From: Bacilli bacterium | GTDB taxonomy: Bacteria; Bacillota_I; Bacilli_A; RF39; UBA660 | Direction: 5' to 3' | NCBI GenBank assembly: GCA_017410525.1 | Contig: JAFQQQ010000002.1 | Coordinates: 205,591-269,590 of the forward strand | Length of the DNA: 64,000 nucleotides | Shown here: positions 1 through 64,000 of the stretch, piece by piece | Layout: each line of letters begins with the position of its first letter | How positions within the stretch are numbered: position 1 is the first letter of the stretch | The notes under the pieces: model-generated | The model's database searches: none | The model's input: the letters and a program-made list of their open reading frames with translations, nothing else | Told to the model about the DNA's origin: nothing | Translations under genes and position numbers: made by a program

Positions 1-473
1 TATTCAATTAAATGATCCGCTTGAGCAACACCTGTATTAAATAGTAGGCTATTACCAAACATTTCTTCTTTTCTTGCTGTATATTTACCTTCGAGTAAGT
101 TTCCTGTAACTATTACATATTTAACTCCATTTTCAGCAAACTTCCTATACATATCATTTAATTTAGATATTTGTTCATATTTAGAACCGAATCTTAAATC
201 AGATATAACTCCAATTTTAGTATTAGAGTCTAAATCCTCGTCAATCTTATATGTATATTGTTTAGATAAATCGGGATTGTTATTTATTTTTATTTCAATC
301 TTATCTGATTTTTCATAAACTTTAACAATTATCTCTTGATCTTTTAGTTTTGAAATATATCCATATAAGGCGAAATCGCTTATTTCTAGTTCTTTACAAA
401 GATTTTCTACTGTAGAACCTTTTTCTAAAACATCTTTTAAATAATCTAATATTTCTTTTTCTGTTTTTGCCAT
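1..473 (-). CDS. CDS truncated by the window edge: N-terminal HTH-like region followed by a metallophosphoesterase-like region with degenerate motifs
   Basis: My reverse-complement translation from the ATG (CAT at 471-473) reads MAKTEKEILDYLKDVLEKGSTVENLCKELEISDFALYGYISKLKDQEIIVKVYEKSDK...IGVISDLRFGSKYEQ...YVIVTGNLLEGKY... and stays open to position 1. GGAGG (RC of 480-484) lies 6 nt upstream. ISDLRFGS and VTGNLLEG resemble calcineurin-type motifs I/II, but with H->R and D->N. Not in the supplied ORF track. Confidence 0.6.
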   Translation of the reverse strand, partial: MAKTEKEILDYLKDVLEKGSTVENLCKELEISDFALYGYISKLKDQEIIVKVYEKSDKIEIKINNNPDLSKQYTYKIDEDLDSNTKIGVISDLRFGSKYEQISKLNDMYRKFAENGVKYVIVTGNLLEGKYTARKEEMFGNSLLFNTGVAQADHLIE

Positions 474-676
474 AATTTACCTCCATAAAAAACAAAAAGA
501 GAACACAAAATCAAAAAGCGCTCTCTTTAAATGATAAATAGAATGATTTTAATATAAGATTTAGTTTATTCATGTTCTCACATCCTACTACTATTCTAAA
601 CTGATTATAACACTTCTCTAACTCATAAACAAGTCTTTTTTTGATTTTTTTTCATAATCTTTATTAGAGGTGAATT

Positions 677-1852
677 ATGAAAAAGATTTTAATGTGTTTT
701 ATTTGTTTATTTATGGTAATTCCTTTTGTTAATATGTATGCAGAAGAAGTTAAGGAAGAAAAAAGTAATGTGTTAGCTAAAAACGCTAAAAGTGCTATTT
801 TACTTGAAGAAAGTACAGGTGAAATACTTTATGAGTTTAATTCTCATGAGAAATTAGAGCCTGCAAGTATGACTAAGATGATGAGTTTATTACTTATAAT
901 GGAAGCTATAGAAAAAGATGTAATAAAGTGGGATCAAATCATAACAGTATCATCTAATGCTTCTGGTATGGGTGGAAGTCAAATACTTCTTGAAACTGGT
1001 GAAAAGATGAGTGTTGATGACTTAGTTAAAGGTGTTGCTATTGCTTCGGGTAATGATGCAGTAGTTGCTTTAGCGGAAGCAATTGCTGGAACAGAAGAAA
1101 ACTTTGTAAAAATGATGAATGATAAATTAGTTGAATTAGGACTTAAAGATAGTAATTTTAAAAATTGTCATGGATTAGATGAGGAAGGCCACTATTCAAG
1201 TGCTTATGATATGGCCCATATTGCTCGTGAACTTGTTAAACATGAAAAGATATTAGAATATTCTAGTATATATGAAACATATTTAAGGGAGGGTACAGAT
1301 AAAAAAATATGGTTAGTTAATACTAATAAATTAGTTAGATTTAAAAGCGGTGTAGATGGACTTAAAACTGGTTATACAGAAGGAGCAGGATTTTGTTTAA
1401 CTGCTACAATGAAACAAAATGATATGAGAGTTATCGCTACAGTAATGGGGGAACCTGATAGTCAGACAAGAAACAATGAAGTATCTTCTATGCTTGATTA
1501 TGCTTTTGCTCAAGTAGGAATAAAAAAGGTATTGTCAAAAAGTAGTGTGGTTGAAAAAATAAGTTTATCAAAATCTAAATTAGATGAAATAGAAATTGTT
1601 CCTGTTAAAGATGTTACAGTTTTATACAAAAAGGTAGAAGGAGAAATAACTCCTACATATGAAATAAAATTAGATGAAGTTAGTGTTCCTATAAAAAAAG
1701 GTGATGTAGTAGGAACTTTATATGTTATGAATAATGATGAAGTAATAAATGAAATAGATTTAACTGTTAAAGAAGATGTGGAAAAGTGTAATTTATTTGA
1801 ATTATACTGGAAATATTTAAAAAATATAATAGGTGGTAATATTAAGTTTTAA
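677..1852 (+). CDS. Serine-type D-Ala-D-Ala carboxypeptidase (peptidase S11, low-MW PBP)
   Basis: Signal peptide; SxxK (ASMTKMM), SGN (IASGNDA) and KTG (LKTGYT) motifs; RBS AGAGGTG upstream. Confidence 0.9.
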   Translation: MKKILMCFICLFMVIPFVNMYAEEVKEEKSNVLAKNAKSAILLEESTGEILYEFNSHEKLEPASMTKMMSLLLIMEAIEKDVIKWDQIITVSSNASGMGGSQILLETGEKMSVDDLVKGVAIASGNDAVVALAEAIAGTEENFVKMMNDKLVELGLKDSNFKNCHGLDEEGHYSSAYDMAHIARELVKHEKILEYSSIYETYLREGTDKKIWLVNTNKLVRFKSGVDGLKTGYTEGAGFCLTATMKQNDMRVIATVMGEPDSQTRNNEVSSMLDYAFAQVGIKKVLSKSSVVEKISLSKSKLDEIEIVPVKDVTVLYKKVEGEITPTYEIKLDEVSVPIKKGDVVGTLYVMNNDEVINEIDLTVKEDVEKCNLFELYWKYLKNIIGGNIKF

Positions 1853-1942
1853 GAGATGAGAATCTCTTTTAATTTTAAATGGCGAAATATTTACTTTTTT
1901 TTATATGAGTGATATAATCTTTATAAGAATAAGGAGGTATGT

Positions 1943-3559
1943 ATGAGAGAAGTATATATATTTGGACATAAAAAGCCTGATACAGATTCAGTAACTTCAG
2001 CTATAGCCTTATCTTATTTGAAAAATCAGATAGGTATTAAATCTAAACCTGTGGTATTAGGAGATATAAATAAAGAGACTCATTTTGTGTTAAAATATTT
2101 TAATATAGAAAAACCAGAATACTTAGAAGATGTTAAACTACAAATAAAAGATTTAAATTATTATAAAGATTGTTACGTAAGTAAGTTTGACTCGATTAGA
2201 AAAACATATGACTATATGGGAAGCAAAAATATTACGGGTGTTCCTATTGTAGATAATGAAAAAAAGTTTATAGGTCTTCTAACTTCTAAAATGATTGGTT
2301 CCGAATTAATAAATGGTAATTTTACTAAATTAAATACATCCTATGATAATATTTTGGATGTGCTTAAAGGGGAAGAAATTCTAAGATTTGATGACGAAAT
2401 AAGTGGTAATATATTAGCTGCTTCTTTTAGAAGTACAACTATTTTAAATACAGTAGAATTTAGAAAAGATACAATAATGATTATAGGAGATAGGCATAGC
2501 GTTATAGAAGCTGCGGTTAATAGTTATATAAAATTGTTAGTAATAGTAGGTAATTTAGAAATAAAAGAAGAACACTTATCTATTGCTAGACAAAATAAGG
2601 TAAATATTATAAGAACTCATTTTGATACATTTCATACAGCTAAATTGATAGGTTTATCTAATTATGTAGATAATTTACTTACTGATACTAGAACTATTAG
2701 TTTTAACGAAAATGATTACTATGATGATTTTAAAGATAAAAGTGTAAAATTAGGGCACAATAACTATCCAGTAATAGATGATAGTGGAATATGTTTAGGA
2801 CTTATAAGAATTACTGATATTAAAAATATGAATAGAAAACAAGTAATACTTGTAGATCATAATGAGGCTGTTCAAAGTATTGATGGGCTTGATGAAGCAG
2901 AAATATTAGAAATAATAGATCACCACAATATTAGTTCATTAACAACTAAGATGCCAATCAATTTTAGAAATATGACAGTAGGTAGTACTAATACAATTAT
3001 TTATTCGATATTTAATGAAAGTAATATAAATATTCCAAGTGACATTGCTGGTATTATGTTAAGTGGTATTATTTCTGATACATTAAAGTTTACTAGCCCA
3101 ACAACTACTGAATATGATAAATATGTAGCTTATAGACTTGCAGATATTGCTCAAATTAACATAGATGTATATTCTAATAAAATGTTTAAAGCGGGAACTG
3201 ATTTAAAGGGAAAAACAATTCAAGAAATTATTCAAGGGGATATGAAAATATATGAATCTAATAATGAAAGAATTGCTATATCACAAGTAATAACTTTAAA
3301 TTCAGAAGATATATTAGAAAAACGAGAAGAATATATTAAGAAAATAAATGAGATGAAAGAAAATAGAGGTTACGATATAATGGTAGTATGTGTAACTGAT
3401 ATAATTAAGGACGGTTCATATATATTCTTTGATGAATCAAGTAAAAGTGAGATCGCTAACGCGTTTGGATTTGAAGAAATAGAACAAGGTTATTTTTTCT
3501 CAAAATGTTTATCTAGAAAAAAACAATTAGCGCCCCTAATTATGAGTGTAGTAAAATAG
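1943..3559 (+). CDS. CBS-domain-containing family II (DHH/DHHA2) inorganic pyrophosphatase
   Basis: GHKKPDTDSV at the N-terminus, DHNE and DHH motifs, a long CBS-like insertion, and a C-terminal DHHA2-like region. 538 aa fits the CBS-PPase subfamily. Confidence 0.8.
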   Translation: MREVYIFGHKKPDTDSVTSAIALSYLKNQIGIKSKPVVLGDINKETHFVLKYFNIEKPEYLEDVKLQIKDLNYYKDCYVSKFDSIRKTYDYMGSKNITGVPIVDNEKKFIGLLTSKMIGSELINGNFTKLNTSYDNILDVLKGEEILRFDDEISGNILAASFRSTTILNTVEFRKDTIMIIGDRHSVIEAAVNSYIKLLVIVGNLEIKEEHLSIARQNKVNIIRTHFDTFHTAKLIGLSNYVDNLLTDTRTISFNENDYYDDFKDKSVKLGHNNYPVIDDSGICLGLIRITDIKNMNRKQVILVDHNEAVQSIDGLDEAEILEIIDHHNISSLTTKMPINFRNMTVGSTNTIIYSIFNESNINIPSDIAGIMLSGIISDTLKFTSPTTTEYDKYVAYRLADIAQINIDVYSNKMFKAGTDLKGKTIQEIIQGDMKIYESNNERIAISQVITLNSEDILEKREEYIKKINEMKENRGYDIMVVCVTDIIKDGSYIFFDESSKSEIANAFGFEEIEQGYFFSKCLSRKKQLAPLIMSVVK

Positions 3560-3641
3560 TGTTAAACCACTATTTTTTTCTATTTATCAATTGATATTAA
3601 CTCTTTTCTATGATAAAATTAATAAAGAATGAAGGTGTATT

Positions 3642-4163
3642 ATGGAAGTTTATGTACCAGATATTTATCAAGAAAATATATATAAATTAAATTATGAAAC
3701 TCTACTTTCTAGGGGGATTAAATGCTTGTTTTTTGATTTAGATAATACTATAGCTAAAGTTAAAGATACAATGCCTAAAGATGCTGTAAAAGAATTATTT
3801 GATAATTTAAAAAGAAAAGGTTTTAAAATACTTATTACTTCTAATAGTATTAAGGCTAGGGTAAAACCATTTGCAGAAGAATTGAAAGTAGATTATATAT
3901 CAAGTTGTAAGAAACCTAATATAGAAAAAATAGATGAGTTTATAAAAAATAGTAAATTTGGATTAGATGAGATAGCTATAATAGGGGACTCTATGATGGA
4001 TGATGTAGTATGTGGAAACACAATAGGTATAACTACTGTACTATTAGATCAAATGAGTAAAATGGAATTTCCTATTGCTCGTTTAAAAAGAATTAAAGAA
4101 AAAAGAATACAAAAAAAATTAAGAGATAAAAATCTGTTTACTAAAGGAAGATATTATGTCTAA
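3642..4163 (+). CDS. yqeG: YqeG-family HAD phosphatase
   Basis: FFDLDNTI (HAD motif I), ITSNS, GDSMMDD. Sits immediately upstream of yqeH, as in Bacillus. Confidence 0.8.
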   Translation: MEVYVPDIYQENIYKLNYETLLSRGIKCLFFDLDNTIAKVKDTMPKDAVKELFDNLKRKGFKILITSNSIKARVKPFAEELKVDYISSCKKPNIEKIDEFIKNSKFGLDEIAIIGDSMMDDVVCGNTIGITTVLLDQMSKMEFPIARLKRIKEKRIQKKLRDKNLFTKGRYYV

Positions 4164-5145
4164 ATGTATAGGTTGTGGAGTAAAATTACAAACTATAAAT
4201 AATAAGACTCTAGGTTATACTACTAATTTAGATAATAAATTATGTGAAAGATGTTTTAGAATAAGAAATTACAACGATTATAAATTTGTTATAAAAGATA
4301 ATACTGATTATATAAATATTTTAAAAGATATAAATAAGACTAATGATTTAGTAGTGCTTGTAGTAGATTTATTTAATATAAGTCAATATTTAAATGATAT
4401 ATCAAAATATATAGATAATAACGTCTTACTTGTATTAACTAAAAGAGATATATTACCTAAATCTTGTTATGATGAAAAGTTTAAACAATACTTTAAAAAT
4501 TATAATCTAAATATATTAGATACAGTAGTAGTAAGTAGTAATAAAAATTATAATTTAGATACACTTTATGAAAAAATAAATAGTTATAAAACAAGTAATA
4601 AAGTATATGTAGTGGGGTTTACTAATTCTGGCAAAAGTACTTTGATAAATAAAATAATTTATAATTATTCAAATAATGATATGGTTATAACTACTAGTAA
4701 TTTACCATCTACTACAATTGATTCTATAACTGTTAAAGTAAATGATGATTTAATTTTAATAGATACTCCAGGACTACTTGATGATGCAGATATAATTAAT
4801 TTTATAGATTCAAAAACTCTAAAAAGAATTATTCCAAATAGAGAAATAAAACCTATTACATATCAAATAAAAGATAAACAAACTATATTAATAGATGAAT
4901 TAGTTAGGTTAGATTTAATAGATAAAAATAATATGACTGTTTATATGTCTAATAATTTGGAAATAAAAAGATTATTTAAAGATACAAACGATTTAAAAAA
5001 TTTAAAAAAACATGAGTTAGATATAAGCGATGATAATGATGTGGTAATACAGGGGCTTGGATTTATAAAATTCACACATAAATCAAAAATAGTTTTATAT
5101 ACAAAGGAAAATGTTGCTGTTTATGTTAGAAAGAACTTAATATAA
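4156..5145 (+). CDS. yqeH: Ribosome-biogenesis GTPase YqeH (circularly permuted)
   Basis: Zinc ribbon CIGCG...CERCF. The G4-like TKRD precedes G1 GFTNSGKST and G3 DTPG. Overlaps yqeG by 8 nt. Confidence 0.85.
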   Translation: MSKCIGCGVKLQTINNKTLGYTTNLDNKLCERCFRIRNYNDYKFVIKDNTDYINILKDINKTNDLVVLVVDLFNISQYLNDISKYIDNNVLLVLTKRDILPKSCYDEKFKQYFKNYNLNILDTVVVSSNKNYNLDTLYEKINSYKTSNKVYVVGFTNSGKSTLINKIIYNYSNNDMVITTSNLPSTTIDSITVKVNDDLILIDTPGLLDDADIINFIDSKTLKRIIPNREIKPITYQIKDKQTILIDELVRLDLIDKNNMTVYMSNNLEIKRLFKDTNDLKNLKKHELDISDDNDVVIQGLGFIKFTHKSKIVLYTKENVAVYVRKNLI

Positions 5146-5154
5146 GGTGATAAT

Positions 5155-6000
5155 ATGAAAAATAAAACAGAAAAAAATAATAATTTATTTATAATAATTT
5201 TATTTGCTATTGTGTTAGTTTTAGTATTGTTTTTGCCTAAAATTTATGAGTTTATAGAAGCTGAGAAGTTACCTGAAGTAGAAAAAAAAGAAGAAAAAGA
5301 AGAAACGGAAGAAAAAATAGTAAATGAAGAAACATTGAAAAATATACATTTTCCAATAATGAGAAATAGCGTTTATGATTTTAATACGTATTATAGTTTA
5401 GATAAGTTTACTATTTCAAATATGTCTAATAATGATATATTATATAATGCTTTTATGGATATATATGAAGGCAATATGACAACGTCAAATATTACTGGCA
5501 GTTGTACATCAACACCAAAACAATTTAGTGTGGATTATCTAGAACTTAGAATTAAAAATATACTTGGTAAAAATGTAAAGTATAATTTAGAATCATTCTA
5601 TGTACCAGAAGATTCAACTAGTAACTATAAGGGAACTTGGGTTTATGATAGTATTAATGGTAGATTTATTTATAATGGTTTATGTTCTTATAAGGCAACC
5701 AATACTAAGTATTATAATTTAGAAGAATTAATAAGTGCTAAATACAAAGATAGCGATATTGTTGTAAATTATTATGTAGGATTTGCTAAAGTAGTAGATA
5801 ACAACTATGTAATTTATAGCGATGCTGGCATGACAAAAGAAATACATAATGGAACATTTACTTCTTTAGAAGATTTAAATAATATATTTAAATCAATTAA
5901 TAAAAACAATAAAAAAATATATAAATATGTATTTAAAAACACATTGTGTAGTTATAATGAATATTGTTTATATGAAGGAAAATGGGTAAATGAAGTTTAA
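5155..6000 (+). CDS. Membrane-anchored hypothetical protein
   Basis: N-terminal TM segment LFIIILFAIVLVLVLFLP, a Glu/Lys-rich linker, then a globular region. No family recognised. Confidence 0.6.
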   Translation: MKNKTEKNNNLFIIILFAIVLVLVLFLPKIYEFIEAEKLPEVEKKEEKEETEEKIVNEETLKNIHFPIMRNSVYDFNTYYSLDKFTISNMSNNDILYNAFMDIYEGNMTTSNITGSCTSTPKQFSVDYLELRIKNILGKNVKYNLESFYVPEDSTSNYKGTWVYDSINGRFIYNGLCSYKATNTKYYNLEELISAKYKDSDIVVNYYVGFAKVVDNNYVIYSDAGMTKEIHNGTFTSLEDLNNIFKSINKNNKKIYKYVFKNTLCSYNEYCLYEGKWVNEV

Positions 6001-6289
6001 TAATGATGGTTTTAATGAAAGAATGAATTATATTCATAATTCTAATGATTTAAATAAAATAAAAAACAATCCAAATAACTTTGATAATTCGTTTGCTAAA
6101 ATGAGAACAGAAGAAAGAAGAAATTTAGTGACTACAATTAATCATGATAAAGTATTAGTAACTGAGGAAGTTAGAGGTAATAAAGATAATTTCTTAATTA
6201 GAAATAACAATATAAATAGAATAAATGCAAAACCTAATATTAATAACCCAGTAAGTAATGCGTTAAATAGAAATATGTTTAAAAGATAG
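5990..6289 (+). CDS. Asn-rich hypothetical protein
   Basis: 99-aa ORF overlapping the upstream gene by 11 nt, followed by hairpin AAGATAG/CTATCTT plus a T-run at 6282-6306. Low complexity. Confidence 0.45.
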   Translation: MKFNNDGFNERMNYIHNSNDLNKIKNNPNNFDNSFAKMRTEERRNLVTTINHDKVLVTEEVRGNKDNFLIRNNNINRINAKPNINNPVSNALNRNMFKR

Positions 6290-6327
6290 GTTGCTATCTT
6301 TTTTATATAAAAATTTAATTTTATGTA

Positions 6328-6356
6328 TTGTAATTTAAAAAAAATTATAATATAAT
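6328..6356 (+). promoter_or_regulatory. Sigma-A-type promoter for the ABC-2 exporter operon
   Basis: TTGTAA (6328-6333), 17-nt spacer, TATAAT (6351-6356). Confidence 0.5.
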
Positions 6357-6507
6357 TAAGAAGACGTTTTGCAAAGAATCTACAATTTATTAAAAAACAA
6401 CTAGATGGCTACATTTAAAAATGTGGTTTTTTGTGTTATGTAAAAGAAAAGAAAGGAGAGTATGGATGATAAATTGTTGATTCTTTCTAGGAAGGAGTTG
6501 AATAAAA

Positions 6508-7488
6508 ATGTCATTCATCGAGGTTAAACATATAAATAAATCATTTAAGGTACCTATAAAGTCTAATGGAAGATTTGGCGCTTTAAAAACTTTCTTTAGT
6601 AGAAAATATAATTATATTAAAGCTATTAATGATATTTCGTTTTCTATTAAGAAAGGAGAAATAGTTGGTTACATTGGTCCAAATGGGGCAGGTAAGTCTA
6701 CAACAATAAAAATGTTATCTGGAATACTTGTGCCTGATAGTGGTAGTATTGTAATTGACAAAATGACACCTTGGAAGGATAGAAGAAAATATGTATCTAA
6801 AATAGGTGTTGTATTTGGCCAAAGAAGTCAATTATGGTGGGATATACCAGCTATTGATTCATTTAATTTGCTTAAAGATATTTATAAATTAGATGATAGG
6901 GAATATAAAAAAACATTAAATGAATTAATAGAGTTATTAAACTTAAAAGATATAATAAATATACCAGTAAGAAATTTAAGTTTAGGTAATAGAATGAAAT
7001 GCGAAATAGCGGCATCACTCATTCATAAGCCTAAAATACTATTTTTAGATGAACCTACTATAGGGTTAGATGCAATATCTAAAAAAACAGTTAGAGAATT
7101 TATAAAAAAGATAAATAGACAAAATAAAGTTACAGTAATATTAACGACTCATGATATGGCAGATATAGAAGCTCTAGCTAAAAGAATTATTTTAATTGGT
7201 AAAGGTAAATTATTATATGATGGATCACTTTCTAAATTAAAAAGAAAATATGATTATTTAAGAAAAATAACGGTAATAACTAAAGATAAAATAAAAATAG
7301 AAGAAGATTATATAATAGAAGAAAAAAATATTGACGGTGGAATTGAATTTATAATAGACATAAGAAAAATTGAAATAAATGATTTTATAAAACTAGTATC
7401 ATCTAAAATATCTATAAGTGATATTGATATAGATAGTGGTAATATTGATGAATTAATTGTTAAATTATATGAGGATTTTAAAATATGA
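6508..7488 (+). CDS. ABC transporter ATP-binding protein
   Basis: Walker A GPNGAGKST, signature LSLGNRMK, Walker B ILFLDEPT. Confidence 0.9.
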   Translation: MSFIEVKHINKSFKVPIKSNGRFGALKTFFSRKYNYIKAINDISFSIKKGEIVGYIGPNGAGKSTTIKMLSGILVPDSGSIVIDKMTPWKDRRKYVSKIGVVFGQRSQLWWDIPAIDSFNLLKDIYKLDDREYKKTLNELIELLNLKDIINIPVRNLSLGNRMKCEIAASLIHKPKILFLDEPTIGLDAISKKTVREFIKKINRQNKVTVILTTHDMADIEALAKRIILIGKGKLLYDGSLSKLKRKYDYLRKITVITKDKIKIEEDYIIEEKNIDGGIEFIIDIRKIEINDFIKLVSSKISISDIDIDSGNIDELIVKLYEDFKI

Positions 7489-8288
7489 AGTCTTATATAA
7501 CATATTTTAAATTAAAGTTTAAAACAGGACTTCAATATAGAGCTGCTGCTTTAGCAGGTATGGCTACTCAAGTATTCTTTGGATTTGTATATGTTTCAAT
7601 ATATATAGCATTCTATGAATCTGGTAGTGGTAATTTACCTATGGAATTAAATGAACTTGTAAGTTATGTTTGGATTAGCCAAAGTTTGTTAGCCCTTGTT
7701 TATATGTGGTATAAAGATAAAGAAATATTAAATATGATTAAGTCAGGTAACATTGCTTATGAATTATGTAGACCTCAAGATTTATATTTTATGTGGGCAA
7801 GTAAAATACTTGGAGAAAGACTTTCCAGTTGTGCTTTAAGATTTTTACCAGTAATTCTATTTGCTTTATTACTTCCAAGTCCATATAATTTAGATTTAAG
7901 TATTACATTACCTAGATTATTGTTATTTATGGTTGTAATGATATTATCAATTATACTTATGACAGTGCTTGTACTTTTATATCATGTAATTTGTTTAATT
8001 ACTTTAGATGACAAAGGTATAGTAAATATATTCATGGTGTTATCAGATATATTATCAGGCATGGCAATACCAATACCTTTCTTTCCAAGTTATCTTAAAA
8101 ACATATCTAATATATTACCATTTAGATATATAACTGATTTTCCATTTAGATTATATGTAGGAAATATTAGTATCAATGAAGGATTGTTTGGATTAGTAAT
8201 ACAAATCATATGGATAATAATACTTGTTATAATTGGTAGATTTATAACAAAAAAATCACTAAAGAAAGCAGTTATACAAGGTGGTTAA
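7485..8288 (+). CDS. ABC-2-type permease
   Basis: Polytopic membrane protein. ATGA overlap with the ATPase gene. Confidence 0.75.
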   Translation: MKSYITYFKLKFKTGLQYRAAALAGMATQVFFGFVYVSIYIAFYESGSGNLPMELNELVSYVWISQSLLALVYMWYKDKEILNMIKSGNIAYELCRPQDLYFMWASKILGERLSSCALRFLPVILFALLLPSPYNLDLSITLPRLLLFMVVMILSIILMTVLVLLYHVICLITLDDKGIVNIFMVLSDILSGMAIPIPFFPSYLKNISNILPFRYITDFPFRLYVGNISINEGLFGLVIQIIWIIILVIIGRFITKKSLKKAVIQGG

Positions 8289-8289
8289 T

Positions 8290-9066
8290 ATGGGATTATA
8301 TTTTAAATACTTTAAAATTCATTTTAAAAGTGAATTGCAATATAAACTATCTTTCATAATGTCATTTATAGCGCAATTCTTCGTATTCTTTGGTTATTAT
8401 TTTACAATTATTTGTTTATTTGATAAGTTCTCAAATATAAAAGGATTTACTCTCTATGAAGTGTTATTAACTTTTGGGATAATACAATTTGGATTTTCAT
8501 TTTGTGAGACATTTTTTAGAGGCATTGATCAATTTGATTATTTAATATTAAAAGGAAATTTTGATAGATTACTTTTAAGGCCTATAAATATTTTATTACA
8601 AGTGTTTTGTGAAGAAGTGAGTTTTATAAAATTATCTAGATTATTACAGTCTATTATAGTACTTATAATCGCAATAATAAAAATTGATGTAGTGTGGAAT
8701 ATAGAAAATATCATAACTTTAATATTTATGTTAATTAGTTCTATATTTATATTCCTAAGTATACTGATAATTACTGCTGCTTATTGCTTTTATACAGTAA
8801 AAGGCTTAGAAGTTAGAAATGTATTAACTTATGGATGTAGAGAGATGGCACAATATCCAATAGGTATATTTAGAAAAGGGTTTGTTATATTCTTTACTTG
8901 CATTGTACCTTTTGGATTTATAAATTATTATTCGCTTATGTTTATATTAGGTGATGTAACAAATAAATTATTAATAATTTCTCCTTTAATAACTCTTGTT
9001 TATTTAATACCAAGTGTTATAATATTTTATAAGGGTATGAAAAGATATTCTAGTGTAGGGAGTTGA
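8290..9066 (+). CDS. ABC-2-type permease (second subunit)
   Basis: Polytopic membrane protein. I prefer the ATG at 8290 (AAGGTGG RBS) over the track start at 8281. Confidence 0.75.
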   Translation: MGLYFKYFKIHFKSELQYKLSFIMSFIAQFFVFFGYYFTIICLFDKFSNIKGFTLYEVLLTFGIIQFGFSFCETFFRGIDQFDYLILKGNFDRLLLRPINILLQVFCEEVSFIKLSRLLQSIIVLIIAIIKIDVVWNIENIITLIFMLISSIFIFLSILIITAAYCFYTVKGLEVRNVLTYGCREMAQYPIGIFRKGFVIFFTCIVPFGFINYYSLMFILGDVTNKLLIISPLITLVYLIPSVIIFYKGMKRYSSVGS

Positions 9067-9070
9067 TAAA

Positions 9071-9568
9071 ATGGAATATTTAGATTTATATGATGAAAAA
9101 GGAAATTTAATTGGTGAAAAAATACTAAGAACTAAAGGTATGAAACCACAAGATGATAAATATATAAAAATAGTTCTAGTATTTATAAAAAATGATGAAA
9201 ATAAATTTTTAATGCAAAAAACATCAAAGGAAAAAGGTAGTGTTTGGGCAACTACTGGTGGACTTGTTTCGTCTGGATATACTCCAGATGAAACAGTCGT
9301 AAAAGAAATAGAGGAAGAATTAGGTTTAGTAATAGAATTTAAAGAGTTAAAACACATAGAAACAATAAAAAGAAAACATGTTTTTCAAGATACTTACTAT
9401 TTAGAAAAAAATATAAATATTGAAGATTTAAAAATTCAAGAAGAAGAAGTAGAATTCGTTAAATGGTTAAGTGTCGGTGAAATAAATGAATTAATAAAAA
9501 ATGGTGAATTTAGAGAGGGTAATATTCTTGCTTTCAATAATTTATTAGAAAAAGAAAAATTAATATAA
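9071..9568 (+). CDS. Nudix hydrolase
   Basis: Nudix-box-like GGLVSSGYTPDETVVKEIEEELGL. Confidence 0.75.
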   Translation: MEYLDLYDEKGNLIGEKILRTKGMKPQDDKYIKIVLVFIKNDENKFLMQKTSKEKGSVWATTGGLVSSGYTPDETVVKEIEEELGLVIEFKELKHIETIKRKHVFQDTYYLEKNINIEDLKIQEEEVEFVKWLSVGEINELIKNGEFREGNILAFNNLLEKEKLI

Positions 9569-9630
9569 AAAATTTTTCTTTTTTTATAGAAAATAGTATG
9601 CATTTATGATATAGTTTAAGTGGTGGTACT

Positions 9631-10149
9631 ATGTATATTATTTCTGATGATATAAAACTTTCAGTATTAGAAGATAAGGAAGAAAATTATAAGTTATTAG
9701 AAAAATGGTGTAATAGAGAAGAAATATATAAACATTTCGAGCAAAGAATTTTAAAATATGATGAAATAGTTAATAAATATAAACCAAGGTGTAATATAAA
9801 TGCAGAAGTTCCTGTTTATATGATATATTATAAAAATAAAAAGATAGGGATTATTCAATATAAAAATATAAAGTCCAATACTTATGAATTTGATATTTTT
9901 ATTGGTGAAGTCAATCTGCACAGTAAAGGTTTGGGAGAAAAAGTAATAAAACTTATAACTAATTATTTGATTGATAATAAAGGCGCCGAAACATTCTTGC
10001 TTTGTCCGTTAAAAGAAAACGAGAAGGCTATAAAATGTTATAAAAAATGTGGATATAAAATAGTGAAAGAATATAAAGATTTTAATACGATTGGTGAAGA
10101 GAAAGAATATGTTATGATGGAGTATAATTATGAAAACAATTCTTTATAA
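9631..10149 (+). CDS. GNAT N-acetyltransferase (resembles the AAC(6')-like subgroup)
   Basis: FIGEVNLHSKGLGEKV acetyl-CoA loop and a KCGYK tail. The subgroup assignment is from memory only. Confidence 0.6.
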   Translation: MYIISDDIKLSVLEDKEENYKLLEKWCNREEIYKHFEQRILKYDEIVNKYKPRCNINAEVPVYMIYYKNKKIGIIQYKNIKSNTYEFDIFIGEVNLHSKGLGEKVIKLITNYLIDNKGAETFLLCPLKENEKAIKCYKKCGYKIVKEYKDFNTIGEEKEYVMMEYNYENNSL

Positions 10150-10636
10150 TTATGATAATTTGAAAGAAGAAAATATAAATAGAACAACTAGAAGAGCAAA
10201 AGCACTTATAATTAATTCTCAGGATAAAATATTGTTTGCTCATTCAAAAAATAATTATTTTTTTGTAGGTGGTAGAGTAGAAGAAAATGAAACATTTGAT
10301 GAATGCATTGTTAGAGAAACAAAAGAGGAAACAGGAATAGATTTGCCTTTAGAAAAAAGAGAACCTTTTTTTACTATAACTTATATGAATAAGGATTATC
10401 CTAGCTTAGGTGTTAATACTAAATCAATTACTAATTACTATTTAGTTAAGTGTGATACTAAACCTGATTTAAATGAGATAACTTTAACAGAAGAAGAAAA
10501 AAATAATAATTTTAAATTAGTTTATATTCATAAAGATAAAGCACTTGAAGAATTAAATAATAATTTAGATAATTGTTCTAATAAAAATGTAGTTAGGGAT
10601 ACAATAGAAGTTATGAAAGAATATTTAAAAATATAA
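10130..10636 (+). CDS. Nudix hydrolase
   Basis: Canonical Nudix box GRVEENETFDECIVRETKEETGI. Confidence 0.8.
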   Translation: MKTILYNYDNLKEENINRTTRRAKALIINSQDKILFAHSKNNYFFVGGRVEENETFDECIVRETKEETGIDLPLEKREPFFTITYMNKDYPSLGVNTKSITNYYLVKCDTKPDLNEITLTEEEKNNNFKLVYIHKDKALEELNNNLDNCSNKNVVRDTIEVMKEYLKI

Positions 10637-10657
10637 TAAATTAATTCAGGAGGGTTT

Positions 10658-11158
10658 ATGAAAAAATATATAGATTGTGATGGTGTTATTTTTGATTCTG
10701 AAATTTGGTTATTTGATGATGAATATAGAAGTTTAAAAATTAAAGATGAATTTAATAAAATAAAATATATTCAAACTAAAGATTGGAATGAAATATTAAG
10801 AAAAAGCGGAATTATAAATGATGCAATTAATATTTTAAAAGAATTAAGAGATTTTGCTATTTTAACAAAAGTACATTCTATGGAAAATGAAGGAGTAGCT
10901 AAAATAAAATTGTTTAGAAGTCTAGATATCAAAAACGAAATAATACTTGTGCCATATACTTTGAAAAAAACAGATGTAGTAGATCCTTGTGGTAATATTT
11001 TAGTAGATGATACAGTTCATAATTTAGATGATTGGAAAGAAGAAGGTGGAATACCAATATTCTTTAATAAAGATAACTTAGATATAGATGGATGGGGAAA
11101 AGAAAATAAAAAATATCCTAAAATTAAAAGTTTAGATTATTTAAAAAAGATAAAATAG
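10658..11158 (+). CDS. HAD-superfamily 5'(3')-deoxyribonucleotidase-like protein
   Basis: YIDCDGVIFD (DxDxV motif I) at the N-terminus, VDD near the C-terminal part. Size is about 165 aa. Confidence 0.5.
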   Translation: MKKYIDCDGVIFDSEIWLFDDEYRSLKIKDEFNKIKYIQTKDWNEILRKSGIINDAINILKELRDFAILTKVHSMENEGVAKIKLFRSLDIKNEIILVPYTLKKTDVVDPCGNILVDDTVHNLDDWKEEGGIPIFFNKDNLDIDGWGKENKKYPKIKSLDYLKKIK

Positions 11159-11167
11159 GAGATAAAT

Positions 11168-11752
11168 ATGAAAATAGTTTTAGCGACAACATCAAAATTT
11201 AAAAATGAGATAATGGATACAGTAGGTATCAAACATTCTATGATTGAAAGTGATTTTAATGAAGATTTAGTTAGTGAAAAAAATGTATATGAATACGTAA
11301 AGAAATTAGCGCTAGGTAAAGCAAGTAGTGTTAAAGAAAAAGTAAATAATTCTATAATTATAGGTCTTGATACTATTAACTATGTAGATGGTATTATTCA
11401 AGAAAAACCTAAAGATTTAAATGATGCTAGAAAAAATATAGAAATGTGTAGAAATAAGACTACTAAAGTAATAACTGGTATATGTATTATTGATCAAAAA
11501 ACTAATGAAATAATAAATACATATGCAGAGACTAAAGTAACTTTAAGAGATATAGATGATATAGATATTGATTATTATATGGAAAATGAACCTAATATTA
11601 TGTATGCGTCTGGATTTATACTTGAAACTATATTATCTAATTTTATAGATAAAATAGAAGGTAGTTACTATAATATATTAGGAGTACCAGTTGAAATAAT
11701 ATATAAATATATTAATGATATGGGATATAATTTAAAGGATATGGAGGAATAA
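11168..11752 (+). CDS. maf: Maf-family nucleoside triphosphate pyrophosphatase
   Basis: MKIVLATTS...GLDTI...GSYYNILGVP pattern typical of Maf/YhdE. Confidence 0.8.
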   Translation: MKIVLATTSKFKNEIMDTVGIKHSMIESDFNEDLVSEKNVYEYVKKLALGKASSVKEKVNNSIIIGLDTINYVDGIIQEKPKDLNDARKNIEMCRNKTTKVITGICIIDQKTNEIINTYAETKVTLRDIDDIDIDYYMENEPNIMYASGFILETILSNFIDKIEGSYYNILGVPVEIIYKYINDMGYNLKDMEE

Positions 11753-11754
11753 TT

Positions 11755-12084
11755 GTGGAACAAATATATAATAAATTAGTTAGGGATAATATACCAGAAA
11801 TAATAGAATCTAACGGAGAAAAACCTATAATAAGTATATTAGATGATAATAGATATAAAGAAGAATTAGAGAAAAAGTTATATGAAGAATATTTAGAAGT
11901 AATAGATTCTAGTTATAGTAGTAGAATAGAAGAATTAGCTGATATGTTAGAAGTCATTAGTGCTCTTGCTAAATTAGAAGATAAGACTTTGGATGATGTA
12001 GTGGAAGTAGCTAAAGAGAAAGTAAAAAAAAGAGGAGCTTTTGATAAAAAAATATTTTTAGAGAAGGTTATAAGCGATAAATAG
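11755..12084 (+). CDS. MazG-like / phosphoribosyl-ATP-pyrophosphohydrolase-like NTP pyrophosphohydrolase
   Basis: YNKLVRDNIPEII start and EELADMLEV helix pair. GTG start with a GGAGG RBS. Confidence 0.65.
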   Translation: MEQIYNKLVRDNIPEIIESNGEKPIISILDDNRYKEELEKKLYEEYLEVIDSSYSSRIEELADMLEVISALAKLEDKTLDDVVEVAKEKVKKRGAFDKKIFLEKVISDK

Positions 12085-12173
12085 ATTTCTTTGAATGTAG
12101 AAATCTTTTTATAATAATTTGATTTTTAATTTAAACCATGATAGTATAATAGTCAATTTAAATGGGGGATATT

Positions 12174-13415
12174 ATGAATGAAAAATACTTAATTATTAAT
12201 GCTGGTAGTTCATCTTTAAAATTTTCTTTATATGAAATTCCAGAAGTAAAAGAAATTGTAAATGGTTGCGTAGAAAAAATAGGAAATGAAGATAGTTTTT
12301 ATACTTTAAAATATGACGATAAAAAAGAAGAAAAAGTAAAAGTAATTATGAATCATACTCAAGCTGTAGAAACTATGCTTTATGAGTTGTTAATAAATAA
12401 TTTTATAAGTGATGTTAATGAAATAAAAGGAGTAGGACATAGAGTACTACATGGTGGAGAAAAATATTTTGATTCAGTTGTAATTGACGATGAAGTTATA
12501 AACGATATAGTCGATTTAACTAAATTAGGGCCACTTCACCACCCAGGTAATTTATCAGGAATACTTGCTATGCAAAAAGCAATACCACATATACCACAAA
12601 TAGCTGTATTTGATACTTCTTTTCATCAAACAATAAATGAAGAAAATTATATATATCCTATACCATACTCTTGGTATAATGAAAATGGAGTAAGAAAATA
12701 TGGCTTTCATGGGACTAGTCATAAATATATTACGGAAACTATGCAACAATATTTAGATAAAAAAGATGTTAACTTAATAATTTGCCATATTGGTAGTGGA
12801 GCTAGTATGTCTGCAATAAAAAATGGTAAAAGCTGTGATACAACAATGGGTTTAACTCCACTAGATGGACTTATGATGGGTACTCGTTCAGGCTCTATTG
12901 ATCCATCAATTATTGAATATATTTGTAAAGAAAGAAATTTAACTGTATCTGAAGTTACTAATATTTTAAATAAAGAAAGCGGTTTAAAAGGAATAAGTGG
13001 CGTAAATGATTTCAGAGATGTAACAGCTTTAGCTAAACAAGGAAATCATAATGCAAAATTAGCTATAAAATTATTTGAAAAATCAATAGTTAAATATATC
13101 GCGCAATATTATTTTGAATTAAATGGTGATGTAGATGCTATTATATTTACTGCAGGTGTAGGAGAAAATATGTCCTACGTTAGAGAAGATATAGTTAATC
13201 TTATTTCAAAACCAATGGGTATAAAAATTAATAAAGAAATTAATGATAACATTGCTAAGTTTAAGCAATATCAAAGTGGTGTTATAACAACAGATGATTC
13301 TAAAATTAAAGTAATGGTTATACCTACTAATGAAGAATTAATGATATTAAAGGATACTGTTAGATTAACTAAAAAATCAAAAGATTTAAATAAAGAGAAA
13401 AAATTAACTAAATAA
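12174..13415 (+). CDS. ackA: Acetate kinase
   Basis: INAGSSSLKF, HRVLHGG, FDTSFH, GFHGTSH and GVGEN motifs. I prefer the ATG at 12174 (GGGGGA RBS) over 12162. Confidence 0.95.
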   Translation: MNEKYLIINAGSSSLKFSLYEIPEVKEIVNGCVEKIGNEDSFYTLKYDDKKEEKVKVIMNHTQAVETMLYELLINNFISDVNEIKGVGHRVLHGGEKYFDSVVIDDEVINDIVDLTKLGPLHHPGNLSGILAMQKAIPHIPQIAVFDTSFHQTINEENYIYPIPYSWYNENGVRKYGFHGTSHKYITETMQQYLDKKDVNLIICHIGSGASMSAIKNGKSCDTTMGLTPLDGLMMGTRSGSIDPSIIEYICKERNLTVSEVTNILNKESGLKGISGVNDFRDVTALAKQGNHNAKLAIKLFEKSIVKYIAQYYFELNGDVDAIIFTAGVGENMSYVREDIVNLISKPMGIKINKEINDNIAKFKQYQSGVITTDDSKIKVMVIPTNEELMILKDTVRLTKKSKDLNKEKKLTK

Positions 13416-13436
13416 TAATATTTTAAGGAGGGAGAT

Positions 13437-14075
13437 ATGAAAGTAATTGAGTTGGAAGAAAAATATATTTTAGAATATATAAAATATATGATTTCTAGTT
13501 TTAAAACAATACCTATAGAAATAAATAATGCTAAATATCATCATAATACAAGTTATTCTGATGTACCTTTGGTTTTAAAACAAGGTATTTTGTCGGTGTC
13601 AGAATTAAATAGATTAGGTATAAAAAAATATTCTCCTGAAATATTAAATTTATGGAGTGACATAGAGTCACATATTAATGGTATAGATTCAATATCATTA
13701 TCTGTAGTTGGTTTAAAAGATTTATATGTAGATGAATTTGAATATGATCCGTTTATACCAACAAAAGTAGATTTGAATATTTCAAGTGATATATCTACAC
13801 TAAGATCAAGTATACATTATGGAAATGAATTTTTATGTTATGAAAATATAGGAATTGATAAAATAAAATCAATTGATATAAGATTACTAGAATTAATTGA
13901 AAAAAGAAAAGATTTTACAATAAAAGATATAATAAATAAATATAATTGTTTAAAGGATGTTGCATTAGCAATTAAAGAAAATAACTTAGATATTCCTTTT
14001 AGAGAAATGTCTAATGATAATTGTGCATTAGATATAACTAAAGTGTCAGAGATGCCTAAATTAATTTTAAAATAA
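13437..14075 (+). CDS. Hypothetical protein
   Basis: 212-aa ORF with a GGAGGGAG RBS. Terminator CAAATGAAA/TTTCATTTG plus T-run lies just after the stop. No family recognised. Confidence 0.55.
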   Translation: MKVIELEEKYILEYIKYMISSFKTIPIEINNAKYHHNTSYSDVPLVLKQGILSVSELNRLGIKKYSPEILNLWSDIESHINGIDSISLSVVGLKDLYVDEFEYDPFIPTKVDLNISSDISTLRSSIHYGNEFLCYENIGIDKIKSIDIRLLELIEKRKDFTIKDIINKYNCLKDVALAIKENNLDIPFREMSNDNCALDITKVSEMPKLILK

Positions 14076-14147
14076 AGCAAATGAAAAAATTTCATTTGTT
14101 TTTTTAAAATATTTATATATAATAGAGATAGAAAAAAGGTGATTTAA

Positions 14148-14324
14148 ATGATATATATAGTAAGACATGGACAGACGGATTATAATGTAGAAGGTAGATA
14201 TGGTGGTAGGATAGGTGTAGAATTAAATATTAAAGGAATTGGGCAATCACATATCATTCATAATGAATTAAAGAATATAAAGTTTGATAATGAAAAACTA
14301 AAAGAATTACAAAAATATATATAA
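14148..14324 (+). pseudogene. Truncated histidine-phosphatase (PGAM/CobC-like) gene remnant
   Basis: My translation is MIYIVRHGQTDYNVEGRYGGRIGVELNIKGIGQSH..., which carries the RHG catalytic motif. It stops after 58 codons, whereas family members run about 190-210 aa. A start-less reading frame follows to 14503. Confidence 0.6.
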
Positions 14325-14522
14325 TAGTTCATGACAATATTGATTTTGACTCTTATTTTTCAAGTTATATATTATCTAAAATACTTCAAAGTTTAAACAC
14401 AAATGCTATTTTTACTATTTTTGATGATTATAATATTGGTGATGATGATAGAAAAATAATAGATGGTTATAAAAAAGAAAAAAATAGAATTAAACAAAAA
14501 TAGAAAAAAATGTAAAAAGGTG

Positions 14523-14551
14523 TTGACAAACAAAAAAAATTAGAGTATTAT
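14523..14551 (+). promoter_or_regulatory. Sigma-A-type promoter of the leader and RSH operon
   Basis: TTGACA (14523-14528), 17-nt spacer, TATTAT (14546-14551). Confidence 0.6.
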
Positions 14552-14593
14552 TTAATGTAATATTTTTATCTTTTTAGACAAAGGAGGAATATT

Positions 14594-14740
14594 ATGGTTA
14601 ATTGCTTTAACATAGAAAGATCAGTGATAAAATCAAAATCTAATGTTATTTGCAACAGCTTCTGCTGCAATACTTTAGTATGCTTTTCAATTCTTTCTTG
14701 TCTAAATGAAAAGATGAAAAGCGATATAGCAAAGTCTTAA
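14594..14740 (+). CDS. Small Cys-rich ORF (48 aa, 6 Cys) within the operon leader; either a RiPP-type precursor or an attenuation leader peptide
   Basis: My translation is MVNCFNIERSVIKSKSNVICNSFCCNTLVCFSILSCLNEKMKSDIAKS. A strong RBS AAAGGAGGAATATT precedes the ATG. The TAA stop (14738-14740) lies in the apical loop of the terminator hairpin. Below the size cutoff of the supplied track. Confidence 0.55.
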   Translation: MVNCFNIERSVIKSKSNVICNSFCCNTLVCFSILSCLNEKMKSDIAKS

Positions 14741-14772
14741 TGACTTTTCTTGTCGCCTTTCATCTTTTTTCT
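14709..14772 (+). terminator. Intrinsic terminator / attenuator between the leader ORF and the RSH gene
   Basis: Outer stem AAGATGAAAAGCGA (14711-14724) pairs with TCGCCTTTCATCTT (14753-14766): 13 bp plus 1 mismatch. Inner stem AAAGTC/GACTTT spans 14731-14747. A TTTTTTCTT run follows. The competing pairing is GCTTTTCA (14682-14689) with TGAAAAGC (14715-14722). Confidence 0.7.
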
Positions 14773-14803
14773 TATAAAAATATAAAAGGAAAAGGAGGGA
14801 TTT

Positions 14804-16237
14804 ATGATAACTATTGAAAAATTATTAAATCATGTAAATACTTATAATCCTGGAGAAGAAGAAATTATAAGAAAAGCTTATGAGTATGCTGATTATTTAC
14901 ATGGAAATCAAATTAGACAAAGTGGAGAACCATATATTACACATCCTTTGAATGTTGCTTATATTTTATCTGAAATGCATGCAGATAGAGATACAATATG
15001 TGCTGCACTCTTACACGATACTCTAGAAGATACAAATACAACTAAAGAAGAAATAGCTGATTTATTTAATAAAGAAATAGCTAACTTAGTAGACGGAGTA
15101 ACAAAGATAAGTAAAATGAATTTTTCTAGTAAAGCAGAACAAAATTTAGCAAACACAAGAAAAATCATAACAGGGCTTACAGAAGATGTAAGAATAATAA
15201 TAATAAAATTAGCCGATAGACTTCATAACATGAGAACTTTAGAATTTAAATCTGAATTTAAGCAAAAAGAAAATTCTTTAGAAACAATGGAAATATTTGT
15301 ACCGCTTGCTTATTATATAGGTGCTTATAGAATAAAAAGTGAGCTAGAAGATATATCTTTTAAATATTTAAAACCAGATAAATATAAAGAAATAGAACAT
15401 AGAATAAATAACTCTAGTATTGAAAATAATAATTGCTTAAATGAAATGTTATTGAATATAGAAGAAATATTAAATAATGAGTCAATACCACATGAAATAA
15501 AAGTTAGAACAAAAAATATATATGGAATATATAAAAGAATAGATAATGGAGAAAACAAAATAAGTGATATACACGATTTATTATCTTTAAAAATAATGGT
15601 AGATGATATAAAAAATTGTTATATAACACTAGGTCTTATACATGATAAATATCATCCAATAAATGGAAGATTTAAAGATTATATTTGTAATCCTAAAACA
15701 AATCTATATAAATCTTTACATTCTACAGTATTTGGGCCTAATGAAAAATTAGTACAAACACAAATAAGAACATTTGATATGGATAAAATAGCATCCTTTG
15801 GTTTAACAGCATATTGGGATATAAATAAAGGTGATGCAAGATATACTATGCAACAAGATTTAAGAGATAATTTTCAATTTTTTAAATCATTATCAGATAT
15901 AAATGTTATGTTTAAGGATAATCAAGATTTTGTATCTCAAATAAAGAATGAATTATTCGCAAATAAAATTTATGTGTATACTACTAACGGTAAAATAATA
16001 GAATTACCTAAAGGATCAAATATTATTGATTTAGCTTGTTATATGGACATAGAAAATGTATTAATAGGAGCTAAAGTAAATGATGAAATAGTTCCTATTG
16101 ATTATATTTTAAAAAATAAAGATAGGGTAATACCACTTATAGATGAATTATCTTATGGATATAGAGAAAGTTGGATAGAAAAAGCGAATACAGTTTATGC
16201 TAAAAAGAAAATAAAGGGGTTAATAGAGAGTAGGTAA
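14804..16237 (+). CDS. RelA/SpoT homologue: HD hydrolase + RelA/SpoT-type domain + TGS, lacking the usual C-terminal regulatory domains
   Basis: HD region: YITHPLNVA...LLHDTLEDT...ADRLHNMRT. Synthetase-like region: RTKNIYGIYKRI...RFKDYICNPKTNLYKSLHST...VQTQIRTFDM...ASFGLTAYW. TGS-like region: IYVYTTNGKIIELPKGSNIIDLACYM. It is 477 aa, against about 730 aa for typical long Rel proteins. Confidence 0.8.
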   Translation: MITIEKLLNHVNTYNPGEEEIIRKAYEYADYLHGNQIRQSGEPYITHPLNVAYILSEMHADRDTICAALLHDTLEDTNTTKEEIADLFNKEIANLVDGVTKISKMNFSSKAEQNLANTRKIITGLTEDVRIIIIKLADRLHNMRTLEFKSEFKQKENSLETMEIFVPLAYYIGAYRIKSELEDISFKYLKPDKYKEIEHRINNSSIENNNCLNEMLLNIEEILNNESIPHEIKVRTKNIYGIYKRIDNGENKISDIHDLLSLKIMVDDIKNCYITLGLIHDKYHPINGRFKDYICNPKTNLYKSLHSTVFGPNEKLVQTQIRTFDMDKIASFGLTAYWDINKGDARYTMQQDLRDNFQFFKSLSDINVMFKDNQDFVSQIKNELFANKIYVYTTNGKIIELPKGSNIIDLACYMDIENVLIGAKVNDEIVPIDYILKNKDRVIPLIDELSYGYRESWIEKANTVYAKKKIKGLIESR

Positions 16238-16240
16238 AAA

Positions 16241-17401
16241 ATGTTATTTAGATTAGTTGCAATTCGTTGTCATAAAAATATAATTTTCTGTGACAGTTTT
16301 AATGAAAACTTTGAAAAAATACAATTAGCAATTCCATCAGAACTTTTCAACTCATTAGGACTTAAAGTAGGTAGTGTAATTTCTACAAATTATCAAATTA
16401 CTAAAAATAAATATGGAAATGATTTGTATTTCATAAATGATGTACAAAATGTATCAAATCATAATAAAAATATATCTTTTAAATCTATAAATACAAAATT
16501 ATCATCCATGAATCAATCTAGTTTTATTAGTGCATTAAATGGTGGAGTTAATTTAAAATATTGGGAAATGAAACAAAAACTTTTAGAAGAAATTAGAAAA
16601 TTTTTAGTAAATAGAAGTTACATAGAAGTAAATACTTCATTGTTAATGGATAATAGAGGTACTAGTACTGTTAACCCTATGCAAGTAAATGGTAAATACT
16701 GTGGTAATAAATATTTAAAAATAACTCATGAATTAGAATTAAAAAAAATTTGTTATCTTACTTTAAAATCATTATTTGAGATAGGATATGTAACAAGAGA
16801 TGTATATTCTACTAGTAAATCTGCTAATCAATATTTAACATTTGAATTAGTTGCACCTATAGAAGATACATTAACAGCAGAAGAATTATATATTTATGTT
16901 TATGAGATTGCAATTAAGTTGGCTGAATCATATGGTATTTCTTATAATGAGATATTTAATAAAATAGAAACAGTGGATGTTTTAAAATTATATTTATCAA
17001 ATCATAAAAAGATTGATAAGAAAGAATTCCTTGAGTTTTATAAAAAACTATTAGAATTAGAAAAAAATATAATATATGTAAATGCGCCTACCAATACTCC
17101 TTTAGCGAAAGAATCAGAATACGGAATACCTTTAGAAACAAAATGGGCTATAGGAAATAGGGGTATAGGTCATGGATATTATGATCAAAATCAGTTATCG
17201 GTTATAGAAAATTTATTTGAATTACAAAAAGATGCACTAAAAGAAAAAGGGATAGATTCCAGTGTTGATAAAGAATACTTAATGACTTTAATGTATGCAG
17301 GTATAGATACAAAAAGTTTAAATATAGGGATTGATAGATTTATGTATAAATTTTTAGGTTTAGATCACGAAGAGAAAGCAATAAAAATATTAGGATTATA
17401 G
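16241..17401 (+). CDS. Divergent class IIb aminoacyl-tRNA-synthetase paralogue (Asp/Asn/Lys-RS-like: OB fold plus a compact catalytic core)
   Basis: N-terminal OB-fold-like pattern (LFRLVAIRCHKNIIFCDS...KIQLAI...GSVISTNYQI). Motif 1-like IRKFLVNRSYIEVNTSLL. Degenerate motif 2, GYVTRDVYSTSKSANQYLTFELVAP. Motif 3, LNIGIDRFMYKFLGL. Confidence 0.6.
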   Translation: MLFRLVAIRCHKNIIFCDSFNENFEKIQLAIPSELFNSLGLKVGSVISTNYQITKNKYGNDLYFINDVQNVSNHNKNISFKSINTKLSSMNQSSFISALNGGVNLKYWEMKQKLLEEIRKFLVNRSYIEVNTSLLMDNRGTSTVNPMQVNGKYCGNKYLKITHELELKKICYLTLKSLFEIGYVTRDVYSTSKSANQYLTFELVAPIEDTLTAEELYIYVYEIAIKLAESYGISYNEIFNKIETVDVLKLYLSNHKKIDKKEFLEFYKKLLELEKNIIYVNAPTNTPLAKESEYGIPLETKWAIGNRGIGHGYYDQNQLSVIENLFELQKDALKEKGIDSSVDKEYLMTLMYAGIDTKSLNIGIDRFMYKFLGLDHEEKAIKILGL

Positions 17402-17411
17402 AGGTGAACAA

Positions 17412-18671
17412 ATGAAAGAAGATAAAATATTATTTTTGTATCCGCCGACAGTTTATGCTAACCATAGTATGTTTAAGCATTTTACTTATTTTGGCGAAAC
17501 GATAGATGTTATAAGTAGATATTATAAAAATATAAAAGTTTTAGACTGTGCAGTTGAACAAATAGAACAAAAGATAATATTTAATAATTTTAAAGATAGT
17601 AATTTATTAGTAATGGAAATAGAACCTTATAACATAGATGTTGCACTATCTTTAGGAAAATTATATAAATCATTCAACAGTAAAGGAAAAATTATAGTAT
17701 ATGGTACTGCAATTACAATAATGCCCAATTATTTTATGAAACAACATTTATTTGATTATATAATTAATGATGGTAATTTTGCTGTTGGTATATTGGGGGT
17801 AATGAATGAAATTTTAAATACAGAATATCCTTATGAAGTTAAGAGTAAATATTATGAATTAATAAATGGTGAGTATATAATGAAGGGTGATAATTTTCAA
17901 CTTCCAATAAAAGATTGGGGTGTTGGATATAATAAATTATTACCATTAGAAAAATATAAATTTTATAATAATGGTATGTTTGAATTAACTGTTCAAACCG
18001 GTTGCCCTTTTAATTGTTCTTTTTGTTCTGAAAAAATATTATTTGATAAGTATTGTGGAACAAAATATAGAGATGTTGAAGATATTATTAAAATAATGAA
18101 AAATATTAATGACGATTTTAATGAAATATATTTTTCTGCTACAACAATGACAGCAAATAGAAAATGGACTGAAAATTTATGTACTAGATTAATTGAAGAA
18201 GGTAATAAAATGCCTTGGAGAACAGTTACTAGAATTGATTGTGTTGATGAAGAATTGTTAAAATTAATGAAAAAATCAGGATTAAAGAAAATTTGTTTTG
18301 GTGTTGAAACGTTTGATGATAAATTATTAGAAGAGATAAATAAAAAACAAAATGCAAATAATGTAATTAATATATTAAAATTATGCAATAAATTAGGTAT
18401 TAAAGCCAAAGCTTTACTTATGTTGGGTATACCAGGACAAACAGCAAAAAATGTTTTTGATACAGTGAAAATATTAAAAGATTTAAATGTGGAATATAGA
18501 TTTAAAGAATATTCTCCTATTCGTGAAGCACATATATTAGATTCTAAAAATTCTGATATCTCTGATATGATTCCTATTTTTAGTAGATATGAATATAGAA
18601 CAAGTAGTATTCCTGGAATAACTAGTGAAGAATATATGGAATTACTTTTTCCTACAGAATATGTGAGGTAG
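17412..18671 (+). CDS. Radical SAM enzyme with an N-terminal B12-binding-like domain (class B type)
   Basis: CPFNCSFC (CxxxCxxC) at about residue 198, preceded by a Rossmann-like ~150-aa domain (ILFLYPP...LLVMEIEP...IIVYGTA). Confidence 0.75.
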   Translation: MKEDKILFLYPPTVYANHSMFKHFTYFGETIDVISRYYKNIKVLDCAVEQIEQKIIFNNFKDSNLLVMEIEPYNIDVALSLGKLYKSFNSKGKIIVYGTAITIMPNYFMKQHLFDYIINDGNFAVGILGVMNEILNTEYPYEVKSKYYELINGEYIMKGDNFQLPIKDWGVGYNKLLPLEKYKFYNNGMFELTVQTGCPFNCSFCSEKILFDKYCGTKYRDVEDIIKIMKNINDDFNEIYFSATTMTANRKWTENLCTRLIEEGNKMPWRTVTRIDCVDEELLKLMKKSGLKKICFGVETFDDKLLEEINKKQNANNVINILKLCNKLGIKAKALLMLGIPGQTAKNVFDTVKILKDLNVEYRFKEYSPIREAHILDSKNSDISDMIPIFSRYEYRTSSIPGITSEEYMELLFPTEYVR

Positions 18672-18678
18672 ATTAGCA

Positions 18679-19707
18679 ATGATTGAACATTTAAAAAGTG
18701 GTTTGTCAATATCGACACATTTAGGTTGTGGATTAAAGTGCTCGTATTGTATTTTGTCAACCATGGACGGTTTTAATGAGGGCCCGGTATTACAAATTAA
18801 ACCCAAGGATTTAATATTTAAATTATTTAATGAATATGAATTTTATTGCAAAAATAAAACACCTTTAATGTTAAATAATAGAACAGATCCATTTTTACCA
18901 ACTGTAACACCGTATACTTTAGAAATTTTAGATTTATTAATTGAAAAGCAAGTCGAGTCTCCAATTATAATAATTTCAAAGTTTGCGCCGCCTACAGTTT
19001 TAAAAAAATATTTTTCTTTATTAAATATTTGTTACTTTTATTCTTATTCTGGTATAGATACTGATTTTAACTATAATAAACTTAAAAGTGATTTACAACT
19101 AATAAAAAATGTTGTTCCTAGGTCTTCTAGATTTCATTATTTTAGACCGATAATACCAGGAGTGAACGATGATTTTGAATTTATGAAAAAAATATTAAAT
19201 ATATTTAGTGAAAATGAATTTGATGCCACTGTAATTGCTGGATTTAGGGTAACTAATCTAAATAAACATTTAATAAAAAAGGAAACGATAGATGTTGAAA
19301 AAATTGATTATAATCATAAATTAGTAGATAGTAGTATATATGAAATAAATAAAATATTTAATGCCGAAAATTATCGTATATTTAGACATACTAGTTGTGC
19401 TATAGCAAACCATTTTAATTCTTTTAACAAATTAAATTATTTTTCAAAATGTGGTCATTGCTTTGAATCATGTCCTAACTATGACAACTGTTTAAATAAA
19501 AGAATAAATATTAAAGATATTTTAAAAGAACTTAAAGAAAAATTTGGTAATGAATATAATTTTAAAATTAAAGATAACAAAATTGAAATATTGTCTTTAT
19601 GTACTCAAGAATTAGTTGCTTATATAAAAAATGCTTATGGGTGTGAGATTATTGCAACCAATGTTAAATTATCAAAATCTGAAGAGGTGATTTTAGGTGA
19701 AAAATAA
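18679..19707 (+). CDS. Radical SAM enzyme (compact, with a C-terminal Cys cluster)
   Basis: GCGLKCSYC near the N-terminus. A later cluster, CAIANH...CGHCFESCPNYDNC, could hold an auxiliary Fe-S cluster. Confidence 0.65.
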   Translation: MIEHLKSGLSISTHLGCGLKCSYCILSTMDGFNEGPVLQIKPKDLIFKLFNEYEFYCKNKTPLMLNNRTDPFLPTVTPYTLEILDLLIEKQVESPIIIISKFAPPTVLKKYFSLLNICYFYSYSGIDTDFNYNKLKSDLQLIKNVVPRSSRFHYFRPIIPGVNDDFEFMKKILNIFSENEFDATVIAGFRVTNLNKHLIKKETIDVEKIDYNHKLVDSSIYEINKIFNAENYRIFRHTSCAIANHFNSFNKLNYFSKCGHCFESCPNYDNCLNKRINIKDILKELKEKFGNEYNFKIKDNKIEILSLCTQELVAYIKNAYGCEIIATNVKLSKSEEVILGEK

Positions 19708-20248
19708 TATTATAGTGGGATGCGATTTACATAATACTTTGTTATTAAGCAATGAAGCTTGGATAAAAGCATTTATAAGTCTTAATTCTAAATTGGATAT
19801 AAATGAAATTTCTAATTTTATATATAGTAAAAAATCAAGAAAAGAAATGGCTAGATTATATAATATTGATTATAATGTATTATTAAATACTTATCATAAA
19901 AATTGTATTCCTAATATAAAATTATTAAATTTTATTAAAGAACTTAAAGTTAAAGGGTTTCCTATTGTTTTAATTTCTTCATCAAGCGAAGAAAAAGTAA
20001 AAAAAGATTTAGAGAAACTAAAAGAATATATTTCTTTTGATAAAATTTATACAAAAGAAACATTTTCTAAAAGTGTTTCTAAAGATTGGGATATGGTTAT
20101 AAAAGAATATAGAGCAAAATTTATGGTATATATAGGAAATGACTATGATGAAGATATAATACATAATGATAAAGTAATATCTATTCTTTCAGGACATTTT
20201 TTTACAGAATTGAAAAAAAACGGTTTTTTAGAAGAAAGAGGTAAATAA
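19697..20248 (+). CDS. HAD-superfamily protein with variant motif I
   Basis: GCDLHNTL (DxH instead of DxD), LISSSS (motif II), GNDYDEDI (motif IV). GTG start overlaps the upstream gene by 11 nt. Confidence 0.55.
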   Translation: MKNNIIVGCDLHNTLLLSNEAWIKAFISLNSKLDINEISNFIYSKKSRKEMARLYNIDYNVLLNTYHKNCIPNIKLLNFIKELKVKGFPIVLISSSSEEKVKKDLEKLKEYISFDKIYTKETFSKSVSKDWDMVIKEYRAKFMVYIGNDYDEDIIHNDKVISILSGHFFTELKKNGFLEERGK

Positions 20249-20250
20249 AA

Positions 20251-21168
20251 ATGGAAATATATTTAAAAAAAGAAGATATAGAAAGTTATCTAATAAATCA
20301 GGAAGAAAATATAAAAAACATGATTGATAATTTAGATTCAAGTTGGCCACATTATAATGCAGTGAAAAAATTATTAGAAGAGACTATGTTAGAAATAAAA
20401 AGAAAAGATATACATTGTAATGCTGTTTTATCTTCTACTAAGCATGAACGAAAAATAGAAAAATATGTAAATTGGGTTGAGGTTTATAGACTAGCAAATT
20501 ATCATTTTTCAAAATATACTAGTAGTAATACTTCTTATAGTGAAGGATTGTTTTCAACATTACTTGCGTTAAATAGTATGTATATACATAATAAAAAAAT
20601 TAAGGATATTGGAATAATTGGTTGTGGTCCAGGAAGAAGCGTTTTAGATTTTTCTTTAGCTTATCCAGATGCCACTATTTATGGTTTAGATTATTCCTTA
20701 GTTTCCTTAGTTTTAGCAAGAAATATTGTTAGTACAAATAATAAAAATATTGAGATTATAAGAAGAGATGATGAAGTAGTATTAGATAAAGTTGAAAGCT
20801 TTAATAGGACAAATTGTAAATGGGGAATGTTTGATTTAACTAAATCTAATTTAAATGAAAAATTTGATATCGTAGTATGTTCAAATGTAATAAATTTAAT
20901 GCCTAATCATAAAGATGCTATAAATAAAATTTATGATATGATAAAACCTAATGGATATTTAATATATGCTGATTTAACTGGTTGGAGATTAGATAGAAAG
21001 AAAGAACAACAATTACTTTCTGATAAAAAAGCTATAAAAAATAGTTTTGAAAACGTAGGCTTTGAAACTATAGAATGTTTTGATGGTGGACCATATATAG
21101 AAAAAGAAAATAAAGATAATTTCACGTTTTATAAACAAACTTATTATATAGGAAGGAAGGTAAAATGA
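20251..21168 (+). CDS. Class I SAM-dependent methyltransferase
   Basis: IGIIGCGPGRSVLDF (motif I), GLDYS, VVCSNVINLM. Confidence 0.75.
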   Translation: MEIYLKKEDIESYLINQEENIKNMIDNLDSSWPHYNAVKKLLEETMLEIKRKDIHCNAVLSSTKHERKIEKYVNWVEVYRLANYHFSKYTSSNTSYSEGLFSTLLALNSMYIHNKKIKDIGIIGCGPGRSVLDFSLAYPDATIYGLDYSLVSLVLARNIVSTNNKNIEIIRRDDEVVLDKVESFNRTNCKWGMFDLTKSNLNEKFDIVVCSNVINLMPNHKDAINKIYDMIKPNGYLIYADLTGWRLDRKKEQQLLSDKKAIKNSFENVGFETIECFDGGPYIEKENKDNFTFYKQTYYIGRKVK

Positions 21169-21824
21169 AAAATATAATATTATTAAGTGGACCTGATAAA
21201 ACAAAATATTTTGCTAAGGAAATATCAAAAGAAATAAAAAATAACGTTACGCATCCAACAAATATGGTTGTAATACCGGCTGATCCAAATAATTATGAAA
21301 AAAATGATAAACAATTTAAAGGGAATGAAAGTGTAGTTGGAGTATTTAAAACATTTAAAAAAATATTTCCAGATATAAATATTGTTTTGTTAGATAATAG
21401 AGTAGATTCTACAAGTGGATTAAACAAGTTGAAGAAAGCAGATATTATTTATCTACTTGGTGGAAATCCTTTTATTCAATTAGAATACTTGCAAAAAAAT
21501 AATTATAGTGATACAATATGCAGCACAAATGCATTGGTTATGGGAGTTAGTGCTGGATCAATGAATTTAGCTGTTGATTCTTATTATTCTAAAGATGAGG
21601 ATTATCCAGAAAGTGTAATTTATAAAGGATTAGGAATTGTTGACATGACTATAGATCCACATTTTGATATTAACAATGAAGAACAGGTTAAAGAAATAAA
21701 AGTTAATTCAAAAGATAGAAAAATTATTGGTTTACCAAATGATTCAGCAATAATTGTTTCAAATAATAATATAAAATATATTGGTGATATTTATTTATTT
21801 GAAAATGGTGAATTAACTAATTAA
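21165..21824 (+). CDS. Peptidase S51 (dipeptidase E / cyanophycinase-like) family protein
   Basis: LLGGNPF, GVSAGSMN (nucleophile Ser context), DPHF. ATGA overlap with the methyltransferase gene. Confidence 0.6.
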   Translation: MKNIILLSGPDKTKYFAKEISKEIKNNVTHPTNMVVIPADPNNYEKNDKQFKGNESVVGVFKTFKKIFPDINIVLLDNRVDSTSGLNKLKKADIIYLLGGNPFIQLEYLQKNNYSDTICSTNALVMGVSAGSMNLAVDSYYSKDEDYPESVIYKGLGIVDMTIDPHFDINNEEQVKEIKVNSKDRKIIGLPNDSAIIVSNNNIKYIGDIYLFENGELTN

Positions 21825-21855
21825 TTAGTTAGTTTACAAGATAGGGGGAATTGGA

Positions 21856-23433
21856 ATGAATTGGGCATTAGAAGAAGCAAAAAAATTAGTTGAAAAGCAT
21901 CCTGAAAAGGAAGAATTTGTAATCGCATCGGGGGTTAGTCCATCTGGATTTATACACATAGGAAATTTTAGAGAAATCGTTACTACATTTTTTGTAGGTA
22001 AAGAATTAGAAAATTTAGGGAAAAAAGTTAGATTTATATTATCGTTTGATGATTTTGATAGATTTAGAAAAGTTCCTAAAGGAATGCCGGAAAGTTATAG
22101 TAAGTATATAGGAATGCCTTATACTAGTATACCTAGTCCATTTAGTGAAAATAAAACTTATGCTAAAGAAATGGAAGATATATTTGTAAGTGAATTAAAT
22201 AGACTAGGAATTAATCCTGAAACCATATCTCAAACAGAACAATATAAAAGTGGAAGATATGATGATAAAATTAAATTAGCTATGGAACAAAGAAAAAAAA
22301 TATTTGATATAATGGCTAATTATAAAACTCAAGAATTTACAGAAGAAGATAGAAATAATTATTATCCTATAAGTTTATATTGTGAAGAATGTGGTAAAGA
22401 TTCAACAACTATATTAAATTATAATGATGTAACAGGTGATGTAGAATATAAATGTACTTGTGGGCATCATCATATTCAAAATATAAATAAATGTGGTAAT
22501 ATAAAGTTACAATGGAAAATTGATTGGCCAATGAGATGGCAAAAAGAAGGGGTAATTTTTGAACCAGGTGGTAGAGATCATTCTGCAGAAAATGGAAGTT
22601 ATGCTGTATCAAAAGAAATATCTAAACGAATTTTTGAATATGAAGCACCATCCTATGTAGCCTATGATTTTATTGGTATTAAAGGCGCTAATGGTAAAAT
22701 GGCTTCATCAACAGGAAATGTTTTAACATTAACTGATTTATTAAGTGTTTATGATAAAAATATAATATTATGGTTTTATGCCAAAAATAGACCTAATCAT
22801 CAATTTAATATAGCGCTTGATGAAGATGTATTAAGATTCTATACAGAATATGATAGGATGGTAAAAGCATATTTTGAAGGTAAATTAGATGATAAAAATT
22901 CTAGTATTATATCATTAACAGGAGTAACTAGTGGGTATGTTAATAATCCTAATTTTGGATATATAGCAAACTTTTTACCGATGGTAAGTTATAAAGAAGA
23001 AGCACTTGCAAAATTATTAAGTAAAGAAAATATTGATTGTTCTACATTATATTTTAAAAATAGATTACTAAGAGCAACCAATTGGTTAGAAAAATATAAT
23101 AATAGTAAAATAAAAGTGTTAGATGAATTTAATCAAGAATATTATGAAACATTAAGTGATGAAGAAAAAGAATGGTTAGAAAAAACTTTAGTTGTTTTAC
23201 AAAATGAATATGAAACTACTCAGGATTTACAAACAGATTTATATGCTATTGTAAAAAATGGTATAGAAGATTCTAAAGAATTAAAAAATAAACAAAGAAG
23301 ATATTTTCAGATAATTTATAATTTAATTATAGGAAAAGATAATGGACCAAAAATGGGATTATTGCTATCTGCAATGGATTATGAAGTTGTAAAATCTAAA
23401 TTGCAAAAATCAAAAGAAAAAAAATTAAGATAA
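21856..23433 (+). CDS. lysK: Class I lysyl-tRNA synthetase (LysK-type)
   Basis: SGFIHIGNFREI (HIGN), GKMASSTGN (KMSKS-equivalent), Cys-rich insertion YCEECG...CTCGHHH. 525 aa. Confidence 0.8.
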   Translation: MNWALEEAKKLVEKHPEKEEFVIASGVSPSGFIHIGNFREIVTTFFVGKELENLGKKVRFILSFDDFDRFRKVPKGMPESYSKYIGMPYTSIPSPFSENKTYAKEMEDIFVSELNRLGINPETISQTEQYKSGRYDDKIKLAMEQRKKIFDIMANYKTQEFTEEDRNNYYPISLYCEECGKDSTTILNYNDVTGDVEYKCTCGHHHIQNINKCGNIKLQWKIDWPMRWQKEGVIFEPGGRDHSAENGSYAVSKEISKRIFEYEAPSYVAYDFIGIKGANGKMASSTGNVLTLTDLLSVYDKNIILWFYAKNRPNHQFNIALDEDVLRFYTEYDRMVKAYFEGKLDDKNSSIISLTGVTSGYVNNPNFGYIANFLPMVSYKEEALAKLLSKENIDCSTLYFKNRLLRATNWLEKYNNSKIKVLDEFNQEYYETLSDEEKEWLEKTLVVLQNEYETTQDLQTDLYAIVKNGIEDSKELKNKQRRYFQIIYNLIIGKDNGPKMGLLLSAMDYEVVKSKLQKSKEKKLR

Positions 23434-23456
23434 ACTAAATTTGTTTATCTTTTTTG
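23428..23456 (+). terminator. Intrinsic terminator closing the operon
   Basis: AGATAAAC (23428-23435) pairs with GTTTATCT (23443-23450), followed by TTTTT. Confidence 0.7.
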
Positions 23457-23514
23457 TGTTATAATAAGATTGTAGGGGATAAGTATAATGAAAAAAATTA
23501 TTTAAGGAGGAAAT

Positions 23515-23997
23515 ATGATAAGAGAAGCTTTAGAAAAAGATGCTGAGAGAATTGTATATATTAATGTAATGTCTTGGAAAAATACGTATAAACATATTTT
23601 TCCACAAGATTTTTTAGATAGTCTTAATCCTATGAGTATTGATAATATTGAAAAATGTAAGAAAAAAATAAATCAATATATAGTATATGAAGTTGATAAT
23701 AAGGTAGTAGGGTTTGCTAGATTTGGATTAAATAAGAAAAATTATGGTAATGAGTATGGAGAAATACATGCTTTATATTTAGATGATAATTATAAGGGAA
23801 TGAATATAGGAACTGAGCTTGTAAAGTATATATTTGAAAAATTGAAGTCAACATATAAATATGTCTTGATAAGTACTTTAGTTGAAAATAATGCTAATAC
23901 ATTTTATAAAAAATTAGGTGGAAAATTTATAGGTCAAAGTGAATTTGAATTAGAAGGTAAAAAATATTTAGAAAATGTATATGAATATGTTTTATAA
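23515..23997 (+). CDS. GNAT N-acetyltransferase
   Basis: ALYLDDNYKGMNIGTELV acetyl-CoA-binding loop. 160 aa. Confidence 0.75.
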   Translation: MIREALEKDAERIVYINVMSWKNTYKHIFPQDFLDSLNPMSIDNIEKCKKKINQYIVYEVDNKVVGFARFGLNKKNYGNEYGEIHALYLDDNYKGMNIGTELVKYIFEKLKSTYKYVLISTLVENNANTFYKKLGGKFIGQSEFELEGKKYLENVYEYVL

Positions 23998-24059
23998 TTG
24001 ATATAAAAATATATATAACTATAATAAGAAAGATTTCTATTTTTATAGAAATAAAAAAG

Positions 24060-24767
24060 GTGTTTATGAATAAATTTTTAAAAGATATAGAATTTGATAA
24101 TGAATATATAAATTCATGTATAACTAAAGTAGATAATAAATTAAAAGAATATATAAACAATAAAATATTACCTGAATATGATTTAAATGATGAAGGTCAT
24201 AATAAAAATCATATAGAGTTTGTTCTTAAAAGAGCGCTTGAACTAAGTAAAAATTATGATATAAATTACAATATTTTATATGTGTCTGTTAGTTTTCATG
24301 ATATTGCTTGTCATATAAATAGAGAAGAACATGAAGTTTTATCTGCTAATATAGCTTATAAAGATGAATTTTTAAATAAATTCTTTAATAAAGAAGAATT
24401 AACTATAATAAAAGAAGCAATAGAAGACCACAGGGCATCTTCAGATAAAATACCACGTAATATATATGGAAAAATATTATCTTCAGCTGATAGAAAAGTA
24501 GATATAAAAACATATTTGATTTCCTCTTTATTCTTTCAAGTAACAGATATTAGTAATTTAGATATGAATGAAGCAATAGAACAATCTTATAATCATGCTA
24601 TTAAAAAATTTGGTAAGAATGGGTATGCTACTAATAAGTTTTACGTAGATGACAAAAGATATAAAGAATTTCTTACAAACTTACAATATCTAATTGATAA
24701 TAAAGATGAGTTTTATAAATTAGCTGAAATAGTATTTAATGAAGTTAAAAGCAATAAAAAGAATTAA
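24060..24767 (+). CDS. HD-domain phosphohydrolase
   Basis: GHNKNHIEFV ... VSFHDIACH (H...HD). Terminator AGATAAAC/GTTTATCT at 24869-24889. Confidence 0.65.
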   Translation: MFMNKFLKDIEFDNEYINSCITKVDNKLKEYINNKILPEYDLNDEGHNKNHIEFVLKRALELSKNYDINYNILYVSVSFHDIACHINREEHEVLSANIAYKDEFLNKFFNKEELTIIKEAIEDHRASSDKIPRNIYGKILSSADRKVDIKTYLISSLFFQVTDISNLDMNEAIEQSYNHAIKKFGKNGYATNKFYVDDKRYKEFLTNLQYLIDNKDEFYKLAEIVFNEVKSNKKN

Positions 24768-25001
24768 ATTTGAAACATATATATTTTTTATACATAAAAA
24801 AGACTATTTCATACAAACATATTGATTTTTAACTAAAAAAATATATTATATAATTAAATATTTAATTTAGATAAACATTTAGTTTATCTTTTTTATTATT
24901 TTTTAACACATTTTTGTTGAAATGAGTTGTTGGAATGTGCTAAAATATATTTGTAATTAAAGATATGTTGCAGATTATTAAATCGATTGGGGGAAACGAT
25001 T

Positions 25002-26807
25002 ATGGAAAATAAAAAATTTGTTTTTGATAAGGAAGGCAGTAAAAAAATTACGGGATTTGCTTCTATAGATAAACCTTGGAATAGATTTTATAGAAAAGAA
25101 CCTATTAGAGAAATTAAGTTAAATCAAACTATTTATGATATGGTATTTGGTGAAAACATTAATAATATGGATGACGATGCTCTGGGATATTTAGGAGTTA
25201 GCTTAACTTTCAATCAATTAAAAGCTAAAGTTGACCAATTTGCAGATGCGTTACTTAAATCTGGTTTAAATAGCGGTGACGTAGTTTTAATGGGGGTTTC
25301 TAATTCTCCTGAATCTATCATAGCATTATTAGCATTAAATAAAATTGGTGTAGTTTCTAAGTGGTTTGATATTAGAGCAAGTGAAAAAGATATAGAAACA
25401 TATGCAAAATCAAGTAATTGTAATTATATGATTGCATTCGATATGTTAATACCTAAAATAGAAAAAACATTATCGAATGTGGATTTTAATAAAATAATAA
25501 TAATAAATCCAACAGATTCTTTACCAAAAATTAAACAAGAATTATATAAACTTCAATGTAAGAAAAATGGAACATATGTAAAAATGCCTTCGGATAAGAG
25601 ATTTGTTAGGTTTAATAATTTTATGAAATTAGGAAGCAATAATTCAAAATTAGAAAGTGTCCAATTTGATGCCACAAAACCTTCAATTATGATACAATCA
25701 AGTGGTACTACGGGTAAACCAAAAACTATAGTTCATTCTGATTCTTCTTGTGTTAATTGTACTCATAAAATGGCTTATACAGATTTACCGTTAGGTAGAG
25801 GTAAAAAGATGTTAGTAGCTTTACCGCCTTGGATTGCATATGGATTAGGTAATGCCATAATAATGCCTTTATCATATGGAACTAAGGTAGAACTTAGCCC
25901 TAATTTTGATCCTAATGCTGTATTAAAAAATATAGGTAAGTTTACTATTTCTTTTGCAGCTCCATTTCATTATCGTTATTTAAAAGAACATTTTTCAGAA
26001 TTAACTGAAAAGCAAAAAGAAGCTTTTAAAATGGTTGAATGCTTAGCGTCTGGTGGAGACAAAATGTCTATAGAAGAAAATAACGATTTTGAGAAGACCT
26101 TTGGCGTTGTACTTATAAATGGTTATGGTAACAATGAAGGTTGGGGGGTATTAACTGTAAATCCTACACTTCATAATAAATATGGTACAGTTGGTATACC
26201 TAAATTTGGCGATTTAGTAATCAGTTATGATACTGACAATGAAAAAGAAAATGCATATGGTGAGTGGGGAGAAATATGCTCATTAACTGATACTTCAATG
26301 TTGTATTACGAAGATAATTTAGAAGAAACTAAAAAAACTTTACAAACTCATCCAGATGGTAAAGTTTGGATACATACTGGAGATTTAGGTTTTATAGATG
26401 AAGATGGTTTTATTCATTTAGGTGGAAGAGCTAGACGAGTTATTGTAAGGCTAGGATTTAAAATATCTGCATATACAATAGAAGATAAATTATCTGAACA
26501 TCCAGCAGTAAAAGAATGTGTTGCGGTTTCTGTAAAAGATGCTGAAGAAGAACATGTTCCAATGGTATACATAATTTTAAAAGACGAGTATAAAGCATTA
26601 TCTGATACAATAGAAAATGATATATATGTAAAATTGTCACAAGAATTAAAAGAATATGAAATACCAAAATATTTTAGAATTGTTGATAGTTTACCATATA
26701 CTCAAAATGGTAAATATGATTTTGTTTCTTTAGAAAAATATGGTAACGAATATGTTGATAGTTTAGATTCAAACGATAAAATATTTAAAAAGAAAATAGG
26801 TGATTAA
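25002..26807 (+). CDS. AMP-dependent acyl-CoA/acyl-adenylate ligase (ANL superfamily)
   Basis: QSSGTTGKPK AMP-binding motif, GYGNNE, TGDLGFIDEDGF, and GK near the C-terminus. ATG at 25002 preferred (GGGGGAA RBS). Confidence 0.85.
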   Translation: MENKKFVFDKEGSKKITGFASIDKPWNRFYRKEPIREIKLNQTIYDMVFGENINNMDDDALGYLGVSLTFNQLKAKVDQFADALLKSGLNSGDVVLMGVSNSPESIIALLALNKIGVVSKWFDIRASEKDIETYAKSSNCNYMIAFDMLIPKIEKTLSNVDFNKIIIINPTDSLPKIKQELYKLQCKKNGTYVKMPSDKRFVRFNNFMKLGSNNSKLESVQFDATKPSIMIQSSGTTGKPKTIVHSDSSCVNCTHKMAYTDLPLGRGKKMLVALPPWIAYGLGNAIIMPLSYGTKVELSPNFDPNAVLKNIGKFTISFAAPFHYRYLKEHFSELTEKQKEAFKMVECLASGGDKMSIEENNDFEKTFGVVLINGYGNNEGWGVLTVNPTLHNKYGTVGIPKFGDLVISYDTDNEKENAYGEWGEICSLTDTSMLYYEDNLEETKKTLQTHPDGKVWIHTGDLGFIDEDGFIHLGGRARRVIVRLGFKISAYTIEDKLSEHPAVKECVAVSVKDAEEEHVPMVYIILKDEYKALSDTIENDIYVKLSQELKEYEIPKYFRIVDSLPYTQNGKYDFVSLEKYGNEYVDSLDSNDKIFKKKIGD

Positions 26808-26862
26808 ATCTATTTTCTTTTTTGTCGTTTTATGATATACTGAAATCATAGGAGGGTAAGAA

Positions 26863-29082
26863 ATGTTGTTTGGTAATATAAATAATACAATGCTATTTTC
26901 TTTGATTTCAGTTTTTTACATGATTTGCTTTGCAATTGGATTTTTTGCTCGTAAAAAAGTTAAATCTGTAGAATTAACGATATTTAAAGGTCTAATTTTA
27001 ACTAATTTAATTTCGTTGATAGTAGAAATATTATTAGTAATATTGATTTTAAATAATAGTAATTTTTTAAATATAATGTTAAGATTTTTTAATGTGTGTA
27101 TTTTTTCATATGTTTGGTTTTTCGGACTCTATAGTTATTTTGTTTTAAAAAGAAGTAAGGAACTTAATTCTAAAAGCTCTTTATTCGTTCTTTATTTAAT
27201 ATATTATTTTGTCTGTTGTATTGGAATGATGATTTCAAAAGTTGAATTGAATCCTGTAGATTTTATGCAATATTCAAAGGGGCCTAGTGTTCAAGTTTTA
27301 TTTATCGCAGTTGGAATGATTGTAATGGTAACAATTATGATGCTTTTAATAAATATAAAAAATATAAAGAAAATAAAATGCACTCCAATAATTATGTTCG
27401 TTTTGTTTATTGGTATAAATGCCATAATTCAATTTATATGGCCTCACATTTTATTGGCTAATTCTTTATTCAGTTTTGTTACATTTTTAATGTACTTTAC
27501 AATAGAAAATCCAGATATAAAGATGGTAAACCAATTAGAACTCGCTAAAGATCAAGCAGAAAAAGCAAACAATGCTAAAACTGATTTCTTAAGTAATATG
27601 TCTCATGAAATAAGAACTCCATTAAATGCTATAGTAGGATTTAGTCAATGTATAGAAAATGCTACTAACTTAGAAGAAGCAAAAGAAGATGCTAAAGATA
27701 TAGTAATGGCTTCTAATAACTTACTTGATATAGTAAATGGTATACTTGATATAAGTAAGATTGAAGCAGATAAGATGGAAATAGTTAATACTGAATATAA
27801 CCTAAAAGAAATATTAGATAATTTAGTAAAACTTATTATACCTAGAATAGGTGAAAAAGATATTGAATTAAAAACTCATTTTGCTGAAGATTTACCAGAG
27901 GTATTATATGGAGATAGTGGTAAAGTAAAACAAATTATTACTAATGTTTTAACTAATGCTGCTAAATATACTGAACAAGGTGAAATTAACTTTAAGGTTA
28001 ATTGTGTTAACGAAAAAGATAAATGCAGATTAGTTATATCTATAAGAGATACTGGTAGAGGTATTAAAACTGAACAAATAGATAAATTATTTAATAAGTT
28101 CCAAAGACTTGATGAAGACAAAAATACAACTACTGAAGGTACTGGACTTGGACTTGCTATTACTAAGAGACTTGTTGAAATGATGGGTGGTAAAATAGTA
28201 GTTCAAAGTGAATATGGAGAAGGTTCTACTTTTACAATTTATTTAACTCAAGAAATAAGAAATGGTTTATATAAAAAAGAAGAAGTTATAGAAGAAGAAA
28301 TAAGTTTTGATAGTAAAAAAGTATTATTAGTAGATGATAATAAATTAAATATTAAAGTAGGTACTAAAATATTAAGAGAATATAATCTAGATATAACACC
28401 TTGTGAAAGCGGATTTGAATGTATAAACAAAATAGAAAATGATAATAATTATGACATTATACTTTTGGATATTATGATGCCTAAAATGAGTGGTGTTGAA
28501 ACTTTAAAAAGATTAAAACAAATAGATGGTTTTGATACTCCTGTAATAGCACTTACAGCAGATGCTATTCAAGGCAGAGAAAATAAATATTTAGAAGTAG
28601 GATTTAGTGGTTATTTATCTAAACCTATTGAACATAGTGAACTAAAAAAGGTATTATCTAAATATTTAATAAGTGTTAAAAAAGAAGAAATTGAAATATT
28701 TGATGAAATCAAAAAAGATAAAAAAGATATTGATTATTTAAAAGAAAGTGGTATTGATGTAGATAGTAGTTTAGAACTTTTAGGAGATATGGAAACATAT
28801 AATGAAACTTTAAAAGATTTCTTAACTGAATGTGAAACAAGACTTCCTAAAATGAAAGAACACTTATCTAATAATGATTCAAATAATTATGCAATACTTA
28901 GCCATGCTTTAAAGAGTGATAGTAAATATTTAGGTTTTAAAAAACTTGCTGAACTATCTTTAGATCATGAATTAAAAGGTAAAGAAAATGATTTAGAATA
29001 TATTAAAGAAAATTCTAACGAACTTATGGATGAAGCAGAAAAAATAATAAATATTATTAAAAATTATTTAGGAGATGAATAA
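26863..29082 (+). CDS. Hybrid sensor histidine kinase (multi-TM sensor, HisKA, HATPase, REC, HPt)
   Basis: About 6-7 N-terminal TM helices. H-box [11 protein letters not shown] boxes ([20 protein letters not shown]). REC (LLVDDN...[11 protein letters not shown]...K). HPt-like [12 protein letters not shown]. Confidence 0.85.
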
Positions 29083-29461
29083 TATGGAAAAAGCAATTAT
29101 AGTAGCTGATGATTCTATGATAGTTAAAAATATCGTAGAAAAGGCAATTGATGATGAATATATGGTTTTAAAAGCATCAAATGGTAAAGAAGCAATAAAA
29201 CATATTACTGATAAAAAATATGAAATAATTGGAATGTTACTTGATTTAAATATGCCAGAAAGTGATGGATTTATGGTATTAAATTATTTCAAAAACAATA
29301 ATTTATTTAAAAAATATCCAATTGTTATAATATCTGGAGATGATACAAAAGAAACTATAGAAAAAGCTTTTACATACGATATAGTTGATATGCTTAATAA
29401 ACCATTTTCTAAAGATAATGTTAATAGTATGGTTAATAAAATTATTAATTTTAAAAGCTAA
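29075..29461 (+). CDS. Single-domain response regulator (CheY-like REC)
   Basis: [24 protein letters not shown]...NKP. Overlaps the kinase gene by 8 nt. Confidence 0.8.
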
Positions 29462-29592
29462 CTTAACTGAAAAAGTTAAGTTTTTTTATTTACTTAGAGT
29501 TGGATAAATGGTATAATTGTATTAGGGTAAAAGATAATTAATATTGTAATATTTTTTTATGTGGTAACAGTAAAAAAAGGAGAATGTTAATT

Positions 29593-30546
29593 ATGAAAAA
29601 TGAAATAATTTTATTTGAAAATCAAGATGTCAAACTTGATGTAAATATAAAAGATGACACAGTATGGTTAAATGCAAAGCAAATAGCTGAATTATTTGAT
29701 AGGGATTATAAAACAATTAGAAAACATATTAATAATGCATTGGAAGAAGAATTAAAAGATGAAGTGGTTGTCGCAAAATTTGCGAATACCACAAAACATG
29801 GTGCAATTAAAGAAAAAAACCAAACTCATATGGTAGATTATTACAATTTAGATGTAATAATATCAGTTGGTTATAGAGTTAAATCTAAAAATGGTATTAT
29901 ATTTAGAAAATGGGCAAATAAAATATTAAAAGAATATTTATTAAAGGGATATGTAGTAAATCAAAAAAGATTAGAATATTTAGAAAAAACTGTTAAGTTA
30001 ATAGATATAGCTAATAGGATTGATGATGAATTAGAAGGTAATGAAGCTAAAGAAATATTAAAAGTAATAGGGGATTATTCTAAAGCCTTAGATTTACTTG
30101 ATAATTATGATCATAAAGATATTACAAAAGTTAAAGGTAGTATTAGTGATAAAAAGATAACTTACAAAGAATGTATAGAAATAATAAATAAATTAAGATT
30201 TAATAGTGATAGTAAGTTATTTGCGCTAGAAAGAGATAAGGGATTAGAATCTATAATAGGTGATATTTATCAAACATTTGATAAAAAAGATGTATATAAA
30301 AGTATTGAAGAAAAGGCTTGTAATTTTCTTTATATGATTATTAAAAACCATGTATTTATAGATGGTAATAAAAGAATAGGTGCGACATTATTTATATATT
30401 TCTTACAATTTTATAATATTTTATATAAGAATGGTAAACAAGTAATAGATAATAATACATTAGTTGCTTTAACACTCCTAATTGCACAATCTAATCCAAA
30501 AGAGAAAGAATTAATAATAGATTTAGTTATGAATTTCTTGGAATAA
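29593..30546 (+). CDS. RhuM-family N-terminal domain fused to a Doc-type Fic domain
   Basis: N-terminus VWLNAKQIAELF...YYNLDVIISVGYRVKS...FRKWANKILKEYLLKGY matches the RhuM signature. C-terminus carries HVFIDGNKRIGA (Doc variant HxFxDGNKR). ATG at 29593 preferred (AAAGGAGA RBS). Confidence 0.8.
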   Translation: MKNEIILFENQDVKLDVNIKDDTVWLNAKQIAELFDRDYKTIRKHINNALEEELKDEVVVAKFANTTKHGAIKEKNQTHMVDYYNLDVIISVGYRVKSKNGIIFRKWANKILKEYLLKGYVVNQKRLEYLEKTVKLIDIANRIDDELEGNEAKEILKVIGDYSKALDLLDNYDHKDITKVKGSISDKKITYKECIEIINKLRFNSDSKLFALERDKGLESIIGDIYQTFDKKDVYKSIEEKACNFLYMIIKNHVFIDGNKRIGATLFIYFLQFYNILYKNGKQVIDNNTLVALTLLIAQSNPKEKELIIDLVMNFLE

Positions 30547-30552
30547 ATAATA

Positions 30553-30585
30553 AATAGTATTTTGCATTTTTGGCAAAATACTATT
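30553..30585. terminator. Bidirectional terminator between convergent genes
   Basis: Perfect 13-bp stem AATAGTATTTTGC / GCAAAATACTATT with a 7-nt loop, and T/A runs on both sides. Confidence 0.7.
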
Positions 30586-30841
30586 TTAATTTACTCTTTA
30601 AAAAATCTTCAAATACTAAAAGACCATAATGTTTATTATAATAATTAGGAAATTCGTTTAAATGAGCAAGTGCGATTTTAGCTGTTTTAACTAAATCATT
30701 ATTAGTAACATTAGTGTCTATATTTTGAAGTCCATGCTCTAATTCTACATTTATACCTCTTTTAAAATCTTCAAAAGGAAATTTAGAAAAATTTACATTT
30801 AAATATCTTGCTACTCTTAAAATATCATTATCACTAATCAT
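30581..30841 (-). CDS. Small hypothetical protein (ELEHG motif)
   Basis: 86-aa ORF, one of only four minus-strand genes I accept in the window. Contains the GINVELEHG motif. Family not firmly recognised. Confidence 0.55.
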   Translation of the reverse strand: MISDNDILRVARYLNVNFSKFPFEDFKRGINVELEHGLQNIDTNVTNNDLVKTAKIALAHLNEFPNYYNKHYGLLVFEDFLKSKLK

Positions 30842-30910
30842 ATCATCACCTCTATAATTATATTGAATAAATTGAGTATTTATGTTATTATATTCGAAGG
30901 AAGTGATTGT

Positions 30911-32335
30911 ATGAGTTTACCAAATTTAAAAGAGGCTAAAATTAGAACTAATAAAGAAATAAAAATAATAAGAGATGAATATAAAGTTCCCGAAAACATG
31001 AAAACTATAGGTAAAAATAAAAAATATTTTTTAAAAACTTATGGTTGTCAAATGAATGTACATGATAGTGAAAATATAAAAGCTATTTTAGAAGATATGA
31101 GTTTTGAAGAAACTGTTCAAATGGAAGATGCTGATATAATAATTCTTAATACTTGTGCAATAAGAGAAAATGCTCATAATAAGATGTTTGGATTTTTAGG
31201 AAGAGTAAAACATTTAAAACAAAATAAAAAAGATATAATATGTGGTATATGTGGATGTATGGCACAAGAAGAAACTGTAGTAGATGATTTAAAAAACAAA
31301 TATAAATGGGTTGACATAGTATTTGGAACTCATAATATACATAAATTACCTGAAATATTAGAAGAGTCTATAAATAAACAAAAACAAGAAGTAGAAGTAT
31401 TTAGTATTGAAGGTGATGTGTATGAAGGAATACCTGTGAAAAGGGATTCTTTGGTAAAAGCTTGGGTAAATATTCAATATGGTTGTGATAAGTTTTGTAC
31501 TTATTGTATAGTTCCTTATACAAGAGGTAAACAAAGAAGTAGACTTCCTATTGATATAATAAATGAAGTAAAACAATTAGTTAAAGATGGTTACAAAGAA
31601 GTAACTTTACTTGGACAAAATGTTAATGCTTATGGTAAAGATTTAGATATGGATTATACTATGAGTGATTTATTAGAAGAAACTGCTAAAACTGGAATAG
31701 AAAGAGTTAGATTTGTAACTAGCCACCCATGGGATTTTGATGATAAAATGATAGATGTAATAGCTAAATACGATAATATAATGCCTTATATTCATTTACC
31801 TTTGCAATCAGGTAGTGATAGAATATTAAAACTTATGGGAAGACGCTATACAAAAGAAAAGTATTTAGAACTGTTTAATAAAATTAAAAACAGAGTTCCA
31901 AACTGCTCAATAACTACAGATATAATAGTTGCTTTCCCAGGAGAAACAGAAGAAGATTTTAAAGATACATTGGATGTAGTGAACAAATGTAAGTATGATT
32001 CAGCATTCACATTTATTTATTCACCTAGAGTTGGTACTCCAGCTGCTCTTATGAAAAATGATTTAACTGAAGAAGAAAAAAATAGAAGACTATATGAACT
32101 AAATGAAGTAGTAAATAAATATGCGAATGAAGCTAATCAAAAATACCTGGGAAAAGTAGTAAAAGTATTATTAGAAACTCCTAGTGAAAAAGAAGGAAGA
32201 CTTATGGGATATACTGATACTATGAAGTTAGTGAATGTAGAGGCTGATTGTAGTTATCTAGGGAAAATAGTAGATGTAGAAATAATAGACGTTAAAACGT
32301 GGAGTTTAGATGGTAAATTGATTGAAAAAGTATAA
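30911..32335 (+). CDS. miaB: tRNA-i6A37 methylthiotransferase MiaB
   Basis: FLKTYGCQMNVHDSE, the radical-SAM CDKFCTYC motif, and a C-terminal TRAM-like domain. ATG at 30911 preferred (AAGGAAGTGA RBS). Confidence 0.9.
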   Translation: MSLPNLKEAKIRTNKEIKIIRDEYKVPENMKTIGKNKKYFLKTYGCQMNVHDSENIKAILEDMSFEETVQMEDADIIILNTCAIRENAHNKMFGFLGRVKHLKQNKKDIICGICGCMAQEETVVDDLKNKYKWVDIVFGTHNIHKLPEILEESINKQKQEVEVFSIEGDVYEGIPVKRDSLVKAWVNIQYGCDKFCTYCIVPYTRGKQRSRLPIDIINEVKQLVKDGYKEVTLLGQNVNAYGKDLDMDYTMSDLLEETAKTGIERVRFVTSHPWDFDDKMIDVIAKYDNIMPYIHLPLQSGSDRILKLMGRRYTKEKYLELFNKIKNRVPNCSITTDIIVAFPGETEEDFKDTLDVVNKCKYDSAFTFIYSPRVGTPAALMKNDLTEEEKNRRLYELNEVVNKYANEANQKYLGKVVKVLLETPSEKEGRLMGYTDTMKLVNVEADCSYLGKIVDVEIIDVKTWSLDGKLIEKV

Positions 32336-32388
32336 AAAACTATACTTTTTTTAATTTTTTGTGATATAATTTAAATATAATAAAGGAG

Positions 32389-33663
32389 ATGATAGTTGTG
32401 ATATGTAAGAAATGTGGAGCTAATATAGAAGATAATTGTAAGTTTTGCGGAGTATGTGGAGAAAAAGTAGAAGAACTTGTACAAGAACAAAATGTTCAAT
32501 CTGAAAGTATAGTAGAAGAAACGCCAATGGTTGTTCCTTTAATTCAACCAGAGACAGAATCTTTAGAACAAACTGCAATTGTTGAACCAATAGTGCCAGA
32601 AGTTAATATTGAAACAAATGAAAACGTTATTCCAGTAGTAGAACATTCTTTAGAACAAACAGCAGTAGTAGAACCCGTTACACCAGAAACAAATGTTAAT
32701 GAAGTAGTGTCTACACCTGAAGTTAATACTGTACCGGTTACTAACAGAGAGTTGAAGAAAAAAAATAATTCTTGGATTTTTGTAGTGTTAGGAGTATTAT
32801 TAGGATTAATTGCACTTGCTTTGATATATTTTGCTTATTATAAATCATCTAATAGTTCTGTAAGAGTACTTGAAAAGGCTTTAGGTAATTTGGCATTTAA
32901 AGCAGAAAATAGTGGTACTATAGATGCAAAATTATTAATTCAAAGTAATACAGAAGATGCTATGAACTTATCTGCTACTATAAAATATGCTAAACAAGGT
33001 GATGATAATTATAACTTTAATTTAACATTAAATAAATCTATGTTCTTTGATGAAATGAATATATATGCATCAATTTTAGATGAAAGGGTAACTTTATTTG
33101 TTAATTCAAGTTTAATAGATATGTTAGGATTTACTTCAGCAACTCCTTCTATGTGGGTATATATGACTACCACAGAACAGGAATTAGAAATGCAAACTGG
33201 AACTGAAATAGATGAATTAGATGATATAGATTTAAGTGATATTTTAGATGAAAAACATTTTAAACTAATTGGAGAACAAAACAATTTAAATCATTATCAA
33301 TTAGTTATAGATAATGAACTAGTAAATAGAATTAAAACTGAAGCATACAAAGAAGAAGATTTAAAAAGTTTTGGTGATAGTTTAAGTGAATTAACAGAAA
33401 CTTATTATGTAGATTTCTATATTAATAATTCTAATGAATTAGTTAAAATATCTATGGATTTAACAAATTCTTTAAATGATGAATCAATAAAGAGTGCAGT
33501 TATAAGTTTTGAATTCAATAACTTTGGTAGTACTTTAGTACAAATACCTACAGAAGCCCAAAATTCTATTATTGATTTAGAAACTTATATGACGACTTAT
33601 GCTATACAAGATGATGCATATATTGATACATCATTAAATCAGGATTACACATATGAATATTAA
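32389..33663 (+). CDS. Zinc-ribbon membrane-anchored protein
   Basis: CKKCGANIEDNCKFCGVCG zinc ribbon, a repetitive E/V/P-rich linker, one TM (WIFVVLGVLLGLIALALIYF), and a large extracytoplasmic domain. Confidence 0.6.
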   Translation: MIVVICKKCGANIEDNCKFCGVCGEKVEELVQEQNVQSESIVEETPMVVPLIQPETESLEQTAIVEPIVPEVNIETNENVIPVVEHSLEQTAVVEPVTPETNVNEVVSTPEVNTVPVTNRELKKKNNSWIFVVLGVLLGLIALALIYFAYYKSSNSSVRVLEKALGNLAFKAENSGTIDAKLLIQSNTEDAMNLSATIKYAKQGDDNYNFNLTLNKSMFFDEMNIYASILDERVTLFVNSSLIDMLGFTSATPSMWVYMTTTEQELEMQTGTEIDELDDIDLSDILDEKHFKLIGEQNNLNHYQLVIDNELVNRIKTEAYKEEDLKSFGDSLSELTETYYVDFYINNSNELVKISMDLTNSLNDESIKSAVISFEFNNFGSTLVQIPTEAQNSIIDLETYMTTYAIQDDAYIDTSLNQDYTYEY

Positions 33664-33734
33664 AAGTAGTTTTTACTGCTTTTTTTGTGCATTTTTACTA
33701 AACTCTTTCATATATTAAATTGAGGAGTGATTAT

Positions 33735-34265
33735 ATGTCATTATATAAGGAGATAGTTACTAAAGCTGTTATTGGTAAAGGTAAAAAATATTTTAAAGAC
33801 AATTATAGTATTTCTATAGAAAATACTCCAACTACAATACTTGGGTGTTGGGTAATAAATCATAAGTTTAAAGGGTATAAAACAAACGAAAAAATAGGTG
33901 TTAGCGGATCATATGATGTAAATATTTGGTATTCATATGAAAATGATTCTAAAACTGCTGTTGTAAATAAAAATATATCATATAATGATTTATTTAATGT
34001 CAGATTAAAAGAAAATGCAGATCTATCAAATGATACAGATATAATTGTTAGAACGCTTAAACAACCTAATTGTTCTGGAGTAAATATAAATGGTAAGAAC
34101 ATTACTTTTGATATAGAAAAAGAATTAGGTGTAGAAGTAGTAGGAGAAACTAAGGTAAAAATAGCTATTGAAGAAGATGAAGAACCATGGGATGAAATAG
34201 AGGATGAATTAAGTGATAAAGATTTAGAAGAAATAGATAAAGTAAAAGATGATTTTATAAAATAG
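33735..34265 (+). CDS. cotE: Outer spore coat morphogenetic protein CotE
   Basis: YKEIVTKAVIGKGKKYF...ILGCWVINHKF...DVNIWYSYEN...LKQPNC...VVGETKV plus an acidic tail. This aligns by eye with B. subtilis CotE. The miaB-cotE neighbourhood is also as in Bacillus. Confidence 0.8.
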   Translation: MSLYKEIVTKAVIGKGKKYFKDNYSISIENTPTTILGCWVINHKFKGYKTNEKIGVSGSYDVNIWYSYENDSKTAVVNKNISYNDLFNVRLKENADLSNDTDIIVRTLKQPNCSGVNINGKNITFDIEKELGVEVVGETKVKIAIEEDEEPWDEIEDELSDKDLEEIDKVKDDFIK

Positions 34266-34318
34266 TACTATTGTACTTTTTTTCTTTTTTTGGTAATATA
34301 TATTCTGTTGGTGATTTT

Positions 34319-34801
34319 ATGATAAACAAATTAGGACTAAATGAAGAAAGAATGTTATCAGTAGAGAAAATAATAGTAAATACAAAATTAAATTTATTAG
34401 ATGAAGAATTTCTTTTTAATAATGATATTTTTAGCTTAGAATATATAAGACAAATGCACATATTTTTGTTTGGTGATTTATATTATGAAAGGGATTTGAC
34501 TTTTAGAGAATTATCAAATGAAGAAATAAAGTATATAGAAGTTTTACTTAATTCAATTAAACAAATATGTATAAATAAGTATGATTGTGTAGAAATACTC
34601 TTAGAAACATTAGTAAGGCTTTGGGAATTGCAAATATTTAAAGACGGAAATACTAGAACTCTTTTAGGATACTTATCTATATTAAATAAGGCATTTATTT
34701 TAAATTTAGACATAGATTTGAATAAAGAAATAAAAAGTAGAGCTAGTGAATTATATGTCAAAAACCTTGTTAACCAAAAACAGTTGACAAAATCAAAATA
34801 A
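34319..34801 (+). CDS. Fic-domain-like protein with a degenerate active-site motif
   Basis: LQIFKDGNTRTLLGYL occupies the position of HxFx(D/E)GNGRxxR, with His->Gln and the final Arg->Leu. ATG at 34319 preferred over 34271. Confidence 0.55.
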   Translation: MINKLGLNEERMLSVEKIIVNTKLNLLDEEFLFNNDIFSLEYIRQMHIFLFGDLYYERDLTFRELSNEEIKYIEVLLNSIKQICINKYDCVEILLETLVRLWELQIFKDGNTRTLLGYLSILNKAFILNLDIDLNKEIKSRASELYVKNLVNQKQLTKSK

Positions 34802-34837
34802 TTTGTTAATATTATATATAGTGAATGGAGGTGCTTT

Positions 34838-35125
34838 ATGGCAGTTAAAATGAGATTAAAAAGAATGGGAGCTAAAAAAAGACCTTTTTACCGTATCGTA
34901 GTTGCTGATTCAAGATTCCCAAGAGATGGAAGATTTATTGAAGAAGTTGGATACTATAATCCAGTTGAAAATCCAGCGCTTGTAAAAGTGGATAAAGAAT
35001 TAGCTATGAAATGGTTAAATAATGGTGCAACTCCTACAGATACAGTTAGAGATATCTTAAGTAAAGAAGGAATATTAAAAGAATTCCACGAAGCTAAAAT
35101 GGCTAGTAAGAAAGCTGGTAAATAA
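34838..35125 (+). CDS. rpsP: 30S ribosomal protein S16
   Basis: [26 protein letters not shown]...GYYNP. Confidence 0.95.
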
Positions 35126-35127
35126 TT

Positions 35128-35370
35128 ATGGAATTAATTAATTTAACAGAATATTTAGTTAGTGAATTACTACCTAATGTAGAAGGTATAAGTGTTAAGC
35201 AAATAGAATCTGAAACTGATACAGTTATTCAAGTTTTAGTTCCAAATGAATGTATGAGTTTAGTAATTGGTAAAGGTGGAAGTATTGCTAATTCAATTCG
35301 TACAATAGTACAAGCTAGTGCTTATGTTAAAAAAATGGGTAGAGTAAGAATCAATATAGATTCATTATAA
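35128..35370 (+). CDS. KH-domain RNA-binding protein (YlqC family)
   Basis: VIGKGGSIANSIRTIV (GxxG KH motif), immediately downstream of rpsP. Confidence 0.8.
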   Translation: MELINLTEYLVSELLPNVEGISVKQIESETDTVIQVLVPNECMSLVIGKGGSIANSIRTIVQASAYVKKMGRVRINIDSL

Positions 35371-35452
35371 AGTTGGAGTAATCCAATTTTTTTTATTTTT
35401 TAGTTGTAATAACTTCTTTAATATATTATAATTATATATAGGATGTGATTAT

Positions 35453-36253
35453 ATGAAACAAAGAGTAATAAGTGCTACAGTAGCATTTGCGATCTTTATA
35501 CCAATTTTTATTATAGGAAAATTACCTTTTAATTTAGCGTTTTATGTTTTAACTCTTCTTGGCTTAAAAGAGTTTATGAAAGTTAAAGAAAAAGAAAAAA
35601 AATTTCCTGACTTTATAAGACTTATTGCATACCTTTTAATAACACTTCTTTATTTTGGATGTACTTTAGATGGTAATATGGACTTTAGTTTTGATTATAG
35701 AATGGTTGCTGGACTTTTCTTGAGCTTATTGATGCCGGTAGTTTTATATCACAATGAAAAAGTATATAATATAAAGGATGCATTTTATTTGTTAGGTGGT
35801 GTATTTTTCTTAGGTTTTTCTATGTCTTTATTTTCAATGTATAGAGCCAAAGGTTTAGATTTAATAATATTCTTATTTATGATAACTATAATTACTGATT
35901 CATTTGCTTATTTTGGTGGAAGATTAGTAGGGAAAAATAAATTGTTAGAAGTTATTTCTCCTAAGAAAACTTGGGAGGGGACCATTATAGGTAGTTTAGT
36001 AGGTACTTTTGTTTGTACAGTTTATTATTTAACCGTAATAAATCCTGATGTATCCGTGTTTGCCATTTCTATTGTCGTACTATTCTTGAGTTTAATAGGT
36101 CAATTTGGTGATTTATTCTTTTCAGCAATAAAAAGAAAATATAATGTAAAAGATTTTTCTAATATTATGCCAGGACACGGTGGAGTATTAGATAGATTGG
36201 ATAGTATTATATTTGTGATGTTAGCTTTCACATTCTTTGTAAATATTTTATAA
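35453..36253 (+). CDS. cdsA: Phosphatidate cytidylyltransferase
   Basis: Polytopic protein with the C-terminal signature SAIKRKYNVKDFSNIMPGHGGVLDRLDS. Confidence 0.9.
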   Translation: MKQRVISATVAFAIFIPIFIIGKLPFNLAFYVLTLLGLKEFMKVKEKEKKFPDFIRLIAYLLITLLYFGCTLDGNMDFSFDYRMVAGLFLSLLMPVVLYHNEKVYNIKDAFYLLGGVFFLGFSMSLFSMYRAKGLDLIIFLFMITIITDSFAYFGGRLVGKNKLLEVISPKKTWEGTIIGSLVGTFVCTVYYLTVINPDVSVFAISIVVLFLSLIGQFGDLFFSAIKRKYNVKDFSNIMPGHGGVLDRLDSIIFVMLAFTFFVNIL

Positions 36254-36266
36254 AAGGTGATTATTA

Positions 36267-37529
36267 ATGATGACAATTATATATTTTATTTTAATACTTG
36301 GAGTAACTGTTTTTATACATGAATTAGGTCATTTTGTGTTTGCTAAAAGGTACGGAGTTCATGTATATGAATTTTCTATAGGAATGGGTCCAAAATTGTT
36401 TAAGTTTAACAGAAAAAATGATGAAACAAATTATTGTATTCGTCTTTTTCCTATAGGTGGATTTGTTCAAATGGCAGGGGAAGAAGTTGAAGAAGATAAA
36501 AGTATACCTATAGAAAAGAGTTTAAGATCTAAAACTGCTTTTCAAAGATTTATGATTATGGTTGCAGGTGTAATGATGAATTTTATACTTGCTTTTGTAC
36601 TTTTATTTTTCTTAGGTTTATTTAATGATGCAAGTGTTAATAATGTTTATATAGATGGTAGTACAATTCCTAATTTAAACAATAATGACAAGATTGTAGA
36701 AGTAGATGGACACTTTGTAAATAATTACGATAAACTTGCTTTAGAATTAACTATAGCTGCTAAAAAAGATTTCAATATGGTTGTAGAAGATCCTAAAGGT
36801 AACGAAAAAGAAGTTAATGTTCATCCAATTGCTTTAGGTAAAAATGGTTTACCACATAAAAAAGATTTTGGATTTGAAGTAAATAATATAGAGATATCTA
36901 AAAGCAGTTTAAAAGAAGTAAGTGTTGGTGATACTATTGTTTCAGTTAATGGAATAAAAATAACTAACAATTTAGAACTTTTAAATGAATTGGATAAAGC
37001 AAAAGGTGAAATACTATTAACTTTAAAAGATAAAAATAATAAAGAGCGAAATGTTAAAGTAACAGTAAACGAAAATAAAGATGATGAACTATTAGGATAT
37101 AGTTATGGATTCTATATAACAGGAGAAAGAGTTAAAGGTTTATTTGGAGCGCTTAAGTATGCTTGTTTAAAATTCTTTAGTACAGTAGAACAAATGGTAT
37201 TTACAGTATTCTATTTAATTACTGGAGATATTAGTTTAAATATGTTATCAGGACCTGTTGGAATATTTAGTGTAGTAGGAGATGCAGGTAAAGCAGGATT
37301 TAGTAGTGTAATATCACTTCTATCACTAATCTGTATAAATGTAGGTTTTATTAACTTTTTACCACTCCCAGCTTTTGATGGCGGACACATATTATTTATT
37401 ATAATAGAAAAAATAAAAGGTAGTAGAGTTAATCCTAAAGTAGAAAATACAATACATAATATAGGGTTTATATTACTTATGATACTTATGGTTCTTGTAA
37501 CTTATAACGATATAATTAGAATATTTTAA
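36267..37529 (+). CDS. rseP: Site-2 zinc metalloprotease RseP/RasP
   Basis: HELGHF, PDZ-like middle region, and LPLPAFDGG near the C-terminus. Confidence 0.9.
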   Translation: MMTIIYFILILGVTVFIHELGHFVFAKRYGVHVYEFSIGMGPKLFKFNRKNDETNYCIRLFPIGGFVQMAGEEVEEDKSIPIEKSLRSKTAFQRFMIMVAGVMMNFILAFVLLFFLGLFNDASVNNVYIDGSTIPNLNNNDKIVEVDGHFVNNYDKLALELTIAAKKDFNMVVEDPKGNEKEVNVHPIALGKNGLPHKKDFGFEVNNIEISKSSLKEVSVGDTIVSVNGIKITNNLELLNELDKAKGEILLTLKDKNNKERNVKVTVNENKDDELLGYSYGFYITGERVKGLFGALKYACLKFFSTVEQMVFTVFYLITGDISLNMLSGPVGIFSVVGDAGKAGFSSVISLLSLICINVGFINFLPLPAFDGGHILFIIIEKIKGSRVNPKVENTIHNIGFILLMILMVLVTYNDIIRIF

Positions 37530-37538
37530 GGTGATTTT

Positions 37539-38438
37539 ATGTTAAAAGTAGAAAATGTAACAAAATATTATGGGGACTTTAAGGCAGTTGATAAACTGTC
37601 TTTTGAAGTAAATAAAGGAGAAATATTTGGACTTCTAGGAGTTAATGGAGCAGGTAAAACTACAACATTTAGAATGATTATGGGATTACTTGATAAAAAT
37701 GAGGGAAGTATTACTTTAGATGATAAAGAAATTGATTATTCAGTTACTGATGATATAGGTTTTTTAACTGAAGAAAGAAGTTTACTTACAAAACTTACAG
37801 TAAAAGAACAAGCAATCTATTTTGGTACTTTAAAAGGTATGAGTGATGAATCTATAATAGAAAGGCTTGATTATCTATTAAAAAAGTTTGGCATAGAAGA
37901 ATATAAAAATAAAAAGATAAAAGAATTATCTAAGGGTAATCAACAAAAAATACAATTTATAACAGCTATTCTAAACTCTCCAAAATTACTCATATTGGAT
38001 GAACCTTTCGCAGGGCTTGATCCATTTAATATTGAACTATTTAAAGAAGAAATATTAAACTTATCTAAAAAAGGGAGTATTATAATTTTCTCTTCTCATA
38101 GAATGGAACACGTAGAATTATTTTGTAAAAAATTAGCGGTCCTTGTAAATGGTAAAGCTGTATTATCAGGTAATATTAAAGATATTAAAGAAAGTTATAT
38201 GAAAAAGAATATCTTTATAAAGGGAGATGTTGAAATAGATAAGTTAAAGAATGTTAAAGGTGTTGAAGAAGTAATAGAACATTCACAAGAGTATGAAGTA
38301 AAAATATCGAGTAAAGAAGCAATACAAAATGTATTTAAATATATAAGCAAGTGTTTTAATGTGACTAAGTTTGTTGTAGAAGAACCAAGTCTAAATGAAA
38401 TATTTATTTCTAAAGTAGGTGAGTCATATGAGAAGTAA
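37539..38438 (+). CDS. ABC transporter ATP-binding protein (NatA-like)
   Basis: GVNGAGKTT, LSKGNQQK, LLILDEPF. Confidence 0.9.
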   Translation: MLKVENVTKYYGDFKAVDKLSFEVNKGEIFGLLGVNGAGKTTTFRMIMGLLDKNEGSITLDDKEIDYSVTDDIGFLTEERSLLTKLTVKEQAIYFGTLKGMSDESIIERLDYLLKKFGIEEYKNKKIKELSKGNQQKIQFITAILNSPKLLILDEPFAGLDPFNIELFKEEILNLSKKGSIIIFSSHRMEHVELFCKKLAVLVNGKAVLSGNIKDIKESYMKKNIFIKGDVEIDKLKNVKGVEEVIEHSQEYEVKISSKEAIQNVFKYISKCFNVTKFVVEEPSLNEIFISKVGESYEK

Positions 38439-39753
38439 ATTAAATTTTTTAATCAATGTTAGCCTGAAGAAAAAGATAAAATCAAAATGGTTCTTAGTTG
38501 CCAATATTGTTATAGGTTTACTTATAGTAGGACTTATAAATCTTGATAGTATAATTACTAAATTTGGTGGAGATTTTAGTGATTCTACTAAAATTTATAT
38601 ATCAGATGAAACAACTGTTATCGCACCTACATTTGAAGAAGCGCTTAATCTTTATGTAACTAATTTATATGGCATGGAAGAGTCTAAATATGAAGTAGAA
38701 ATAACAGATAAAAAATCTAATGAGATGCAGGAAACAATAAAAGACGAAGAAAATAAATCGTTGTTGATAGAAATCTATTATGATGAAAATAATGATATAA
38801 AAGCAAAATTAATTTCTTTGTCAACACTTGATACTTATGATTATCAAATTATAAGCGGTGCTTTAAATACAACAACTAGTATGTATACATTAAGTTCAAT
38901 AGGACTTACAGAAGAACAATACAATAAAATATTAAAAGGCATTGAAATAGATAGGGTTATATTGGATGAATCCATAAAAACAGAAGATGAAAATATGGAA
39001 ATGATAGTAACTACTGTATTTCCTATTATTATCTTACCATTCTTTATGTTAACTATATTCTTAATACAATTTATAGGAACTGAAGTAAACGATGAAAAAT
39101 CTACTAAGAGTATGGAAATAATAATATCTAATGTATCCCCTAAAACTCATTTTGCTTCAAAAATAATTGCTAATAATTTATTTATATTGATGCAAGTAGT
39201 ATTGATGATAATATATGCTATGGTAGGCATTGGAATAAGAAAGGTAATAGGTGGAGACAATATAATAAATGGTATAGGGACAGAAGTATCTAATATGTTT
39301 AATATGATATTGAATGGATCGTTAGGAGAAAAGTTAGTACCAATAATAATATTTACAATTATACTAATGATACTTACATTTATTGCATATTCACTTCTTG
39401 CGGGAATACTTGCATCTATGACAACTAATGCAGAAGATTATCAGCAAGTACAAGGACCTATGGTTATAATACTACTTATAGGTTATTACTTATCAATGAT
39501 AGCAGGTATGTTTGAAGGCTCTGTGCTTATTAAAATATTATCGTTTTTCCCATTTGTTTCGGCTATTCTTTCGCCGTCATTACTTGTAATGGGACAAATA
39601 GGAGTAGTTGAGATAATCATTTCTACAATAATAATGATAATAACAAACTATTTATTAATTAAATATGGTATTAGAATATACAAAGTGGGTATTTTAAATT
39701 ATTCATCTACTGGTATGTGGAAGAAAATGTTTAAGTCATTAAGAAACAAATAA
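38428..39753 (+). CDS. ABC-2 permease (NatB-like)
   Basis: An N-terminal TM, a large extracytoplasmic loop, then about 5 TM helices. ATG at 38428 preferred (AGGTGA RBS). Confidence 0.75.
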   Translation: MRSKLNFLINVSLKKKIKSKWFLVANIVIGLLIVGLINLDSIITKFGGDFSDSTKIYISDETTVIAPTFEEALNLYVTNLYGMEESKYEVEITDKKSNEMQETIKDEENKSLLIEIYYDENNDIKAKLISLSTLDTYDYQIISGALNTTTSMYTLSSIGLTEEQYNKILKGIEIDRVILDESIKTEDENMEMIVTTVFPIIILPFFMLTIFLIQFIGTEVNDEKSTKSMEIIISNVSPKTHFASKIIANNLFILMQVVLMIIYAMVGIGIRKVIGGDNIINGIGTEVSNMFNMILNGSLGEKLVPIIIFTIILMILTFIAYSLLAGILASMTTNAEDYQQVQGPMVIILLIGYYLSMIAGMFEGSVLIKILSFFPFVSAILSPSLLVMGQIGVVEIIISTIIMIITNYLLIKYGIRIYKVGILNYSSTGMWKKMFKSLRNK

Positions 39754-39822
39754 TTGTTTCTTTTTTATTGAAATCTTGGTATAATTAATTGGAAGGCGAG
39801 CGCTAAATCAGCTGTTTTTTAG

Positions 39823-39861
39823 TACTTTTTTCAAAAAAATAAAAATTTTTTGAAAAAAGTA
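39823..39861. repeat. Perfect 16-bp-stem A/T-rich palindrome upstream of the tRNA promoter
   Basis: TACTTTTTTCAAAAAA (39823-39838) pairs with TTTTTTGAAAAAAGTA (39846-39861); 7-nt loop. Confidence 0.8.
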
Positions 39862-39862
39862 T

Positions 39863-39890
39863 TGTCAAAATACGAAAATTAGGATATACT
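39863..39890 (+). promoter_or_regulatory. Promoter of the tRNA-Ile/tRNA-Glu pair
   Basis: TTGTCA (39863-39868), 16-nt spacer, TATACT (39885-39890), about 22 nt before the tRNA 5' end. Confidence 0.55.
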
Positions 39891-39912
39891 TATATAGTCA
39901 TATCTTTTTGAT

Positions 39913-39989
<77 letters not shown>

Positions 39990-40003
39990 TCTTATTAAAA
40001 TAT

Positions 40004-40080
40004 GGCCGGTTGGTGAAGCGGCTTAACACACATGCCTTTCACGCATGCATTCACGGGTCCGAATCCCGTACCGGTCACCA
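40004..40080 (+). tRNA. tRNA-Glu (anticodon UUC)
   Basis: Acceptor GGCCGGT/ACCGGTC, anticodon stem CATGC/GCATG with loop CTTTCAC, T-arm GGGTCCGAATCCC, CCA encoded. Confidence 0.9.
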
Positions 40081-40090
40081 TATGTTAATT

Positions 40091-40119
40091 AACCCTTGAT
40101 TTTCAAGGGTTTTTATTTT
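40091..40119 (+). terminator. Terminator after tRNA-Glu
   Basis: AACCCTTGA TTT TCAAGGGTT followed by TTTATTTT. Confidence 0.7.
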
Positions 40120-40254
40120 GTCGTTTGAGTTTTGGTCTTGTTTTTGGTCTTGTAACTCGTTTTTTTTTTGAACTTTTTTATTTCCTTTTGTCAATATAAA
40201 ATAAAAAACGAAAAAAACATTGAAAAAAAGATCAAAAATATAGAAGTTTTTAAA

Positions 40255-40351
40255 TGGTGACCGGTAAGAAACCCGGACCCACTTATAGCTATAGTGAATA
40301 CCTGCGTGAGTGTGTGTTAAGATTTGATAAAATAAATTGACCTCTCGCTTA
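40255..40351 (-). repeat. Inverted, internally deleted, decayed copy of the tRNA-Ile(3' half)/tRNA-Glu pair (copy 1)
   Basis: The reverse complement reads TAAGCGAGAGGTC...CTTAACACACACTCACGCAGGTATTCAC...GGGTCCGGGTTTCTTACCGGTCACCA. This aligns block by block with 39949-40080 (TAAGCGTGAGGTC...CTTAACACACATGCCTTTCACGCATGCATTCACGGGTCCGAATCCCGTACCGGTCACCA). Confidence 0.75.
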
Positions 40352-40418
40352 TTTAAAAAAAGTTGATATTTTTTTCTTTTGTGATATAATATAAGAAATT
40401 TTTGTAGGGGGATAATTT

Positions 40419-40700
40419 ATGAAAGAAATCACGTTTTATAGAACATATAGTTATGGTGGTATGGAAGGTAGAAACAAAGAAGTGAGAAATTTTGAAACAG
40501 TAGAGTTAGCTGTTCAAGATGCTCTTAAAGATACTTGGAATGACCAATTTAAATTATATAAAGTAAAAATGATATTTGATGGAAAAATAACAGAAGAAGA
40601 AAAGTACATAGAACCTTTAGTGTGTGGTAGAGATTTAATTTCTGATAATCCATTGAATAAATTAAATTTAGAATCTTTAACTAAACCAAAAAGAAAATAG
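40419..40700 (+). CDS. Hypothetical protein (island ORF)
   Basis: 93-aa ORF with a GGGGGA RBS and an upstream TTGATA...TATAAT promoter. No family recognised. Confidence 0.5.
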   Translation: MKEITFYRTYSYGGMEGRNKEVRNFETVELAVQDALKDTWNDQFKLYKVKMIFDGKITEEEKYIEPLVCGRDLISDNPLNKLNLESLTKPKRK

Positions 40701-40784
40701 TGTTGTATCTTGATTTTTAGATTTTATTTAGTAGTTAACGTTTGTCAAAAAATTTTTAAAAAAACATAAAAAGGAGTTTCTGTA

Positions 40785-41345
40785 ATGAAAGAAAAATTAT
40801 TTAATACAAGTGATGGTATAAAATATAAATTCTCAAGATTTTATATTATTAAAAATAATTATTTATTTAGTACTAGTAATGCTAATTTAGGTCATAATTT
40901 AAAAACTTGTTGTTGTATAAAAAAGTTAGGTTCAAATGTTCGTCCTAAAATTTATTTAGATATAAAAAAGGATAATAAGATAATCATGAAAAACAAACTT
41001 ATAGGTGATTACCAAGCATTAATGGATTTTATAGTGGAACACCAGAATGATTTTATATTTATAAAAGGTTTTAGTAGAGCTAGTATGGCTGAATTTATAG
41101 CAATGCTTAATATCAAAAAGCAGATGAATATTAAACCTGTAAAATTTAAAAATAAAATATTAGAGGCACAATACGAAAGACATTTACTAACAAAAGAACA
41201 ACGCATTGAAGAATTAAATAAAAAATTAGAAAATGGCGCAGAAGTTGATAGTGCTGAGCAATATATGAAAATTACCAATTCAGTATTTGGTATAAATAGA
41301 TATAAGTCTAGACAAAAAATTATACAATTAAGAAAAAATAGTTAG
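40785..41345 (+). CDS. Hypothetical protein (island ORF)
   Basis: 186-aa ORF with an AAAGGAG RBS and a lysine-rich C-terminal helical region. No family recognised. Confidence 0.5.
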   Translation: MKEKLFNTSDGIKYKFSRFYIIKNNYLFSTSNANLGHNLKTCCCIKKLGSNVRPKIYLDIKKDNKIIMKNKLIGDYQALMDFIVEHQNDFIFIKGFSRASMAEFIAMLNIKKQMNIKPVKFKNKILEAQYERHLLTKEQRIEELNKKLENGAEVDSAEQYMKITNSVFGINRYKSRQKIIQLRKNS

Positions 41346-41541
41346 GCTAAATAACTATTTTTTGTTTTAGTCTTATTTTGGTCTTGTGGTTTGGTCTTGT
41401 AAATGGTTACTATTTGTTAAAATTATCAAAATAAACAGTAACAAAAAATGATAAAACAGTAACACGAAATCCCTTTGTTTTTAAGGCAATATGGCATTAG
41501 CCCTTTATTTTCAATAATTTTCTAAAAATAGAAGTTCACAT

Positions 41542-41558
41542 TCCCGTACCGGTCACCA
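41542..41558 (+). repeat. Direct repeat of the tRNA-Glu 3' end (candidate attR-type scar)
   Basis: TCCCGTACCGGTCACCA is identical to 40064-40080. The flanks are also related (TTCAC before; TATGTTAATTA versus TTTATGAATTA after). Confidence 0.8.
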
Positions 41559-41605
41559 TTTATGAATTAGAAACCATTTTATATGGTTTTTTTCTTTATA
41601 TAATT

Positions 41606-41709
41606 GTGAACGCATTGCGTGGTGTGAGTGATTAAGCCTTATATGGTTTTGAGTAAGTATTAATACTAAAATAACTGAATGGAATGAACCTGAATAGACC
41701 TCTCGCTTA
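41606..41709 (-). repeat. Inverted decayed copy of tRNA-Ile 3' half plus tRNA-Glu 5' part (copy 2)
   Basis: The reverse complement reads TAAGCGAGAGGTCTATTCAGGTTCATTCCATTCAG...GGCTTAATCACTCACACCACGCAATGCGTTCAC. The genuine sequence is TAAGCGTGAGGTCGATGGTTCAAGTCCATTCAG...GGCTTAACACACATGCCTTTCACGCATGCATTCAC. It shares the T->A change with copy 1. Confidence 0.7.
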
Positions 41710-41771
41710 AATTAATAATTTATGTTATAATTAAATTGTCATATAAATGATAAGTTGTAAGGAGGAAATAC

Positions 41772-42419
41772 ATGAATAATACTATAGTAACATATGAAAC
41801 ATTCCATGGAAGTGCGAAGAAGATAGCTAATATAATTTCTGATAAATTAAATTGCAAATGTATTAATATAGATACACCTTTTGAAGCTGAAGATTTAAAA
41901 GAAATAGATAATATAATATTAGTATTTAACTTTAGAGGGCCATATACTGCTCAATTAACTAAATTATATTTAAATAGAGTTAAAGAACAGTTAAAAAATA
42001 AAAATGTAATTTTAGTAGGTGAAGGATTATTTTCAGAAAAAGAATTCCCTGTAGTAGCAGATGAAATATACAAAAATAACCCATCAAAAACATTTAACAA
42101 ATTTTTTGTTAATGGACAATTAAGAATGGAAACATTATTTCCAGAAGAAAGAGCTCTACTTAAAAAGTTTAGTGAAATAACTGGTATGGAAATAAAAGAT
42201 ATGGGAGAACTTGATTTGAAGAAAGCAGAAGAAGTTGCTAATGAAATTGAAAGATTGATTGAAACGGATGAATTTAAGACTCCAATAGAAAATGAAACAA
42301 ATGAAAATCAAGGAACAAAGTGGGTTTGTCCAGTATGTGGGTATATCCACTATGGAGATAATCCACCAGAAAAATGTCCTTTGTGTGGAGTACCTAAAGA
42401 ACTTTTTAGAAAAGAATAA
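41772..42419 (+). CDS. Flavodoxin-like domain protein with a C-terminal rubredoxin-type zinc/iron ribbon
   Basis: N-terminus IVTYETFHGSAKKIA (flavodoxin-like). C-terminus WVCPVCGYIHYGDNPPEKCPLCG (CxxC...CxxC rubredoxin knuckles). Confidence 0.6.
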   Translation: MNNTIVTYETFHGSAKKIANIISDKLNCKCINIDTPFEAEDLKEIDNIILVFNFRGPYTAQLTKLYLNRVKEQLKNKNVILVGEGLFSEKEFPVVADEIYKNNPSKTFNKFFVNGQLRMETLFPEERALLKKFSEITGMEIKDMGELDLKKAEEVANEIERLIETDEFKTPIENETNENQGTKWVCPVCGYIHYGDNPPEKCPLCGVPKELFRKE

Positions 42420-42471
42420 AAAAAGTTTGAATAATTAAAATATAAGTAGTATAATTTAATTATTCTTTTAT

Positions 42472-42546
42472 TGCCCCATAGCCAAGCGGTAAGGCAGTGG
42501 ACTCTGACTCCAATATGCGAAAGTTCGAATCTTTCTGGGGCAACCA
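42472..42546 (+). tRNA. tRNA-Gln (anticodon CUG)
   Basis: TGCCCCATAGCCAAGCGGTAAGGCAGTGGACTCTGACTCCAAT...TGGGGCAACCA. The anticodon loop is CTCTGAC. Confidence 0.9.
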
Positions 42547-42549
42547 AGT

Positions 42550-42636
42550 GCAAGAATGGCGGAATTGGTAGACGCACTACTTTGAGGGGGTAGTGACTAT
42601 ATGGTCGTGGGAGTTCAAGTCTCCTTTCTTGTACCA
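42550..42636 (+). tRNA. tRNA-Leu (anticodon GAG), long variable arm
   Basis: GCAAGAATGGCGGAATTGGTAGACGC..., anticodon loop TTGAGGG, variable arm GTGACTATATGGTCGT, T-arm GGGAGTTCAAGTCTCC, CCA encoded. Confidence 0.85.
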
Positions 42637-42638
42637 AT

Positions 42639-42712
42639 GCTGATTTAGTTTAGTGGTAAAACAAAAGCATGGTAAGCTTTAGAGGACTGTTCAATTCAGT
42701 CATTCAGCACCA
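42639..42712 (+). tRNA. tRNA-Thr (anticodon GGU)
   Basis: GCTGATTTAGTTTAGTGGTAAAAC..., anticodon stem AAGC/GCTT with loop ATGGTAA, T-arm GACTGTTCAATTCAGTC, CCA encoded. One T-T mismatch in the acceptor stem. Confidence 0.75.
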
Positions 42713-42717
42713 CTTTT

Positions 42718-42791
42718 GGGAAACTTGCTCAATTGGTTAGAGCGCTTGCTTGACGTGCAAGAGATCAAGGGTTCGAGTCCTATGTTTCTCA
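42718..42791 (+). tRNA. tRNA-Val (anticodon GAC), CCA not encoded
   Basis: GGGAAACTTGCTCAATTGGTTAGAGCG, anticodon stem CTTGC/GCAAG with loop TTGACGT, T-arm AGGGTTCGAGTCCT. The 3' end is ...GTTTCTCA followed by CTA. Confidence 0.8.
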
Positions 42792-42815
42792 CTATTATTT
42801 TTAACCCTTAAACAC

Positions 42816-42844
42816 TTGTTACAAAATATTAGGTATGTTATAAT
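42816..42844 (+). promoter_or_regulatory. Promoter of the P-type ATPase gene
   Basis: TTGTTA (42816-42821), 17-nt spacer, TATAAT (42839-42844). Confidence 0.55.
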
Positions 42845-42946
42845 TATTATAGATAAGAAGTAGTTAACATACCACACAATTAATGGTTTAATTAATGAGA
42901 CTTATCTACTACAGTAGTAAGTCTTTTTATTTTAGAGGTGATTAAA

Positions 42947-45583
42947 ATGTTTTATAATAAAGATATAAAAGAAATAGAAAAAGAATTAAATACAAGCATA
43001 GATGGTTTAACAGAAAATGAAGTAAAAAAGAGGATAGAAAAATATGGTAAAAATATATTACCTAAAAATAAAAAAGATAGTATATTAAAATTATTTTTTA
43101 ATGAACTTAAAGATCCTATTATATTACTTTTGATAGTTGCTATAATTGTTTCTATAATTGCCGGAGAGGTAATAGATGCGCTTGCGATATTTTTTATAGT
43201 TCTTATTGATTTAATTATGGGAACATATCAAGAAAATAAAGCAAATAACACAGCAGAAGCATTAGAAAATCTAGTTAAGCAAGAAGTTAAAGTAATAAGA
43301 AATGGTGAAATAGTAAAAGTTGCATCAGAAGAACTTACAATAGGGGATATAGTTATACTTGAATCGGGAGATAAAATATCTGCTGATATGAGAATTATAG
43401 AAGCGCATAACTTAATGGTTGATGAAGCAATTTTAACTGGTGAAAGTGTTCAAGTAAATAAGAATGGTGAAATTGTTAACATAAGTAATGCTCAAATAAC
43501 TGAACAAGATAATATGTTATTTTCTGGTACTAGTGTAGTTAAAGGTAGAGCTAAAGCAATAGTTGTTTCCATAGGCCTTTCTACTGAAATTGGTAAAATA
43601 GCTAGAAGTATAAATGAAACCAAAGAAGAAAAATCCCCTTTAACAATAAGAGTAGAAAAATTTTCAAAACAAATAAGTGTTTTAGTATTGGTAATAGCTA
43701 TAGTTATAACATTCTTGCTCATTTCAAAAGGAGAAAAACCTGATGCTATATTCTTATCTGTTGTTGCACTTGCAGTGTCTGCTATGCCAGAAGGACTTCC
43801 TTTAGCACTCACAATGGCTCTTACAATAGCTTCAAATAAAATGGCGAAGAAAAATGTAATAGTAAGAAAATTAAAATCAGTAGAATCACTTGGAAGTTGT
43901 ACTGTAATCGCTAGTGATAAAACAGGTACTCTTACAGTAAATGAACAAACTGCAAAAAAAATATTATTACCTAATAATACAGAATACAAAATAGAAGGAA
44001 TTGGTTATAGTACAAAAGGAAAAGTGTTAGGAGATAATATAGAATTTGCTAAAGAAATAGGTTTGCTTGGAACCATTAACAATGAAGCAATTATGACCGA
44101 TGAAAAAATTGTGGGAGATTCTATAGATGTAGCATTCTTGGTAATGGGTAAAAAATTAAATGTAGATACAAAAAATATAAATACTTTAGAAATAATTGCG
44201 TATGAATCAGAAAATAAATATTCAGCAGTTTTCTATGAGTTAGATAATGAAATTTATTGTACTGTTAAAGGTTCATTAGAAGTTGTTAAAAAATTTTGTA
44301 ATAATATAAATTTAATTGATCAAAAAACAACTTCAAACGTACTTGATGAACAAAATGAAATGCTTGCGCGTAATGGTTATAGAGTAATCGCGCTCGCTAA
44401 TGGTAAAATTCATAAGAAAGATAAATATAGTGAAAAAGATATTAAAAATTTAACTTTTATGGGAATGGTAGGTTTTATTGATCCTATAAGAAAAGAGGTA
44501 GTTGATTCTATTGATGAATGTAGAACAGCAGGTATAAAAGTTTTAATGATTACAGGAGATCATCCGTTAACTGCTTTTTCAATTGCTAAAGAATTAAAAT
44601 TAACTGAAGAGTTTTATGATGTAACAACTGGAATAGAAGTAGATGAATATTTTAAAAAAGGAGAAAAAGAATTTGATGAATATGTAAAATCAAAATGTAT
44701 ATTTACAAGAGTTACCCCTTTACAAAAATTAGAAATAGTTGAATCATTAAAAAGACAAGGTGAGTTTGTTGCTGTTACAGGTGATGGAGTAAACGATGCT
44801 CCTGCGCTCAAAGCTGCTAATATAGGTATTGCTATGGGTAGTGGGACTGATATAGCTAGAGAAACAGCAAACATGATAGTAATTGATGATAATTTTAAAT
44901 CGATAGTTGCAGGTGTTAAAGAAGGTAGAATTGCTTATGCTAATATTAGGAAGATAATTTTATTCTTAATTTCTTGCGGCCTTGCTGAAGTATTGTTCTT
45001 CTGTTTATCAATTATATTTGATTTACCAATGCCTTTAGTTGCTATTCAACTTTTATGGCTTAATGTAGTAACAGATGGTATACAAGATTTTGCTTTATCT
45101 TTTGAAAGAGCAGAAGAAGGAATAATGAATGAAAAACCAAGAAATCCTAAAGAACCTTTATTTGATAAAAGTTTATTCGATGGTATTATGCTTTCAGGTT
45201 TAACTATAGGTTTGGTAGTGTTTGCAGTATGGTTCTATTTAATAAGGGTTATTAAAATTGATATAGATACCTCAAGAGGATATATAATGGCTTTGATGGT
45301 ATTTATTCAAAATATACATGTATTTAATTGTAGAAGTGAAAAACAATCCGCTTTAAAAGTGCCAATAAAGAAAAATAAATTAATATTATATGGAGTAATA
45401 TTCTCAATATTTTTACAAATTATAGTTATGGAAGTTCCTATATTATCAAGCTTCTTGAAAACAACTTCAATACCTGTTCTAAATCTAATAGTATTACTTA
45501 TAATGGCCACAATAGTTTTAATAGTATTAGAACTATATAAAAAAATAAAATATAATAAGAAAAATCTAATTAAAGAAAATTAG
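42947..45583 (+). CDS. P-type cation-transporting ATPase (Ca2+-ATPase-like, P2 type)
   Basis: TGES, DKTGTLT, MITGDHP and GDGVNDAPALK motifs, about 10 TM helices. ATG at 42947 preferred (AGAGGTGA RBS). Confidence 0.9.
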   Translation: MFYNKDIKEIEKELNTSIDGLTENEVKKRIEKYGKNILPKNKKDSILKLFFNELKDPIILLLIVAIIVSIIAGEVIDALAIFFIVLIDLIMGTYQENKANNTAEALENLVKQEVKVIRNGEIVKVASEELTIGDIVILESGDKISADMRIIEAHNLMVDEAILTGESVQVNKNGEIVNISNAQITEQDNMLFSGTSVVKGRAKAIVVSIGLSTEIGKIARSINETKEEKSPLTIRVEKFSKQISVLVLVIAIVITFLLISKGEKPDAIFLSVVALAVSAMPEGLPLALTMALTIASNKMAKKNVIVRKLKSVESLGSCTVIASDKTGTLTVNEQTAKKILLPNNTEYKIEGIGYSTKGKVLGDNIEFAKEIGLLGTINNEAIMTDEKIVGDSIDVAFLVMGKKLNVDTKNINTLEIIAYESENKYSAVFYELDNEIYCTVKGSLEVVKKFCNNINLIDQKTTSNVLDEQNEMLARNGYRVIALANGKIHKKDKYSEKDIKNLTFMGMVGFIDPIRKEVVDSIDECRTAGIKVLMITGDHPLTAFSIAKELKLTEEFYDVTTGIEVDEYFKKGEKEFDEYVKSKCIFTRVTPLQKLEIVESLKRQGEFVAVTGDGVNDAPALKAANIGIAMGSGTDIARETANMIVIDDNFKSIVAGVKEGRIAYANIRKIILFLISCGLAEVLFFCLSIIFDLPMPLVAIQLLWLNVVTDGIQDFALSFERAEEGIMNEKPRNPKEPLFDKSLFDGIMLSGLTIGLVVFAVWFYLIRVIKIDIDTSRGYIMALMVFIQNIHVFNCRSEKQSALKVPIKKNKLILYGVIFSIFLQIIVMEVPILSSFLKTTSIPVLNLIVLLIMATIVLIVLELYKKIKYNKKNLIKEN

Positions 45584-45636
45584 ATTTTTTTGTATAAAAA
45601 GAAAAAAATGAATCAATATATAATTGGAGGGATTTT

Positions 45637-46074
45637 ATGAGTAAAAATAATGAAGAAGTAAACGTATTAGATGAATTAAATAAAGGTGCTTGTATGGGTA
45701 GAGATGCCATTCACTTTATAATGGATAAAGTAGAAGATGAAAATTTAAAAAAAGAATTAGATAGACAATATAGAGAATACAAAGAAATAAGTGAAGAAAT
45801 AAATAAAATATATCCTGAATATAGTGAAGACGAACCACATAAAACAAGTGCTATGAATAAGATGATGACTTGGTACGGAATTGAAATGAAAACTTTGATG
45901 GATTCTAGTACTTCTAAAATTGCAGAACTTTTAATGCAAGGAACTAATATGGGAATTATTGAAGGTAGAAGACTTTTAAATGATAAAAATACTGATGAAG
46001 AAATAAATAAATTAGTAGAAAAATATGTACAAGTACAAGAAACTGCTGTAGAAAAATTAAAACCATTTTTATAA
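45637..46074 (+). CDS. Hypothetical helical-bundle protein
   Basis: 145-aa all-helical-looking sequence. It may belong to a ferritin-like/four-helix-bundle DUF; not confidently recognised. Confidence 0.5.
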   Translation: MSKNNEEVNVLDELNKGACMGRDAIHFIMDKVEDENLKKELDRQYREYKEISEEINKIYPEYSEDEPHKTSAMNKMMTWYGIEMKTLMDSSTSKIAELLMQGTNMGIIEGRRLLNDKNTDEEINKLVEKYVQVQETAVEKLKPFL

Positions 46075-46126
46075 TAAGCAATGCTTATTATTTTTTGTTT
46101 GAATATAATTAAAAGGGAGTGATTTA

Positions 46127-47071
46127 ATGGATTATAAATATTATTATTCAAATAATAACGGTAAAGACGATTACGGATTAAAATATGTTGATGAGTGTGG
46201 TAATGGATTAAAGTGTACTGAGTATAAAATACAATATCCACCACAGTGTCAATGTGAACAACCTGGTATGGAGTATATGATGCATCCAAGGCCTGTATTT
46301 GATAACCCTAATTATATAGGTTCTGGTAAATTAAAAGATAAAGTTGCAATCATAACAGGTGGAGATTCTGGTATTGGTAGAGCAGTTGCTATTGCTTATG
46401 TAAAAGAAGGAGCTAAAGTTGTATTACCTTATTTAAATGAACATATAGATGCTAATGAAACTAAACAATATATAGATTCTTTAGGTGGTACTTGTATACT
46501 TATGCCTGGGGATATTAAAGATCCTAACTTTTGTGACTACATAGTTGAAGAAGCAATGAAAAATTTTGGTAAGATAGATATACTTGTAAATAATGCAGGG
46601 GTTCAATTTCAAACAAAGAGTTTGCTTGATATAAGTGATGAACAATTTGATGTAACTATGAAAATAAATATGTATTCTATATTTTATTTAACTAAAAGAG
46701 CACTAAAATACATGCATCCTGGAGCATCTATAATAAATGTTAGTTCAGTAACAACTTTCTATGGTGAACCAGAACTAATAGACTATGTAACTAGTAAAGG
46801 TGCTATAATAGGATTTACTAGGGCACTTTCAACAAACTTAGCAGACAAAAATATAAGAGTAAATGCAGTTGCTCCTGGATACTTTTGGACTGCACTTCAA
46901 CCTGCTTGCTGGGAAGCAGAAAAGATTCCAACGCTAGGTGCAGATGCTCCTATGAAAAGAGCAGGTGAAACATTTGAAATAGCACCTTTATTTGTATATC
47001 TTGCAAGTAGTGATTCTTCATATGTTACAGGACAAACAATGCATATAAATGGCGGACTATATAAAGGATAA
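46127..47071 (+). CDS. Short-chain dehydrogenase/reductase (general-stress YhxC/YdaD-like)
   Basis: ITGGDSGIGRA (TGxxxGxG), NNAG, YVTSK (YxxxK), and the N-terminal extension typical of this SDR subgroup. Confidence 0.8.
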   Translation: MDYKYYYSNNNGKDDYGLKYVDECGNGLKCTEYKIQYPPQCQCEQPGMEYMMHPRPVFDNPNYIGSGKLKDKVAIITGGDSGIGRAVAIAYVKEGAKVVLPYLNEHIDANETKQYIDSLGGTCILMPGDIKDPNFCDYIVEEAMKNFGKIDILVNNAGVQFQTKSLLDISDEQFDVTMKINMYSIFYLTKRALKYMHPGASIINVSSVTTFYGEPELIDYVTSKGAIIGFTRALSTNLADKNIRVNAVAPGYFWTALQPACWEAEKIPTLGADAPMKRAGETFEIAPLFVYLASSDSSYVTGQTMHINGGLYKG

Positions 47072-47127
47072 AAAAGTTGTATAACTTTTTTTCTTTTTGC
47101 TCAATATAAAAAAGAAAGGAGATAGTT

Positions 47128-47352
47128 ATGCAAGAAACTTATAATGCAGTACCAAATATTGTTAGTTCAAAAGATTTAGATTATTTAAGTGATATGTTTA
47201 ATTGGAATTATGGTGCTTATAAAAGTAGTTTGAATGCTTCTAATTCAGTTATGGATGAAAATTTGAGTAATCTATTATTAAAAGCATCTAATATATTTCA
47301 TAGTAATATGAGTAAAGTATTAAATATGATTATGGGAGGTAACAATGAATAA
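47128..47352 (+). CDS. Small spore-coat-associated-like protein
   Basis: 74-aa ORF paired and overlapping (8 nt) with the CotF-like gene. Assignment is by context only. Confidence 0.45.
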   Translation: MQETYNAVPNIVSSKDLDYLSDMFNWNYGAYKSSLNASNSVMDENLSNLLLKASNIFHSNMSKVLNMIMGGNNE

Positions 47353-47659
47353 TAGTATTAGTAATCCTAAAACAGAAGTACCTAAAGGAACAAGTATAAA
47401 TGATAAAGATTATATGAATTCATTACTTGGTACTTTAAAAGAAATGGTTAAAAATTATGCAGTTGCTTTAACAGAAGTAAGTAATGAAACTCTATATAAA
47501 GAATTTAAAAATATGTTTGATGAATATACAAATTTACAAAGAGAAGTTTATGAAGTAATGTTTAGAAAAGGTTGGTACACAATAGAGGTAGCAGAACAAC
47601 AAAAATTAGATAATAAACACCAAATACTAAATCAAGAGTTTATGGATTTACAAAGTTAA
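47345..47659 (+). CDS. Spore coat protein F-like (Coat_F domain)
   Basis: DKDYMNSLLGTLKEMVKNYAVALTEVSNETLY...REVYEVMFRKGWY fits the CotF/YraD pattern. Confidence 0.65.
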   Translation: MNNSISNPKTEVPKGTSINDKDYMNSLLGTLKEMVKNYAVALTEVSNETLYKEFKNMFDEYTNLQREVYEVMFRKGWYTIEVAEQQKLDNKHQILNQEFMDLQS

Positions 47660-47721
47660 AGACTTATGTCTTTTTTTGTATACATAAAAATATTATGTTA
47701 ATACTAATATTGGTGATATGT

Positions 47722-49170
47722 ATGAGTATATGGAATAAGAAAGAAATAAAAAGAGATATACAAAGATTAAATAAAGATATAGAAGTAGATATATTAATTA
47801 TAGGTGCTGGTATTACCGGAATGACTACCGCATACTTTCTGAAAGATAAAAATATATGTGTAGTAGACGCCAATAGGATAGGTCATGGGGTAACTTTAAA
47901 TACAACAGCTAAAATAAATTATTTTCAAGAGAGAGTGTATACAAAAATAAAAAATATTAGAGATGAGAAATCAGCTAAAAAATATCTGAAATCTCAAATA
48001 AGCGCTATTAAAGATATAAAAGAAATAATAGAAAAAGAAAATATAAATTGTGATTTTAAAATGGTAGATTCGTATGTATTTAGTAATAAAGAAAGTGAAA
48101 CACAACCATTAAAAAAAGAAATAGAATTTTTAAAAGAAAATAATATACAAGTAAAACAAAAAGAATTGCCTAATAAAATAACTCAGTACTTATCTTACTG
48201 TGTAAGTGATACATATATTTTCAATCCTATAAAGTACTTAGAAGGAATTTATAAAATATTAAAAGAAAAAAATATAAATATATTTGAAGAAACTAAAATA
48301 TTAAAAATAAAAAAGAAAGATGATTATTATATTTGTTATAGTAATAAATATAAAATAAAGACTAAAAAAGTAATACTTGCTTGTCATTATCCTTATTTTA
48401 TATTACCATTTTTACTACCTTTAAGGTCTCATATAGAAAAATCTTATATAGTTATTAGTAGAGTTAAGAAAGATTTGAATTTTACTTGTATAAGTTCATC
48501 TAGTCCGACTTATTCTTGTAGATTTTATAATGATGGAGATAATATATATCAAATATCTTTAGCAGAATCCCATAATACAAGTATCAAACAAAATGATGAA
48601 TATCACTTTAAAAGAGTTAAAGAAATATTTAATTTGAAAGAGAGTGATATAGTAATAACTTATTCTAATGTAGATATAATGACTCCGGATCATATGCCTT
48701 ATATAGGTAGATTAAAAGATAATATTTATATAGCGTGTGGTTATAATACATGGGGTATGACTAATGGGGTACTAGCTGCTAGAATACTGAGTGATATGAT
48801 ACTAAATAAAGAAAATGAATATGTAGAAGTGTTTAATCCTAATAGAATAAATATTGCTAATATAGTAGATTTACCTAACATAATATTTAGTCAAACAAAA
48901 TCATTCTTTGGGCCTAAATTAGTAAAAAACAAATCATGGTATAACGGTAATATAACCTTTATAAATAAAGAAGGCAAAAGTTTAGCTGTATACAAAGATG
49001 AAAAAGGAAATAATCACATTATACATAATAAATGTCCGCATTTTGGATGTAGTTTAATTTTTAATGAAGAAGAAAAAACTTGGGATTGTCCTTGTCATTC
49101 ATCTAGGTTTGATATAGATGGTAGATGCATTAAAGGACCAAGTAATTATGATATCTCTTATAAAGAATAA
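47722..49170 (+). CDS. FAD-dependent oxidoreductase with a C-terminal Rieske [2Fe-2S] domain
   Basis: VDILIIGAGITGMTTA (GxGxxG dinucleotide fold). C-terminus CPHFGC...CPCHSSRF (Rieske CxH...CxxH). ATG at 47722 preferred. Confidence 0.75.
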   Translation: MSIWNKKEIKRDIQRLNKDIEVDILIIGAGITGMTTAYFLKDKNICVVDANRIGHGVTLNTTAKINYFQERVYTKIKNIRDEKSAKKYLKSQISAIKDIKEIIEKENINCDFKMVDSYVFSNKESETQPLKKEIEFLKENNIQVKQKELPNKITQYLSYCVSDTYIFNPIKYLEGIYKILKEKNINIFEETKILKIKKKDDYYICYSNKYKIKTKKVILACHYPYFILPFLLPLRSHIEKSYIVISRVKKDLNFTCISSSSPTYSCRFYNDGDNIYQISLAESHNTSIKQNDEYHFKRVKEIFNLKESDIVITYSNVDIMTPDHMPYIGRLKDNIYIACGYNTWGMTNGVLAARILSDMILNKENEYVEVFNPNRINIANIVDLPNIIFSQTKSFFGPKLVKNKSWYNGNITFINKEGKSLAVYKDEKGNNHIIHNKCPHFGCSLIFNEEEKTWDCPCHSSRFDIDGRCIKGPSNYDISYKE

Positions 49171-49233
49171 ATACAAAGTATTTATTTTTTTATTTTGGTG
49201 TAGTATAATTTATATAGAAAGTAGAGTGGTTTA

Positions 49234-50241
49234 ATGAAAATATTAGTTACAGGTGGTACAGGTTATATTGGTAGTCATACTTGTGTTGAATTATTAGATG
49301 CAGGATATGAAATAGTAGTTATTGATAATTTATCTAATTCCAAAATAGAAGTAGTAGATAAAATAAAAGAAATAACAGGTAAAGAATTTAAATTTTATGA
49401 AGGAGATTGCTGTGATAAAAATATTTTAACTAAAATATTTGAAGAAAACGAAATATCTGCAGTAATACATTTTGCAGGTTTTAAAGCAGTAGGAGAATCT
49501 GTATTAAAACCTTTAAAATATTATAGAAATAATTTGGATTCAACAATAACTTTATTAGAAGTAATGAGTGAATATAGTATTAAAAAAATCGCATTCTCAT
49601 CAAGTGCTACAGTATATGGCAAACCGGAAACATTACCAATCAAAGAAGATTTCCCACTATCAACAACTAATCCTTATGGAACAACTAAGTTGATGATAGA
49701 AGATATACTTAGAGATTTGTATGTATCAGATAATGAATGGAGTATAGCTATACTTAGATACTTTAATCCAATAGGGGCTCATAAGTCAGGACTTATAGGA
49801 GAAAATCCTAATGATATTCCAAATAATTTAATGCCATATATAGTTAAAGTAGCGACACATGAACTTGAGTGTCTTAGTGTATTTGGAAATGACTATGATA
49901 CAAAAGATGGCACAGGTGTAAGAGACTATATTCATGTAGTAGATCTTGCTAAAGGACATATTAAAGCGTTAGAAAAAGTATTAAAAGATAAAGGTGTAGA
50001 TGCATATAACTTAGGTACAGGTAATGGATATAGTGTTTTAGAAATCGTTAATACATTTATGGATGTAAATAAGATAGATGTTAACTATAAAATAACAGAT
50101 AGAAGACCTGGAGACATAGATGCCTGTTATGCAGATCCAACTTATGCTAAAGAGAAACTTAATTGGGAAGCAAATCTAGGAATTGAAGAAATGTGTGAAG
50201 ATGCATATAACTTTGTTAAAAAATTTAAAGAAGACAAATAG
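49234..50241 (+). CDS. galE: UDP-glucose 4-epimerase
   Basis: MKILVTGGTGYIGSH, SSSATVYG, YGTTK (YxxxK), RPGD. Confidence 0.92.
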   Translation: MKILVTGGTGYIGSHTCVELLDAGYEIVVIDNLSNSKIEVVDKIKEITGKEFKFYEGDCCDKNILTKIFEENEISAVIHFAGFKAVGESVLKPLKYYRNNLDSTITLLEVMSEYSIKKIAFSSSATVYGKPETLPIKEDFPLSTTNPYGTTKLMIEDILRDLYVSDNEWSIAILRYFNPIGAHKSGLIGENPNDIPNNLMPYIVKVATHELECLSVFGNDYDTKDGTGVRDYIHVVDLAKGHIKALEKVLKDKGVDAYNLGTGNGYSVLEIVNTFMDVNKIDVNYKITDRRPGDIDACYADPTYAKEKLNWEANLGIEEMCEDAYNFVKKFKEDK

Positions 50242-50309
50242 TCTTCTTTTTGTTTAAAAAATATTTTCTTTTTAAATAAAGTGTGTTATAATTAATTAGT
50301 AATGAATCT

Positions 50310-50385
50310 GTCTCCTTAGCTCAGTTGGTAGAGCAACTGACTCTTAATCAGTGGGTCTAGGGTTCGAATCCCTAAGGGGACACCA
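50310..50385 (+). tRNA. tRNA-Lys (anticodon CUU)
   Basis: GTCTCCTTAGCTCAGTTGGTAGAGCAACTGACTCTTAATCAGTGGGTCTAGGGTTCGAATCCCTAAGGGGACACCA. A terminator follows at about 50396-50432. Confidence 0.92.
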
Positions 50386-50457
50386 TTGGATATTAAAGAT
50401 TCTTGGTTTAGATTCAAGAATCTTTTTATTATAATTTTGGATTAAAGAGGGATGATT

Positions 50458-50808
50458 ATGAAAAAGAAAGGTTTTACATTAGTTGAATTACTTGCTGTTT
50501 TAGTTATTTTATCTATTTTATCAATTATTGCTACAGTTACGGTTAGTTCTATATTAAATGATTCTAAAAGTTCACTTTCTGATAGGCAAAAAAGAAATAT
50601 AGAAAATGCTGCAGAAACTTATTATTTAAAAGAAGGCATGAACTCTAATGATATGTGTATTAGTGTTGAAGAACTAATAGAAAAAGGATACATTGATAGT
50701 GTTACTGTAAAAGATCCACAGGACAGGAAAGAAATGACTGGATATGTAAAAATAACTTATGCTTCAAATCAATATTCATATAAATATCAAGAAATTTCTT
50801 GTGAATAA
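50458..50808 (+). CDS. Type IV pilin / pseudopilin-like protein (prepilin-type N-terminal methylation motif)
   Basis: KKGFTLVELLAVLVILSIL: the G/F cleavage-methylation site with Glu at +5. Confidence 0.75.
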   Translation: MKKKGFTLVELLAVLVILSILSIIATVTVSSILNDSKSSLSDRQKRNIENAAETYYLKEGMNSNDMCISVEELIEKGYIDSVTVKDPQDRKEMTGYVKITYASNQYSYKYQEISCE

Positions 50809-50850
50809 AAATTAAAAATCTTCTCACAATATTAGTGGGAGGATTTTTTT

Positions 50851-51291
50851 ATGGAAAAAAAAGAATATAAAAAGATAGTAGATAAATATACTCCAGATGA
50901 ACCTAGATTTAGAAATGCATTGATTGCTTTTATAATAGGTGGATTTATGGGAGTGTTAGGTAATTTTTTAGTAGACTTTTATTCATCAACATTTGATTTA
51001 TCTAGTAAGGATGCTAGTGTATTTATGATTATTACTTTGGTTTTTTTAGGATGTTTTCTAACTTGTTTAGGATTTTTTGATAAATGGGTAGGGTTTGCTA
51101 AATGTGGACTTATTATACCTATAACAGGATTTGCACATGCTATGATGAGTGCAGCTTTAGAATATAGAAAAGAAGGTTTGGTAACGGGGATAGGTTCTAA
51201 TATGTTTAAACTTGCTGGTTCGGTAATTATATTTGGCGTTGTTTCAGCATACATATTTGGGCTTTTAAGATTACTTGTAATAGGAGGTTAA
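50851..51291 (+). CDS. spoVAC: Stage V sporulation protein AC
   Basis: YTPDEPRFRNALIAFIIGGFMGVLGNF and 4 TM helices, with spoVAD/AEb directly downstream. Confidence 0.88.
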   Translation: MEKKEYKKIVDKYTPDEPRFRNALIAFIIGGFMGVLGNFLVDFYSSTFDLSSKDASVFMIITLVFLGCFLTCLGFFDKWVGFAKCGLIIPITGFAHAMMSAALEYRKEGLVTGIGSNMFKLAGSVIIFGVVSAYIFGLLRLLVIGG

Positions 51292-51292
51292 T

Positions 51293-52282
51293 ATGACTTT
51301 TAAATATAATAATGTATATATAAATGAAACTAGTACAGTAGTTGGACCCTATGAAGCAAAAGGGCCTTTTTCTAAACTTTATGATAAGTGTTATAAAGAT
51401 TTTTATTTTAACGAAAAGACATGGGAACAAGCAGAAACTAAATTAATACAAGAAAGTGTAGAAATATTATTAAAAAAATCAAATAGGAAAAATAGTAAAA
51501 TTGATGTACATATTGGTGGTGACTTATTAAATCAAATAGTTGCGACTAATTATGCATCTGCTATAATAGGTATACCTTTAATAGGTATATATTCGGCGTG
51601 TGCAACGAGTAACTTAAGTTTATTACTTGCTAGTAATATGATAGAAGCAAATCAAATACAGAATGCTATAGTAACTGCATCCTCTCATAACAATAGTGCA
51701 GAAAAGCAATATAGAAACCCAGTAGAATATGGTGGGCCTAAAAAAGAATATTCAACATTTACAACTACAGGATGTGCTGCTTGTTATTTATCTAATGAAG
51801 AGTCAAAAATAAAAGTAGAGTCCGCAACCCTAGGCACAGTGGTTGATATGGGAATAACTGATGTATTTAATATGGGAGCAGTTATGGCTCCAGCAGCTGC
51901 TAAAGTAATAAATGACCATTTAAAAGATACTGGTAGAAAAATAGAATATTATGATTTAATACTTACTGGTGATTTAGGAGTAGTAGGTAAAATGATTTTA
52001 AAAGATTATATGAAACAGGAATATAATATTACTTTAAAAAATTATGATGATTCTGCTTGTATGATATTTGATATGGATACACAACCGGTTTATATGGGTG
52101 GTAGTGGAGTATCTTGTTTACCACTTGTTGCTTATACACACGTACTTAATAAAATGAAAAAAGGTGAGTTAAAGAAAGTTTTATTAGTTGCTACAGGTGC
52201 TTTAATGAATCCTACTATGTGTAATCAGCACTTATCTATACCTAGTATTGCTCATGCAATTAGTTTGGAGGCGGTTAAATGA
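51293..52282 (+). CDS. spoVAD: Stage V sporulation protein AD
   Basis: STVVGPYEAKGPF, a thiolase-like fold (YSACATS), 329 aa. Confidence 0.88.
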   Translation: MTFKYNNVYINETSTVVGPYEAKGPFSKLYDKCYKDFYFNEKTWEQAETKLIQESVEILLKKSNRKNSKIDVHIGGDLLNQIVATNYASAIIGIPLIGIYSACATSNLSLLLASNMIEANQIQNAIVTASSHNNSAEKQYRNPVEYGGPKKEYSTFTTTGCAACYLSNEESKIKVESATLGTVVDMGITDVFNMGAVMAPAAAKVINDHLKDTGRKIEYYDLILTGDLGVVGKMILKDYMKQEYNITLKNYDDSACMIFDMDTQPVYMGGSGVSCLPLVAYTHVLNKMKKGELKKVLLVATGALMNPTMCNQHLSIPSIAHAISLEAVK

Positions 52283-52629
52283 TACATTTTAATGCTTTTG
52301 TTTTTTGTGGTATAGTTTGTTTAATAGGACAAATAATACTTGACAATACTAAACTTACTCCTGGGCACATTACAACTATATTTGTAATAGTAGGAGCATT
52401 CTTAGATGTATTTAATATTTATGATAAATTTGTGCTTTGGGCAGGTGGTGGAGCTTTAGTACCAATAACTTCTTTCGGTCATTTACTTATACATGGTGCA
52501 ATGGATACTGTAAATAATTATGGTGTAATGGGATTATTTATGGGGATGTTTGATTTAACGTCTTCTGGAATAGTCGCTGCTATTATATTTTCGTTTGTTT
52601 TATCTTTAATTTTTCAACCTAGAGATTAA
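52279..52629 (+). CDS. spoVAE: Stage V sporulation protein AE (AEb-type)
   Basis: 116-aa, 3-4 TM, FVFCGIVCLIGQIILD. ATGA overlap with spoVAD. Confidence 0.85.
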   Translation: MIHFNAFVFCGIVCLIGQIILDNTKLTPGHITTIFVIVGAFLDVFNIYDKFVLWAGGGALVPITSFGHLLIHGAMDTVNNYGVMGLFMGMFDLTSSGIVAAIIFSFVLSLIFQPRD

Positions 52630-52720
52630 ATTTGTGTAAACTTAAAAATAATTTTTCAGAACTTATTGAAATTATAAAAAATATATGTTATAATTTGGTC
52701 ATAAAATAGGAGGTATGTTT

Positions 52721-52861
52721 ATGGCTAAAAGGGGTAGACCTTCAAATAAAGTTATAGCGAAAAGAAAAGTTGCTAAATCTAAAAGTGAATTATCACTATT
52801 AGTAGGAATTTTCTTCGTAGTTTTACTTTTAATACTAGGTTATTTCTTTTTAATTAAATAG
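52721..52861 (+). CDS. Small membrane protein (46 aa), not in the supplied track
   Basis: My translation is MAKRGRPSNKVIAKRKVAKSKSELSLLVGIFFVVLLLILGYFFLIK. RBS is TAGGAGGT. It has a basic N-terminus and one TM. Confidence 0.55.
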   Translation: MAKRGRPSNKVIAKRKVAKSKSELSLLVGIFFVVLLLILGYFFLIK

Positions 52862-53006
52862 AGTTATCTCTATTTTTTTTATTTAATTTTCATAAAAGAA
52901 AAAAGTGTTAAGTTTTTGTGTAAAAATATTGTAAATTTTACCAAAAATACTTGTTTTCGCTTTTTTTATTATGTATAATAAATTTGTATGTTAAAAGGAG
53001 GATTTT

Positions 53007-55640
53007 ATGACAAAATATGTTTATGCCTTTAAAGAAGGTAACAAAGACATGCGAAATTTGTTAGGTGGTAAAGGTGCTAACCTTGCTGAAATGACAGGTA
53101 TTGGACTTCCTGTTCCACAAGGATTTACTGTTACTACTGAAGCATGTATTAAGTATTATGATGATGGAGAAGATATATCTCAAGAAATCAAAGATGAAAT
53201 TTTAAGTCACTTAGAAGGACTTGAAAAAGAATCTGGAAAAAAATTTGGAGATATGGAAAATCCGTTATTAGTATCTGTTAGAAGTGGTGCTAGAGCATCT
53301 ATGCCAGGTATGATGGATACAGTTTTAAACTTAGGTTTGAATGATGAAGTTGCAAAAGGATTTGCTAAAGCTACAAACAATGCAAGATTTGTATACGATA
53401 GTTATAGAAGATTTATTCAAATGTTTGCTGATGTAGTTATGGGATTCCCAAAAAGTTCATTTGAAAGAAAATTTGATGCAATTAAAGAAGAAAAAAACGT
53501 TAAATTTGATACTGAATTAAGTGCTGAAGATTTAATGGAAGTTGTTGAAATTTACAAAAATGAATACAAAAATCATGCTGGTGTAGATTTTCCACAAGAT
53601 CCAAAAGATCAATTATTAGAAGCTGTAAAAGCTGTATTTAGAAGTTGGAATAATGATAGAGCAATCACTTATCGTAGATTAAATGATATTCCATCTAGTT
53701 GGGGAACTGCTGTTAACGTTCAAGAAATGGTTTATGGTAACCGTGGAGATGATTGTGGTACAGGTGTTGCATTTACAAGAAATCCAGCAACTGGAGAAAA
53801 GAAATTATACGGTGAATATTTAATGAATGCTCAAGGAGAAGATGTTGTTGCTGGTATTCGTACACCTCAAACAATTGATACTCTAAAAGAAGTTATGCCT
53901 GATTGCTATGATCAATTTGTAAAAATTTGTAATATTCTTGAAAATCATTACAAAGATATGCAAGATATGGAATTTACTATTGAAAACGGAAAACTTTTCA
54001 TGTTACAAACTCGTAATGGAAAAAGAACTGCTCAAGCTGCTTTAAAAATAGCTGTTGATTTAGTAAATGAAGGAATGATTTCTAAAGAAGAAGCTATTCT
54101 AAAAGTTGAACCAAAACAATTAGATCAATTATTACATCCAAACTTTGATGCTGCAAGCTTAAAGGCCGCTAAAGTAGTTGCAAAAGGTTTAGCTGCTTCT
54201 CCAGGAGCTGCAACTGGTAAAATTTACTTTACTGCAGAAGATGTTATGGAAGCTGCTAAACAAGGTGAAAAAGATATATTATTAGTTAGACTTGAAACTA
54301 GTCCAGAAGATATCGAAGGTATGAATATCGCTCACGGTATTTTAACTATCCGTGGTGGTATGACTAGCCATGCTGCAGTTGTTGCTCGTGGTATGGGTAC
54401 TTGCTGTGTATCTGGATGTGGTGAACTTGTAATAGATGAAGAAGCTAAAACTGTTAAAACAGTTGATGGTAAAGTATACAAAGAAGGAGACTGGATGAGC
54501 TTAGATGGTTCAACTGGTAATGTATACGGTGAACAAGTTAAAACTGTTGAACCAGAAATAAGCGGAGACTTTGAAACATTTATGGGATGGGCTGATAGTG
54601 TTAGAAGACTTAAAGTTAGAACTAATGCTGATTCACCAAGAGATGCAATTCAAGCTCGTAAATTTGGTGCTGAAGGTATAGGTCTATGCCGTACAGAACA
54701 CATGTTCTTTGAAGAAGAAAGAATTTTCAACTTCCGTAGAATGATTGCTGCTGATTCAGTAGAAATGAGAGAAGAAGCTTTAGAAAAAATCTTACCATAT
54801 CAAAGAAAAGATTTTGAAGGATTATTTGAAGCTATGGAAGGAGATCCTGTTGTAATTCGTTACTTAGATCCACCTTTACATGAATTCTTACCTCATACAG
54901 ATGCTGAAATTAAAGCTTTAGCTGAAAGTTTAGGAATGAGTTTTGAAGCATTAAAAAATCGTGTTGAATCATTAAAAGAATTCAATCCAATGATGGGACA
55001 TAGAGGATGTAGATTAGCTGTTACATATCCAGAAATAGCTAAAATGCAAACAAGAGCCGTTATTGAAGCTGCAATCAATGTAAATAAAAAAGGTATGAAC
55101 ATAATTCCTGAAATAATGATCCCACTTGTTGGAGATATTAATGAATTAAAATATGTTAAAAAAGTAGTTTGTGAAACTGCAGATGCTATAATTGCTGAAG
55201 CTGGGGTTGAACTTACTTACCATGTTGGAACAATGATAGAAATTCCAAGAGCTGCTGTTACAGCAGATGAAATAGCTAAAGAAGCTGAATTCTTCTCATT
55301 CGGAACTAATGACTTAACTCAAATGACATATGGTTTCTCAAGAGATGATGCTGCTAAATTCTTAAATGAATACTATACAAAAGGAATTTTTGAAAATGAT
55401 CCATTCGCTAAGTTAGATCAAAACGGTGTAGGTAAACTTGTTGAAATGGCTGCTAAACTTGGTAAATCAACTCGTCCTGATATCCATATGGGTATTTGTG
55501 GAGAACACGGTGGAGAACCAAGCAGTGTTGAATTCTGTCATAAGGTAGGACTTGACTATGTATCTTGTAGCCCATTCAGAGTACCTCTAGCTAGACTTGC
55601 TGCTGCACAAGCCTCTATCAAAGAAGGGATGAATAAGTAA
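53007..55640 (+). CDS. ppdK: Pyruvate, phosphate dikinase
   Basis: GGKGANLAEM, the phospho-His motif GGMTSHAAVVARGMG, GLCRTEHMF, FFSFGTNDLTQ. 877 aa. Noticeably less AT-rich codon usage than its neighbours. Confidence 0.97.
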   Translation: MTKYVYAFKEGNKDMRNLLGGKGANLAEMTGIGLPVPQGFTVTTEACIKYYDDGEDISQEIKDEILSHLEGLEKESGKKFGDMENPLLVSVRSGARASMPGMMDTVLNLGLNDEVAKGFAKATNNARFVYDSYRRFIQMFADVVMGFPKSSFERKFDAIKEEKNVKFDTELSAEDLMEVVEIYKNEYKNHAGVDFPQDPKDQLLEAVKAVFRSWNNDRAITYRRLNDIPSSWGTAVNVQEMVYGNRGDDCGTGVAFTRNPATGEKKLYGEYLMNAQGEDVVAGIRTPQTIDTLKEVMPDCYDQFVKICNILENHYKDMQDMEFTIENGKLFMLQTRNGKRTAQAALKIAVDLVNEGMISKEEAILKVEPKQLDQLLHPNFDAASLKAAKVVAKGLAASPGAATGKIYFTAEDVMEAAKQGEKDILLVRLETSPEDIEGMNIAHGILTIRGGMTSHAAVVARGMGTCCVSGCGELVIDEEAKTVKTVDGKVYKEGDWMSLDGSTGNVYGEQVKTVEPEISGDFETFMGWADSVRRLKVRTNADSPRDAIQARKFGAEGIGLCRTEHMFFEEERIFNFRRMIAADSVEMREEALEKILPYQRKDFEGLFEAMEGDPVVIRYLDPPLHEFLPHTDAEIKALAESLGMSFEALKNRVESLKEFNPMMGHRGCRLAVTYPEIAKMQTRAVIEAAINVNKKGMNIIPEIMIPLVGDINELKYVKKVVCETADAIIAEAGVELTYHVGTMIEIPRAAVTADEIAKEAEFFSFGTNDLTQMTYGFSRDDAAKFLNEYYTKGIFENDPFAKLDQNGVGKLVEMAAKLGKSTRPDIHMGICGEHGGEPSSVEFCHKVGLDYVSCSPFRVPLARLAAAQASIKEGMNK

Positions 55641-55763
55641 TTTAAAACGAAAATCGTTTTAATACCAATAAATATAAGGAATTAATATTGTAAAGATGTA
55701 TAATTCCTTGTAATTACAAATGTTCTTATAGGACAAATAAAAGTAAAAATATACAAAATATTA

Positions 55764-55806
55764 AAGACTAAGATGACTTATAGTTGCAAATCTTAGTCTT
55801 TTTTGT
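55764..55806 (+). terminator. Strong intrinsic terminator about 125 nt downstream of ppdK
   Basis: AAGACTAAGAT (55764-55774) pairs with ATCTTAGTCTT (55790-55800), followed by TTTTGT. Confidence 0.7.
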
Positions 55807-55839
55807 GCTTTGTGCGACAAGAATTTGGAGGTATTAAAA

Positions 55840-56301
55840 ATGCGATTATTGTACACTAAACCAGAATTAAAAGATTTATCCCAAGGATCAAGAATAGCGT
55901 TTGTCAGACAATTTAGATTGATGACACAAGATGAAGTATCGGATAAATTAGGATTAACAGGTGAATGTAAAAGAAGAACAATGACAAGATATGAGAAGGG
56001 AGAAAGAAATCCAAAAGATGATAGAACTTATGAATTATCTAAAATATTAAAAGTTAATTACAATGCAATAAAAAAATATGATTTCAAAGATCAATCAGAT
56101 ATACTTTATACTTTAATGTGGTTAGAAGAGTTGCTTCCTCGTTACCAAATAGATTTATCGAGAATACCAAGCATTAATGATGATAATATCATTAAATTTA
56201 AAGAATTCATCAATGAATGGGAAGAAATGAGGACAAAAAGATTTAAAAGAGAAATTTCTTACGAGCAATATGTTGAATGGAAGTTAAATTTAGAGGTGTA
56301 G
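55840..56301 (+). CDS. XRE-type HTH domain protein
   Basis: IAFVRQFRLMTQDEVSDKLGL...MTRYEKGERNP. ATG at 55840 preferred (GGAGGT RBS). Confidence 0.65.
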   Translation: MRLLYTKPELKDLSQGSRIAFVRQFRLMTQDEVSDKLGLTGECKRRTMTRYEKGERNPKDDRTYELSKILKVNYNAIKKYDFKDQSDILYTLMWLEELLPRYQIDLSRIPSINDDNIIKFKEFINEWEEMRTKRFKREISYEQYVEWKLNLEV

Positions 56302-56305
56302 TAGT

Positions 56306-57166
56306 ATGTTAGAAAAAATAGATTTGTTAAAAATTGATGGTTTTAAAAATCATCCTTATAAAGTTAATGATGATGAATCTTTAAAAGAACTTGCAAGTAG
56401 TATTAAAGAAAATGGATTGCTGAATCCTTTAATAGTAAGATTAAAGTCAAATGGTAGATATGAACTAATATCAGGACATAGAAGAAAAAAAGCAATGGAG
56501 TCAATAGGAATATCAGAAGCGGAAGTATATGTAAAAAAATTGTCTGACGAAGAAGCTACGATAGAAATGGTTGATTCTAATATGTACAGAGAAAAAGTTT
56601 TACCATCAGAAAAAGCGTTTGCATATAAAATGAAATTAGAAGCATTAAAGCATCAAGGTAAATCTTTGTCCCCTAAGGGAACTAAATCTCATACGGTAGA
56701 TGAAATAGATGATACAAAAACTCAAATTTATAGATATGTAAGATTGACTTATTTAATCCCAGAATTATTACAATTAGTTGATGATACTGTTTTAAAGGAC
56801 AAAAGAGCAGTTTTAACGATGGGTTTAAAACCAGCGGTAGAATTATCATATTTAACAAAAGAAGAGCAAAAATTGGTATATATGGGGATTACATACGAGG
56901 ATTTAACTCCAAGTCATGCTCAAACAATAGAAATAAGAAAATTAAGTAAATCAAAAAAATTGGATTTTAATAGTTTAGAAGATATTTTATGTCAAAAAAA
57001 AGGAAATCAAAACGATCAAATATCATTTAATAAAGATAAAATAGAATCGGTTTTACCAACAGAATTATTGAAAAGAGATAAAAGATATATTGAACGATAT
57101 ATAATAAAAGCAATTATAGAGTATAAAAAAATGAAAATTGTTGAAGAAGATGAATTGGATTTTTAA
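56306..57166 (+). CDS. ParB/Srx-fold N-terminal domain protein (ParB-like nuclease family)
   Basis: NPLIVRLKSNGRYELISGHRRKKAM (ParB box GxRR) followed by a helical C-terminus. Confidence 0.75.
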   Translation: MLEKIDLLKIDGFKNHPYKVNDDESLKELASSIKENGLLNPLIVRLKSNGRYELISGHRRKKAMESIGISEAEVYVKKLSDEEATIEMVDSNMYREKVLPSEKAFAYKMKLEALKHQGKSLSPKGTKSHTVDEIDDTKTQIYRYVRLTYLIPELLQLVDDTVLKDKRAVLTMGLKPAVELSYLTKEEQKLVYMGITYEDLTPSHAQTIEIRKLSKSKKLDFNSLEDILCQKKGNQNDQISFNKDKIESVLPTELLKRDKRYIERYIIKAIIEYKKMKIVEEDELDF

Positions 57167-57190
57167 ATAAAGTAAAGAAAGGGTGATAAT

Positions 57191-58015
57191 ATGGTTTTTA
57201 AGGTGGAAAAAAATAAGAATTATACAGTAATGAGTAATTACCATTTGAGAGATAAAAACTTATCTTTGAAAGCAAAAGGCTTATTATCATTTATGCTTAG
57301 TTTACCAGATGATTGGGATTACTCATTAAATGGTTTATGTTCTATATGTAAAGAATCTGAAGGAGCAATAAAAAGTACATTAAAAGAGTTAAAAGATAAT
57401 GGATATTTGGTTATAGAAAAAGTACGAGGGGAAAAGGGATATTTTGAATATAACTATATTATTTATGAACATCCATATACATTAGAAAAGGAGAAAAACA
57501 ATCCAGAGGGTAAAAATCCACCTGTGGATTATCCAATGGTGGAAAATCATACCCAAATAAATACTAATGAACAAAGTATTAAAGAACAAATAGATAGAAT
57601 AGATAAAACCATAAATGAAGATGAGGAAAAAATTTCTTCATCTTTTTCTTTAGAAGAACATCACGCTATAACTAAAGATTTAGTTGAAAGAGAATATTTA
57701 GCAGAAGATGATGTAGAACTATACAAGTATGATAAATTTTTTAAGGAAATTTTAAAAAAACAAAAATTTACTGATGTAATTTCTATAACTCACTATATTA
57801 TTTCTAGTGTTAAAAGTCGGCATTTTATAGATGAGTTTGATAATAAGATAGAGAATAAATTTGGATATTTAAAAACATCAATTGAAAATAATATTGAAAT
57901 GTTTAAAAGACGTGAAATAGAATGGGATGATGAATTAGGATGGTTTAGGGAAGTGGATAACGATGATAAAGAATTAGATTCTTTTTATGACGATTTTGAT
58001 TATGAAATAACATAA
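57191..58015 (+). CDS. Replication-initiator-like winged-helix protein (HTH_36/RepA_N-like N-terminus)
   Basis: YTVMSNYHLRDKNLSLKAKGLLSFMLSLPDDWDYSLNGL...LKELKDNGYLVIEKVR matches the pattern common in element-borne Rep/DnaD-like proteins. The family name is from memory. Confidence 0.6.
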   Translation: MVFKVEKNKNYTVMSNYHLRDKNLSLKAKGLLSFMLSLPDDWDYSLNGLCSICKESEGAIKSTLKELKDNGYLVIEKVRGEKGYFEYNYIIYEHPYTLEKEKNNPEGKNPPVDYPMVENHTQINTNEQSIKEQIDRIDKTINEDEEKISSSFSLEEHHAITKDLVEREYLAEDDVELYKYDKFFKEILKKQKFTDVISITHYIISSVKSRHFIDEFDNKIENKFGYLKTSIENNIEMFKRREIEWDDELGWFREVDNDDKELDSFYDDFDYEIT

Positions 58016-58046
58016 AAAAAGACTAAAATCAGTCTTTAGGAATATG

Positions 58047-58445
58047 TTACTTCTCAATCAATTTTTCGGCAAAACTATGTAGCATTTCAAGGTTTATATC
58101 GCTTAAATTTTTTGCGATTTCAAATATGCTATATAAATTTGAATTTTTTCTGATAATGATGGCATCAACATTTTTTAAGTCATCTTCAGAAAATGTACTT
58201 CCAGTCTGGTTAAATATAGCTTCTTTTAATTGAAAAGAATCTCTAAAACCTAAACCTTTACTAATTTTTTTTAATGTTATACTGCTTATGTTACCGCTAT
58301 GCTTTTTAGACTCTAAATCATTAATTACCATTCTTGAAATTTCGCATTTATCTGCAAATTCTCTAGCACTCATCGTTGGATGAAATGATTTACGATAATT
58401 ATTAATGTAAGAGCCAAGTGCATCTACAAATGCTTTGTCTTCCAT
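58047..58445 (-). CDS. XRE-family HTH regulator (divergent from the downstream + strand genes)
   Basis: MSAREFADKCEISRMVINDLESKK HTH. A minus-strand gene facing a 436-bp divergent control region. Confidence 0.65.
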   Translation of the reverse strand: MEDKAFVDALGSYINNYRKSFHPTMSAREFADKCEISRMVINDLESKKHSGNISSITLKKISKGLGFRDSFQLKEAIFNQTGSTFSEDDLKNVDAIIIRKNSNLYSIFEIAKNLSDINLEMLHSFAEKLIEK

Positions 58446-58687
58446 ATCCTATCGCCTTTCTTTTGTTCTTTTACTACATTACCATTTTACACTTTTTTTG
58501 AATTTTTGTCCACATAACGCTATGAAATTCATTTTTAAAAAATTAAATTATGAAAATGGACATTTTTAATATTATTTGTTATGATAATAATGTAGTAAAT
58601 AGTCTTTAAAAAAATATGGGAGGATAGAAATGTTTAAATCAAAACTTGTGATGCTTTCATTTCTGACCAAAGAAAGGAGGAGCAAGA

Positions 58688-58855
58688 TTGCAAGAGCAAG
58701 AAGGTTCTAATGTTGTTAAAAGCATCAAGATTGAAGTGATAAGTGGGGAAAAAAAAGGTGTAAACTTATTAACGCAGTTTAGTGAGGTAGAAACAATTAG
58801 AATATTAAAGCAGTGTCTTATATCGTTAGAAAGGGAGGCATCACAAAACCAGTAG
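58688..58855 (+). CDS. Possible small ORF (55 aa, TTG start)
   Basis: My translation is MQEQEGSNVVKSIKIEVISGEKKGVNLLTQFSEVETIRILKQCLISLEREASQNQ, with RBS AAAGGAGGAGCAAGA. A competing 26-codon ATG ORF (58630-58710, RBS GGGAGGA) overlaps it. Confidence 0.35.
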   Translation: MQEQEGSNVVKSIKIEVISGEKKGVNLLTQFSEVETIRILKQCLISLEREASQNQ

Positions 58856-58881
58856 TACCGATTAAGGAAGGAAAATGATAT

Positions 58882-59193
58882 ATGACTAAAGAAAGTAATG
58901 AAGTAGTATCAGAAGTAAATGCAGTAATTAGTAGTATTAGAAGTAAGGTTCAACAAGAAGAAAAAATTACAGTAGATGAAATTGATAATTTATCTACTAC
59001 TGTTAATCAACTAATCACTGATTATAGAACAGTATTAAATGACTATCTTGTAATGAACTCTTTAGCAGTAAAACATGATAAGTTTTTAGAAGTAATTGGT
59101 ATTATAGAATTTGCTTCTGCAAATGATGTTAGAATTTTAGATCAAACAATTAAATCCTTAGAAAAGGTTGTTAAAACAATAAAGCAGAGGTAA
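58882..59193 (+). CDS. Hypothetical helical protein
   Basis: 103-aa ORF with RBS AAGGAAGGAA. Terminator ACTGTGTGGA/TCTACACAGT plus T-run at about 59203-59238. Confidence 0.55.
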   Translation: MTKESNEVVSEVNAVISSIRSKVQQEEKITVDEIDNLSTTVNQLITDYRTVLNDYLVMNSLAVKHDKFLEVIGIIEFASANDVRILDQTIKSLEKVVKTIKQR

Positions 59194-59282
59194 ATAAAAT
59201 ATACTGTGTGGAAAAAAATTCTACACAGTTTTATTTTTGGATATTGACATTTATAAAAAAATAATGTATCCTTTTATTGTAA

Positions 59283-59302
59283 GTGGCAGTTCAAACTGAC
59301 AC
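59283..59302. repeat. Palindrome-containing site, left member of an inverted pair
   Basis: GTGGCAGTTCAAACTGACAC matches the reverse complement of 59520-59539 at 18 of 20 positions. It is embedded in a 10-bp outer inverted repeat, CTTTTATTGT (59271-59280) / ACAATAAAAG (59301-59310). Confidence 0.75.
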
Positions 59303-59519
59303 AATAAAAGAAGGAGGGGATTGAAAAATTTGTAATAGGAGAGAGGTATAGAGTTTTTAATGAAGTATCCGAAAATCATGGAAACTATCTCACAATTATC
59401 AACATAAATAAAGACTTAATATATTATTTATTTGATGGTAGCGATCAGGTTCAATGTTTTTCAAGTAGTAGTGAATTTGCAGTTGACCTTATTAAGTTGG
59501 TCTAATTTTTTTAAAATAA

Positions 59520-59539
59520 CTGTCAGTTTGAACTGACAC
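59520..59539. repeat. Palindrome-containing site, right member, just upstream of the 59553 ORF RBS
   Basis: CTGTCAGTTTGAACTGACAC. The core GTCAGTTTGAACTGAC is a perfect 16-bp palindrome. Confidence 0.75.
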
Positions 59540-59552
59540 GAAAGGAACTACG

Positions 59553-59813
59553 ATGAAAAAAATTAAGAAAGAAAGATCAGTACCAAAATGGGTTTTACGA
59601 AATCTACGATTGTATGGGAATTGTTGTTGTGGATACGATTTAATAAAAAAATATGGTGAAAAGAAATTATTAGAAAAATTAGTTAAATTTGGATTTGAAT
59701 GTAGTTTAAGAGTTGTACCAGATCCAGATGCAAGAACAAGAAGAAAAATGAAATATCCACCATCAGCTTACTATATTTTAGAAGTTGATAAGGTACTGAT
59801 TACTAACAAATAA
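59553..59813 (+). CDS. Hypothetical 86-aa protein in the antitoxin position upstream of MazF
   Basis: MKKIKKERSVPKWVLRNLRLYGNCCCGYDLIKKYGEKKLLEKLVKFGFECSLRVVPDPDARTRRKMKY... Its stop TAA (59811-59813) abuts the MazF TTG start. I can see no AbrB/RHH/MazE-like pattern. Confidence 0.55.
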   Translation: MKKIKKERSVPKWVLRNLRLYGNCCCGYDLIKKYGEKKLLEKLVKFGFECSLRVVPDPDARTRRKMKYPPSAYYILEVDKVLITNK

Positions 59814-60194
59814 TTGTTTTTATCAGTAAAGAAAGGTGAAGTTTATTTAATCGATTTGAAGGATACATATTCAAATGTCCAATGTGGGAAAAGACCTTGT
59901 TTAGTCATTCAAAACGATTATGGTAATGAATATTCACCGACAACAATAGTAGTTCCCATTACAACAAAAATTAAGAAGACTTATATGCCTGTTCATGTAG
60001 TTATTGAAAAGGGAAGTTATTCTAATAAGGATCGAGAAATGGTTTTATGTGAATGTATCTTAACAGTATCAAAAGATCAAATAATTAATCATTTAAGAAC
60101 TTTTGATGAAGATACGATGCAGAAAATTGATAAGGCTTTAGAAGTATCATTAGGAATTGGCGTGAAAGGGAGGAATCAAAAATTAAAAAGTTAA
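59814..60194 (+). CDS. mazF: MazF/PemK-family endoribonuclease toxin
   Basis: KKGEVYLIDLKDTYSNVQCGKRPCLVIQNDYGNEYSPTTIVVPITT matches the PemK signature. The TTG start is translationally coupled to the upstream ORF. Confidence 0.8.
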   Translation: MFLSVKKGEVYLIDLKDTYSNVQCGKRPCLVIQNDYGNEYSPTTIVVPITTKIKKTYMPVHVVIEKGSYSNKDREMVLCECILTVSKDQIINHLRTFDEDTMQKIDKALEVSLGIGVKGRNQKLKS

Positions 60195-60265
60195 AAGAGA
60201 CGTATAATGATATTTTTAGTAAAGGTATTGAAAATTATTGGAAGTCTGAAGGTTGTAATAGTAGG

Positions 60266-60832
60266 ATGCAAAAATACTTTAAATTTGCAAACTTACTAGA
60301 TAGTATTAATGTAGTTTTAAAATATATAATGATTATTTGTCTTAATATTATTGCAACAATGACAATTTTTAAACTATCTTCAGGAATTTATTTGACAGAA
60401 ATGGTTAAAGAAACAACAACTTTAACTGTAATGGATATTATTTTTCAACAAGGAGGCTTTATAGTTATTGGTTGTTTATATTTTGTTTTAGGGTTAAGAT
60501 ACGGAAAACGAAATAAAGACAGTTTTGGTAAGATAATGTATAAAGTTTTATATGGTATGCCAATGTATTATTTAATATATCTAAATATGTGTTTGATGGA
60601 TGGTTTAACAGGAATAATGATATTCTTAATTCTTTATTTAATTATTGTTAATATAAACTTTTTAATAAGTAAAAGAATAAAAGAGTTATATAATGTTGCA
60701 ACAGGTAATATTGGAACAGAAGAATATGAAAAAGAATTAGAAGAAGTAGATGTAGTATTTACAAAACAAGAAGTTGAAAATAAGGATAATAAAAAAGGAA
60801 GAGGAGATAAAAAATATGCAAGGAAGCGTTAA
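60266..60832 (+). CDS. Hypothetical membrane protein (about 4 TM) with a charged C-terminal tail
   Basis: Hydrophobic segments [42 protein letters not shown] and [18 protein letters not shown]. No family recognised. Confidence 0.5.
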
Positions 60833-61037
60833 ATGGTTTAGTGATAAATTAGGATATGGATTTATTGTTTGTGAAGATTTAGATGAGGAAGTATTTGTTC
60901 ATTTTAGCGAAATACAAATGGATGGATATAAGTCTTTAAAAGAAGGAGATATTGTAAGTTTTGATTATGACACAGAAGTTGGAAAAGCTAAAAATGTCAA
61001 TGTTATCAAAAATGAAAAGTTAGAAACTTCTAAGTAG
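60816..61037 (+). CDS. csp: Cold-shock protein (CspA family)
   Basis: [50 protein letters not shown] (RNP1-like KGYGFI, RNP2-like VFVHF). ATG at 60816 preferred (GGAAGAGGAG RBS). Confidence 0.85.
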
Positions 61038-61507
61038 TGAATTTTATTGGTGCAGTAGTGCATTATTCCGTTGACTGTGTAGATGAATCTAAAACAGCAG
61101 AAAACGGAAGAGAAATTTGTAGTCAGTATAGACCACTTGTAGAAAAAAGAATTAAAAGATTATTAGCAACACCAATGAACTCTGCAAGTATTGTACTTTT
61201 TACATCTGGAAATAGAAGTAAAAATTCTTTTGAAGAAAAACTAATACAAAGAGTTGCTTGGAATGATGATCAGATAACTAATTTTATGAATAACATTTTG
61301 TTATTAGAACAATATGATAAAATGGCAGGTTTATATTTGAAACTTAAATATATTTATGATAAAACTGATAAACAAATTGCAAAAAAAATGAAAGTAACAG
61401 ATAGAACTTTAAGAACTTATAAAACAAGGGCGTATTTTCAAATTGCAGTGTGGTCTAATAAAGTTGAATATATTTATAACAAAACTTTTCATTTTAATAT
61501 TGATTGA
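61037..61507 (+). CDS. Sigma-70 region-4-like HTH protein (element-type sigma/regulator)
   Basis: C-terminus KTDKQIAKKMKVTDRTLRTYKTRAYFQIA resembles a sigma region 4.2 HTH. GTG start abuts the csp stop. Confidence 0.5.
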   Translation: MNFIGAVVHYSVDCVDESKTAENGREICSQYRPLVEKRIKRLLATPMNSASIVLFTSGNRSKNSFEEKLIQRVAWNDDQITNFMNNILLLEQYDKMAGLYLKLKYIYDKTDKQIAKKMKVTDRTLRTYKTRAYFQIAVWSNKVEYIYNKTFHFNID

Positions 61508-61563
61508 TATATTTGATGTGGAAATATCCACATCCTGCTACATACAAAGGAGTTGAATATTTT

Positions 61564-62712
61564 ATGAAAAAAAGAAATATTTTAATTATTAGTGCATTAA
61601 TAGTAGTATTAGTATCTATTGGTATATATTTATTTATACAACATACAAATAAAATAACTTTAAAGGAATCTAATTTTATTTTTGAACTTGGGGATAAAGT
61701 TCCTTTTGAAGTTGAATATTATTTAAAAGATAAGGATAAAGATAAAATATCAAATTCAAAAATAAGATTTGAAAATGATGCAATGTTTGATACTTCAAAC
61801 AATGAAATTAGAACAATAGATTCAAAGTTTTTAGATGTTGGAAAATATAAAATGTATATTGAGTATAAGGATACTAAGTATCACTTTAATATTAAAGTGA
61901 AAGATACAACAGCACCTAATTTTATTGATTTTATGGATGAAATTATATTAGAACAAAATGCTGTAAATGTAGATTTGTTAAAATATTATGAAGCATCTGA
62001 TTTAAGTAGTTTAACGATAAGCATTGAAAGTGATTATGATATTGAAAAAACTGGTGAATATAAAGCAATAATTAAATCTAAAGATGTTTATGATAATATA
62101 GTTACAAAAGATGCAACAATTAAAGTAATTTCTTATGATGATTTAAAAAATACAGAAGTAACGAAATGCTTAGATGGTACAATATTTAAAAGTGAAAAAA
62201 GAATTGAATCAGAAAAGAAAAAAATAGAAACTAATCAATCTAGTTCTAATAATAATACAACCCCTAAAATAGAAATAGTTGATAATAACAACAATAGTAA
62301 TAATTCAAAGAATGAATCAAATAACAATAGTTCTAGTTCATCATCTAATAATACTCCAACTATTGTTAATGCTACATATAGAACAGATATTTCAAATGAA
62401 ATAGTAAATAAGATAAATGAATATCGTAAAAATAATGGTCAAACTGTGTTACCTGTAACTTCTGAAGCACAAGCTGAAGCTGACAGGAGAGCAAAGGAAA
62501 TTGTATCAAATCCTACTCATGAAGGTTCTTCTTATGGTTTTGGGGAAAATATAGGTGGAGGAGGAATTGGTACTGATTTCTTCACATTATGGAAAGAAAG
62601 TTTTTCCCACAATAACGCAATGTTAAGAGAGCAAAATACAGCAATAGCAGTAAGTATATATCAATATAATAATCAATGGTATGCAGTTGCTGTTTTTAGA
62701 ATGAATTATTAA
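61564..62712 (+). CDS. Membrane-anchored secreted protein with a C-terminal CAP/SCP (YkwD-like) domain
   Basis: N-terminal TM (ILIISALIVVLVSIGIYLFI), a middle beta-rich region, an Asn/Ser low-complexity linker, then YRKNNG...AEADRRAKEI...HEGS...GENIG...WKESFSHNNAML. ATG at 61564 preferred (AAGGAG RBS). Confidence 0.7.
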   Translation: MKKRNILIISALIVVLVSIGIYLFIQHTNKITLKESNFIFELGDKVPFEVEYYLKDKDKDKISNSKIRFENDAMFDTSNNEIRTIDSKFLDVGKYKMYIEYKDTKYHFNIKVKDTTAPNFIDFMDEIILEQNAVNVDLLKYYEASDLSSLTISIESDYDIEKTGEYKAIIKSKDVYDNIVTKDATIKVISYDDLKNTEVTKCLDGTIFKSEKRIESEKKKIETNQSSSNNNTTPKIEIVDNNNNSNNSKNESNNNSSSSSSNNTPTIVNATYRTDISNEIVNKINEYRKNNGQTVLPVTSEAQAEADRRAKEIVSNPTHEGSSYGFGENIGGGGIGTDFFTLWKESFSHNNAMLREQNTAIAVSIYQYNNQWYAVAVFRMNY

Positions 62713-62747
62713 AATTTCTCAATATGGGAAATTTTTTTATGCAAGAA

Positions 62748-62769
62748 ATTATGTGGAATTCCACATAAT
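62748..62769. repeat. Perfect 22-bp palindrome ATTATGTGGAATTCCACATAAT
   Basis: Read directly and self-complementary over 62748-62769. Half-site TTATGTGGAA recurs at 62792-62806 and, inverted, at 62844-62858. Confidence 0.85.
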
Positions 62770-62791
62770 ATTTTTTATGTAGAACTTTTAG

Positions 62792-62858
62792 TTATGTGGA
62801 ACTTTTATAAAAAACATCTTGTAATTAAGGCGTTTCTATTATAAAAAGTTCCACATAA
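62792..62858. repeat. 15-bp perfect inverted repeat pair TTATGTGGAACTTTT / AAAAGTTCCACATAA, 37 bp apart, abutting the recombinase gene 3' end
   Basis: 62792-62806 and 62844-62858 are exact reverse complements. Confidence 0.85.
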
Positions 62859-62865
62859 TTTTTTT

Positions 62866-63867
62866 CTATTTCATATTATTTTTCAACCAACTATCTAAAT
62901 TGTCTTTTTTAGTATTACTATATTTACTTTTAGTGTTTATCGTTTCTGAATTTCTAAGAATTTCTTGTCTTTGCTTTTTCGAATCTGGAGTTGCATATAT
63001 CTCTGTTGATGTTATTGAACTATGACCTAGAAATTCTTTAACATATAAAAGCGGAGTTCCATTATTATACAAATGTGTTGCTTTGGTATGTCTAAAACTA
63101 TGAGGATGATAATTTCCATTGAATTTATCTGGATATATTAAATTTAATTTTAAAACTATTTTTTTAATCATTTTATTAATACTATATCTTGAATATTTTT
63201 TCTTATAATTAGAATAAAATAAATAATCATCTCCATAGTTAATATAAAATTCTTTTAAATATTTATTGATTAACTTTACTAATTCTTGACTGATAGGTAC
63301 AATTCTAGTTTTATTACCTTTGCCATATAAAGTAATACTTGCATTATCAGATAAATTTAAGTCATCTAATTTAATATTTATTAATTCAGTTACTCTTGCC
63401 CCTGTTTCATAAAGTACACATATCATCGTTAATTTTTTTAAATCTTTGATACTGTTTAAATAATTTATCATTGTTTTTATTTCATTTTCTGTAAAATATG
63501 ATATCATTTTATTAGGAACCTTTTTATTCTTAATACTAAGAATTTGAGAACAAGATCCAAATAAATCAGGTTCGTTTATTTGGACATACTTGTAAAATGA
63601 TTTTATACAAGCAAGTCTTTGGTTCCTAGTTTGTATTGAAACAGTTCTATCTGTTTCTAACCAATCTAGAAATTGGATTATTACTTCCTTAGTAATTGAT
63701 TCAATTTCTATTTTATTTGGTTTAATATTTTTTTCTTTATTCATAAATTCTAACAACAAATAAAATGTAGTTGAATATGATGATTTAGTGTTCATTGAAT
63801 AATTACATTCACCAATTAAATAACTTGTAAGAAATTCTTGAACTAATTTACTAAATCTATTAGTCAC
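62866..63867 (-). CDS. Tyrosine site-specific recombinase (XerC/D / phage-integrase family)
   Basis: SAM-like N-terminal domain. ETGARVTEL (catalytic Arg context), HSFRHTKATHL (HxxR), LGHSSITSTEIYA (catalytic Tyr). GTG start. Confidence 0.85.
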   Translation of the reverse strand: MTNRFSKLVQEFLTSYLIGECNYSMNTKSSYSTTFYLLLEFMNKEKNIKPNKIEIESITKEVIIQFLDWLETDRTVSIQTRNQRLACIKSFYKYVQINEPDLFGSCSQILSIKNKKVPNKMISYFTENEIKTMINYLNSIKDLKKLTMICVLYETGARVTELINIKLDDLNLSDNASITLYGKGNKTRIVPISQELVKLINKYLKEFYINYGDDYLFYSNYKKKYSRYSINKMIKKIVLKLNLIYPDKFNGNYHPHSFRHTKATHLYNNGTPLLYVKEFLGHSSITSTEIYATPDSKKQRQEILRNSETINTKSKYSNTKKDNLDSWLKNNMK

Positions 63868-64000
63868 CTAAATCACCCCCTCATATAAACTTTTAGAAAA
63901 AGTATCATTAGCATCGATAATTTTATTTTTATTATAATCAGTAAAATGAAGATAGTATTCTGTTTCATGAATACTTTTATGTCCCATATATTTATAAAGA
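63868..64000 (-). CDS. C-terminal end of a second tyrosine recombinase (5' part beyond the window)
   Basis: My reverse-complement translation is ...LYKYMGHKSIHETEYYLHFTDYNKNKIIDANDTFSKSLYEGVI*. It shows the LGH...T..YxH catalytic-Tyr motif. The TAG stop (63868-63870) abuts the GTG of the downstream recombinase. Confidence 0.7.
   Translation of the reverse strand, partial: LYKYMGHKSIHETEYYLHFTDYNKNKIIDANDTFSKSLYEGVI

Follow-up and report, generated by a model that had tools for sequence, protein, structure and literature searches.

A synthetase-like gene in the middle of a radical SAM operon raises the question of what a tRNA synthetase paralogue does there, and whether it still activates an amino acid. 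The gene lies in a stretch of 64,000 nucleotides from a Bacilli bacterium, which we refer to as the window, and it encodes a compact protein (Table 1). A preliminary description, made from the sequence alone, had regarded the protein as a class IIb paralogue with an anticodon-type OB fold and a degenerate motif 2, and had suggested that it might dock on tRNAs with a U35 anticodon or act as an amino-acid ligase in the operon pathway.

A rare family of compact paralogues

The 386-residue open reading frame carries the strings that had been picked out in it, namely IRKFLVNRSYIEVNTSLL at residues 118–135, TRDVYSTSKSANQYLTFEL at residues 185–203 and GIDRF at residues 363–367. It is indeed shorter than the canonical AsnRS, AspRS and LysRS enzymes, as solved class II LysRS chains have 482–597 residues and the shortest AspRS chains 422–438. 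Relative to LysRS (~490–510 aa), it has no N-terminal helix, and a far smaller insertion separates motif 2 from motif 3. The Pfam tRNA-synt_2 (D/K/N) model, PF00152, matches residues 108–375 with 31.4 bits (E 1.3e-7; gathering score 25). About 30 full-length homologues at 29–99% identity share invariant residues, which places the ORF beyond chance. An identical protein is recorded at NCBI for a 'Bacilli bacterium' as IJE04_01995.

The family is rare and unnamed, with 41 clusters among 1.8 billion representatives and occurrence in 5 of 185,579 species genomes, and it ranges across bacteria and archaea. Viral contigs and the phage and plasmid records searched yielded no relatives. Gene fusions join the paralogue to a radical SAM enzyme (P0030, P0160) and to a thymidylate-kinase-like domain. 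A full-text search of the literature returned no description of the family, which appears to be an undescribed LysRS derivative and the first found to keep the anticodon-binding domain while its Mg2+/ATP ligands are lost. The genome record of one host, Lachnoclostridium sp. An131, in which the cassette is on contig NZ_NFLI01000022, is named as a strain and not as a MAG, so that a cultured isolate of this host may exist.

Descent from class II LysRS

The parent had been left open among the Asp, Asn and Lys enzymes of class IIb. The assignment to class IIb stood, and the Asp and Asn branches fell away: searched against the PDB, the family profile matched 34 solved class II LysRS sequences with E-values from 1e-38 to 4e-30, compared with 1e-15 for EpmA, 1e-13 or worse for AspRS and 1e-3 for AsnRS. 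The best NCBIfam matches of the paralogue are likewise LysRS and EpmA, both far under their cutoffs. The LysRS equivalogs TIGR00499 and NF001756 gave 48.1 bits (cutoff 427.6) and 48.2 bits (cutoff 468), and the EpmA/PoxA/GenX models TIGR00462 and NF006828 gave 33 bits (286.9) and 37 bits (264). In the same collection AspRS reached E 3e-4 at best, AsnRS had no match, and no AsnA model matched at E 0.01 or better; the paralogue also has an OB domain, unlike the AsnA type.

Structure-based comparisons point the same way. The hhalign alignment to class II LysRS covers 379 columns with a probability of 98.6% and places residues 1–73 on the LysRS anticodon-binding domain. The AF2 model (pLDDT 83.6) has the β1–3/helix/β4–5 pattern at residues 2–72 (predicted strands 2–4, 7–10, 14–20, 26–32, 46–55 and 61–72), and its low-confidence loops, 134–161 and 188–194, both line the active site. 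The best 50 Foldseek matches listed from the PDB were all class II LysRS, with E-values down to 4.7e-21 and a TMq of ~0.7. The N-terminal OB fold that had been read from the sequence pattern is therefore real.

We conclude that the paralogue derives from class II LysRS specifically, rather than from AspRS or AsnRS, and that it is distinct from EpmA. An AspRS or AsnRS origin is ruled out, since the profile and fold matches all favour LysRS; because the family profile points to LysRS, the Asp and Asn alternatives no longer apply, nor does the proposal to judge the protein by whether it is the genome's only aspS or asnS. An EpmA-like EF-P ligase was also rejected, given the OB domain, the lack of a KamA-type radical SAM enzyme and the lack of efp among the ORFs examined around the cassette.

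Kept and lost residues

Residue conservation was counted across 35 relatives at 21–40% identity. The class IIb triad that reads U35 is well kept: R9 is Arg in 28 relatives and Lys in 3, F16 is Phe in 31, and Q28 is Gln in 29. Conservation of this triad makes the suggested docking on tRNA through a U35 anticodon plausible. The acids of the lysine pocket are kept as well, with E164 in 34 of 35 relatives, E202 in all 35, and D315 as Asp in 28 and Glu in 2.

Motif 2 is remodelled in part. Aligned to LysU, R186 (R262), Y198 (F274, the adenine-stacking aromatic) and E202 (E278) are all kept, while V188 and S194 replace E264 and H270, and N271 is replaced as well. The reading of this motif as degenerate thus holds for E264 and H270 and needs correction for the motif 2 arginine and the aromatic residue, which are both present. 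The arginine of motif 3 is retained as described, R366 corresponding to LysU R480. The preliminary description had not noticed that both Mg2+-binding carboxylates are lost, E414 being replaced by K301 and E421 by G308. E421 is the main Mg2+ ligand of class II enzymes, and E264 reads the adenine N6; HisRS is a precedent for an arginine taking the place of a Mg2+.

The position of E421 is acidic in none of the 35 relatives and E264 is absent in all of them. The E414 position holds Lys in 15, Glu in 9 and Arg in 4, and H270 is kept in only 13 of 35. One subgroup lacks the arginines of both motif 2 and motif 3 and yet retains the OB triad and the lysine pocket, indicating that the conserved part of the protein is tRNA and lysine recognition, not ATP chemistry. 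Relatives of subgroup 2 have a near-canonical motif 2 (FRNMG..DH..EY) and retain E414. In the window subgroup, the presence of R186, R366 and Y198 leaves room for nucleotide binding and some ATP chemistry.

The old reaction centre has gained invariant residues of its own, namely E299, H311, D187 and the RGTS loop, and H163 is newly invariant likewise. H311 is found in 34 of 35 relatives, and the position of E299 is acidic in every one; H163, D187, E299 and H311 may together form a metal site. Both the score of 48 bits against a lysS equivalog cutoff of 427.6 and the missing Mg2+/ATP ligands support the earlier view that the protein is unlikely to be a standard tRNA synthetase. The further suggestion of an ordinary ATP-dependent amino-acid ligase in the operon pathway is disfavoured, as E421 is lost throughout the family and some members have also lost E414, H270 or even the arginines of motifs 2 and 3.

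The window operon

The genes of the window operon are closely spaced, with intergenic gaps of at most 31 nt, and no terminator-like sites were found between 13400 and 24200. Membership of the short Rel protein in the paralogue system is possible; HD+TGS relatives of 480 aa lie near the distant cassettes L002 and L026. No riboswitch, T-box or leader RNA reached the Rfam gathering thresholds, with only noise at E 1 or below across 13900–24200, and the operon has no notable repeats. PADLOC returned no match for the paralogue, rSAM342, HAD, S51 or LysRS1 and weak generic matches for Rel, rSAM419 and the methyltransferase, so a known defence system was rejected.

The radical SAM enzyme rSAM419 adjoins the paralogue in every lineage except at the kinase-type locus L030. 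Its companion rSAM342 matched no Pfam or NCBIfam family. The AF2 model of rSAM342 (pLDDT 92) has a generic radical SAM fold with a best TM of 0.5 to spore photoproduct lyase; SuiB was the best match by E-value and Cfr/RlmN at the level of motifs, and sequence and fold searches for a specific function gave generic radical SAM similarity only. No names for the partner radical SAM families were found among 5.8 billion proteins. Neither neighbouring enzyme matches a KamA/EpmB-type lysine aminomutase; they match B12-rSAM families or no family instead.

The short gaps leave no room for a peptide gene in the window operon, and Pfam and NCBIfam gave no match there to a LanB-like PEARL or a carrier peptide. 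A RiPP or pearlin carrier peptide was rejected, as other cassettes hold only sporadic small ORFs of 43 aa (L002) and 76 aa (L012).

Table 1. Features of the paralogue gene and its operon (window coordinates)
Feature	Position	Strand	Basis or remark
Best sigma-70-like promoter match, upstream of Rel	14523..14551	+	Consensus match only; match count equals shuffle expectation
Short Rel/SpoT protein, 477 aa (HD, synthetase, TGS; no C-terminal regulatory domains)	14804..16237	+	Ends 3 nt before the paralogue
Compact class II LysRS paralogue (OB fold and catalytic core), 386 aa	16241..17401	+	ATG-to-stop ORF; PF00152; hhalign; AF2; Foldseek; family profile against PDB
OB-fold anticodon-binding-type domain, residues 1–72, R9/F16/Q28 triad	16241..16456	+	Aligned to LysRS residues 77–155; AF2
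Motif 1 region, residues 118–135	16592..16645	+	Usual proline replaced by serine
Family-specific RGTS loop (139–142) and ITHELELKK (161–169, holds E164 = LysU E240)	16655..16747	+	Invariant or nearly invariant columns
Remodelled motif 2, residues 185–203	16793..16849	+	Residue-by-residue alignment to LysU/LysS; conservation counts
β-hairpin carrying the Mg2+ ligands in LysRS	17129..17188	+	E299, family-specific acid; K301 (E414); G308 (E421); H311 (N424); Y313 (F426); D315 (E428)
Motif 3 GIDRF, R366 = LysU R480	17327..17341	+	Alignment; conservation counts
Radical SAM enzyme (rSAM419), 419 aa, B12-binding/rSAM type	17412..18671	+	PF04055; best NCBIfam HpnJ, PhpK, B12-rSAM families
Second radical SAM protein (rSAM342), 342 aa	18679..19707	+	CX3CX2C at residues 17–24; four further invariant cysteines
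HAD-superfamily protein, 183 aa	19697..20248	+	PF13419; conserved cassette member
Class I SAM-dependent methyltransferase, 305 aa	20251..21168	+	Found in window-type and Lachnospiraceae-type cassettes and L031
Peptidase_S51 (PepE/cyanophycinase family) serine hydrolase, 219 aa	21165..21824	+	Recurs in L004, L012, L014, L026 (weak match) and twice in L030
Full-length class I LysRS, 525 aa, last gene of the operon	21856..23433	+	TIGR00467, 415 bits (cutoff 147.6)

Cassettes in other lineages

The conserved cassette consists of the paralogue, the B12-type radical SAM enzyme, the second, novel radical SAM protein and the HAD protein, often with the methyltransferase and the S51 peptidase. The same neighbours recur in ~10 independent lineages, bearing out the earlier link between the paralogue and an operon pathway, and the rSAM419, rSAM342 and HAD genes are found in differing orders in Bacilli, in Lachnospiraceae and in one Marsarchaeota archaeon. 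Radical SAM enzymes accompany the paralogue cassette nearly always; L030 has no radical SAM genes but kinases, S51 peptidases and LysRS only, and its neighbours include type I restriction-modification genes and a PIN gene. In Paenibacillus the rSAM342–HAD–rSAM419 trio occurs without the paralogue, in the company of a stand-alone amino-acid adenylation domain, carrier proteins, alpha/beta hydrolases and a glycosyltransferase.

The class I LysRS of the same operon is a relevant partner of the paralogue, a connection that had been missed. Where the flanking sequence reaches far enough, the cassette is often accompanied by a second, full-length LysRS. Six independent lineages have one adjoining the paralogue, and four kinds are represented: an archaeal-type class I enzyme (window), a class I enzyme with a tRNA_bind domain (L009, L010/L021/L022 and L029), a bacterial-type class I enzyme (L030) and a divergent class II enzyme (L031), the last with the ATP-pocket changes F274 to His and E414 to His. 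No LysRS was found within the flanking sequence available for L004, L012 and L014. In the Lachnospiraceae MAG L022, a canonical class II lysS lies immediately upstream of the cassette, which makes the class I gene linked to that cassette an additional copy. In L021 the usual dus-greA-lysS slot lacks the class II gene, and the class I LysRS of the window may be the only housekeeping LysRS of its genome. Two tRNA-Lys genes adjoin the cassette LysRS of L009, in a region that looks mobile (ParD, AbiEii). These are ordinary tRNA-Lys genes; neither suppressor tRNAs nor tRNAs of an unusual kind were found near any cassette, which rules out a pyrrolysine-like recoding.

Proposed role and alternatives

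We propose, with a probability of roughly 0.4, that the paralogue is a non-activating module for Lys-tRNALys in a tRNA-dependent pathway of lysine tailoring or lysyl transfer. From its descent, from the residues it has kept and lost and from its gene neighbours, we infer a repurposed class II LysRS that would have given up the ATP activation of lysine and would recognise tRNALys through its OB fold and the lysyl group through its pocket. The co-encoded full-length LysRS, of class I here, would make Lys-tRNALys, and the compact paralogue would bind it and then either present the tethered lysine or pass the lysyl group to an acceptor. Tailoring would fall to both radical SAM enzymes, the B12-type rSAM419 and rSAM342, together with the HAD protein and the methyltransferase, and the S51 serine hydrolase would release or process the product. 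In such a pathway tRNALys and LysRS would be the counterpart of the carrier protein and the adenylation domain in the Paenibacillus version of the cluster, and the extra LysRS may also shield the producer from a lysine-like product. We know of no radical SAM enzyme that acts on aminoacyl-tRNA.

Rather unlikely, in our estimate, is that the protein is still ATP-dependent, either as an unusual synthetase or as a ligase that forms adenylates, and that the amino acid it activates is a lysine analogue produced by the radical SAM enzymes. Such an enzyme would charge tRNALys or another acceptor, or would build a lysyl-adenylate-like inhibitor of LysRS, with the full-length LysRS conferring self-resistance. 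It would fit the retained R186, R366 and Y198 and the near-canonical motif 2 and E414 of subgroup 2, and K301 or E299 could make up for the lost Mg2+ ligand. Many neighbours and fusion partners have a connection with nucleotides (MoaA/viperin-like radical SAM, the thymidylate-kinase fusion, AAA_28 kinase, NUDIX, HAD and CYTH). The recruitment of four types of LysRS, including a class II enzyme with an altered ATP pocket, resembles the target-duplication self-resistance of aaRS-inhibitor clusters, and the S51 and GNAT neighbours parallel the immunity logic of MccF and MccE. What weighs against ATP-dependent activity is the family-wide pattern: E421 and E264 are absent in 35 of 35 relatives, subgroups with the same partner genes can do without E414 and H270, and both motif arginines are gone in one subgroup. 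To our knowledge, the catalytic aaRS paralogues (EpmA, AsnA and the amino acid:carrier-protein ligases) all keep these ligands.

The polar residues that the family has made invariant at the old catalytic site (H311, E299, D187 and RGTS) suggest chemistry or very specific ligand binding, and they speak against a catalytically inert binder, whether a decoy for a lysine-like or lysyl-adenylate-like toxin, a HisZ-like subunit, or a Rel-linked sensor of lysine or tRNALys. We regard an inert binder as unlikely also because a small-molecule decoy would have no need of a conserved anticodon-reading triad, and because the Rel association is missing in most lineages, although a short Rel or HD+TGS protein stands near three unrelated cassettes. 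An inert role would accommodate the loss of Mg2+/ATP ligands, which matches the pattern of non-catalytic aaRS paralogues, and the fusions to a radical SAM enzyme and a kinase, which fit a targeting or recognition domain. It would also suit L030, which resembles a resistance island and has no biosynthetic genes.

The conserved U35 triad would equally serve a paralogue that guides its partner enzymes to tRNALys for nucleoside modification, protection or repair, for example in phage or anticodon-nuclease conflicts; the host enzyme would then charge the altered tRNA poorly, and the cassette would require a LysRS of its own. This is consistent with the two tRNA-Lys genes by the cassette LysRS in the mobile-looking L009 region, with the restriction-modification and PIN genes beside L030, with the extra tRNA_bind domain that the cassette LysRS has at four of the examined loci, and with the nearby TGS-domain proteins, which bind the CCA end of tRNA. 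We nevertheless consider it quite improbable. The Paenibacillus trio, with its adenylation domain, carrier proteins and glycosyltransferase, points to small-molecule chemistry; no PADLOC model matches the paralogue, viral contigs and phage and plasmid records hold no relatives, the lysine pocket would be superfluous, and the S51 peptidase would have no obvious role.

A pseudogene, a class II lysS left to decay without a function after the class I LysRS had taken its place, would agree with the short length, the degenerate catalytic motifs and the shared operon. Conservation effectively refutes it: ~30 homologues, some at only 29% identity, retain an undisrupted frame and share 28 invariant columns, the same partner genes accompany the family in both bacteria and archaea, and there are newly conserved residues and functional gene fusions.

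EpmA, AsnA, HisZ and the cyclodipeptide synthases are all repurposed synthetase paralogues, and each revealed new biochemistry. In the present family, the radical SAM linkage and the repeated, convergent linkage to a second LysRS suggest a tRNA-dependent modified lysine or lysyl conjugate, a LysRS-directed antimetabolite with built-in resistance, or a new form of tRNALys handling, and any of the three would be new. The cassettes could also bear on a long-standing puzzle, the patchy mutual replacement of class I and class II LysRS in bacteria.

Comparison with known systems

Like class II LysRS (LysS/LysU, TIGR00499), the paralogue has an OB anticodon-binding domain followed by a class II core with recognisable motifs 1–3, and it keeps the U35 triad, the equivalents of E240, E278 and E428, the arginines of motifs 2 and 3 and the aromatic residue that stacks on adenine. 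It differs in that E264, H270, N271, E414 and E421 are replaced, and in its place in a radical SAM operon beside a real LysRS.

With EpmA/PoxA/GenX it shares descent from LysRS, a presumed non-translational role and a genetic link to a radical SAM enzyme. EpmA is a protein of ~325 aa that lacks the OB domain, keeps its ATP/Mg2+ ligands and is linked to epmB (KamA-type) and efp, whereas the paralogue keeps the OB domain and its neighbours are not of the KamA/EpmB type. HisZ and other non-catalytic aaRS paralogues are similar as class II paralogues that have lost catalytic ligands and partner with other enzymes. HisZ, however, is a HisRS derivative that regulates HisG and has no anticodon-binding domain, whereas the paralogue family keeps that domain and has new polar residues in the active site.

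Self-resistance copies of synthetases, such as the mupirocin IleRS, are an established concept for clusters that make aaRS inhibitors (PMC5388404). They resemble the cassette in placing an extra synthetase of the same specificity within an accessory cluster, and in the cassette the LysRS type varies by lineage. Those clusters have no counterpart of the compact paralogue, and the class I LysRS of the window might be the only LysRS of its genome. In pearlin pathways, an amino acid is moved from aminoacyl-tRNA onto a carrier, tailored by a cobalamin radical SAM enzyme and a SAM-dependent methyltransferase, and released by a peptidase (PMC9303977). This is the same enzyme logic as we propose for the cassette, except that the window operon lacks a LanB-like PEARL and a recognisable carrier peptide, and that its tRNA-handling protein is derived from a synthetase.

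Cyclodipeptide synthases are class I aaRS-like enzymes that use aminoacyl-tRNA and are encoded with tailoring enzymes (reviewed in PMC4159871). They have a class I Rossmann fold and no anticodon-binding domain, whereas the paralogue is built on a class II antiparallel sheet, and its cassette gives no sign of a cyclodipeptide product. The likeness is in the proposed logic only, that of a synthetase relative that does without ATP activation, keeps its amino-acid pocket and takes an aminoacyl-tRNA as substrate. It is possible, if doubtful, that the non-activating Lys-tRNALys module proposed here is a class II counterpart of the cyclodipeptide synthases, in which Lys-tRNALys would be the substrate, tRNALys would be the carrier for radical SAM tailoring or lysine transfer, and a LysRS of its own, of either class, would provide both loading and protection. 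If so, it could be the cassettes that cause class I LysRS to supplant class II LysRS so patchily among bacteria, as a comparison of L022 with L021 would suggest.

A compact paralogue descended from class II LysRS

The paralogue is a 386-residue protein whose ORF and three motif strings quoted in the preliminary description are real, the strings lying at residues 118–135, 185–203 and 363–367. No other ORF in the 64-kb window is class IIb-like; the window is very AT-rich (GC ~24%) and has no compositional break in the cassette region. A ‘Bacilli bacterium’ MAG has on record a 100% identical protein, annotated as hypothetical. The Pfam tRNA-synt_2 (D, K, N) model matches residues 108–375 barely above threshold (31.4 bits; gathering score 25), and the top NCBIfam matches, to lysS models, EpmA and LysX, all fall far under their cutoffs, with AspRS reaching only E 3e-4.

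On all lines of evidence, namely profile, PDB sequence and fold, the ancestor is a class II LysRS. The closest PDB sequences are E. coli LysS and LysU, and a 17-member family profile aligns with Methanosarcina class II LysRS over 379 columns (probability 98.6%), from the OB domain (query 1–73 against LysRS 77–155) through motif 3. In the AlphaFold2 model (pLDDT 83.6, pTM 0.83), five strands at the N terminus form an OB pattern and a class II core comes next; the model's top 50 Foldseek matches in the PDB are class II LysRS without exception. With a 28-sequence family profile, E values are 1e-38 to 4e-30 for 34 solved LysRS sequences, ~1e-15 for EpmA/GenX, no better than 1e-13 for AspRS and 1e-3 for AsnRS. 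An Asp/Asn/Lys-type parent had been proposed; class IIb membership stands, and the profile, PDB and fold matches narrow the parent to LysRS, ruling out AspRS and AsnRS. Relative to class II LysRS, the paralogue is missing the N-terminal helix, and the insertion that separates motifs 2 and 3 is largely absent.

Word-indexed searching across 5.8 billion proteins returned ~30 paralogue clusters, and no cluster bears a functional name. When 1.84 billion representatives were searched exhaustively by profile, 41 had E <1e-30; these are compact proteins of about 350–420 residues plus a few fusions, and below them scores grade into true class IIb synthetases. Among the 185,579 species genomes searched, just 5 encode a close relative (MAGs of gut Bacilli, ‘Tenericutes’ and Erysipelotrichaceae, one Lachnospiraceae MAG and Lachnoclostridium sp. 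An131). Metagenomes supplied seven further loci; viral contigs, phage records and plasmid records held none. The family is rare, uncharacterised and unnamed, with no description found in the literature, and its gene context is unusually informative.

Residues kept and lost

Equivalences were taken from a phmmer alignment of the paralogue to E. coli LysU, which agrees with the published LysU numbering. The motif 2 and motif 3 arginines (LysU R262 and R480; paralogue R186 and R366), the adenine-stacking position (F274; Y198) and lysine-pocket residues E240 and E278 (E164 and E202) are kept, and pocket residue E428 is conservatively changed to D315. Lost are E264 (V188), H270 (S194), N271 (A195) and the Mg2+ ligands E414 (K301) and E421 (G308), while N424 and Y280 are changed to H311 and V204.

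Across 35 relatives of 21–75% identity, the class IIb U35-reading triad is conserved (R9: R in 28, K in 3; F16: F in 31; Q28: Q in 29), as are the pocket acids (E164 in 34, E202 in all 35; at D315, 28 have D and 2 have E). None has an acidic residue at the E421 position; at that of E414, 15 have K, 9 have E and 4 have R, and H270 is retained in only 13. In the distant subgroup P0174–P0177 even the arginines of motifs 2 and 3 are gone, yet the OB triad and pocket acids are still present. Newly fixed near the former reaction centre are E299 (E or D in all), H311 (34/35), D187, an RGTS loop and W302. In our reading of these sequences, selection would act on tRNA and lysine recognition rather than on classical Mg-ATP activation, and a specific activity of some kind would persist at the active site. 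The earlier suggestions that this is not a standard synthetase, and that its OB fold may still read U35, thus pointed in the right direction: the NCBIfam scores and the loss of E264, H270, E414 and E421 bear on the former, the modelled OB fold and the conserved triad on the latter, which stays putative.

The window operon

The genes from Rel through the class I LysRS are tightly packed on one strand; the operon's top promoter-like match precedes Rel, and the run contains no terminator-like site.

Features of the operon and its surroundings in the window
Feature	Position	Strand	Remarks
NUDIX	9071–9568		house-cleaning-type run
GNAT	9631–10149		same run
NUDIX	10130–10636		same run
Maf	11168–11752		same run
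MazG-like ORF, 109 aa	11755–12084		same run; no Pfam match
212-aa ORF	13437–14075		unmatched in Pfam and NCBIfam; relatives do not conserve it 5' of the cassette
58-aa ORF (MIYIVRHGQTDYN...)	14148–14324		resembles 5' fragment of histidine-phosphatase gene (RHG motif)
Imperfect inverted repeat, 42 nt	14683–14794
Rel/SpoT protein, 477 aa	14804–16237	+	stops 3 nt short of paralogue
Compact class II LysRS paralogue, 386 aa	16241–17401	+	ORF
rSAM419, B12-type radical SAM enzyme	17412–18671	+
rSAM342, radical SAM protein, 342 aa	18679–19707	+	no Pfam or NCBIfam family
HAD protein	19697–20248	+
Methyltransferase	20251–21168	+
Peptidase_S51 (S51)	21165–21824	+
Class I LysRS, full-length	21856–23433	+	TIGR00467, 415 bits
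GNAT and HD protein	23515–24767		directly 3' of LysRS

Rel has HD, synthetase and TGS domains and lacks all C-terminal regulatory domains. Its 480-residue HD+TGS relatives, in which a synthetase domain was not detectable, lie close to two unrelated cassettes (L002:1182–2624 and L026:4293–5735, both minus strand). The predicted structure of rSAM342 is a confident radical SAM fold (pLDDT 92), and its invariant cysteines are C17, C21 and C24 together with C240, C261, C265 and C271, a quartet that may bind an auxiliary cluster. Its family is broader than that of the paralogue (>130 clusters, including Paenibacillus, Marsarchaeota, Parvarchaeota and DPANN archaea). The 58-aa ORF, in a 728-bp gap before Rel, is probably what remains of a pseudogene. 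The run of genes further upstream is of a nucleotide house-cleaning type, and the 74%-identical relatives at locus L005 also have NUDIX, Ham1 and HD genes upstream.

Cassettes in other lineages

Window proteins were searched against six-frame ORFs of every fetched locus, along with called-gene tables. The partner genes recur across lineages, in line with the earlier proposal that the gene is tied to its operon.

Gene order around the paralogue at other loci (percentages, paralogue identity to the window protein)
Locus	Arrangement
L012 (48%)	S51 – paralogue – rSAM419 – rSAM342 – HAD – CYTH
L009 (43%)	GNAT – paralogue – rSAM419 – rSAM342 – HAD; convergent with NUDIX, class I LysRS with tRNA_bind domain, two tRNA-Lys genes
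L004 (40%)	recombinase – paralogue – rSAM419 – rSAM342 – HAD – S51
L010, L021, L022, L026, L028, Lachnospiraceae type (~39%)	class I LysRS with tRNA_bind – rSAM419 – rSAM342 – HAD – methyltransferase – paralogue – S51-like
L014 (35%)	S51 – GNAT – paralogue – rSAM419 – rSAM342 – HAD
L002, L029 (~30%)	MoaA/viperin-like radical SAM enzyme – paralogue – large B12/rSAM proteins; in L029, class I LysRS with tRNA_bind directly upstream, and glycosyltransferase, acyl-AMP ligase and SDR genes alongside
L001	paralogue fused to radical SAM enzyme
L017, Marsarchaeota	histidine-ammonia-lyase-like – rSAM419 – paralogue – rSAM342 – HAD-like
L031, subgroup 2	rSAM – paralogue – divergent full-length class II LysRS (539 aa) – rSAM342-like – HAD – methyltransferase
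L030, subgroup 3	one strand: S51 and bacterial-type class I LysRS; opposite strand: AAA_28 kinase-like – S51 – paralogue fused to thymidylate-kinase domain

The L030 locus (337–6911), whose paralogue is a distant relative, has no radical SAM genes; next to it are a PIN gene and genes for type I restriction-modification. At L009, tRNA-Lys(CUU) and tRNA-Lys(UUU) genes (9871–10033) lie directly beside the cassette-linked LysRS, and ParD, AbiEii and HTH genes give the region a mobile-element look. In the Marsarchaeota locus, the lyase-like gene (NF006871, 536 bits) precedes the cassette and a convergent HisRS follows it (3715–5412 and 9590–10915), either a coincidence or a histidine link.

A full-length LysRS adjoins the paralogue in six lineages

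In six independent lineages a full-length LysRS adjoins the paralogue. Four kinds occur: class I of archaeal type (as in the window), class I carrying a tRNA_bind domain at its C terminus, class I of bacterial type (NF001968, 799 bits) and divergent class II. The tRNA_bind enzymes share 57–79% pairwise identity; the paralogues paired with them are merely 30–36% identical (closest pair, 59%). Firmicutes customarily carry lysS in the order dus–greA–lysS. At L022, a canonical class II lysS (TIGR00499, 671 bits) occupies this slot after dus and greA and is immediately followed by the cassette class I LysRS, which is therefore an extra, cassette-linked copy. In Lachnoclostridium sp. An131 (L021) the same slot reads dus – greA – metallophosphoesterase – class I LysRS, with no class II lysS. 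Both LysRS classes in one genome are uncommon (39 of ~2,560 surveyed; PMC5388404), so the adjacency is very unlikely to be chance. The key partner of the paralogue is this full-length LysRS in the same operon, a refinement of the preliminary description.

Both LysRS classes and the paralogue lie within <10 kb in the Lachnospiraceae MAG (L022:1847–5637); together with L021 (2633–6193) and the window, it may offer a snapshot of LysRS class displacement. The class II LysRS of L031 (3386–5005) scores precisely at its subfamily cutoff (468 bits) and by alignment carries F274 to H and E414 to H changes; it could be resistant or otherwise atypical.

Discussion

The best-supported reading, to which we give a probability of roughly 0.4, is that the paralogue handles Lys-tRNALys as part of a pathway that depends on tRNA and either tailors lysine or transfers the lysyl group. 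The cassette LysRS would charge tRNALys, and may additionally protect the producer; the paralogue would then take up the resulting Lys-tRNALys and activate no lysine itself. Ancestry, residue pattern and gene associations are what is demonstrated; the chemistry throughout is what we infer.

In an unlikely but serious competing reading, the paralogue would be an atypical ligase or synthetase that still depends on ATP; it would act on a lysine analogue or build a lysyl-adenylate-like LysRS inhibitor, and the second LysRS would provide self-resistance. Nucleotide-related neighbours and fusions (MoaA/viperin-like radical SAM enzymes, kinases, NUDIX, HAD, CYTH) speak for it; the loss of E421 and E264 across the whole family speaks against it. 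The operon link originally proposed stands, and simple ATP-dependent ligation is unlikely. We think it less probable again that the paralogue is an inert decoy, recognition subunit or sensor, and slightly less so that tRNALys itself is modified or repaired by partner enzymes which the paralogue brings to it. A functionless relic is effectively refuted.

Paenibacillus sp. FSL K6-2524 (L016) has the rSAM342–HAD–rSAM419 trio with no aaRS-like gene. The neighbours there are a DltA-like amino-acid adenylation domain that stands alone (TIGR01733, 297 bits), carrier proteins and alpha/beta hydrolases (two of each), a GT2 glycosyltransferase and an rSAM/SPASM protein. By analogy, this suggests that adenylation domain, carrier protein and hydrolase may be functionally equivalent to LysRS, tRNALys (with the paralogue) and S51 hydrolase elsewhere. 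The family fits the known theme of aaRS paralogues given new roles, and itself appears new. Carrier-tailoring logic like that suggested by the Paenibacillus comparison exists in nature: in pearlin pathways, a cobalamin radical SAM enzyme and a SAM methyltransferase tailor an amino acid from aminoacyl-tRNA before a peptidase releases it (PMC9303977).

Follow-up and report, generated by a model that had tools for sequence, protein, structure and literature searches.

Antibiotic clusters such as those for mupirocin, albomycin, agrocin 84 and borrelidin carry a second, resistant aminoacyl-tRNA synthetase. The two structural classes of LysRS work jointly on tRNAPyl in Methanosarcina and on tRNAOther in Bacillus cereus, and in the EpmA/EpmB (PoxA/YjeK) beta-lysylation of EF-P a class II LysRS paralog is encoded with radical-SAM chemistry. 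We know of no natural product targeting LysRS from the organisms considered here. The locus described below, in a 64-kb stretch of a Bacilli genome (the window, that is, all of the DNA analysed), encodes a shrunken class II LysRS copy together with two radical-SAM enzymes and a complete class I LysRS, and no account of this gene set was found in the full-text literature searched.

The cassette is tightly packed between positions 16241 and 23433, with genes that overlap or are separated by gaps of 2-10 nt, and all features named here lie on the plus strand. Its order is a class II LysRS paralog (aaRS2p), a B12-type radical-SAM enzyme (B12rSAM), a compact radical-SAM enzyme (cRSAM), a HAD-like protein (HADl), a methyltransferase, an S51 peptidase and the class I LysRS. 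The two radical-SAM genes and the HADl gene are the core of a rare cassette, and no characterised family for any of the three was found in Pfam and NCBIfam profile searches. The original prediction had read these genes as part of a multi-step unit, and this has held up: the same neighbours recur across phyla, the genes of the window are tightly spaced, and two fusions, HAD::methyltransferase and rSAM::aaRS2p (protein P0158), join members of the set. The three genes are real, and the motifs CPFNCSFC, GCGLKCSYC, the late cysteine cluster and CDLHNT all appear in the ORF translations where they had been placed. It had missed the components most telling of function, namely the LysRS paralog, the S51 peptidase and the repeated association with a complete LysRS.

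The cRSAM-HADl pair, usually with B12rSAM, is found in gut Bacilli, Lachnospiraceae, Christensenellaceae and Paenibacillus, and also in alphaproteobacterial MAGs, Marsarchaeota and Parvarchaeota. It is uncommon and scattered in its distribution (815 representatives among 1.84 billion). One cassette type is carried by a mobile element, with a MatE pump gene next to it, and in Marsarchaeota a MIO-type lyase/mutase gene adjoins the cassette. Judged from this pattern of sequences, the cassette moves horizontally between bacteria and archaea with a shrunken LysRS copy, often beside a full LysRS. Such company suggests that the product is probably a lysine-linked, nucleotide-like compound aimed at LysRS.

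B12rSAM (17412-18671, 419 aa; PF04055, 1.9e-22) carries its CX3CX2C motif, CPFNCSFC, at residues 198-205, after an N-terminal domain of about 190 aa, and none of C198, C202 and C205 varies among 13 homologues. The Pfam B12-binding model has no match in the window protein and a weak one in a single homologue, and the family profile matches the N-terminal domains of OxsB and TokK weakly (about 5e-5); the label "B12-type" thus describes its putative architecture only. The best PDB match of the family profile is AprD4 (1e-23), while NCBIfam scores of 30-86 bits against cut-offs of 250-800 are led by HpnJ (85.7 bits against 577.6). Scores for the curated methylase families (PhpK, HpnR, MgmA and others) fall far under their cut-offs, and B12rSAM belongs to none of them. 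A methylase had been expected at this position, but AprD4, the nearest solved relative, is a non-methylating diol dehydratase and HpnJ is likewise not a methylase. The original prediction was to fall if both radical-SAM proteins proved to be members of housekeeping families; by Pfam and NCBIfam profiles neither belongs to one, so its own refutation test fails.

The second radical-SAM protein, cRSAM (18679-19707, 342 aa), has GCGLKCSYC at residues 16-24, with the CX3CX2C motif at 17-24, and NNRTDP at residues 66-71. Its late cluster, CGHCFESCPNYDNC, spans residues 258-271. C17 is nearly invariant across 20 homologues, and C21, Y23, C24, C240, C261, C265 and C271 are fully so; C258 is not conserved. 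This leaves C240 and a CX3CX5C motif as the auxiliary site, so that the suggestion of a late auxiliary cluster stands for C261, C265 and C271, to which C240 must be added, and fails for C258. Invariance of this kind across homologues marks the motifs as conserved family traits and not chance. There is no match to the SPASM/twitch model PF13186 in cRSAM, and the auxiliary cysteines follow a pattern common to its superfamily (TSC...C..CP..C); on these sequence criteria cRSAM is a new compact radical-SAM family. Distant relatives lie beside thymidylate kinase, AAA_28 kinases, dCMP deaminase and the exonuclease RNase T, or beside thymidylate synthase plus NDP kinase.

HADl (19697-20248, 183 aa) shares its first 11 nt with the end of cRSAM and matches HAD_2 weakly (9.6e-6); its profile is nearest, again with weak matches, to PH0459, YfnB and the 2-haloacid dehalogenase group. 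CDLHNT occupies residues 9-14, giving a motif I of DxHxT (D10-L-H12-N-T) in which the DxDx(T/V) motif of HAD phosphatases, with its Asp+2 acid/base, is absent. The reported lack of the second catalytic Asp proved to be a property of the family, as D10 and H12 are present in every one of 12 homologues, bacterial and archaeal. In the same 12, motifs II-IV are kept, with N148 invariant and S94, K125 and D153 nearly so.

A class I SAM methyltransferase (20251-21168, 305 aa; Pfam Methyltransf_31/12/25/11) with an N-terminal extension of about 110 aa follows HADl in several cassette types, and in one type the two are fused. The tailoring enzymes are acidic in most bacteria. Next comes a serine peptidase of the S51 (PepE/cyanophycinase) type (21165-21824; PF03575, 1e-17; GVSAGS at residue 127), with homologues in the cassettes L007-L009, L035, L036 and L038. 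The alphaproteobacterial cassettes L014 (Rickettsiales-MAG) and L025 instead contain an MccF-like S66 peptidase, which in L014 scores 298 bits against MccF-like proteins of the PDB, 124-146 against MccF and 94 against murein LD-carboxypeptidase. A GNAT gene at 23515-23997 was considered as an MccE/RimL-like immunity gene and rejected, its PDB matches being generic acetyltransferases and the gene not being kept with the cassette outside this lineage.

The first cassette gene, aaRS2p (16241-17401), encodes an OB fold plus a catalytic core (PF00152), and LysRS gives its best NCBIfam and PDB matches. Its AF2 model consists of a five-strand N-terminal barrel and the core, and the top 50 PDB matches are all class II LysRS; sequence and model together place aaRS2p as a LysRS derivative. 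Its score of 48 bits against TIGR00499 does not reach the LysRS cut-off of 427.6, and the archaeal members (140-158 bits) are also below it. R186 and R366, the ATP-binding arginines of motifs 2 and 3, do not vary, and equivalents of E240 and E278 are kept, with Asp at the E428 position. The metal site is altered: the Mg-binding Glu421 equivalent is lost (Gly308 instead), and the Asn424 equivalent is replaced by a nearly invariant His311. All aaRS2p types keep the OB fold, and PF01336 matches two members. There are cassette types without aaRS2p and some without any aminoacyl-tRNA synthetase, and the Paenibacillus versions have an AMP-binding enzyme plus a carrier protein in its place.

At the other end of the cassette, the last operon gene encodes a class I LysRS (21856-23433; TIGR00467, 415.4 bits against 147.55; PF01921, 1e-116) of a clade native to its Bacilli lineage, where it is probably the only LysRS. 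Complete LysRS genes adjoin the cassette in three independent settings, comprising two class I clades and one class II: the native enzyme of the window lineage, a different class I clade, its members bearing a tRNA_bind domain, in L010, L013, L035 and L036, and a bona fide class II LysRS that precedes the Parvarchaeota cassette. The last of these weakens the idea that a class I LysRS is obligatory. L010 has kept its normal class II lysS beside the extra class I enzyme, and the syntenic L013 has lost it. The linked enzymes score as ordinary LysRS. The cassette-linked class I copies differ at many positions from those that stand alone, but as the latter form a single tight clade without an outgroup, the comparison is confounded by phylogeny and uninformative about resistance-type substitutions.

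We hypothesize that the product of the cassette is an antimetabolite, a lysyl-nucleotide or lysyl-nucleoside mimicking Lys-AMP, and that the peptidase and the linked LysRS protect the producer; we would give this reading a probability of about 0.35. What is observed is the conservation of the gene set, the two fusions, the assignment of folds and motifs and the recurring linkage to LysRS; the chemistry and target are proposed. Hypothetically, the pathway would begin with two radical reactions, at a nucleotide or at its ribose moiety, carried out by the AprD4-like B12rSAM and by cRSAM with its auxiliary four-cysteine cluster. HADl may then handle a phospho- or carbon-ester intermediate, using its retained Asp nucleophile and a His in place of the Asp+2 acid/base, and the methyltransferase would cap the product. 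Binding and joining of lysine and the nucleotide would fall to aaRS2p. Finally, the S51 peptidase (in alphaproteobacteria the MccF-like S66 enzyme) might hydrolyse the conjugate, and the adjacent full LysRS might serve as an insensitive or spare target, both protecting the producer.

Several features count for such an antimetabolite: a core conserved across phyla with two fusions, the derivation of aaRS2p from LysRS and the full LysRS adjacent in three settings, the retention of a normal lysS beside the extra LysRS of L010, the MccF-like peptidase of L014, and the nucleotide theme of the wider cRSAM superfamily. Its rare, patchy occurrence and mobile-element carriage point the same way, as do the acidic tailoring enzymes, which are expected for small-molecule substrates. 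Counting against it, the full cassette has no exporter or regulator gene, and in the window it shares its transcript with rel and with lysK, probably the cell's housekeeping copy, and lies inside a housekeeping operon. The retained anticodon-binding OB fold would be needless in a small-molecule ligase, the Glu421 equivalent is lost, and aaRS2p is dispensed with in some types; moreover, the linked LysRSs score as ordinary and the window peptidase is S51 and not S66.

The same OB fold is the starting point of the main rival, which we consider rather unlikely, namely that lysine is tailored on a tRNA. The adjacent LysRS would make Lys-tRNA(Lys), and aaRS2p would grip that tRNA by means of its OB fold and its pocket for the acceptor end, or charge it with a lysine derivative, while the radical-SAM enzymes, HADl and methyltransferase remodelled the lysyl group or the terminal adenosine; the result would be a modified aminoacyl-tRNA that serves outside normal decoding or, conceivably, in it. 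Archaeal aaRS2p proteins match the LysRS profile from position 54, the loss of the Glu421 equivalent fits a binding rather than an activating enzyme, and a dedicated LysRS adjoins the cassette. The Paenibacillus replacement of aaRS2p follows a parallel tethering logic, and the tRNAPyl and tRNAOther cases offer a precedent for paired LysRS classes. However, ARAGORN detects no tRNA gene within the cassettes of 15 loci, nor in the corresponding region of the window, and Rfam matches no RNA element in the cassette at gathering or E-value thresholds; a dedicated tRNA or RNA element was rejected on these results. An aminoacyl-tRNA transferase is absent, the acidity of the tailoring enzymes is unfavourable, the MccF-like peptidase goes unexplained, and some cassettes have no synthetase to work with.

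A related reading, in our view quite unlikely, centres the pathway on tRNA(Lys): the full LysRS and aaRS2p might cooperate on tRNA(Lys) or a tRNA-like RNA, with the radical-SAM enzymes remodelling the tethered lysine or the 3'-terminal adenosine. Class I synthetases charge the 2'-OH and class II synthetases the 3'-OH, a difference that might account for the genes being accompanied by a LysRS of one particular structural class. If true, the reading would add a new way, dependent on tRNA, of making a non-standard aminoacyl-tRNA.

tRNA(Lys) is also a frequent battleground in phage conflict, and the cassette might make an inducible, toxic nucleotide analogue in the manner of viperin, with the LysRS-type proteins as sensor or tRNA(Lys) backup. 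Relatives of cRSAM do occur in conflict settings: some distant ones are fused to TIR, TCAD9 or deoxyribosyltransferase-like domains (one TIR-fused relative adjoining a TIR-WD40 protein and a small GTPase), and others lie beside CBASS and TcmP/DUF5131; the mobile element carrying one cassette type would suit such a role. However, these relatives are only 22-31% identical to cRSAM, and the window cassette has no sensor domain and a housekeeping setting. PADLOC and PHROG profiles do not match cRSAM, HADl or aaRS2p, giving only generic methyltransferase and radical-SAM matches, and none of 50,697 phage records matches; known defence and phage families were rejected on these grounds, and we regard an anti-phage role as improbable.

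More improbable still is a pathway like that of EpmA and EpmB, in which the cassette would make a lysine derivative and aaRS2p would ligate it to a protein, as for elongation factor P. Radical-SAM enzymes do accompany a LysRS paralog here, as EpmB accompanies EpmA; aaRS2p matches EpmA/GenX weakly, and the lyase/mutase gene of the Marsarchaeota locus would be in keeping with it. Yet in sequence as in fold aaRS2p lies closer to LysRS than to EpmA: its EpmA/GenX scores are 33-37 bits against cut-offs of 264-287, EpmA structures are absent from its PDB matches, and it has the OB domain that EpmA lacks. No radical-SAM enzyme of the lysine-2,3-aminomutase type is present, the cassette also occurs in archaea, which use aIF5A and hypusine, and the linkage to LysRS would go unexplained.

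Upstream of the cassette, the operon begins with a promoter-like site at 14523-14551 (TTGACA, 17 nt, TATTAT), at 11/12 the best match of the region, where the total of such sites in the AT-rich sequence is no more than chance; its TTGACA block is kept in four related loci aligned. A 48-aa ORF with a strong Shine-Dalgarno sequence and six Cys residues (14594-14740) follows, its end overlapped by a terminator or attenuator hairpin with a U run (14708-14769; -29.7 kcal/mol, z = -6.3, a stability reached by 0/200 shuffles). Relatives have a small ORF at this position, but only close kin share its sequence, which is not conserved even within related Bacilli, and an alignment of five loci upstream of rel finds the promoter and ORF position conserved and nothing else. 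The ORF is probably regulatory; it had been put forward as a substrate, a proposal that its poor conservation and hairpin contradict. The first operon gene, rel (14804-16237; Pfam HD_4, RelA_SpoT, TGS; TIGR00691, 502.6 bits), encodes a short Rel/SpoT with HD, synthetase and TGS domains and without the C-terminal regulatory half. It precedes the cassette in the Bacilli MAG lineage only (one HD-TGS gene lies near L038), an arrangement that is probably synteny; we therefore rejected rel as a cassette component and treat it as probably a lineage-specific neighbour. That the radical-SAM enzymes mature the Cys-rich peptide as a RiPP is almost certainly wrong: the good ribosome-binding site, the six cysteines and a RiPP-like insertion in one related locus (a radical-SAM gene with a PqqD domain and a 34-aa ORF) speak for it, but the five-locus alignment and the leader-like termination 5' of rel led us to reject it, the peptide is missing from the cassettes of other phyla, and Pfam finds no RiPP recognition domain in the window enzymes.

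If the antimetabolite reading is true, bacteria and archaea would have a pathway that uses a recycled LysRS copy to make an inhibitor of an essential enzyme of translation; if lysine is instead tailored on tRNA, a new tRNA-dependent amino-acid transformation is at hand. Relative to curated family libraries the radical-SAM family, the DxHxT HAD family and the OB-bearing LysRS paralog are new, and their hosts are uncultured gut bacteria and acidophilic archaea. Radical-SAM enzymology gains two enzymes with a defined genetic context, synthetase biology gains a new case of class I/class II LysRS interplay, and a LysRS paralog adjoining a second LysRS becomes a marker for genome mining.

Like prokaryotic viperins, the distant branches of the cRSAM superfamily associate a radical-SAM enzyme with nucleotide kinases in conflict contexts, but there is no specific sequence relationship, and cRSAM has an extra four-cysteine site and a C-terminal domain. 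AprD4/AprD3, of apramycin C3' deoxygenation, and HpnJ are the nearest comparisons for B12rSAM and have an N-terminal B12-like domain, putatively in common with it, though the cassette has no partner reductase and the family scores of B12rSAM are low. The EpmA/EpmB system likewise joins a class II LysRS paralog to radical-SAM chemistry, but the cassette enzymes are not lysine 2,3-aminomutases and the paralog differs in domain content. Class I and class II-type LysRS proteins are encoded together here as in the known pairs, except that no special tRNA was found and the class II partner is shrunken, with its altered metal site; pyrrolysine-type decoding differs from the cassette in having a dedicated tRNA gene beside the synthetase. 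Microcin C (MccB/D/E/F) offers a further analogy, since the proposed product would also be an amino acid-nucleotide mimic of an aminoacyl-adenylate, MccF-like peptidases occur within alphaproteobacterial cassettes, and the cassette is mobile and patchy. Unlike microcin C, the cassette maps show no ThiF/MccB-type adenylyltransferase or precursor peptide, the proposed coupling enzyme is a class II LysRS paralog, and the two radical-SAM enzymes and the DxHxT protein have no counterpart there. In the clusters with a second synthetase, the extra LysRS of the cassette, of either structural class and in the window lineage probably the sole LysRS, departs from the pattern; nevertheless, as in those clusters, a full-length synthetase for one amino acid stands beside biosynthetic genes, and L010 pairs its normal lysS with a cassette-linked class I LysRS.

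The cassette (16241-23433 in the window) is rare, mobile and spread over several phyla, with a fixed core of a compact radical SAM enzyme (cRSAM) and a HAD-like protein (HADl), usually with a radical SAM (rSAM) enzyme bearing a B12-type N-terminal domain (B12rSAM). This core is frequently joined to an enzyme derived from lysyl-tRNA synthetase (LysRS), a compact class II paralog termed aaRS2p, and to a serine peptidase and a full LysRS. In MAGs of Bacilli, Erysipelotrichaceae and 'Tenericutes' (L007-L009 and the window), the full order is aaRS2p-B12rSAM-cRSAM-HADl-methyltransferase-S51 peptidase-class I LysRS. Lachnospiraceae (L010, L013) and metagenome contigs (L035, L036) have class I LysRS (with tRNA_bind)-(S51)-B12rSAM-cRSAM-HADl-methyltransferase-aaRS2p, and a mobile element form, with a relaxase and a MatE pump near (L003, L034), reads methyltransferase::His_Phos-HAD-B12rSAM-cRSAM-HADl-methyltransferase. 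A glycosyltransferase form, cRSAM-HADl-B12rSAM-GT2-SPASM rSAM with a carrier protein and an AMP-binding enzyme, occurs in Paenibacillus and Christensenellaceae. Alphaproteobacterial MAGs (L014, L025) carry B12rSAM-aaRS2p-S66 peptidase-cRSAM-HADl, Marsarchaeota (L005) MIO lyase-B12rSAM-aaRS2p-cRSAM-HADl, and Parvarchaeota (L041) class II LysRS-B12rSAM-aaRS2p-cRSAM-HADl; a distant type (L015-L019) consists of aaRS2p-like and cRSAM-like genes and a HAD::methyltransferase fusion. That the parts work together is shown by the conserved gene order, by overlaps between genes and by fusions of two kinds.

Two loci carry further genes. In L036 a RiPP-like insert (4398-6915: two rSAMs, one of them with a PqqD domain, and a 34-aa ORF) separates the class I LysRS gene from the S51 gene in an otherwise standard cassette. 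The variant locus L038 comprises aaRS2p, an S51-like gene, three more rSAM genes, a NUDIX gene and a B12-binding protein encoded separately; an HD-TGS gene lies nearby.

aaRS2p is a derivative of class II LysRS. Its top PDB sequence matches are E. coli LysS and LysU, its AF2 model (pLDDT 80.5) has an N-terminal five-strand barrel and a class II core, and Foldseek with that model returned class II LysRS in all of the top 50. The OB domain is covered by the LysRS profile alignment of archaeal members, which starts at position 54, and PF01336 matches two members. Equivalents of E240, R262, E278 and R480 are retained, with Tyr at the F274 position, Asp at E428, Gly at the Mg-binding E421 and a near-invariant His at N424. 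In one 666-aa protein (P0158, L037 730-2730) a SPASM-like rSAM is fused to aaRS2p.

The motifs named in the original prediction all lie where it placed them. In B12rSAM, CPFNCSFC follows the ~190-aa N-terminal domain at residues 198-205. B12rSAM has a class B-like architecture, but nothing indicates a methylase role, since all NCBIfam matches fell far under cut-off (top HpnJ, 85.7 bits vs 577.6) and a profile of 13 homologues matched best AprD4, a diol dehydratase (1e-23), then MgmA (1e-10) and, only weakly, OxsB and TokK in their N-terminal domains; PF04055 is the only Pfam match. HADl carries CDLHNT at residues 9-14. D10 and H12 do not vary among 12 bacterial and archaeal homologues, which also retain HAD motifs II-IV; as judged from this conservation, the change of Asp+2 to His is a family-defining trait and not decay. 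The nearest relatives, weakly, are PH0459, YfnB and the 2-haloacid dehalogenase / azetidine-carboxylate hydrolase group, which is also known to lack Asp+2.

cRSAM has GCGLKCSYC at residues 16-24 and CGHCFESCPNYDNC at 258-271. Invariant in 20 homologues are C21, Y23, C24, NNRTDP (66-71), C240, C261, C265 and C271, while C258 varies. There was no match in Pfam or NCBIfam, and a profile search found 815 representatives out of 1.84 billion (136 at E<=1e-30). Distant relatives share CX3CX2C, N-x-T-D/E-P, RP and TSC...C..CP..C, and their gene contexts are consistently nucleotide-related: a thymidylate-kinase-like gene (L020); RNase T, an AAA_28 kinase-like gene and dCMP deaminase (L021-L024); thymidylate synthase and NDP kinase on a Streptomyces plasmid (L045); and CBASS and TcmP/DUF5131 near the relative on S. 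meliloti pSymA (L044, 45838-49625). Superfamily fusions (P0335, P0337, P0324, P0406) add TIR, nucleoside deoxyribosyltransferase-like, or TCAD9 and APH domains; further along, the P0335 locus (L043 5832-8009) has a TIR-WD40 protein and a Ras-like GTPase. In L044, L045 and L021-L024, genes for an rSAM, a 3'-5' exonuclease and an AAA ATPase recur as an operon, which is extended by an HD protein, by dCMP deaminase, or by thymidylate synthase together with NDP kinase. This operon is a candidate for an uncharacterised nucleotide-based defence system.

In the window, eight genes with intergenic gaps of -11 to +31 nt span 14804-23433: a short Rel/SpoT with HD, synthetase and TGS domains (14804-16237), aaRS2p (16241-17401), B12rSAM (17412-18671, 419 aa), cRSAM (18679-19707, 342 aa), HADl (19697-20248, 183 aa), directly thereafter a class I methyltransferase, then the S51 peptidase and class I LysRS (TIGR00467, 415 bits vs cut-off 147.55). 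The Rel/SpoT form (477-488 aa in the window, L007, L009, L015 and L018), which lacks the entire C-terminal regulatory half, is kept throughout the Bacilli MAG lineage. Ahead of rel, within 14523-14803, lie a conserved promoter-like site (14523-14551, the best match in the region), a 48-aa leader ORF and a strong terminator hairpin (z = -6.3). The hairpin, which is followed through by a U run, overlaps the end and stop of that ORF, and the arrangement resembles a translation-coupled attenuator; at the equivalent position, related Bacilli MAGs carry an ORF of different sequence. Further upstream, a 58-aa fragment (14148-14324) matches only positions 1-46 of the 194 in the His_Phos_1 profile and is thus a truncated remnant. 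Given the methyltransferase::His_Phos_1 fusion of mobile cassettes, it may be left over from an earlier cassette layout.

The window as a whole (1-64000, ~24% GC) has almost every sizeable ORF on the + strand and strongly positive GC skew. Over the final 2 kb, which include a minus-strand gene (62866-63867), the skew falls to 0.02, perhaps marking a replication landmark or strand switch. A single ORF with RhuM-family and Fic/DOC domains (29584-30546), downstream of a hybrid histidine kinase and response regulator pair, has no relation to the cassette.

Three independent settings place a full LysRS beside the cassette. In the lineage of the window, this is the native class I enzyme of the Bacilli concerned (57-66% identity to stand-alone copies in related MAGs). 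The LysRS of L010, L013, L035 and L036 is also class I but of another clade, which has a tRNA_bind domain at the C-terminus (59-79% identity among members, ~40% to the window enzyme), and Parvarchaeota have a bona fide class II LysRS (610 bits vs cut-off 468). Chance is, by our judgement and not by a computed probability, a very unlikely cause of three such juxtapositions with a single-copy gene. At the syntenic greA locus of Lachnospiraceae, L010 (4358-8148) retains a normal class II lysS adjoining the cassette-linked class I gene, whereas in L013 (5136-8696) lysS is lost and an unrelated 242-aa gene takes its place, as if the housekeeping LysRS were in the course of switching class.

We tentatively propose, with a probability of roughly one in three, that the cassette makes a lysine-nucleotide or lysine-nucleoside antimetabolite resembling Lys-AMP. 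The tailoring enzymes would modify a nucleotide or nucleoside, aaRS2p would join lysine to it, and the peptidase and linked LysRS would protect the producer. Under this model, linkage to either LysRS class is explained, as are the nucleotide-related contexts, the patchy occurrence and the MccF-like gene. The S66 peptidase of L014 scores 298 bits against MccF-like proteins, 124-146 against MccF and 94 against murein LD-carboxypeptidase; MccF cleaves the aminoacyl-nucleotide bond in processed microcin C. Most bacteria have acidic versions of B12rSAM, HADl and the methyltransferase, which fits small-molecule enzymes better than RNA-acting ones. Against the model, the cassette has no exporter, in the window it sits within a housekeeping operon, and aaRS2p has lost a metal-binding Glu and still has its OB fold. 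That fold and the dedicated LysRS would be explained if the chemistry took place on Lys-tRNA(Lys), but the cassette yielded no tRNA gene, transferase or RNA element, and we rate this main rival somewhat less probable than the proposed model. A defence system, EF-P-type protein lysylation and RiPP maturation are weaker explanations still.

The cassette did not fall among class B methylases, SPASM enzymes, HAD phosphatases, LysS, EpmA, microcin C systems or pyrrolysine systems, and a full-text literature search found no description of this gene set. Closest in logic to the cassette are the aminoacyl-nucleotide antibiotics and the gene clusters with a spare synthetase, although its enzymes are entirely different from those of either.

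What the first reader, a model, noticed from the sequence alone, without database searches (positions are those of the whole stretch)
40064..41558. 1.5-kb integrase-less islet bounded by a 17-nt direct repeat of the tRNA-Glu 3' end
Seen: TCCCGTACCGGTCACCA occurs at the 3' end of tRNA-Glu (40064-40080) and again at 41542-41558. The flanks are related on both sides (TTCAC upstream; TATGTTAATTA versus TTTATGAATTA downstream). Between the repeats lie two orphan ORFs (93 and 186 aa) with their own promoters. GGTCTTGT tandem motifs occur at 40130-40155 and 41377-41402.

Established: duplication of a tRNA 3' end is the classic attL/attR signature of islands integrated by tyrosine integrases.

Inference: this is a remnant or a satellite-type mini-island that would depend on an integrase in trans. 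The cargo is of unknown function.
Basis: partly seen in the sequence, partly recalled or inferred. Interest (0 to 1): 0.55.

Follow-up and report, generated by a model that had tools for sequence, protein, structure and literature searches.

The report
Integrase-less phage-att gene cassette at tRNA-Glu
A 1.5-kb two-gene insert at the end of a tRNA-Glu gene carries the complete attachment-site DNA of a family of gut-bacterial temperate phages but no integrase, and it belongs to a family of small cargo-swapping cassettes that probably rely on phage integrases to move.

Summary
TCCCGTACCGGTCACCA(T) occurs exactly twice, at the tRNA-Glu 3' end and 1478 bp downstream, with none expected by chance.

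The closest related genome (L004) has the empty site, so window 40081-41558 is an insertion. It is not a decayed tRNA duplication.

All four GGTCTTGT copies in the window lie in the islet. They match the arm repeats of a family of tRNA-targeting temperate-phage tyrosine integrases from uncultured gut Bacilli:
- In two unintegrated phage genomes the attP reads repeats, 140 nt, core, 54-55 nt, repeats, integrase stop.
- Joining the islet's two ends gives 142 nt and 53 nt.
- One phage core differs from the islet's 17-mer by one base.

The islet has no recombinase. Relatives carry the same about 340-bp left and about 210-bp right ends around unrelated cargo. One contig holds two such cassettes in tandem, separated by a core copy.

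Best reading: a non-autonomous element of the cis-mobilizable (CIME) kind, derived from phage att sites, built as promoter, cargo, terminator between att arms, and dependent on an integrase supplied in trans.

Not shown: present-day mobility, an exactly cognate helper phage, or the function of the cargo.

I rate it a new variant of a known kind, of moderate interest.

The parts
40004..40080 (+). tRNA-Glu(UUC), the integration target. Its last 17 nt are core copy 1.
   Evidence: ARAGORN; Rfam RF00005, 56.7 bits
40064..40081 (+). attL core: 18-nt direct repeat, copy 1 (TCCCGTACCGGTCACCAT)
40091..40111 (+). Hairpin/terminator (AACCCTTGATTTTCAAGGGTT + T-run) between the core and the P' arm. It is conserved at the same place in phage attP.
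40134..40153 (+). P' arm: two GGTCTTGT repeats, starting 53 nt after the core. They lie within a 22-mer (40132-40153) identical to one found in 16 IMG/VR viral contig stretches.
40154..40253 (.). T/A-rich spacer of the left end. It is mosaic: the segment 40154-40325, which also includes the pseudo-tRNA, is only 73% identical to L002, while the cargo is 99.5% identical.
40254..40325 (-). Inverted, decayed tRNA-Glu copy with a 13-nt insertion. Not recognised as a tRNA. Its 3' part pairs with 40055-40081 (27 nt, 81%).
   Evidence: (I3)
40339..40351 (-). GACCTCTCGCTTA box: the reverse complement, with one mismatch, of the tRNA-Ile anticodon/variable region. It is a remnant of an inverted tRNA-Ile.
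   Evidence: compare the tRNA-Ile sequence
40363..40390 (+). Cassette promoter-like site (TTGATA, 16 nt, TG-TATAAT; 11 of 12 matches)
   Evidence: A -10-like element is aligned at this position in the other cassettes.
40419..40700 (+). Cargo ORF93. An orphan: only near-identical copies are known.
40785..41345 (+). Cargo ORF186. Member of a 32-cluster family of unknown function. No recombinase signature.
41337..41359 (+). Hairpin (AATAGTTAGGCTAAATAACTATT + T-run) that opens the conserved right end. It overlaps the ORF186 stop codon.
41369..41400 (+). P arm: AGTCTTAT, GGTCTTGT, GGTCTTGT. The last repeat ends 142 nt before the CCCGTACCGGTCACCA core match (141 nt before the 17-mer).
41405..41463 (+). 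Second set of repeats in the P arm: GGTTACT (inverted) and AACAGTAAC twice, 21 nt apart. They occupy the position of the TTGACA pair in phage attP.
41501..41517 (+). Core-proximal box CCCTTTATTTTCAATAA, conserved in the cassettes and in phage attP.
   Evidence: D7
41542..41559 (+). attR core: 18-nt direct repeat, copy 2
41560..41771 (+). Original attB flank, identical in layout to the empty site in L004. It holds a hairpin (41571-41589), a second inverted tRNA-Glu fragment (41606-41638), a second GACCTCTCGCTTA box (41697-41709) and a promoter region.
41772..42419 (+). Flavodoxin-rubredoxin gene. It is probably an older cassette without arm repeats, sitting between tRNA-Glu and tRNA-Gln.

Best explanation
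Window 40081-41558 is a non-autonomous integrative cassette. It entered the 3' end of tRNA-Glu(UUC) by site-specific recombination of the tyrosine-integrase type.

Its two ends are the halves of a complete phage-type attP:
- Right end: terminator hairpin, GGTCTTGT arm repeats, a second repeat set, a core-proximal box, then the 18-nt core.
- Left end: core, hairpin, then two GGTCTTGT arm repeats.

The same architecture, with almost the same spacings, is the attP of a family of temperate phages of uncultured gut Bacilli. Their 380-450-aa integrases share an N-terminal domain, presumably arm-binding, and target the 3' ends of various tRNAs, including tRNA-Glu.

The islet encodes no integrase or excisionase. 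It can therefore move only if such a phage supplies them in trans, or in cis after integrating next to it. This is the cis-mobilizable element (CIME) principle.

Between the arms the cassette is an expression unit: a promoter, preceded by an inverted decayed tRNA-Glu/tRNA-Ile scar, then 1-2 cargo genes, then a terminator.

Shown: the insertion, the homology and geometry of the att sites, the absence of a recombinase, family members with other cargo, and a tandem array.

Inferred: that GGTCTTGT is bound by the integrase N-terminal domain, that a cognate helper exists for this exact core, and that the element is still mobilised.
For: 1. Exact 18-nt direct repeat of the tRNA end, none expected by chance.

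2. Empty site in L004, a genome whose backbone is about 90% identical in DNA: tRNA-Glu is followed directly by the window's right flank and the flavodoxin gene.

3. All four GGTCTTGT copies of the window lie in the islet (expected 0.59). The 22-mer TTGGTCTTGTTTTTGGTCTTGT is found in 16 IMG/VR viral contig stretches. In 8 of these it is seen after a full or partial tRNA 3' end, and in 12 it abuts or overlaps the 3' end of a reverse-strand integrase ORF. Three tested representatives match Pfam PF00589.

4. In integrase homologues the motif is translated in all three frames (KQDQKQDQ, KTRPKTRPK, NKTKNKTK). It is therefore conserved as DNA, not as protein.

5. The first 60 residues of the integrases are more conserved than the rest (median 53% against 35%; one pair 87% against 35%). 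This fits a shared arm-binding domain with divergent core specificity. PF14657 is precomputed for some homologues.

6. Unintegrated phage attP in L114 and L115: repeats, 140 nt, core, 54-55 nt, repeats, integrase stop. The reconstituted islet attP gives 142 and 53 nt and aligns collinearly. The L115 core TCCCGTACGGGTCACCA differs by 1 of 17 bases.

7. One prophage contig (loci L085 and L092) shows the repeats at both attL and attR.

8. The same ends carry different cargo: L005, L103 cassettes 1 and 2, L007 and L119. L103 is a tandem array with a core copy between its two cassettes.

9. The same cargo (99.5% identical) sits in a genome whose backbone is only 76% identical.

10. No recombinase in the islet: no Pfam, PHROG, NCBIfam or PADLOC assignment and no fold match. 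tblastn with the phage integrases finds only an unrelated recombinase about 21 kb away.
Against: - No helper phage with the exact 17-mer core was found. The five IMG/VR hits to the 17-mer are chance matches or tRNA clusters. The five integrase homologues looked up use a tRNA-Glu-like variant core (P0034, P0035), tRNA-Ile (P0043) or another tRNA-like 3' end (P0041, P0038).
- No integrase of this family lies in the 64-kb window.
- There is no read-level evidence for excision or circles.
- Decayed relatives show that such cassettes become fixed and erode: L006 with GCCCTTGT arms, L103 cassette 2 without a right end, and the flavodoxin unit without arm repeats.
- The block shared with L002 is bounded by conserved tRNA genes. 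Homologous recombination could therefore explain the transfer between species without any integrase.
- The window's left arm is mosaic, with the 40154-40325 segment (T/A-rich spacer plus pseudo-tRNA) only 73% identical to L002, and its short repeats differ from those of its own right arm.
- How different cargo comes to lie between identical ends is unexplained.
Confidence: 0.75

Rival explanations
1. Inert scar. The islet is what remains of an element of this phage-att family after it lost its integrase. It has never moved as a unit since, and its att sites are vestigial and only recently orphaned.
For: There is no integrase in the islet or in the window, and no exactly cognate phage was found. 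Clearly decaying relatives occur at the same site: L006, L103 cassette 2, and the flavodoxin unit.
Against: The core repeats are perfect (18 of 18). The P' arm is identical to the phage 22-mer, and the arm-to-core spacings are kept to within 2 nt. At least five cassettes carry unrelated cargo between the same ends, and one contig holds a tandem array separated by a core copy. A single deletion remnant does not predict either. The cargo is not phage-like, and a promoter module replaces the integrase gene in every member.
Confidence: 0.3
2. Hot-spot exchange by homologous recombination. The DNA between tRNA-Glu and tRNA-Gln is swapped between species using the conserved tRNA genes as homology arms. 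The att repeats record one old integration and play no part in present spread.
For: Between the window and L002, the block from tRNA-Ile to tRNA-Leu is 94.3% identical against 75.7% for the backbone, and it ends at tRNA genes. The flavodoxin region is also more similar to L004 (97.2%) than the backbone is (about 90%). Related species hold many different inserts in this spacer.
Against: This does not explain the empty/occupied polymorphism falling exactly at the 18-nt core. It does not explain core copies between tandem cassettes. It does not explain the conservation of phage-like arm geometry. It can coexist with the main explanation rather than replace it.
Confidence: 0.3
3. Decayed tandem duplication of the tRNA-Glu gene.
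For: A TTCAC pentamer lies upstream of both repeat copies.
Against: Apart from that pentamer, homology to the tRNA stops at the 18-nt repeat. Upstream of copy 2 lies a phage-type P arm. A related genome has the empty site. No tRNA model matches near 41542.
Confidence: 0.01
4. Self-sufficient element. ORF186 or ORF93 is an unrecognised recombinase that moves the islet.
For: Both ORFs are unannotatable. Foldseek gave weak, non-significant hits to retroviral integrase cores (best E = 0.039, TM about 0.23).
Against: No fold match is significant. ORF186 homologues (57-68% identical) sit as single genes in ordinary chromosomal contexts with no cassette ends. Other family members have the same ends with neither ORF. 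L119 has ORF93 without ORF186.
Confidence: 0.03

Closest known systems
CIMEs (cis-mobilizable elements) of Streptococcus, as defined by Guedon et al. 2017 (PMC5704250, section 2.3): elements that lost their integration and transfer genes but kept attL and attR, and that accrete in tandem with incoming elements
   Same: Flanked by attL and attR at a tRNA 3' end. No integrase or transfer genes. The att sites belong to a family of autonomous elements. Tandem accretion is seen in a relative (L103).
   Different: The parent att sites here come from temperate phages, not from integrative conjugative or mobilizable elements (ICEs/IMEs). The element is much smaller (1.5 kb). The family has a fixed promoter-cargo-terminator layout with interchangeable cargo, which is not simply a decayed parent. 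Mobilisation has not been demonstrated.
Integron gene cassettes and CALINs (clusters of attC sites lacking an integron integrase; PMC11389934)
   Same: Small 1-2-gene units of varied, mostly unknown function. They are arrayed in tandem at one site, lack their own recombinase, and depend on a tyrosine recombinase supplied in trans.
   Different: There are no attC sites and no IntI-type integrase. Recombination sites are lambda-style attP halves with arm repeats and a tRNA core. Each cassette carries its own promoter.
Phage satellites (SaPI/PICI, P4-like, PLE)
   Same: They depend on a helper phage and are integrated at specific att sites.
   Different: As summarised in PMC13376191, satellites are typically 7-20 kb and carry an integrase plus regulatory and DNA-replication genes. 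This element has none of these.
Lambda-type attP organisation (core flanked by arm-type sites bound by the integrase N-terminal domain; from my own knowledge of lambda and Tn916 Int)
   Same: A core flanked by direct-repeat arm sites on both sides at fixed distances. The integrase gene abuts the P' arm. A conserved integrase N-terminal domain goes with a conserved arm repeat.
   Different: The arm consensus is GGTCTTGT. The P' arm overlaps the 3' end of the integrase ORF. Here the attP is split around non-phage cargo with no integrase gene.
IMEX elements (integrative mobile elements exploiting the host Xer recombinases; from my own knowledge, e.g. CTX phage)
   Same: Integrative elements that lack a recombinase and use one encoded elsewhere.
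   Different: The sites here are a tRNA 3'-end core with phage arm repeats, not dif-like XerC/D sites.

Membership tests
CIME (cis-mobilizable element) | Bounded by attL and attR direct repeats at the target gene | tested here: met
   The 18-nt perfect repeat is at the tRNA-Glu 3' end and 1478 bp downstream. L004 has the empty site.
CIME (cis-mobilizable element) | Lacks integration and transfer genes | tested here: met
   There are only two sense ORFs, and neither matches a recombinase by Pfam, PHROG, NCBIfam or PADLOC, nor (for ORF186, the only one modelled) by fold search. tblastn with the phage integrases finds nothing real in the islet.
CIME (cis-mobilizable element) | The att sites are those of an autonomous element with a cognate integrase | tested here: inconclusive
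   Arm repeats, spacing and boxes match the attP of the phage integrase family. The closest phage core has 1 mismatch in 17 (L115). No phage with the exact core was found.
CIME (cis-mobilizable element) | Excision or transfer when an autonomous element accretes next to it | not testable with these tools
   Only indirect evidence is available: the tandem cassette array in L103, and the same cargo in a genome with a divergent backbone.
Prophage of the GGTCTTGT-arm integrase family | Integrase gene abutting the P' arm, plus phage structural and lysis genes | tested here: not met
   After the P' arm come a T/A-rich spacer, an inverted pseudo-tRNA and a promoter. There are no phage genes and no DNA similarity to the phage collection.
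Phage satellite (PICI/SaPI/P4-like) | Own integrase, replication/regulation module and packaging interference, typically in 7-20 kb | tested here: not met
   The element is 1.5 kb with two orphan ORFs that have no such domains.
Integron cassette / CALIN | attC recombination sites recognised by an IntI integrase | tested here: not met
   The boundaries are direct copies of a tRNA 3' end flanked by phage-type arm repeats. No formal attC model was run.
Tandem tRNA gene duplication | A second tRNA-like gene body upstream of the repeated 3' end | tested here: not met
   There is no tRNA or Rfam hit near 41542. Upstream of the repeat the sequence aligns to phage P arms.

The most novel reading that the evidence does not exclude
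Uncultured gut Bacilli harbour a cassette system that works like an integron but is built from lambda-style phage att sites. Small promoter-cargo-terminator units are bracketed by the two halves of a phage attP. They are captured, stacked in arrays at tRNA-Glu and exchanged between species by integrases borrowed from resident or infecting temperate phages. The flavodoxin-rubredoxin gene and other inserts in the tRNA-Glu/tRNA-Gln spacer would be fossil cassettes of this system.
Probability: 0.35. Interest if true: 0.75.

Novelty: new variant of a known kind. Interest (0 to 1): 0.55.

Why it matters
Integrase-less islands are usually dismissed as decay products. Here the cis-acting half of a phage integration system is preserved with near-exact geometry around non-phage cargo. 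The same ends recur with different cargo and in tandem.

If these units are mobilised by phage integrases, they are a minimal class of hitcher element, only att sites plus an expression module, in a little-studied and uncultured gut lineage with small genomes. They would show how temperate phages can drive gene-cassette traffic without carrying the genes themselves.

The work also defines a testable pairing between an arm site (GGTCTTGT) and the integrase N-terminal domain, for a large and previously uncharacterised integrase family with about 90 protein clusters.

For annotation, the tRNA-Glu/tRNA-Gln spacer in these genomes should be treated as an integration hot spot.

Tried and rejected
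- blastn of the islet against the INPHARED phage collection gave no match.
- The exact 17-mer in IMG/VR gave five hits, none a relevant phage att site.
- Two further IMG/VR pattern scans returned nothing. The second pattern was mis-specified by me: it had one base too many in the core-proximal box. Its zero is therefore uninformative.
- Hunt for a cognate helper: five integrase homologues were looked up. P0034 and P0035 turned out to be unintegrated phage attP with tRNA-Glu-like cores that have 3 and 1 mismatches to the islet 17-mer. P0043 targets tRNA-Ile. P0041 and P0038 target another tRNA-like 3' end. None has the exact core.
- No integrase C-terminal tail matched the read-through peptide predicted from the islet's left end.
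- I considered that ORF186 might have an RNase-H-like fold and act as a recombinase. I rejected this because the scores are non-significant and its homologues sit in ordinary chromosomal contexts.
- I considered that the inverted tRNA-Glu-like segment is a functional inverted core that would make the segment invertible. I rejected this because it is decayed differently in each relative and absent in L005.
- I tried to derive the cassette layout from aberrant, lambda-gal/bio-like excision of a prophage in a genome with an inverted tRNA pair (L013). The orientations do not fit, so the origin remains unexplained.
- Literature searches for the motif, and for RF39 (the gut order I suspect this lineage belongs to) together with prophage, found no prior description.
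Full report
**1.

- The 17-mer TCCCGTACCGGTCACCA occurs at 40064-40080 and at 41542-41558, and nowhere else in the window even with two mismatches. No shuffle of the window contains it.
- The identity extends one base further, to 18 nt.
- Copy 1 is the 3' end of tRNA-Glu(UUC), 40004-40080. This gene follows tRNA-Ile (39913-39989).
- GGTCTTGT occurs four times in the window, all in the islet and all on the + strand: 40134, 40146, 41380 and 41393. Chance expectation is 0.59.
- The ORFs of 93 and 186 aa are present.
- Only ORF93 has a strong promoter-like site, at 40363-40390.

**2. It is an insertion, not a tRNA duplication**

I ran a scan of one genome per species, anchored on the upstream membrane-protease gene RseP. 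It returned 78 loci, all metagenome-assembled genomes labelled Bacilli, 'Tenericutes', Erysipelotrichaceae and similar.

- The closest locus, L004 (RseP 93% identical, DNA backbone about 90%), has a single copy of the 17-mer. Its tRNA-Glu is followed directly by TTTATGAATTAGAAACC... and the flavodoxin-rubredoxin gene. That is exactly the window's sequence to the right of repeat copy 2.
- The inserted segment is therefore 40081-41558 (1478 bp).
- Upstream of copy 2 the only resemblance to the tRNA body is a TTCAC pentamer, and no tRNA model matches there.

**3. The ends are the two halves of a phage attP**

*The motif in viral contigs.*
- The 22-mer TTGGTCTTGTTTTTGGTCTTGT from the islet's left end is found in 16 stretches of IMG/VR viral contigs, whose full lengths run from about 11 to 53 kb.
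- Fifteen of these have AT-rich, phage-like surroundings; the sixteenth, L089, is GC-rich and looks like a chance match.
- In 8 stretches the motif follows a full or partial tRNA 3' end, of several different tRNAs.
- In 12 stretches it abuts or overlaps the 3' end of a long reverse-strand ORF.
- Three tested representatives of these ORFs are tyrosine integrases (Pfam PF00589).
- Three further stretches (L092, L093 and L094) have no integrase ORF next to the motif. In L092 and L093 it follows a hairpin and precedes a partial tRNA 3' end, the layout of an attR side.

*One prophage with both ends.* A single contig, held as loci L085 and L092, shows the repeat pair at both ends. At attL the pair lies between the tRNA and the integrase gene. 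At attR it lies about 190 bp before a 24-nt copy of the tRNA end.

*Two unintegrated phage genomes.* L114 and L115 have the order integrase, attP, then lysin and holin on the other strand. Their intact attP reads as follows:
- 2-3 GGTCTTGT repeats;
- 140 nt containing a pair of direct repeats and a CTTTATTTTCAACAA-like box;
- the core;
- 54-55 nt containing a hairpin;
- 2 GGTCTTGT repeats;
- the integrase stop codon.

*The islet compared.*
- Joining the islet's right end to its left end gives the same order, with spacings of 142 and 53 nt. The alignment is collinear.
- The L115 core, TCCCGTACGGGTCACCA, differs from the islet's 17-mer at one position.
- The L114 core (and that of L083/L088) is a tRNA-Glu-like variant.

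**4. The GGTCTTGT repeat is a DNA signal**

- Among 99 integrase homologues, the reverse complement of the motif is translated in all three frames: C-terminal tails KQDQKQDQ, KTRPKTRPK and NKTKNKTK. Some ORFs stop before reaching it. Selection therefore acts on the DNA.
- The first 60 residues of these integrases are markedly more conserved than the rest. The median is 53% against 35%, and for L085 versus L091 it is 87% against 35%.
- Some homologues carry a precomputed arm-binding domain annotation, PF14657.
- By analogy with lambda and Tn916 integrases (my own knowledge), I infer that a shared N-terminal domain reads GGTCTTGT arm sites, while divergent core-binding and catalytic domains choose different tRNA cores. 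This is an inference, not a demonstration.

**5. The islet has no recombinase**

- Within 40081-41558 the only ORFs of 40 aa or more are ORF93, ORF186, and one antisense ORF lying inside ORF186.
- Neither ORF93 nor ORF186 matches Pfam, PHROGs, NCBIfam or PADLOC above noise.
- ORF186 belongs to a family of 32 protein clusters found only in uncultured Bacilli. Homologues at 57-68% identity sit as single genes in ordinary chromosomal neighbourhoods, with no cassette ends nearby.
- The AlphaFold model of ORF186 (pLDDT 77) has no significant structural neighbour.
- ORF93 has only near-identical relatives.
- tblastn with the phage integrases finds nothing real in the islet. Its best hit there (E = 0.057) is the arm motif itself read as protein. 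The only recombinase it finds is an unrelated Xer-like gene at 62866-63867.

**6. It is one member of a cassette family**

| Locus | Where | Cargo between the conserved ends | Notes |
|---|---|---|---|
| L005 | Same site (RseP 91% identical) | Two unrelated ORFs, 144 and 262 aa | Second core copy has one mismatch |
| L103 | Metagenome contig; the only hit to an attL pattern | Cassette 1: two GNAT acetyltransferases. Cassette 2: a 174-aa ORF | Tandem array; a core copy with one mismatch separates the two cassettes |
| L007 | Same site | Another cargo (not annotated) | Full left end present |
| L119 | Same site | ORF93 at 95% identity; ORF186 replaced by a decayed copy of the small ORF that precedes the P arm in phages | Arm repeats are GACCTTGT on both sides |
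| L002 | Genome with only 75.7% backbone identity | The window's cargo at 99.5% identity | The 40154-40325 segment of the left end (spacer plus pseudo-tRNA) is only 73% identical, so the ends are mosaic |

The conserved left end is about 340 bp: core, hairpin, two GGTCTTGT repeats, a T/A-rich stretch, an inverted pseudo-tRNA, and a promoter. The conserved right end is about 210 bp: hairpin, arm repeats, the second repeat set, the core-proximal box, and the core.

**7. Context: the tRNA-Glu/tRNA-Gln spacer is a hot spot**

- In several relatives tRNA-Gln follows tRNA-Glu within about 70-110 bp (L008, L011, L015, L016, L018).
- In others the spacer holds 0.2-2.6 kb of different content. Examples are a small ORF that I read as a lipoprotein from its N-terminus (L006), an orphan protein resembling a type II restriction enzyme (L010, L031, L033), and the flavodoxin-rubredoxin gene (L004, L005, the window).
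- The box GACCTCTCGCTTA turned out to be the reverse complement, with one mismatch, of the tRNA-Ile anticodon/variable region.
- The segment 40254-40325 is an inverted, decayed tRNA-Glu with a 13-nt insertion.
- Every cassette left end that I examined carries this inverted tRNA-Glu/tRNA-Ile scar just upstream of its promoter; in L005, L006 and L119 the tRNA-Glu part is truncated.
- The chromosomal flank ahead of the flavodoxin gene also carries the scar, in a shorter form: 41606-41638 and 41697-41709. This suggests the flavodoxin unit is an older cassette that lost its arm repeats.
- L013 has the tRNA pair in the inverted orientation. L009 and L019 have a partial inverted tRNA-Glu end next to foreign DNA. 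I could not reconstruct how the scar became part of the element.

**8. Mechanism and rivals**

*Best supported reading.* The islet is a non-autonomous integrative cassette of the CIME kind (definition in PMC5704250). It retains every cis element of a phage attP and depends on a phage integrase, and probably an excisionase, supplied by a co-resident or incoming phage. Tandem accretion, as in L103, is the expected by-product.

*Confidence.* I put about 0.9 on 'site-specific insertion with phage-family att sites and no recombinase'. I put about 0.45 on 'still mobilisable'.

*Rivals.*
- An inert scar.
- Spread between species mainly by homologous recombination through the flanking tRNA genes, supported by the block structure. 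This is not exclusive of the main explanation.
- A tRNA duplication, which is refuted.
- A self-encoded recombinase, which is very unlikely.

*Gaps.*
- No phage with the exact core was found.
- There is no read-level evidence of excision.
- The way new cargo enters the frame is unknown.

**9. Novelty**

CIMEs, CALINs and MITE-like 'hitchers' are known concepts (PMC5704250, PMC11389934). Two literature searches, one for the motif and one for RF39 with prophage terms, found no prior description. They did not query this phage att family or phage-att cassettes with a promoter-cargo-terminator layout directly. I therefore rate it a new variant of a known kind, of moderate interest. Interest would be higher if mobilisation by phage integrases were shown.

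Noticed in passing
window 40254-40351 and 41606-41709: Inverted, decayed copies of the tRNA-Glu/tRNA-Ile pair lie just upstream of the ORF93 promoter and again upstream of the flavodoxin gene. The GACCTCTCGCTTA box is the reverse complement, with one mismatch, of the tRNA-Ile anticodon/variable region. The same scar is in every cassette left end examined (truncated in L005, L006 and L119). Its origin is unexplained.
   Followed up: partly
window 41772-42419, and the tRNA-Glu to tRNA-Gln spacer (40081-42471): The flavodoxin-rubredoxin gene looks like an older cassette without arm repeats. Several relatives have tRNA-Gln about 70-110 bp after tRNA-Glu. Others hold other inserts in this spacer, including a protein resembling a type II restriction enzyme, a small ORF that looks like a lipoprotein, and GNAT acetyltransferases. 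The spacer is an integration hot spot.
   Followed up: partly
window 40004-40080: The tRNA-Glu(UUC) T-loop reads UCCGAAU, with C at position 55 where U (pseudouridine) is nearly universal. This is the same in every related genome locus whose tRNA-Glu 3' part I read.
   Followed up: no
window 57191-64000: A separate block that looks like a mobile element. It holds a possible replication protein, an XRE-like regulator and a PemK/MazF-like toxin (59814-60194), as judged by eye. It also holds a tyrosine recombinase (62866-63867, minus strand; confirmed by Pfam) and the start of a second, recombinase-like ORF at the window edge. TTCCACATAAT-type inverted repeats lie at 62740-62860. There are no GGTCTTGT sites here.
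   Followed up: partly
L022 11537-13682: A 2.1-kb element sits in the same tRNA-Glu site. It is bounded by a 24-nt repeat and carries its own 279-aa tyrosine integrase of a different type, with no GGTCTTGT tandems. A second integrase lineage therefore targets this site.
   Followed up: partly
integrase homologues P0033-P0131; loci L082-L097: The arm repeat overlaps the 3' end of the integrase ORFs and is translated in all three frames in different homologues (tails KQDQKQDQ, KTRPKTRPK, NKTKNKTK). Variants such as KQVQKQVQ imply variant arm sites.
   Followed up: yes
L119 2216-3160; L103 2040-2300: Arm-repeat variants co-vary. L119 has GACCTTGT on both arms. In L103 the right arm of cassette 1 and the left arm of cassette 2, which flank the same internal core, are both GATCTTGT, whereas the left arm of cassette 1 is GGTCTTGT.
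   Followed up: no
L114 4454-4603; L012 5947-6093; L119 about 2800-2950: A small ORF of about 48 aa (...YPKSSTIHKLKCKIYYYNKKL...) directly precedes the P arm in a phage attP (L114) and at a P-arm-like locus beside tRNA-Leu (L012). A decayed copy survives in the L119 cassette. It might be an excisionase, but this was not tested.
   Followed up: no
L003 about 4325: In another contig that carries the islet, ORF186 is interrupted after about 13 codons by unrelated DNA. This is either an insertion or a chimeric assembly.
   Followed up: no
window 40189-40223 versus L002 2890-2935: The window's left arm has TGTCAAT/CATTGA where L002 and L007 have GTTACTAT/TAGTTAC. The window's right arm has the GTTAC/GTAAC type. 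The window's two arms may therefore come from different parents.
   Followed up: no
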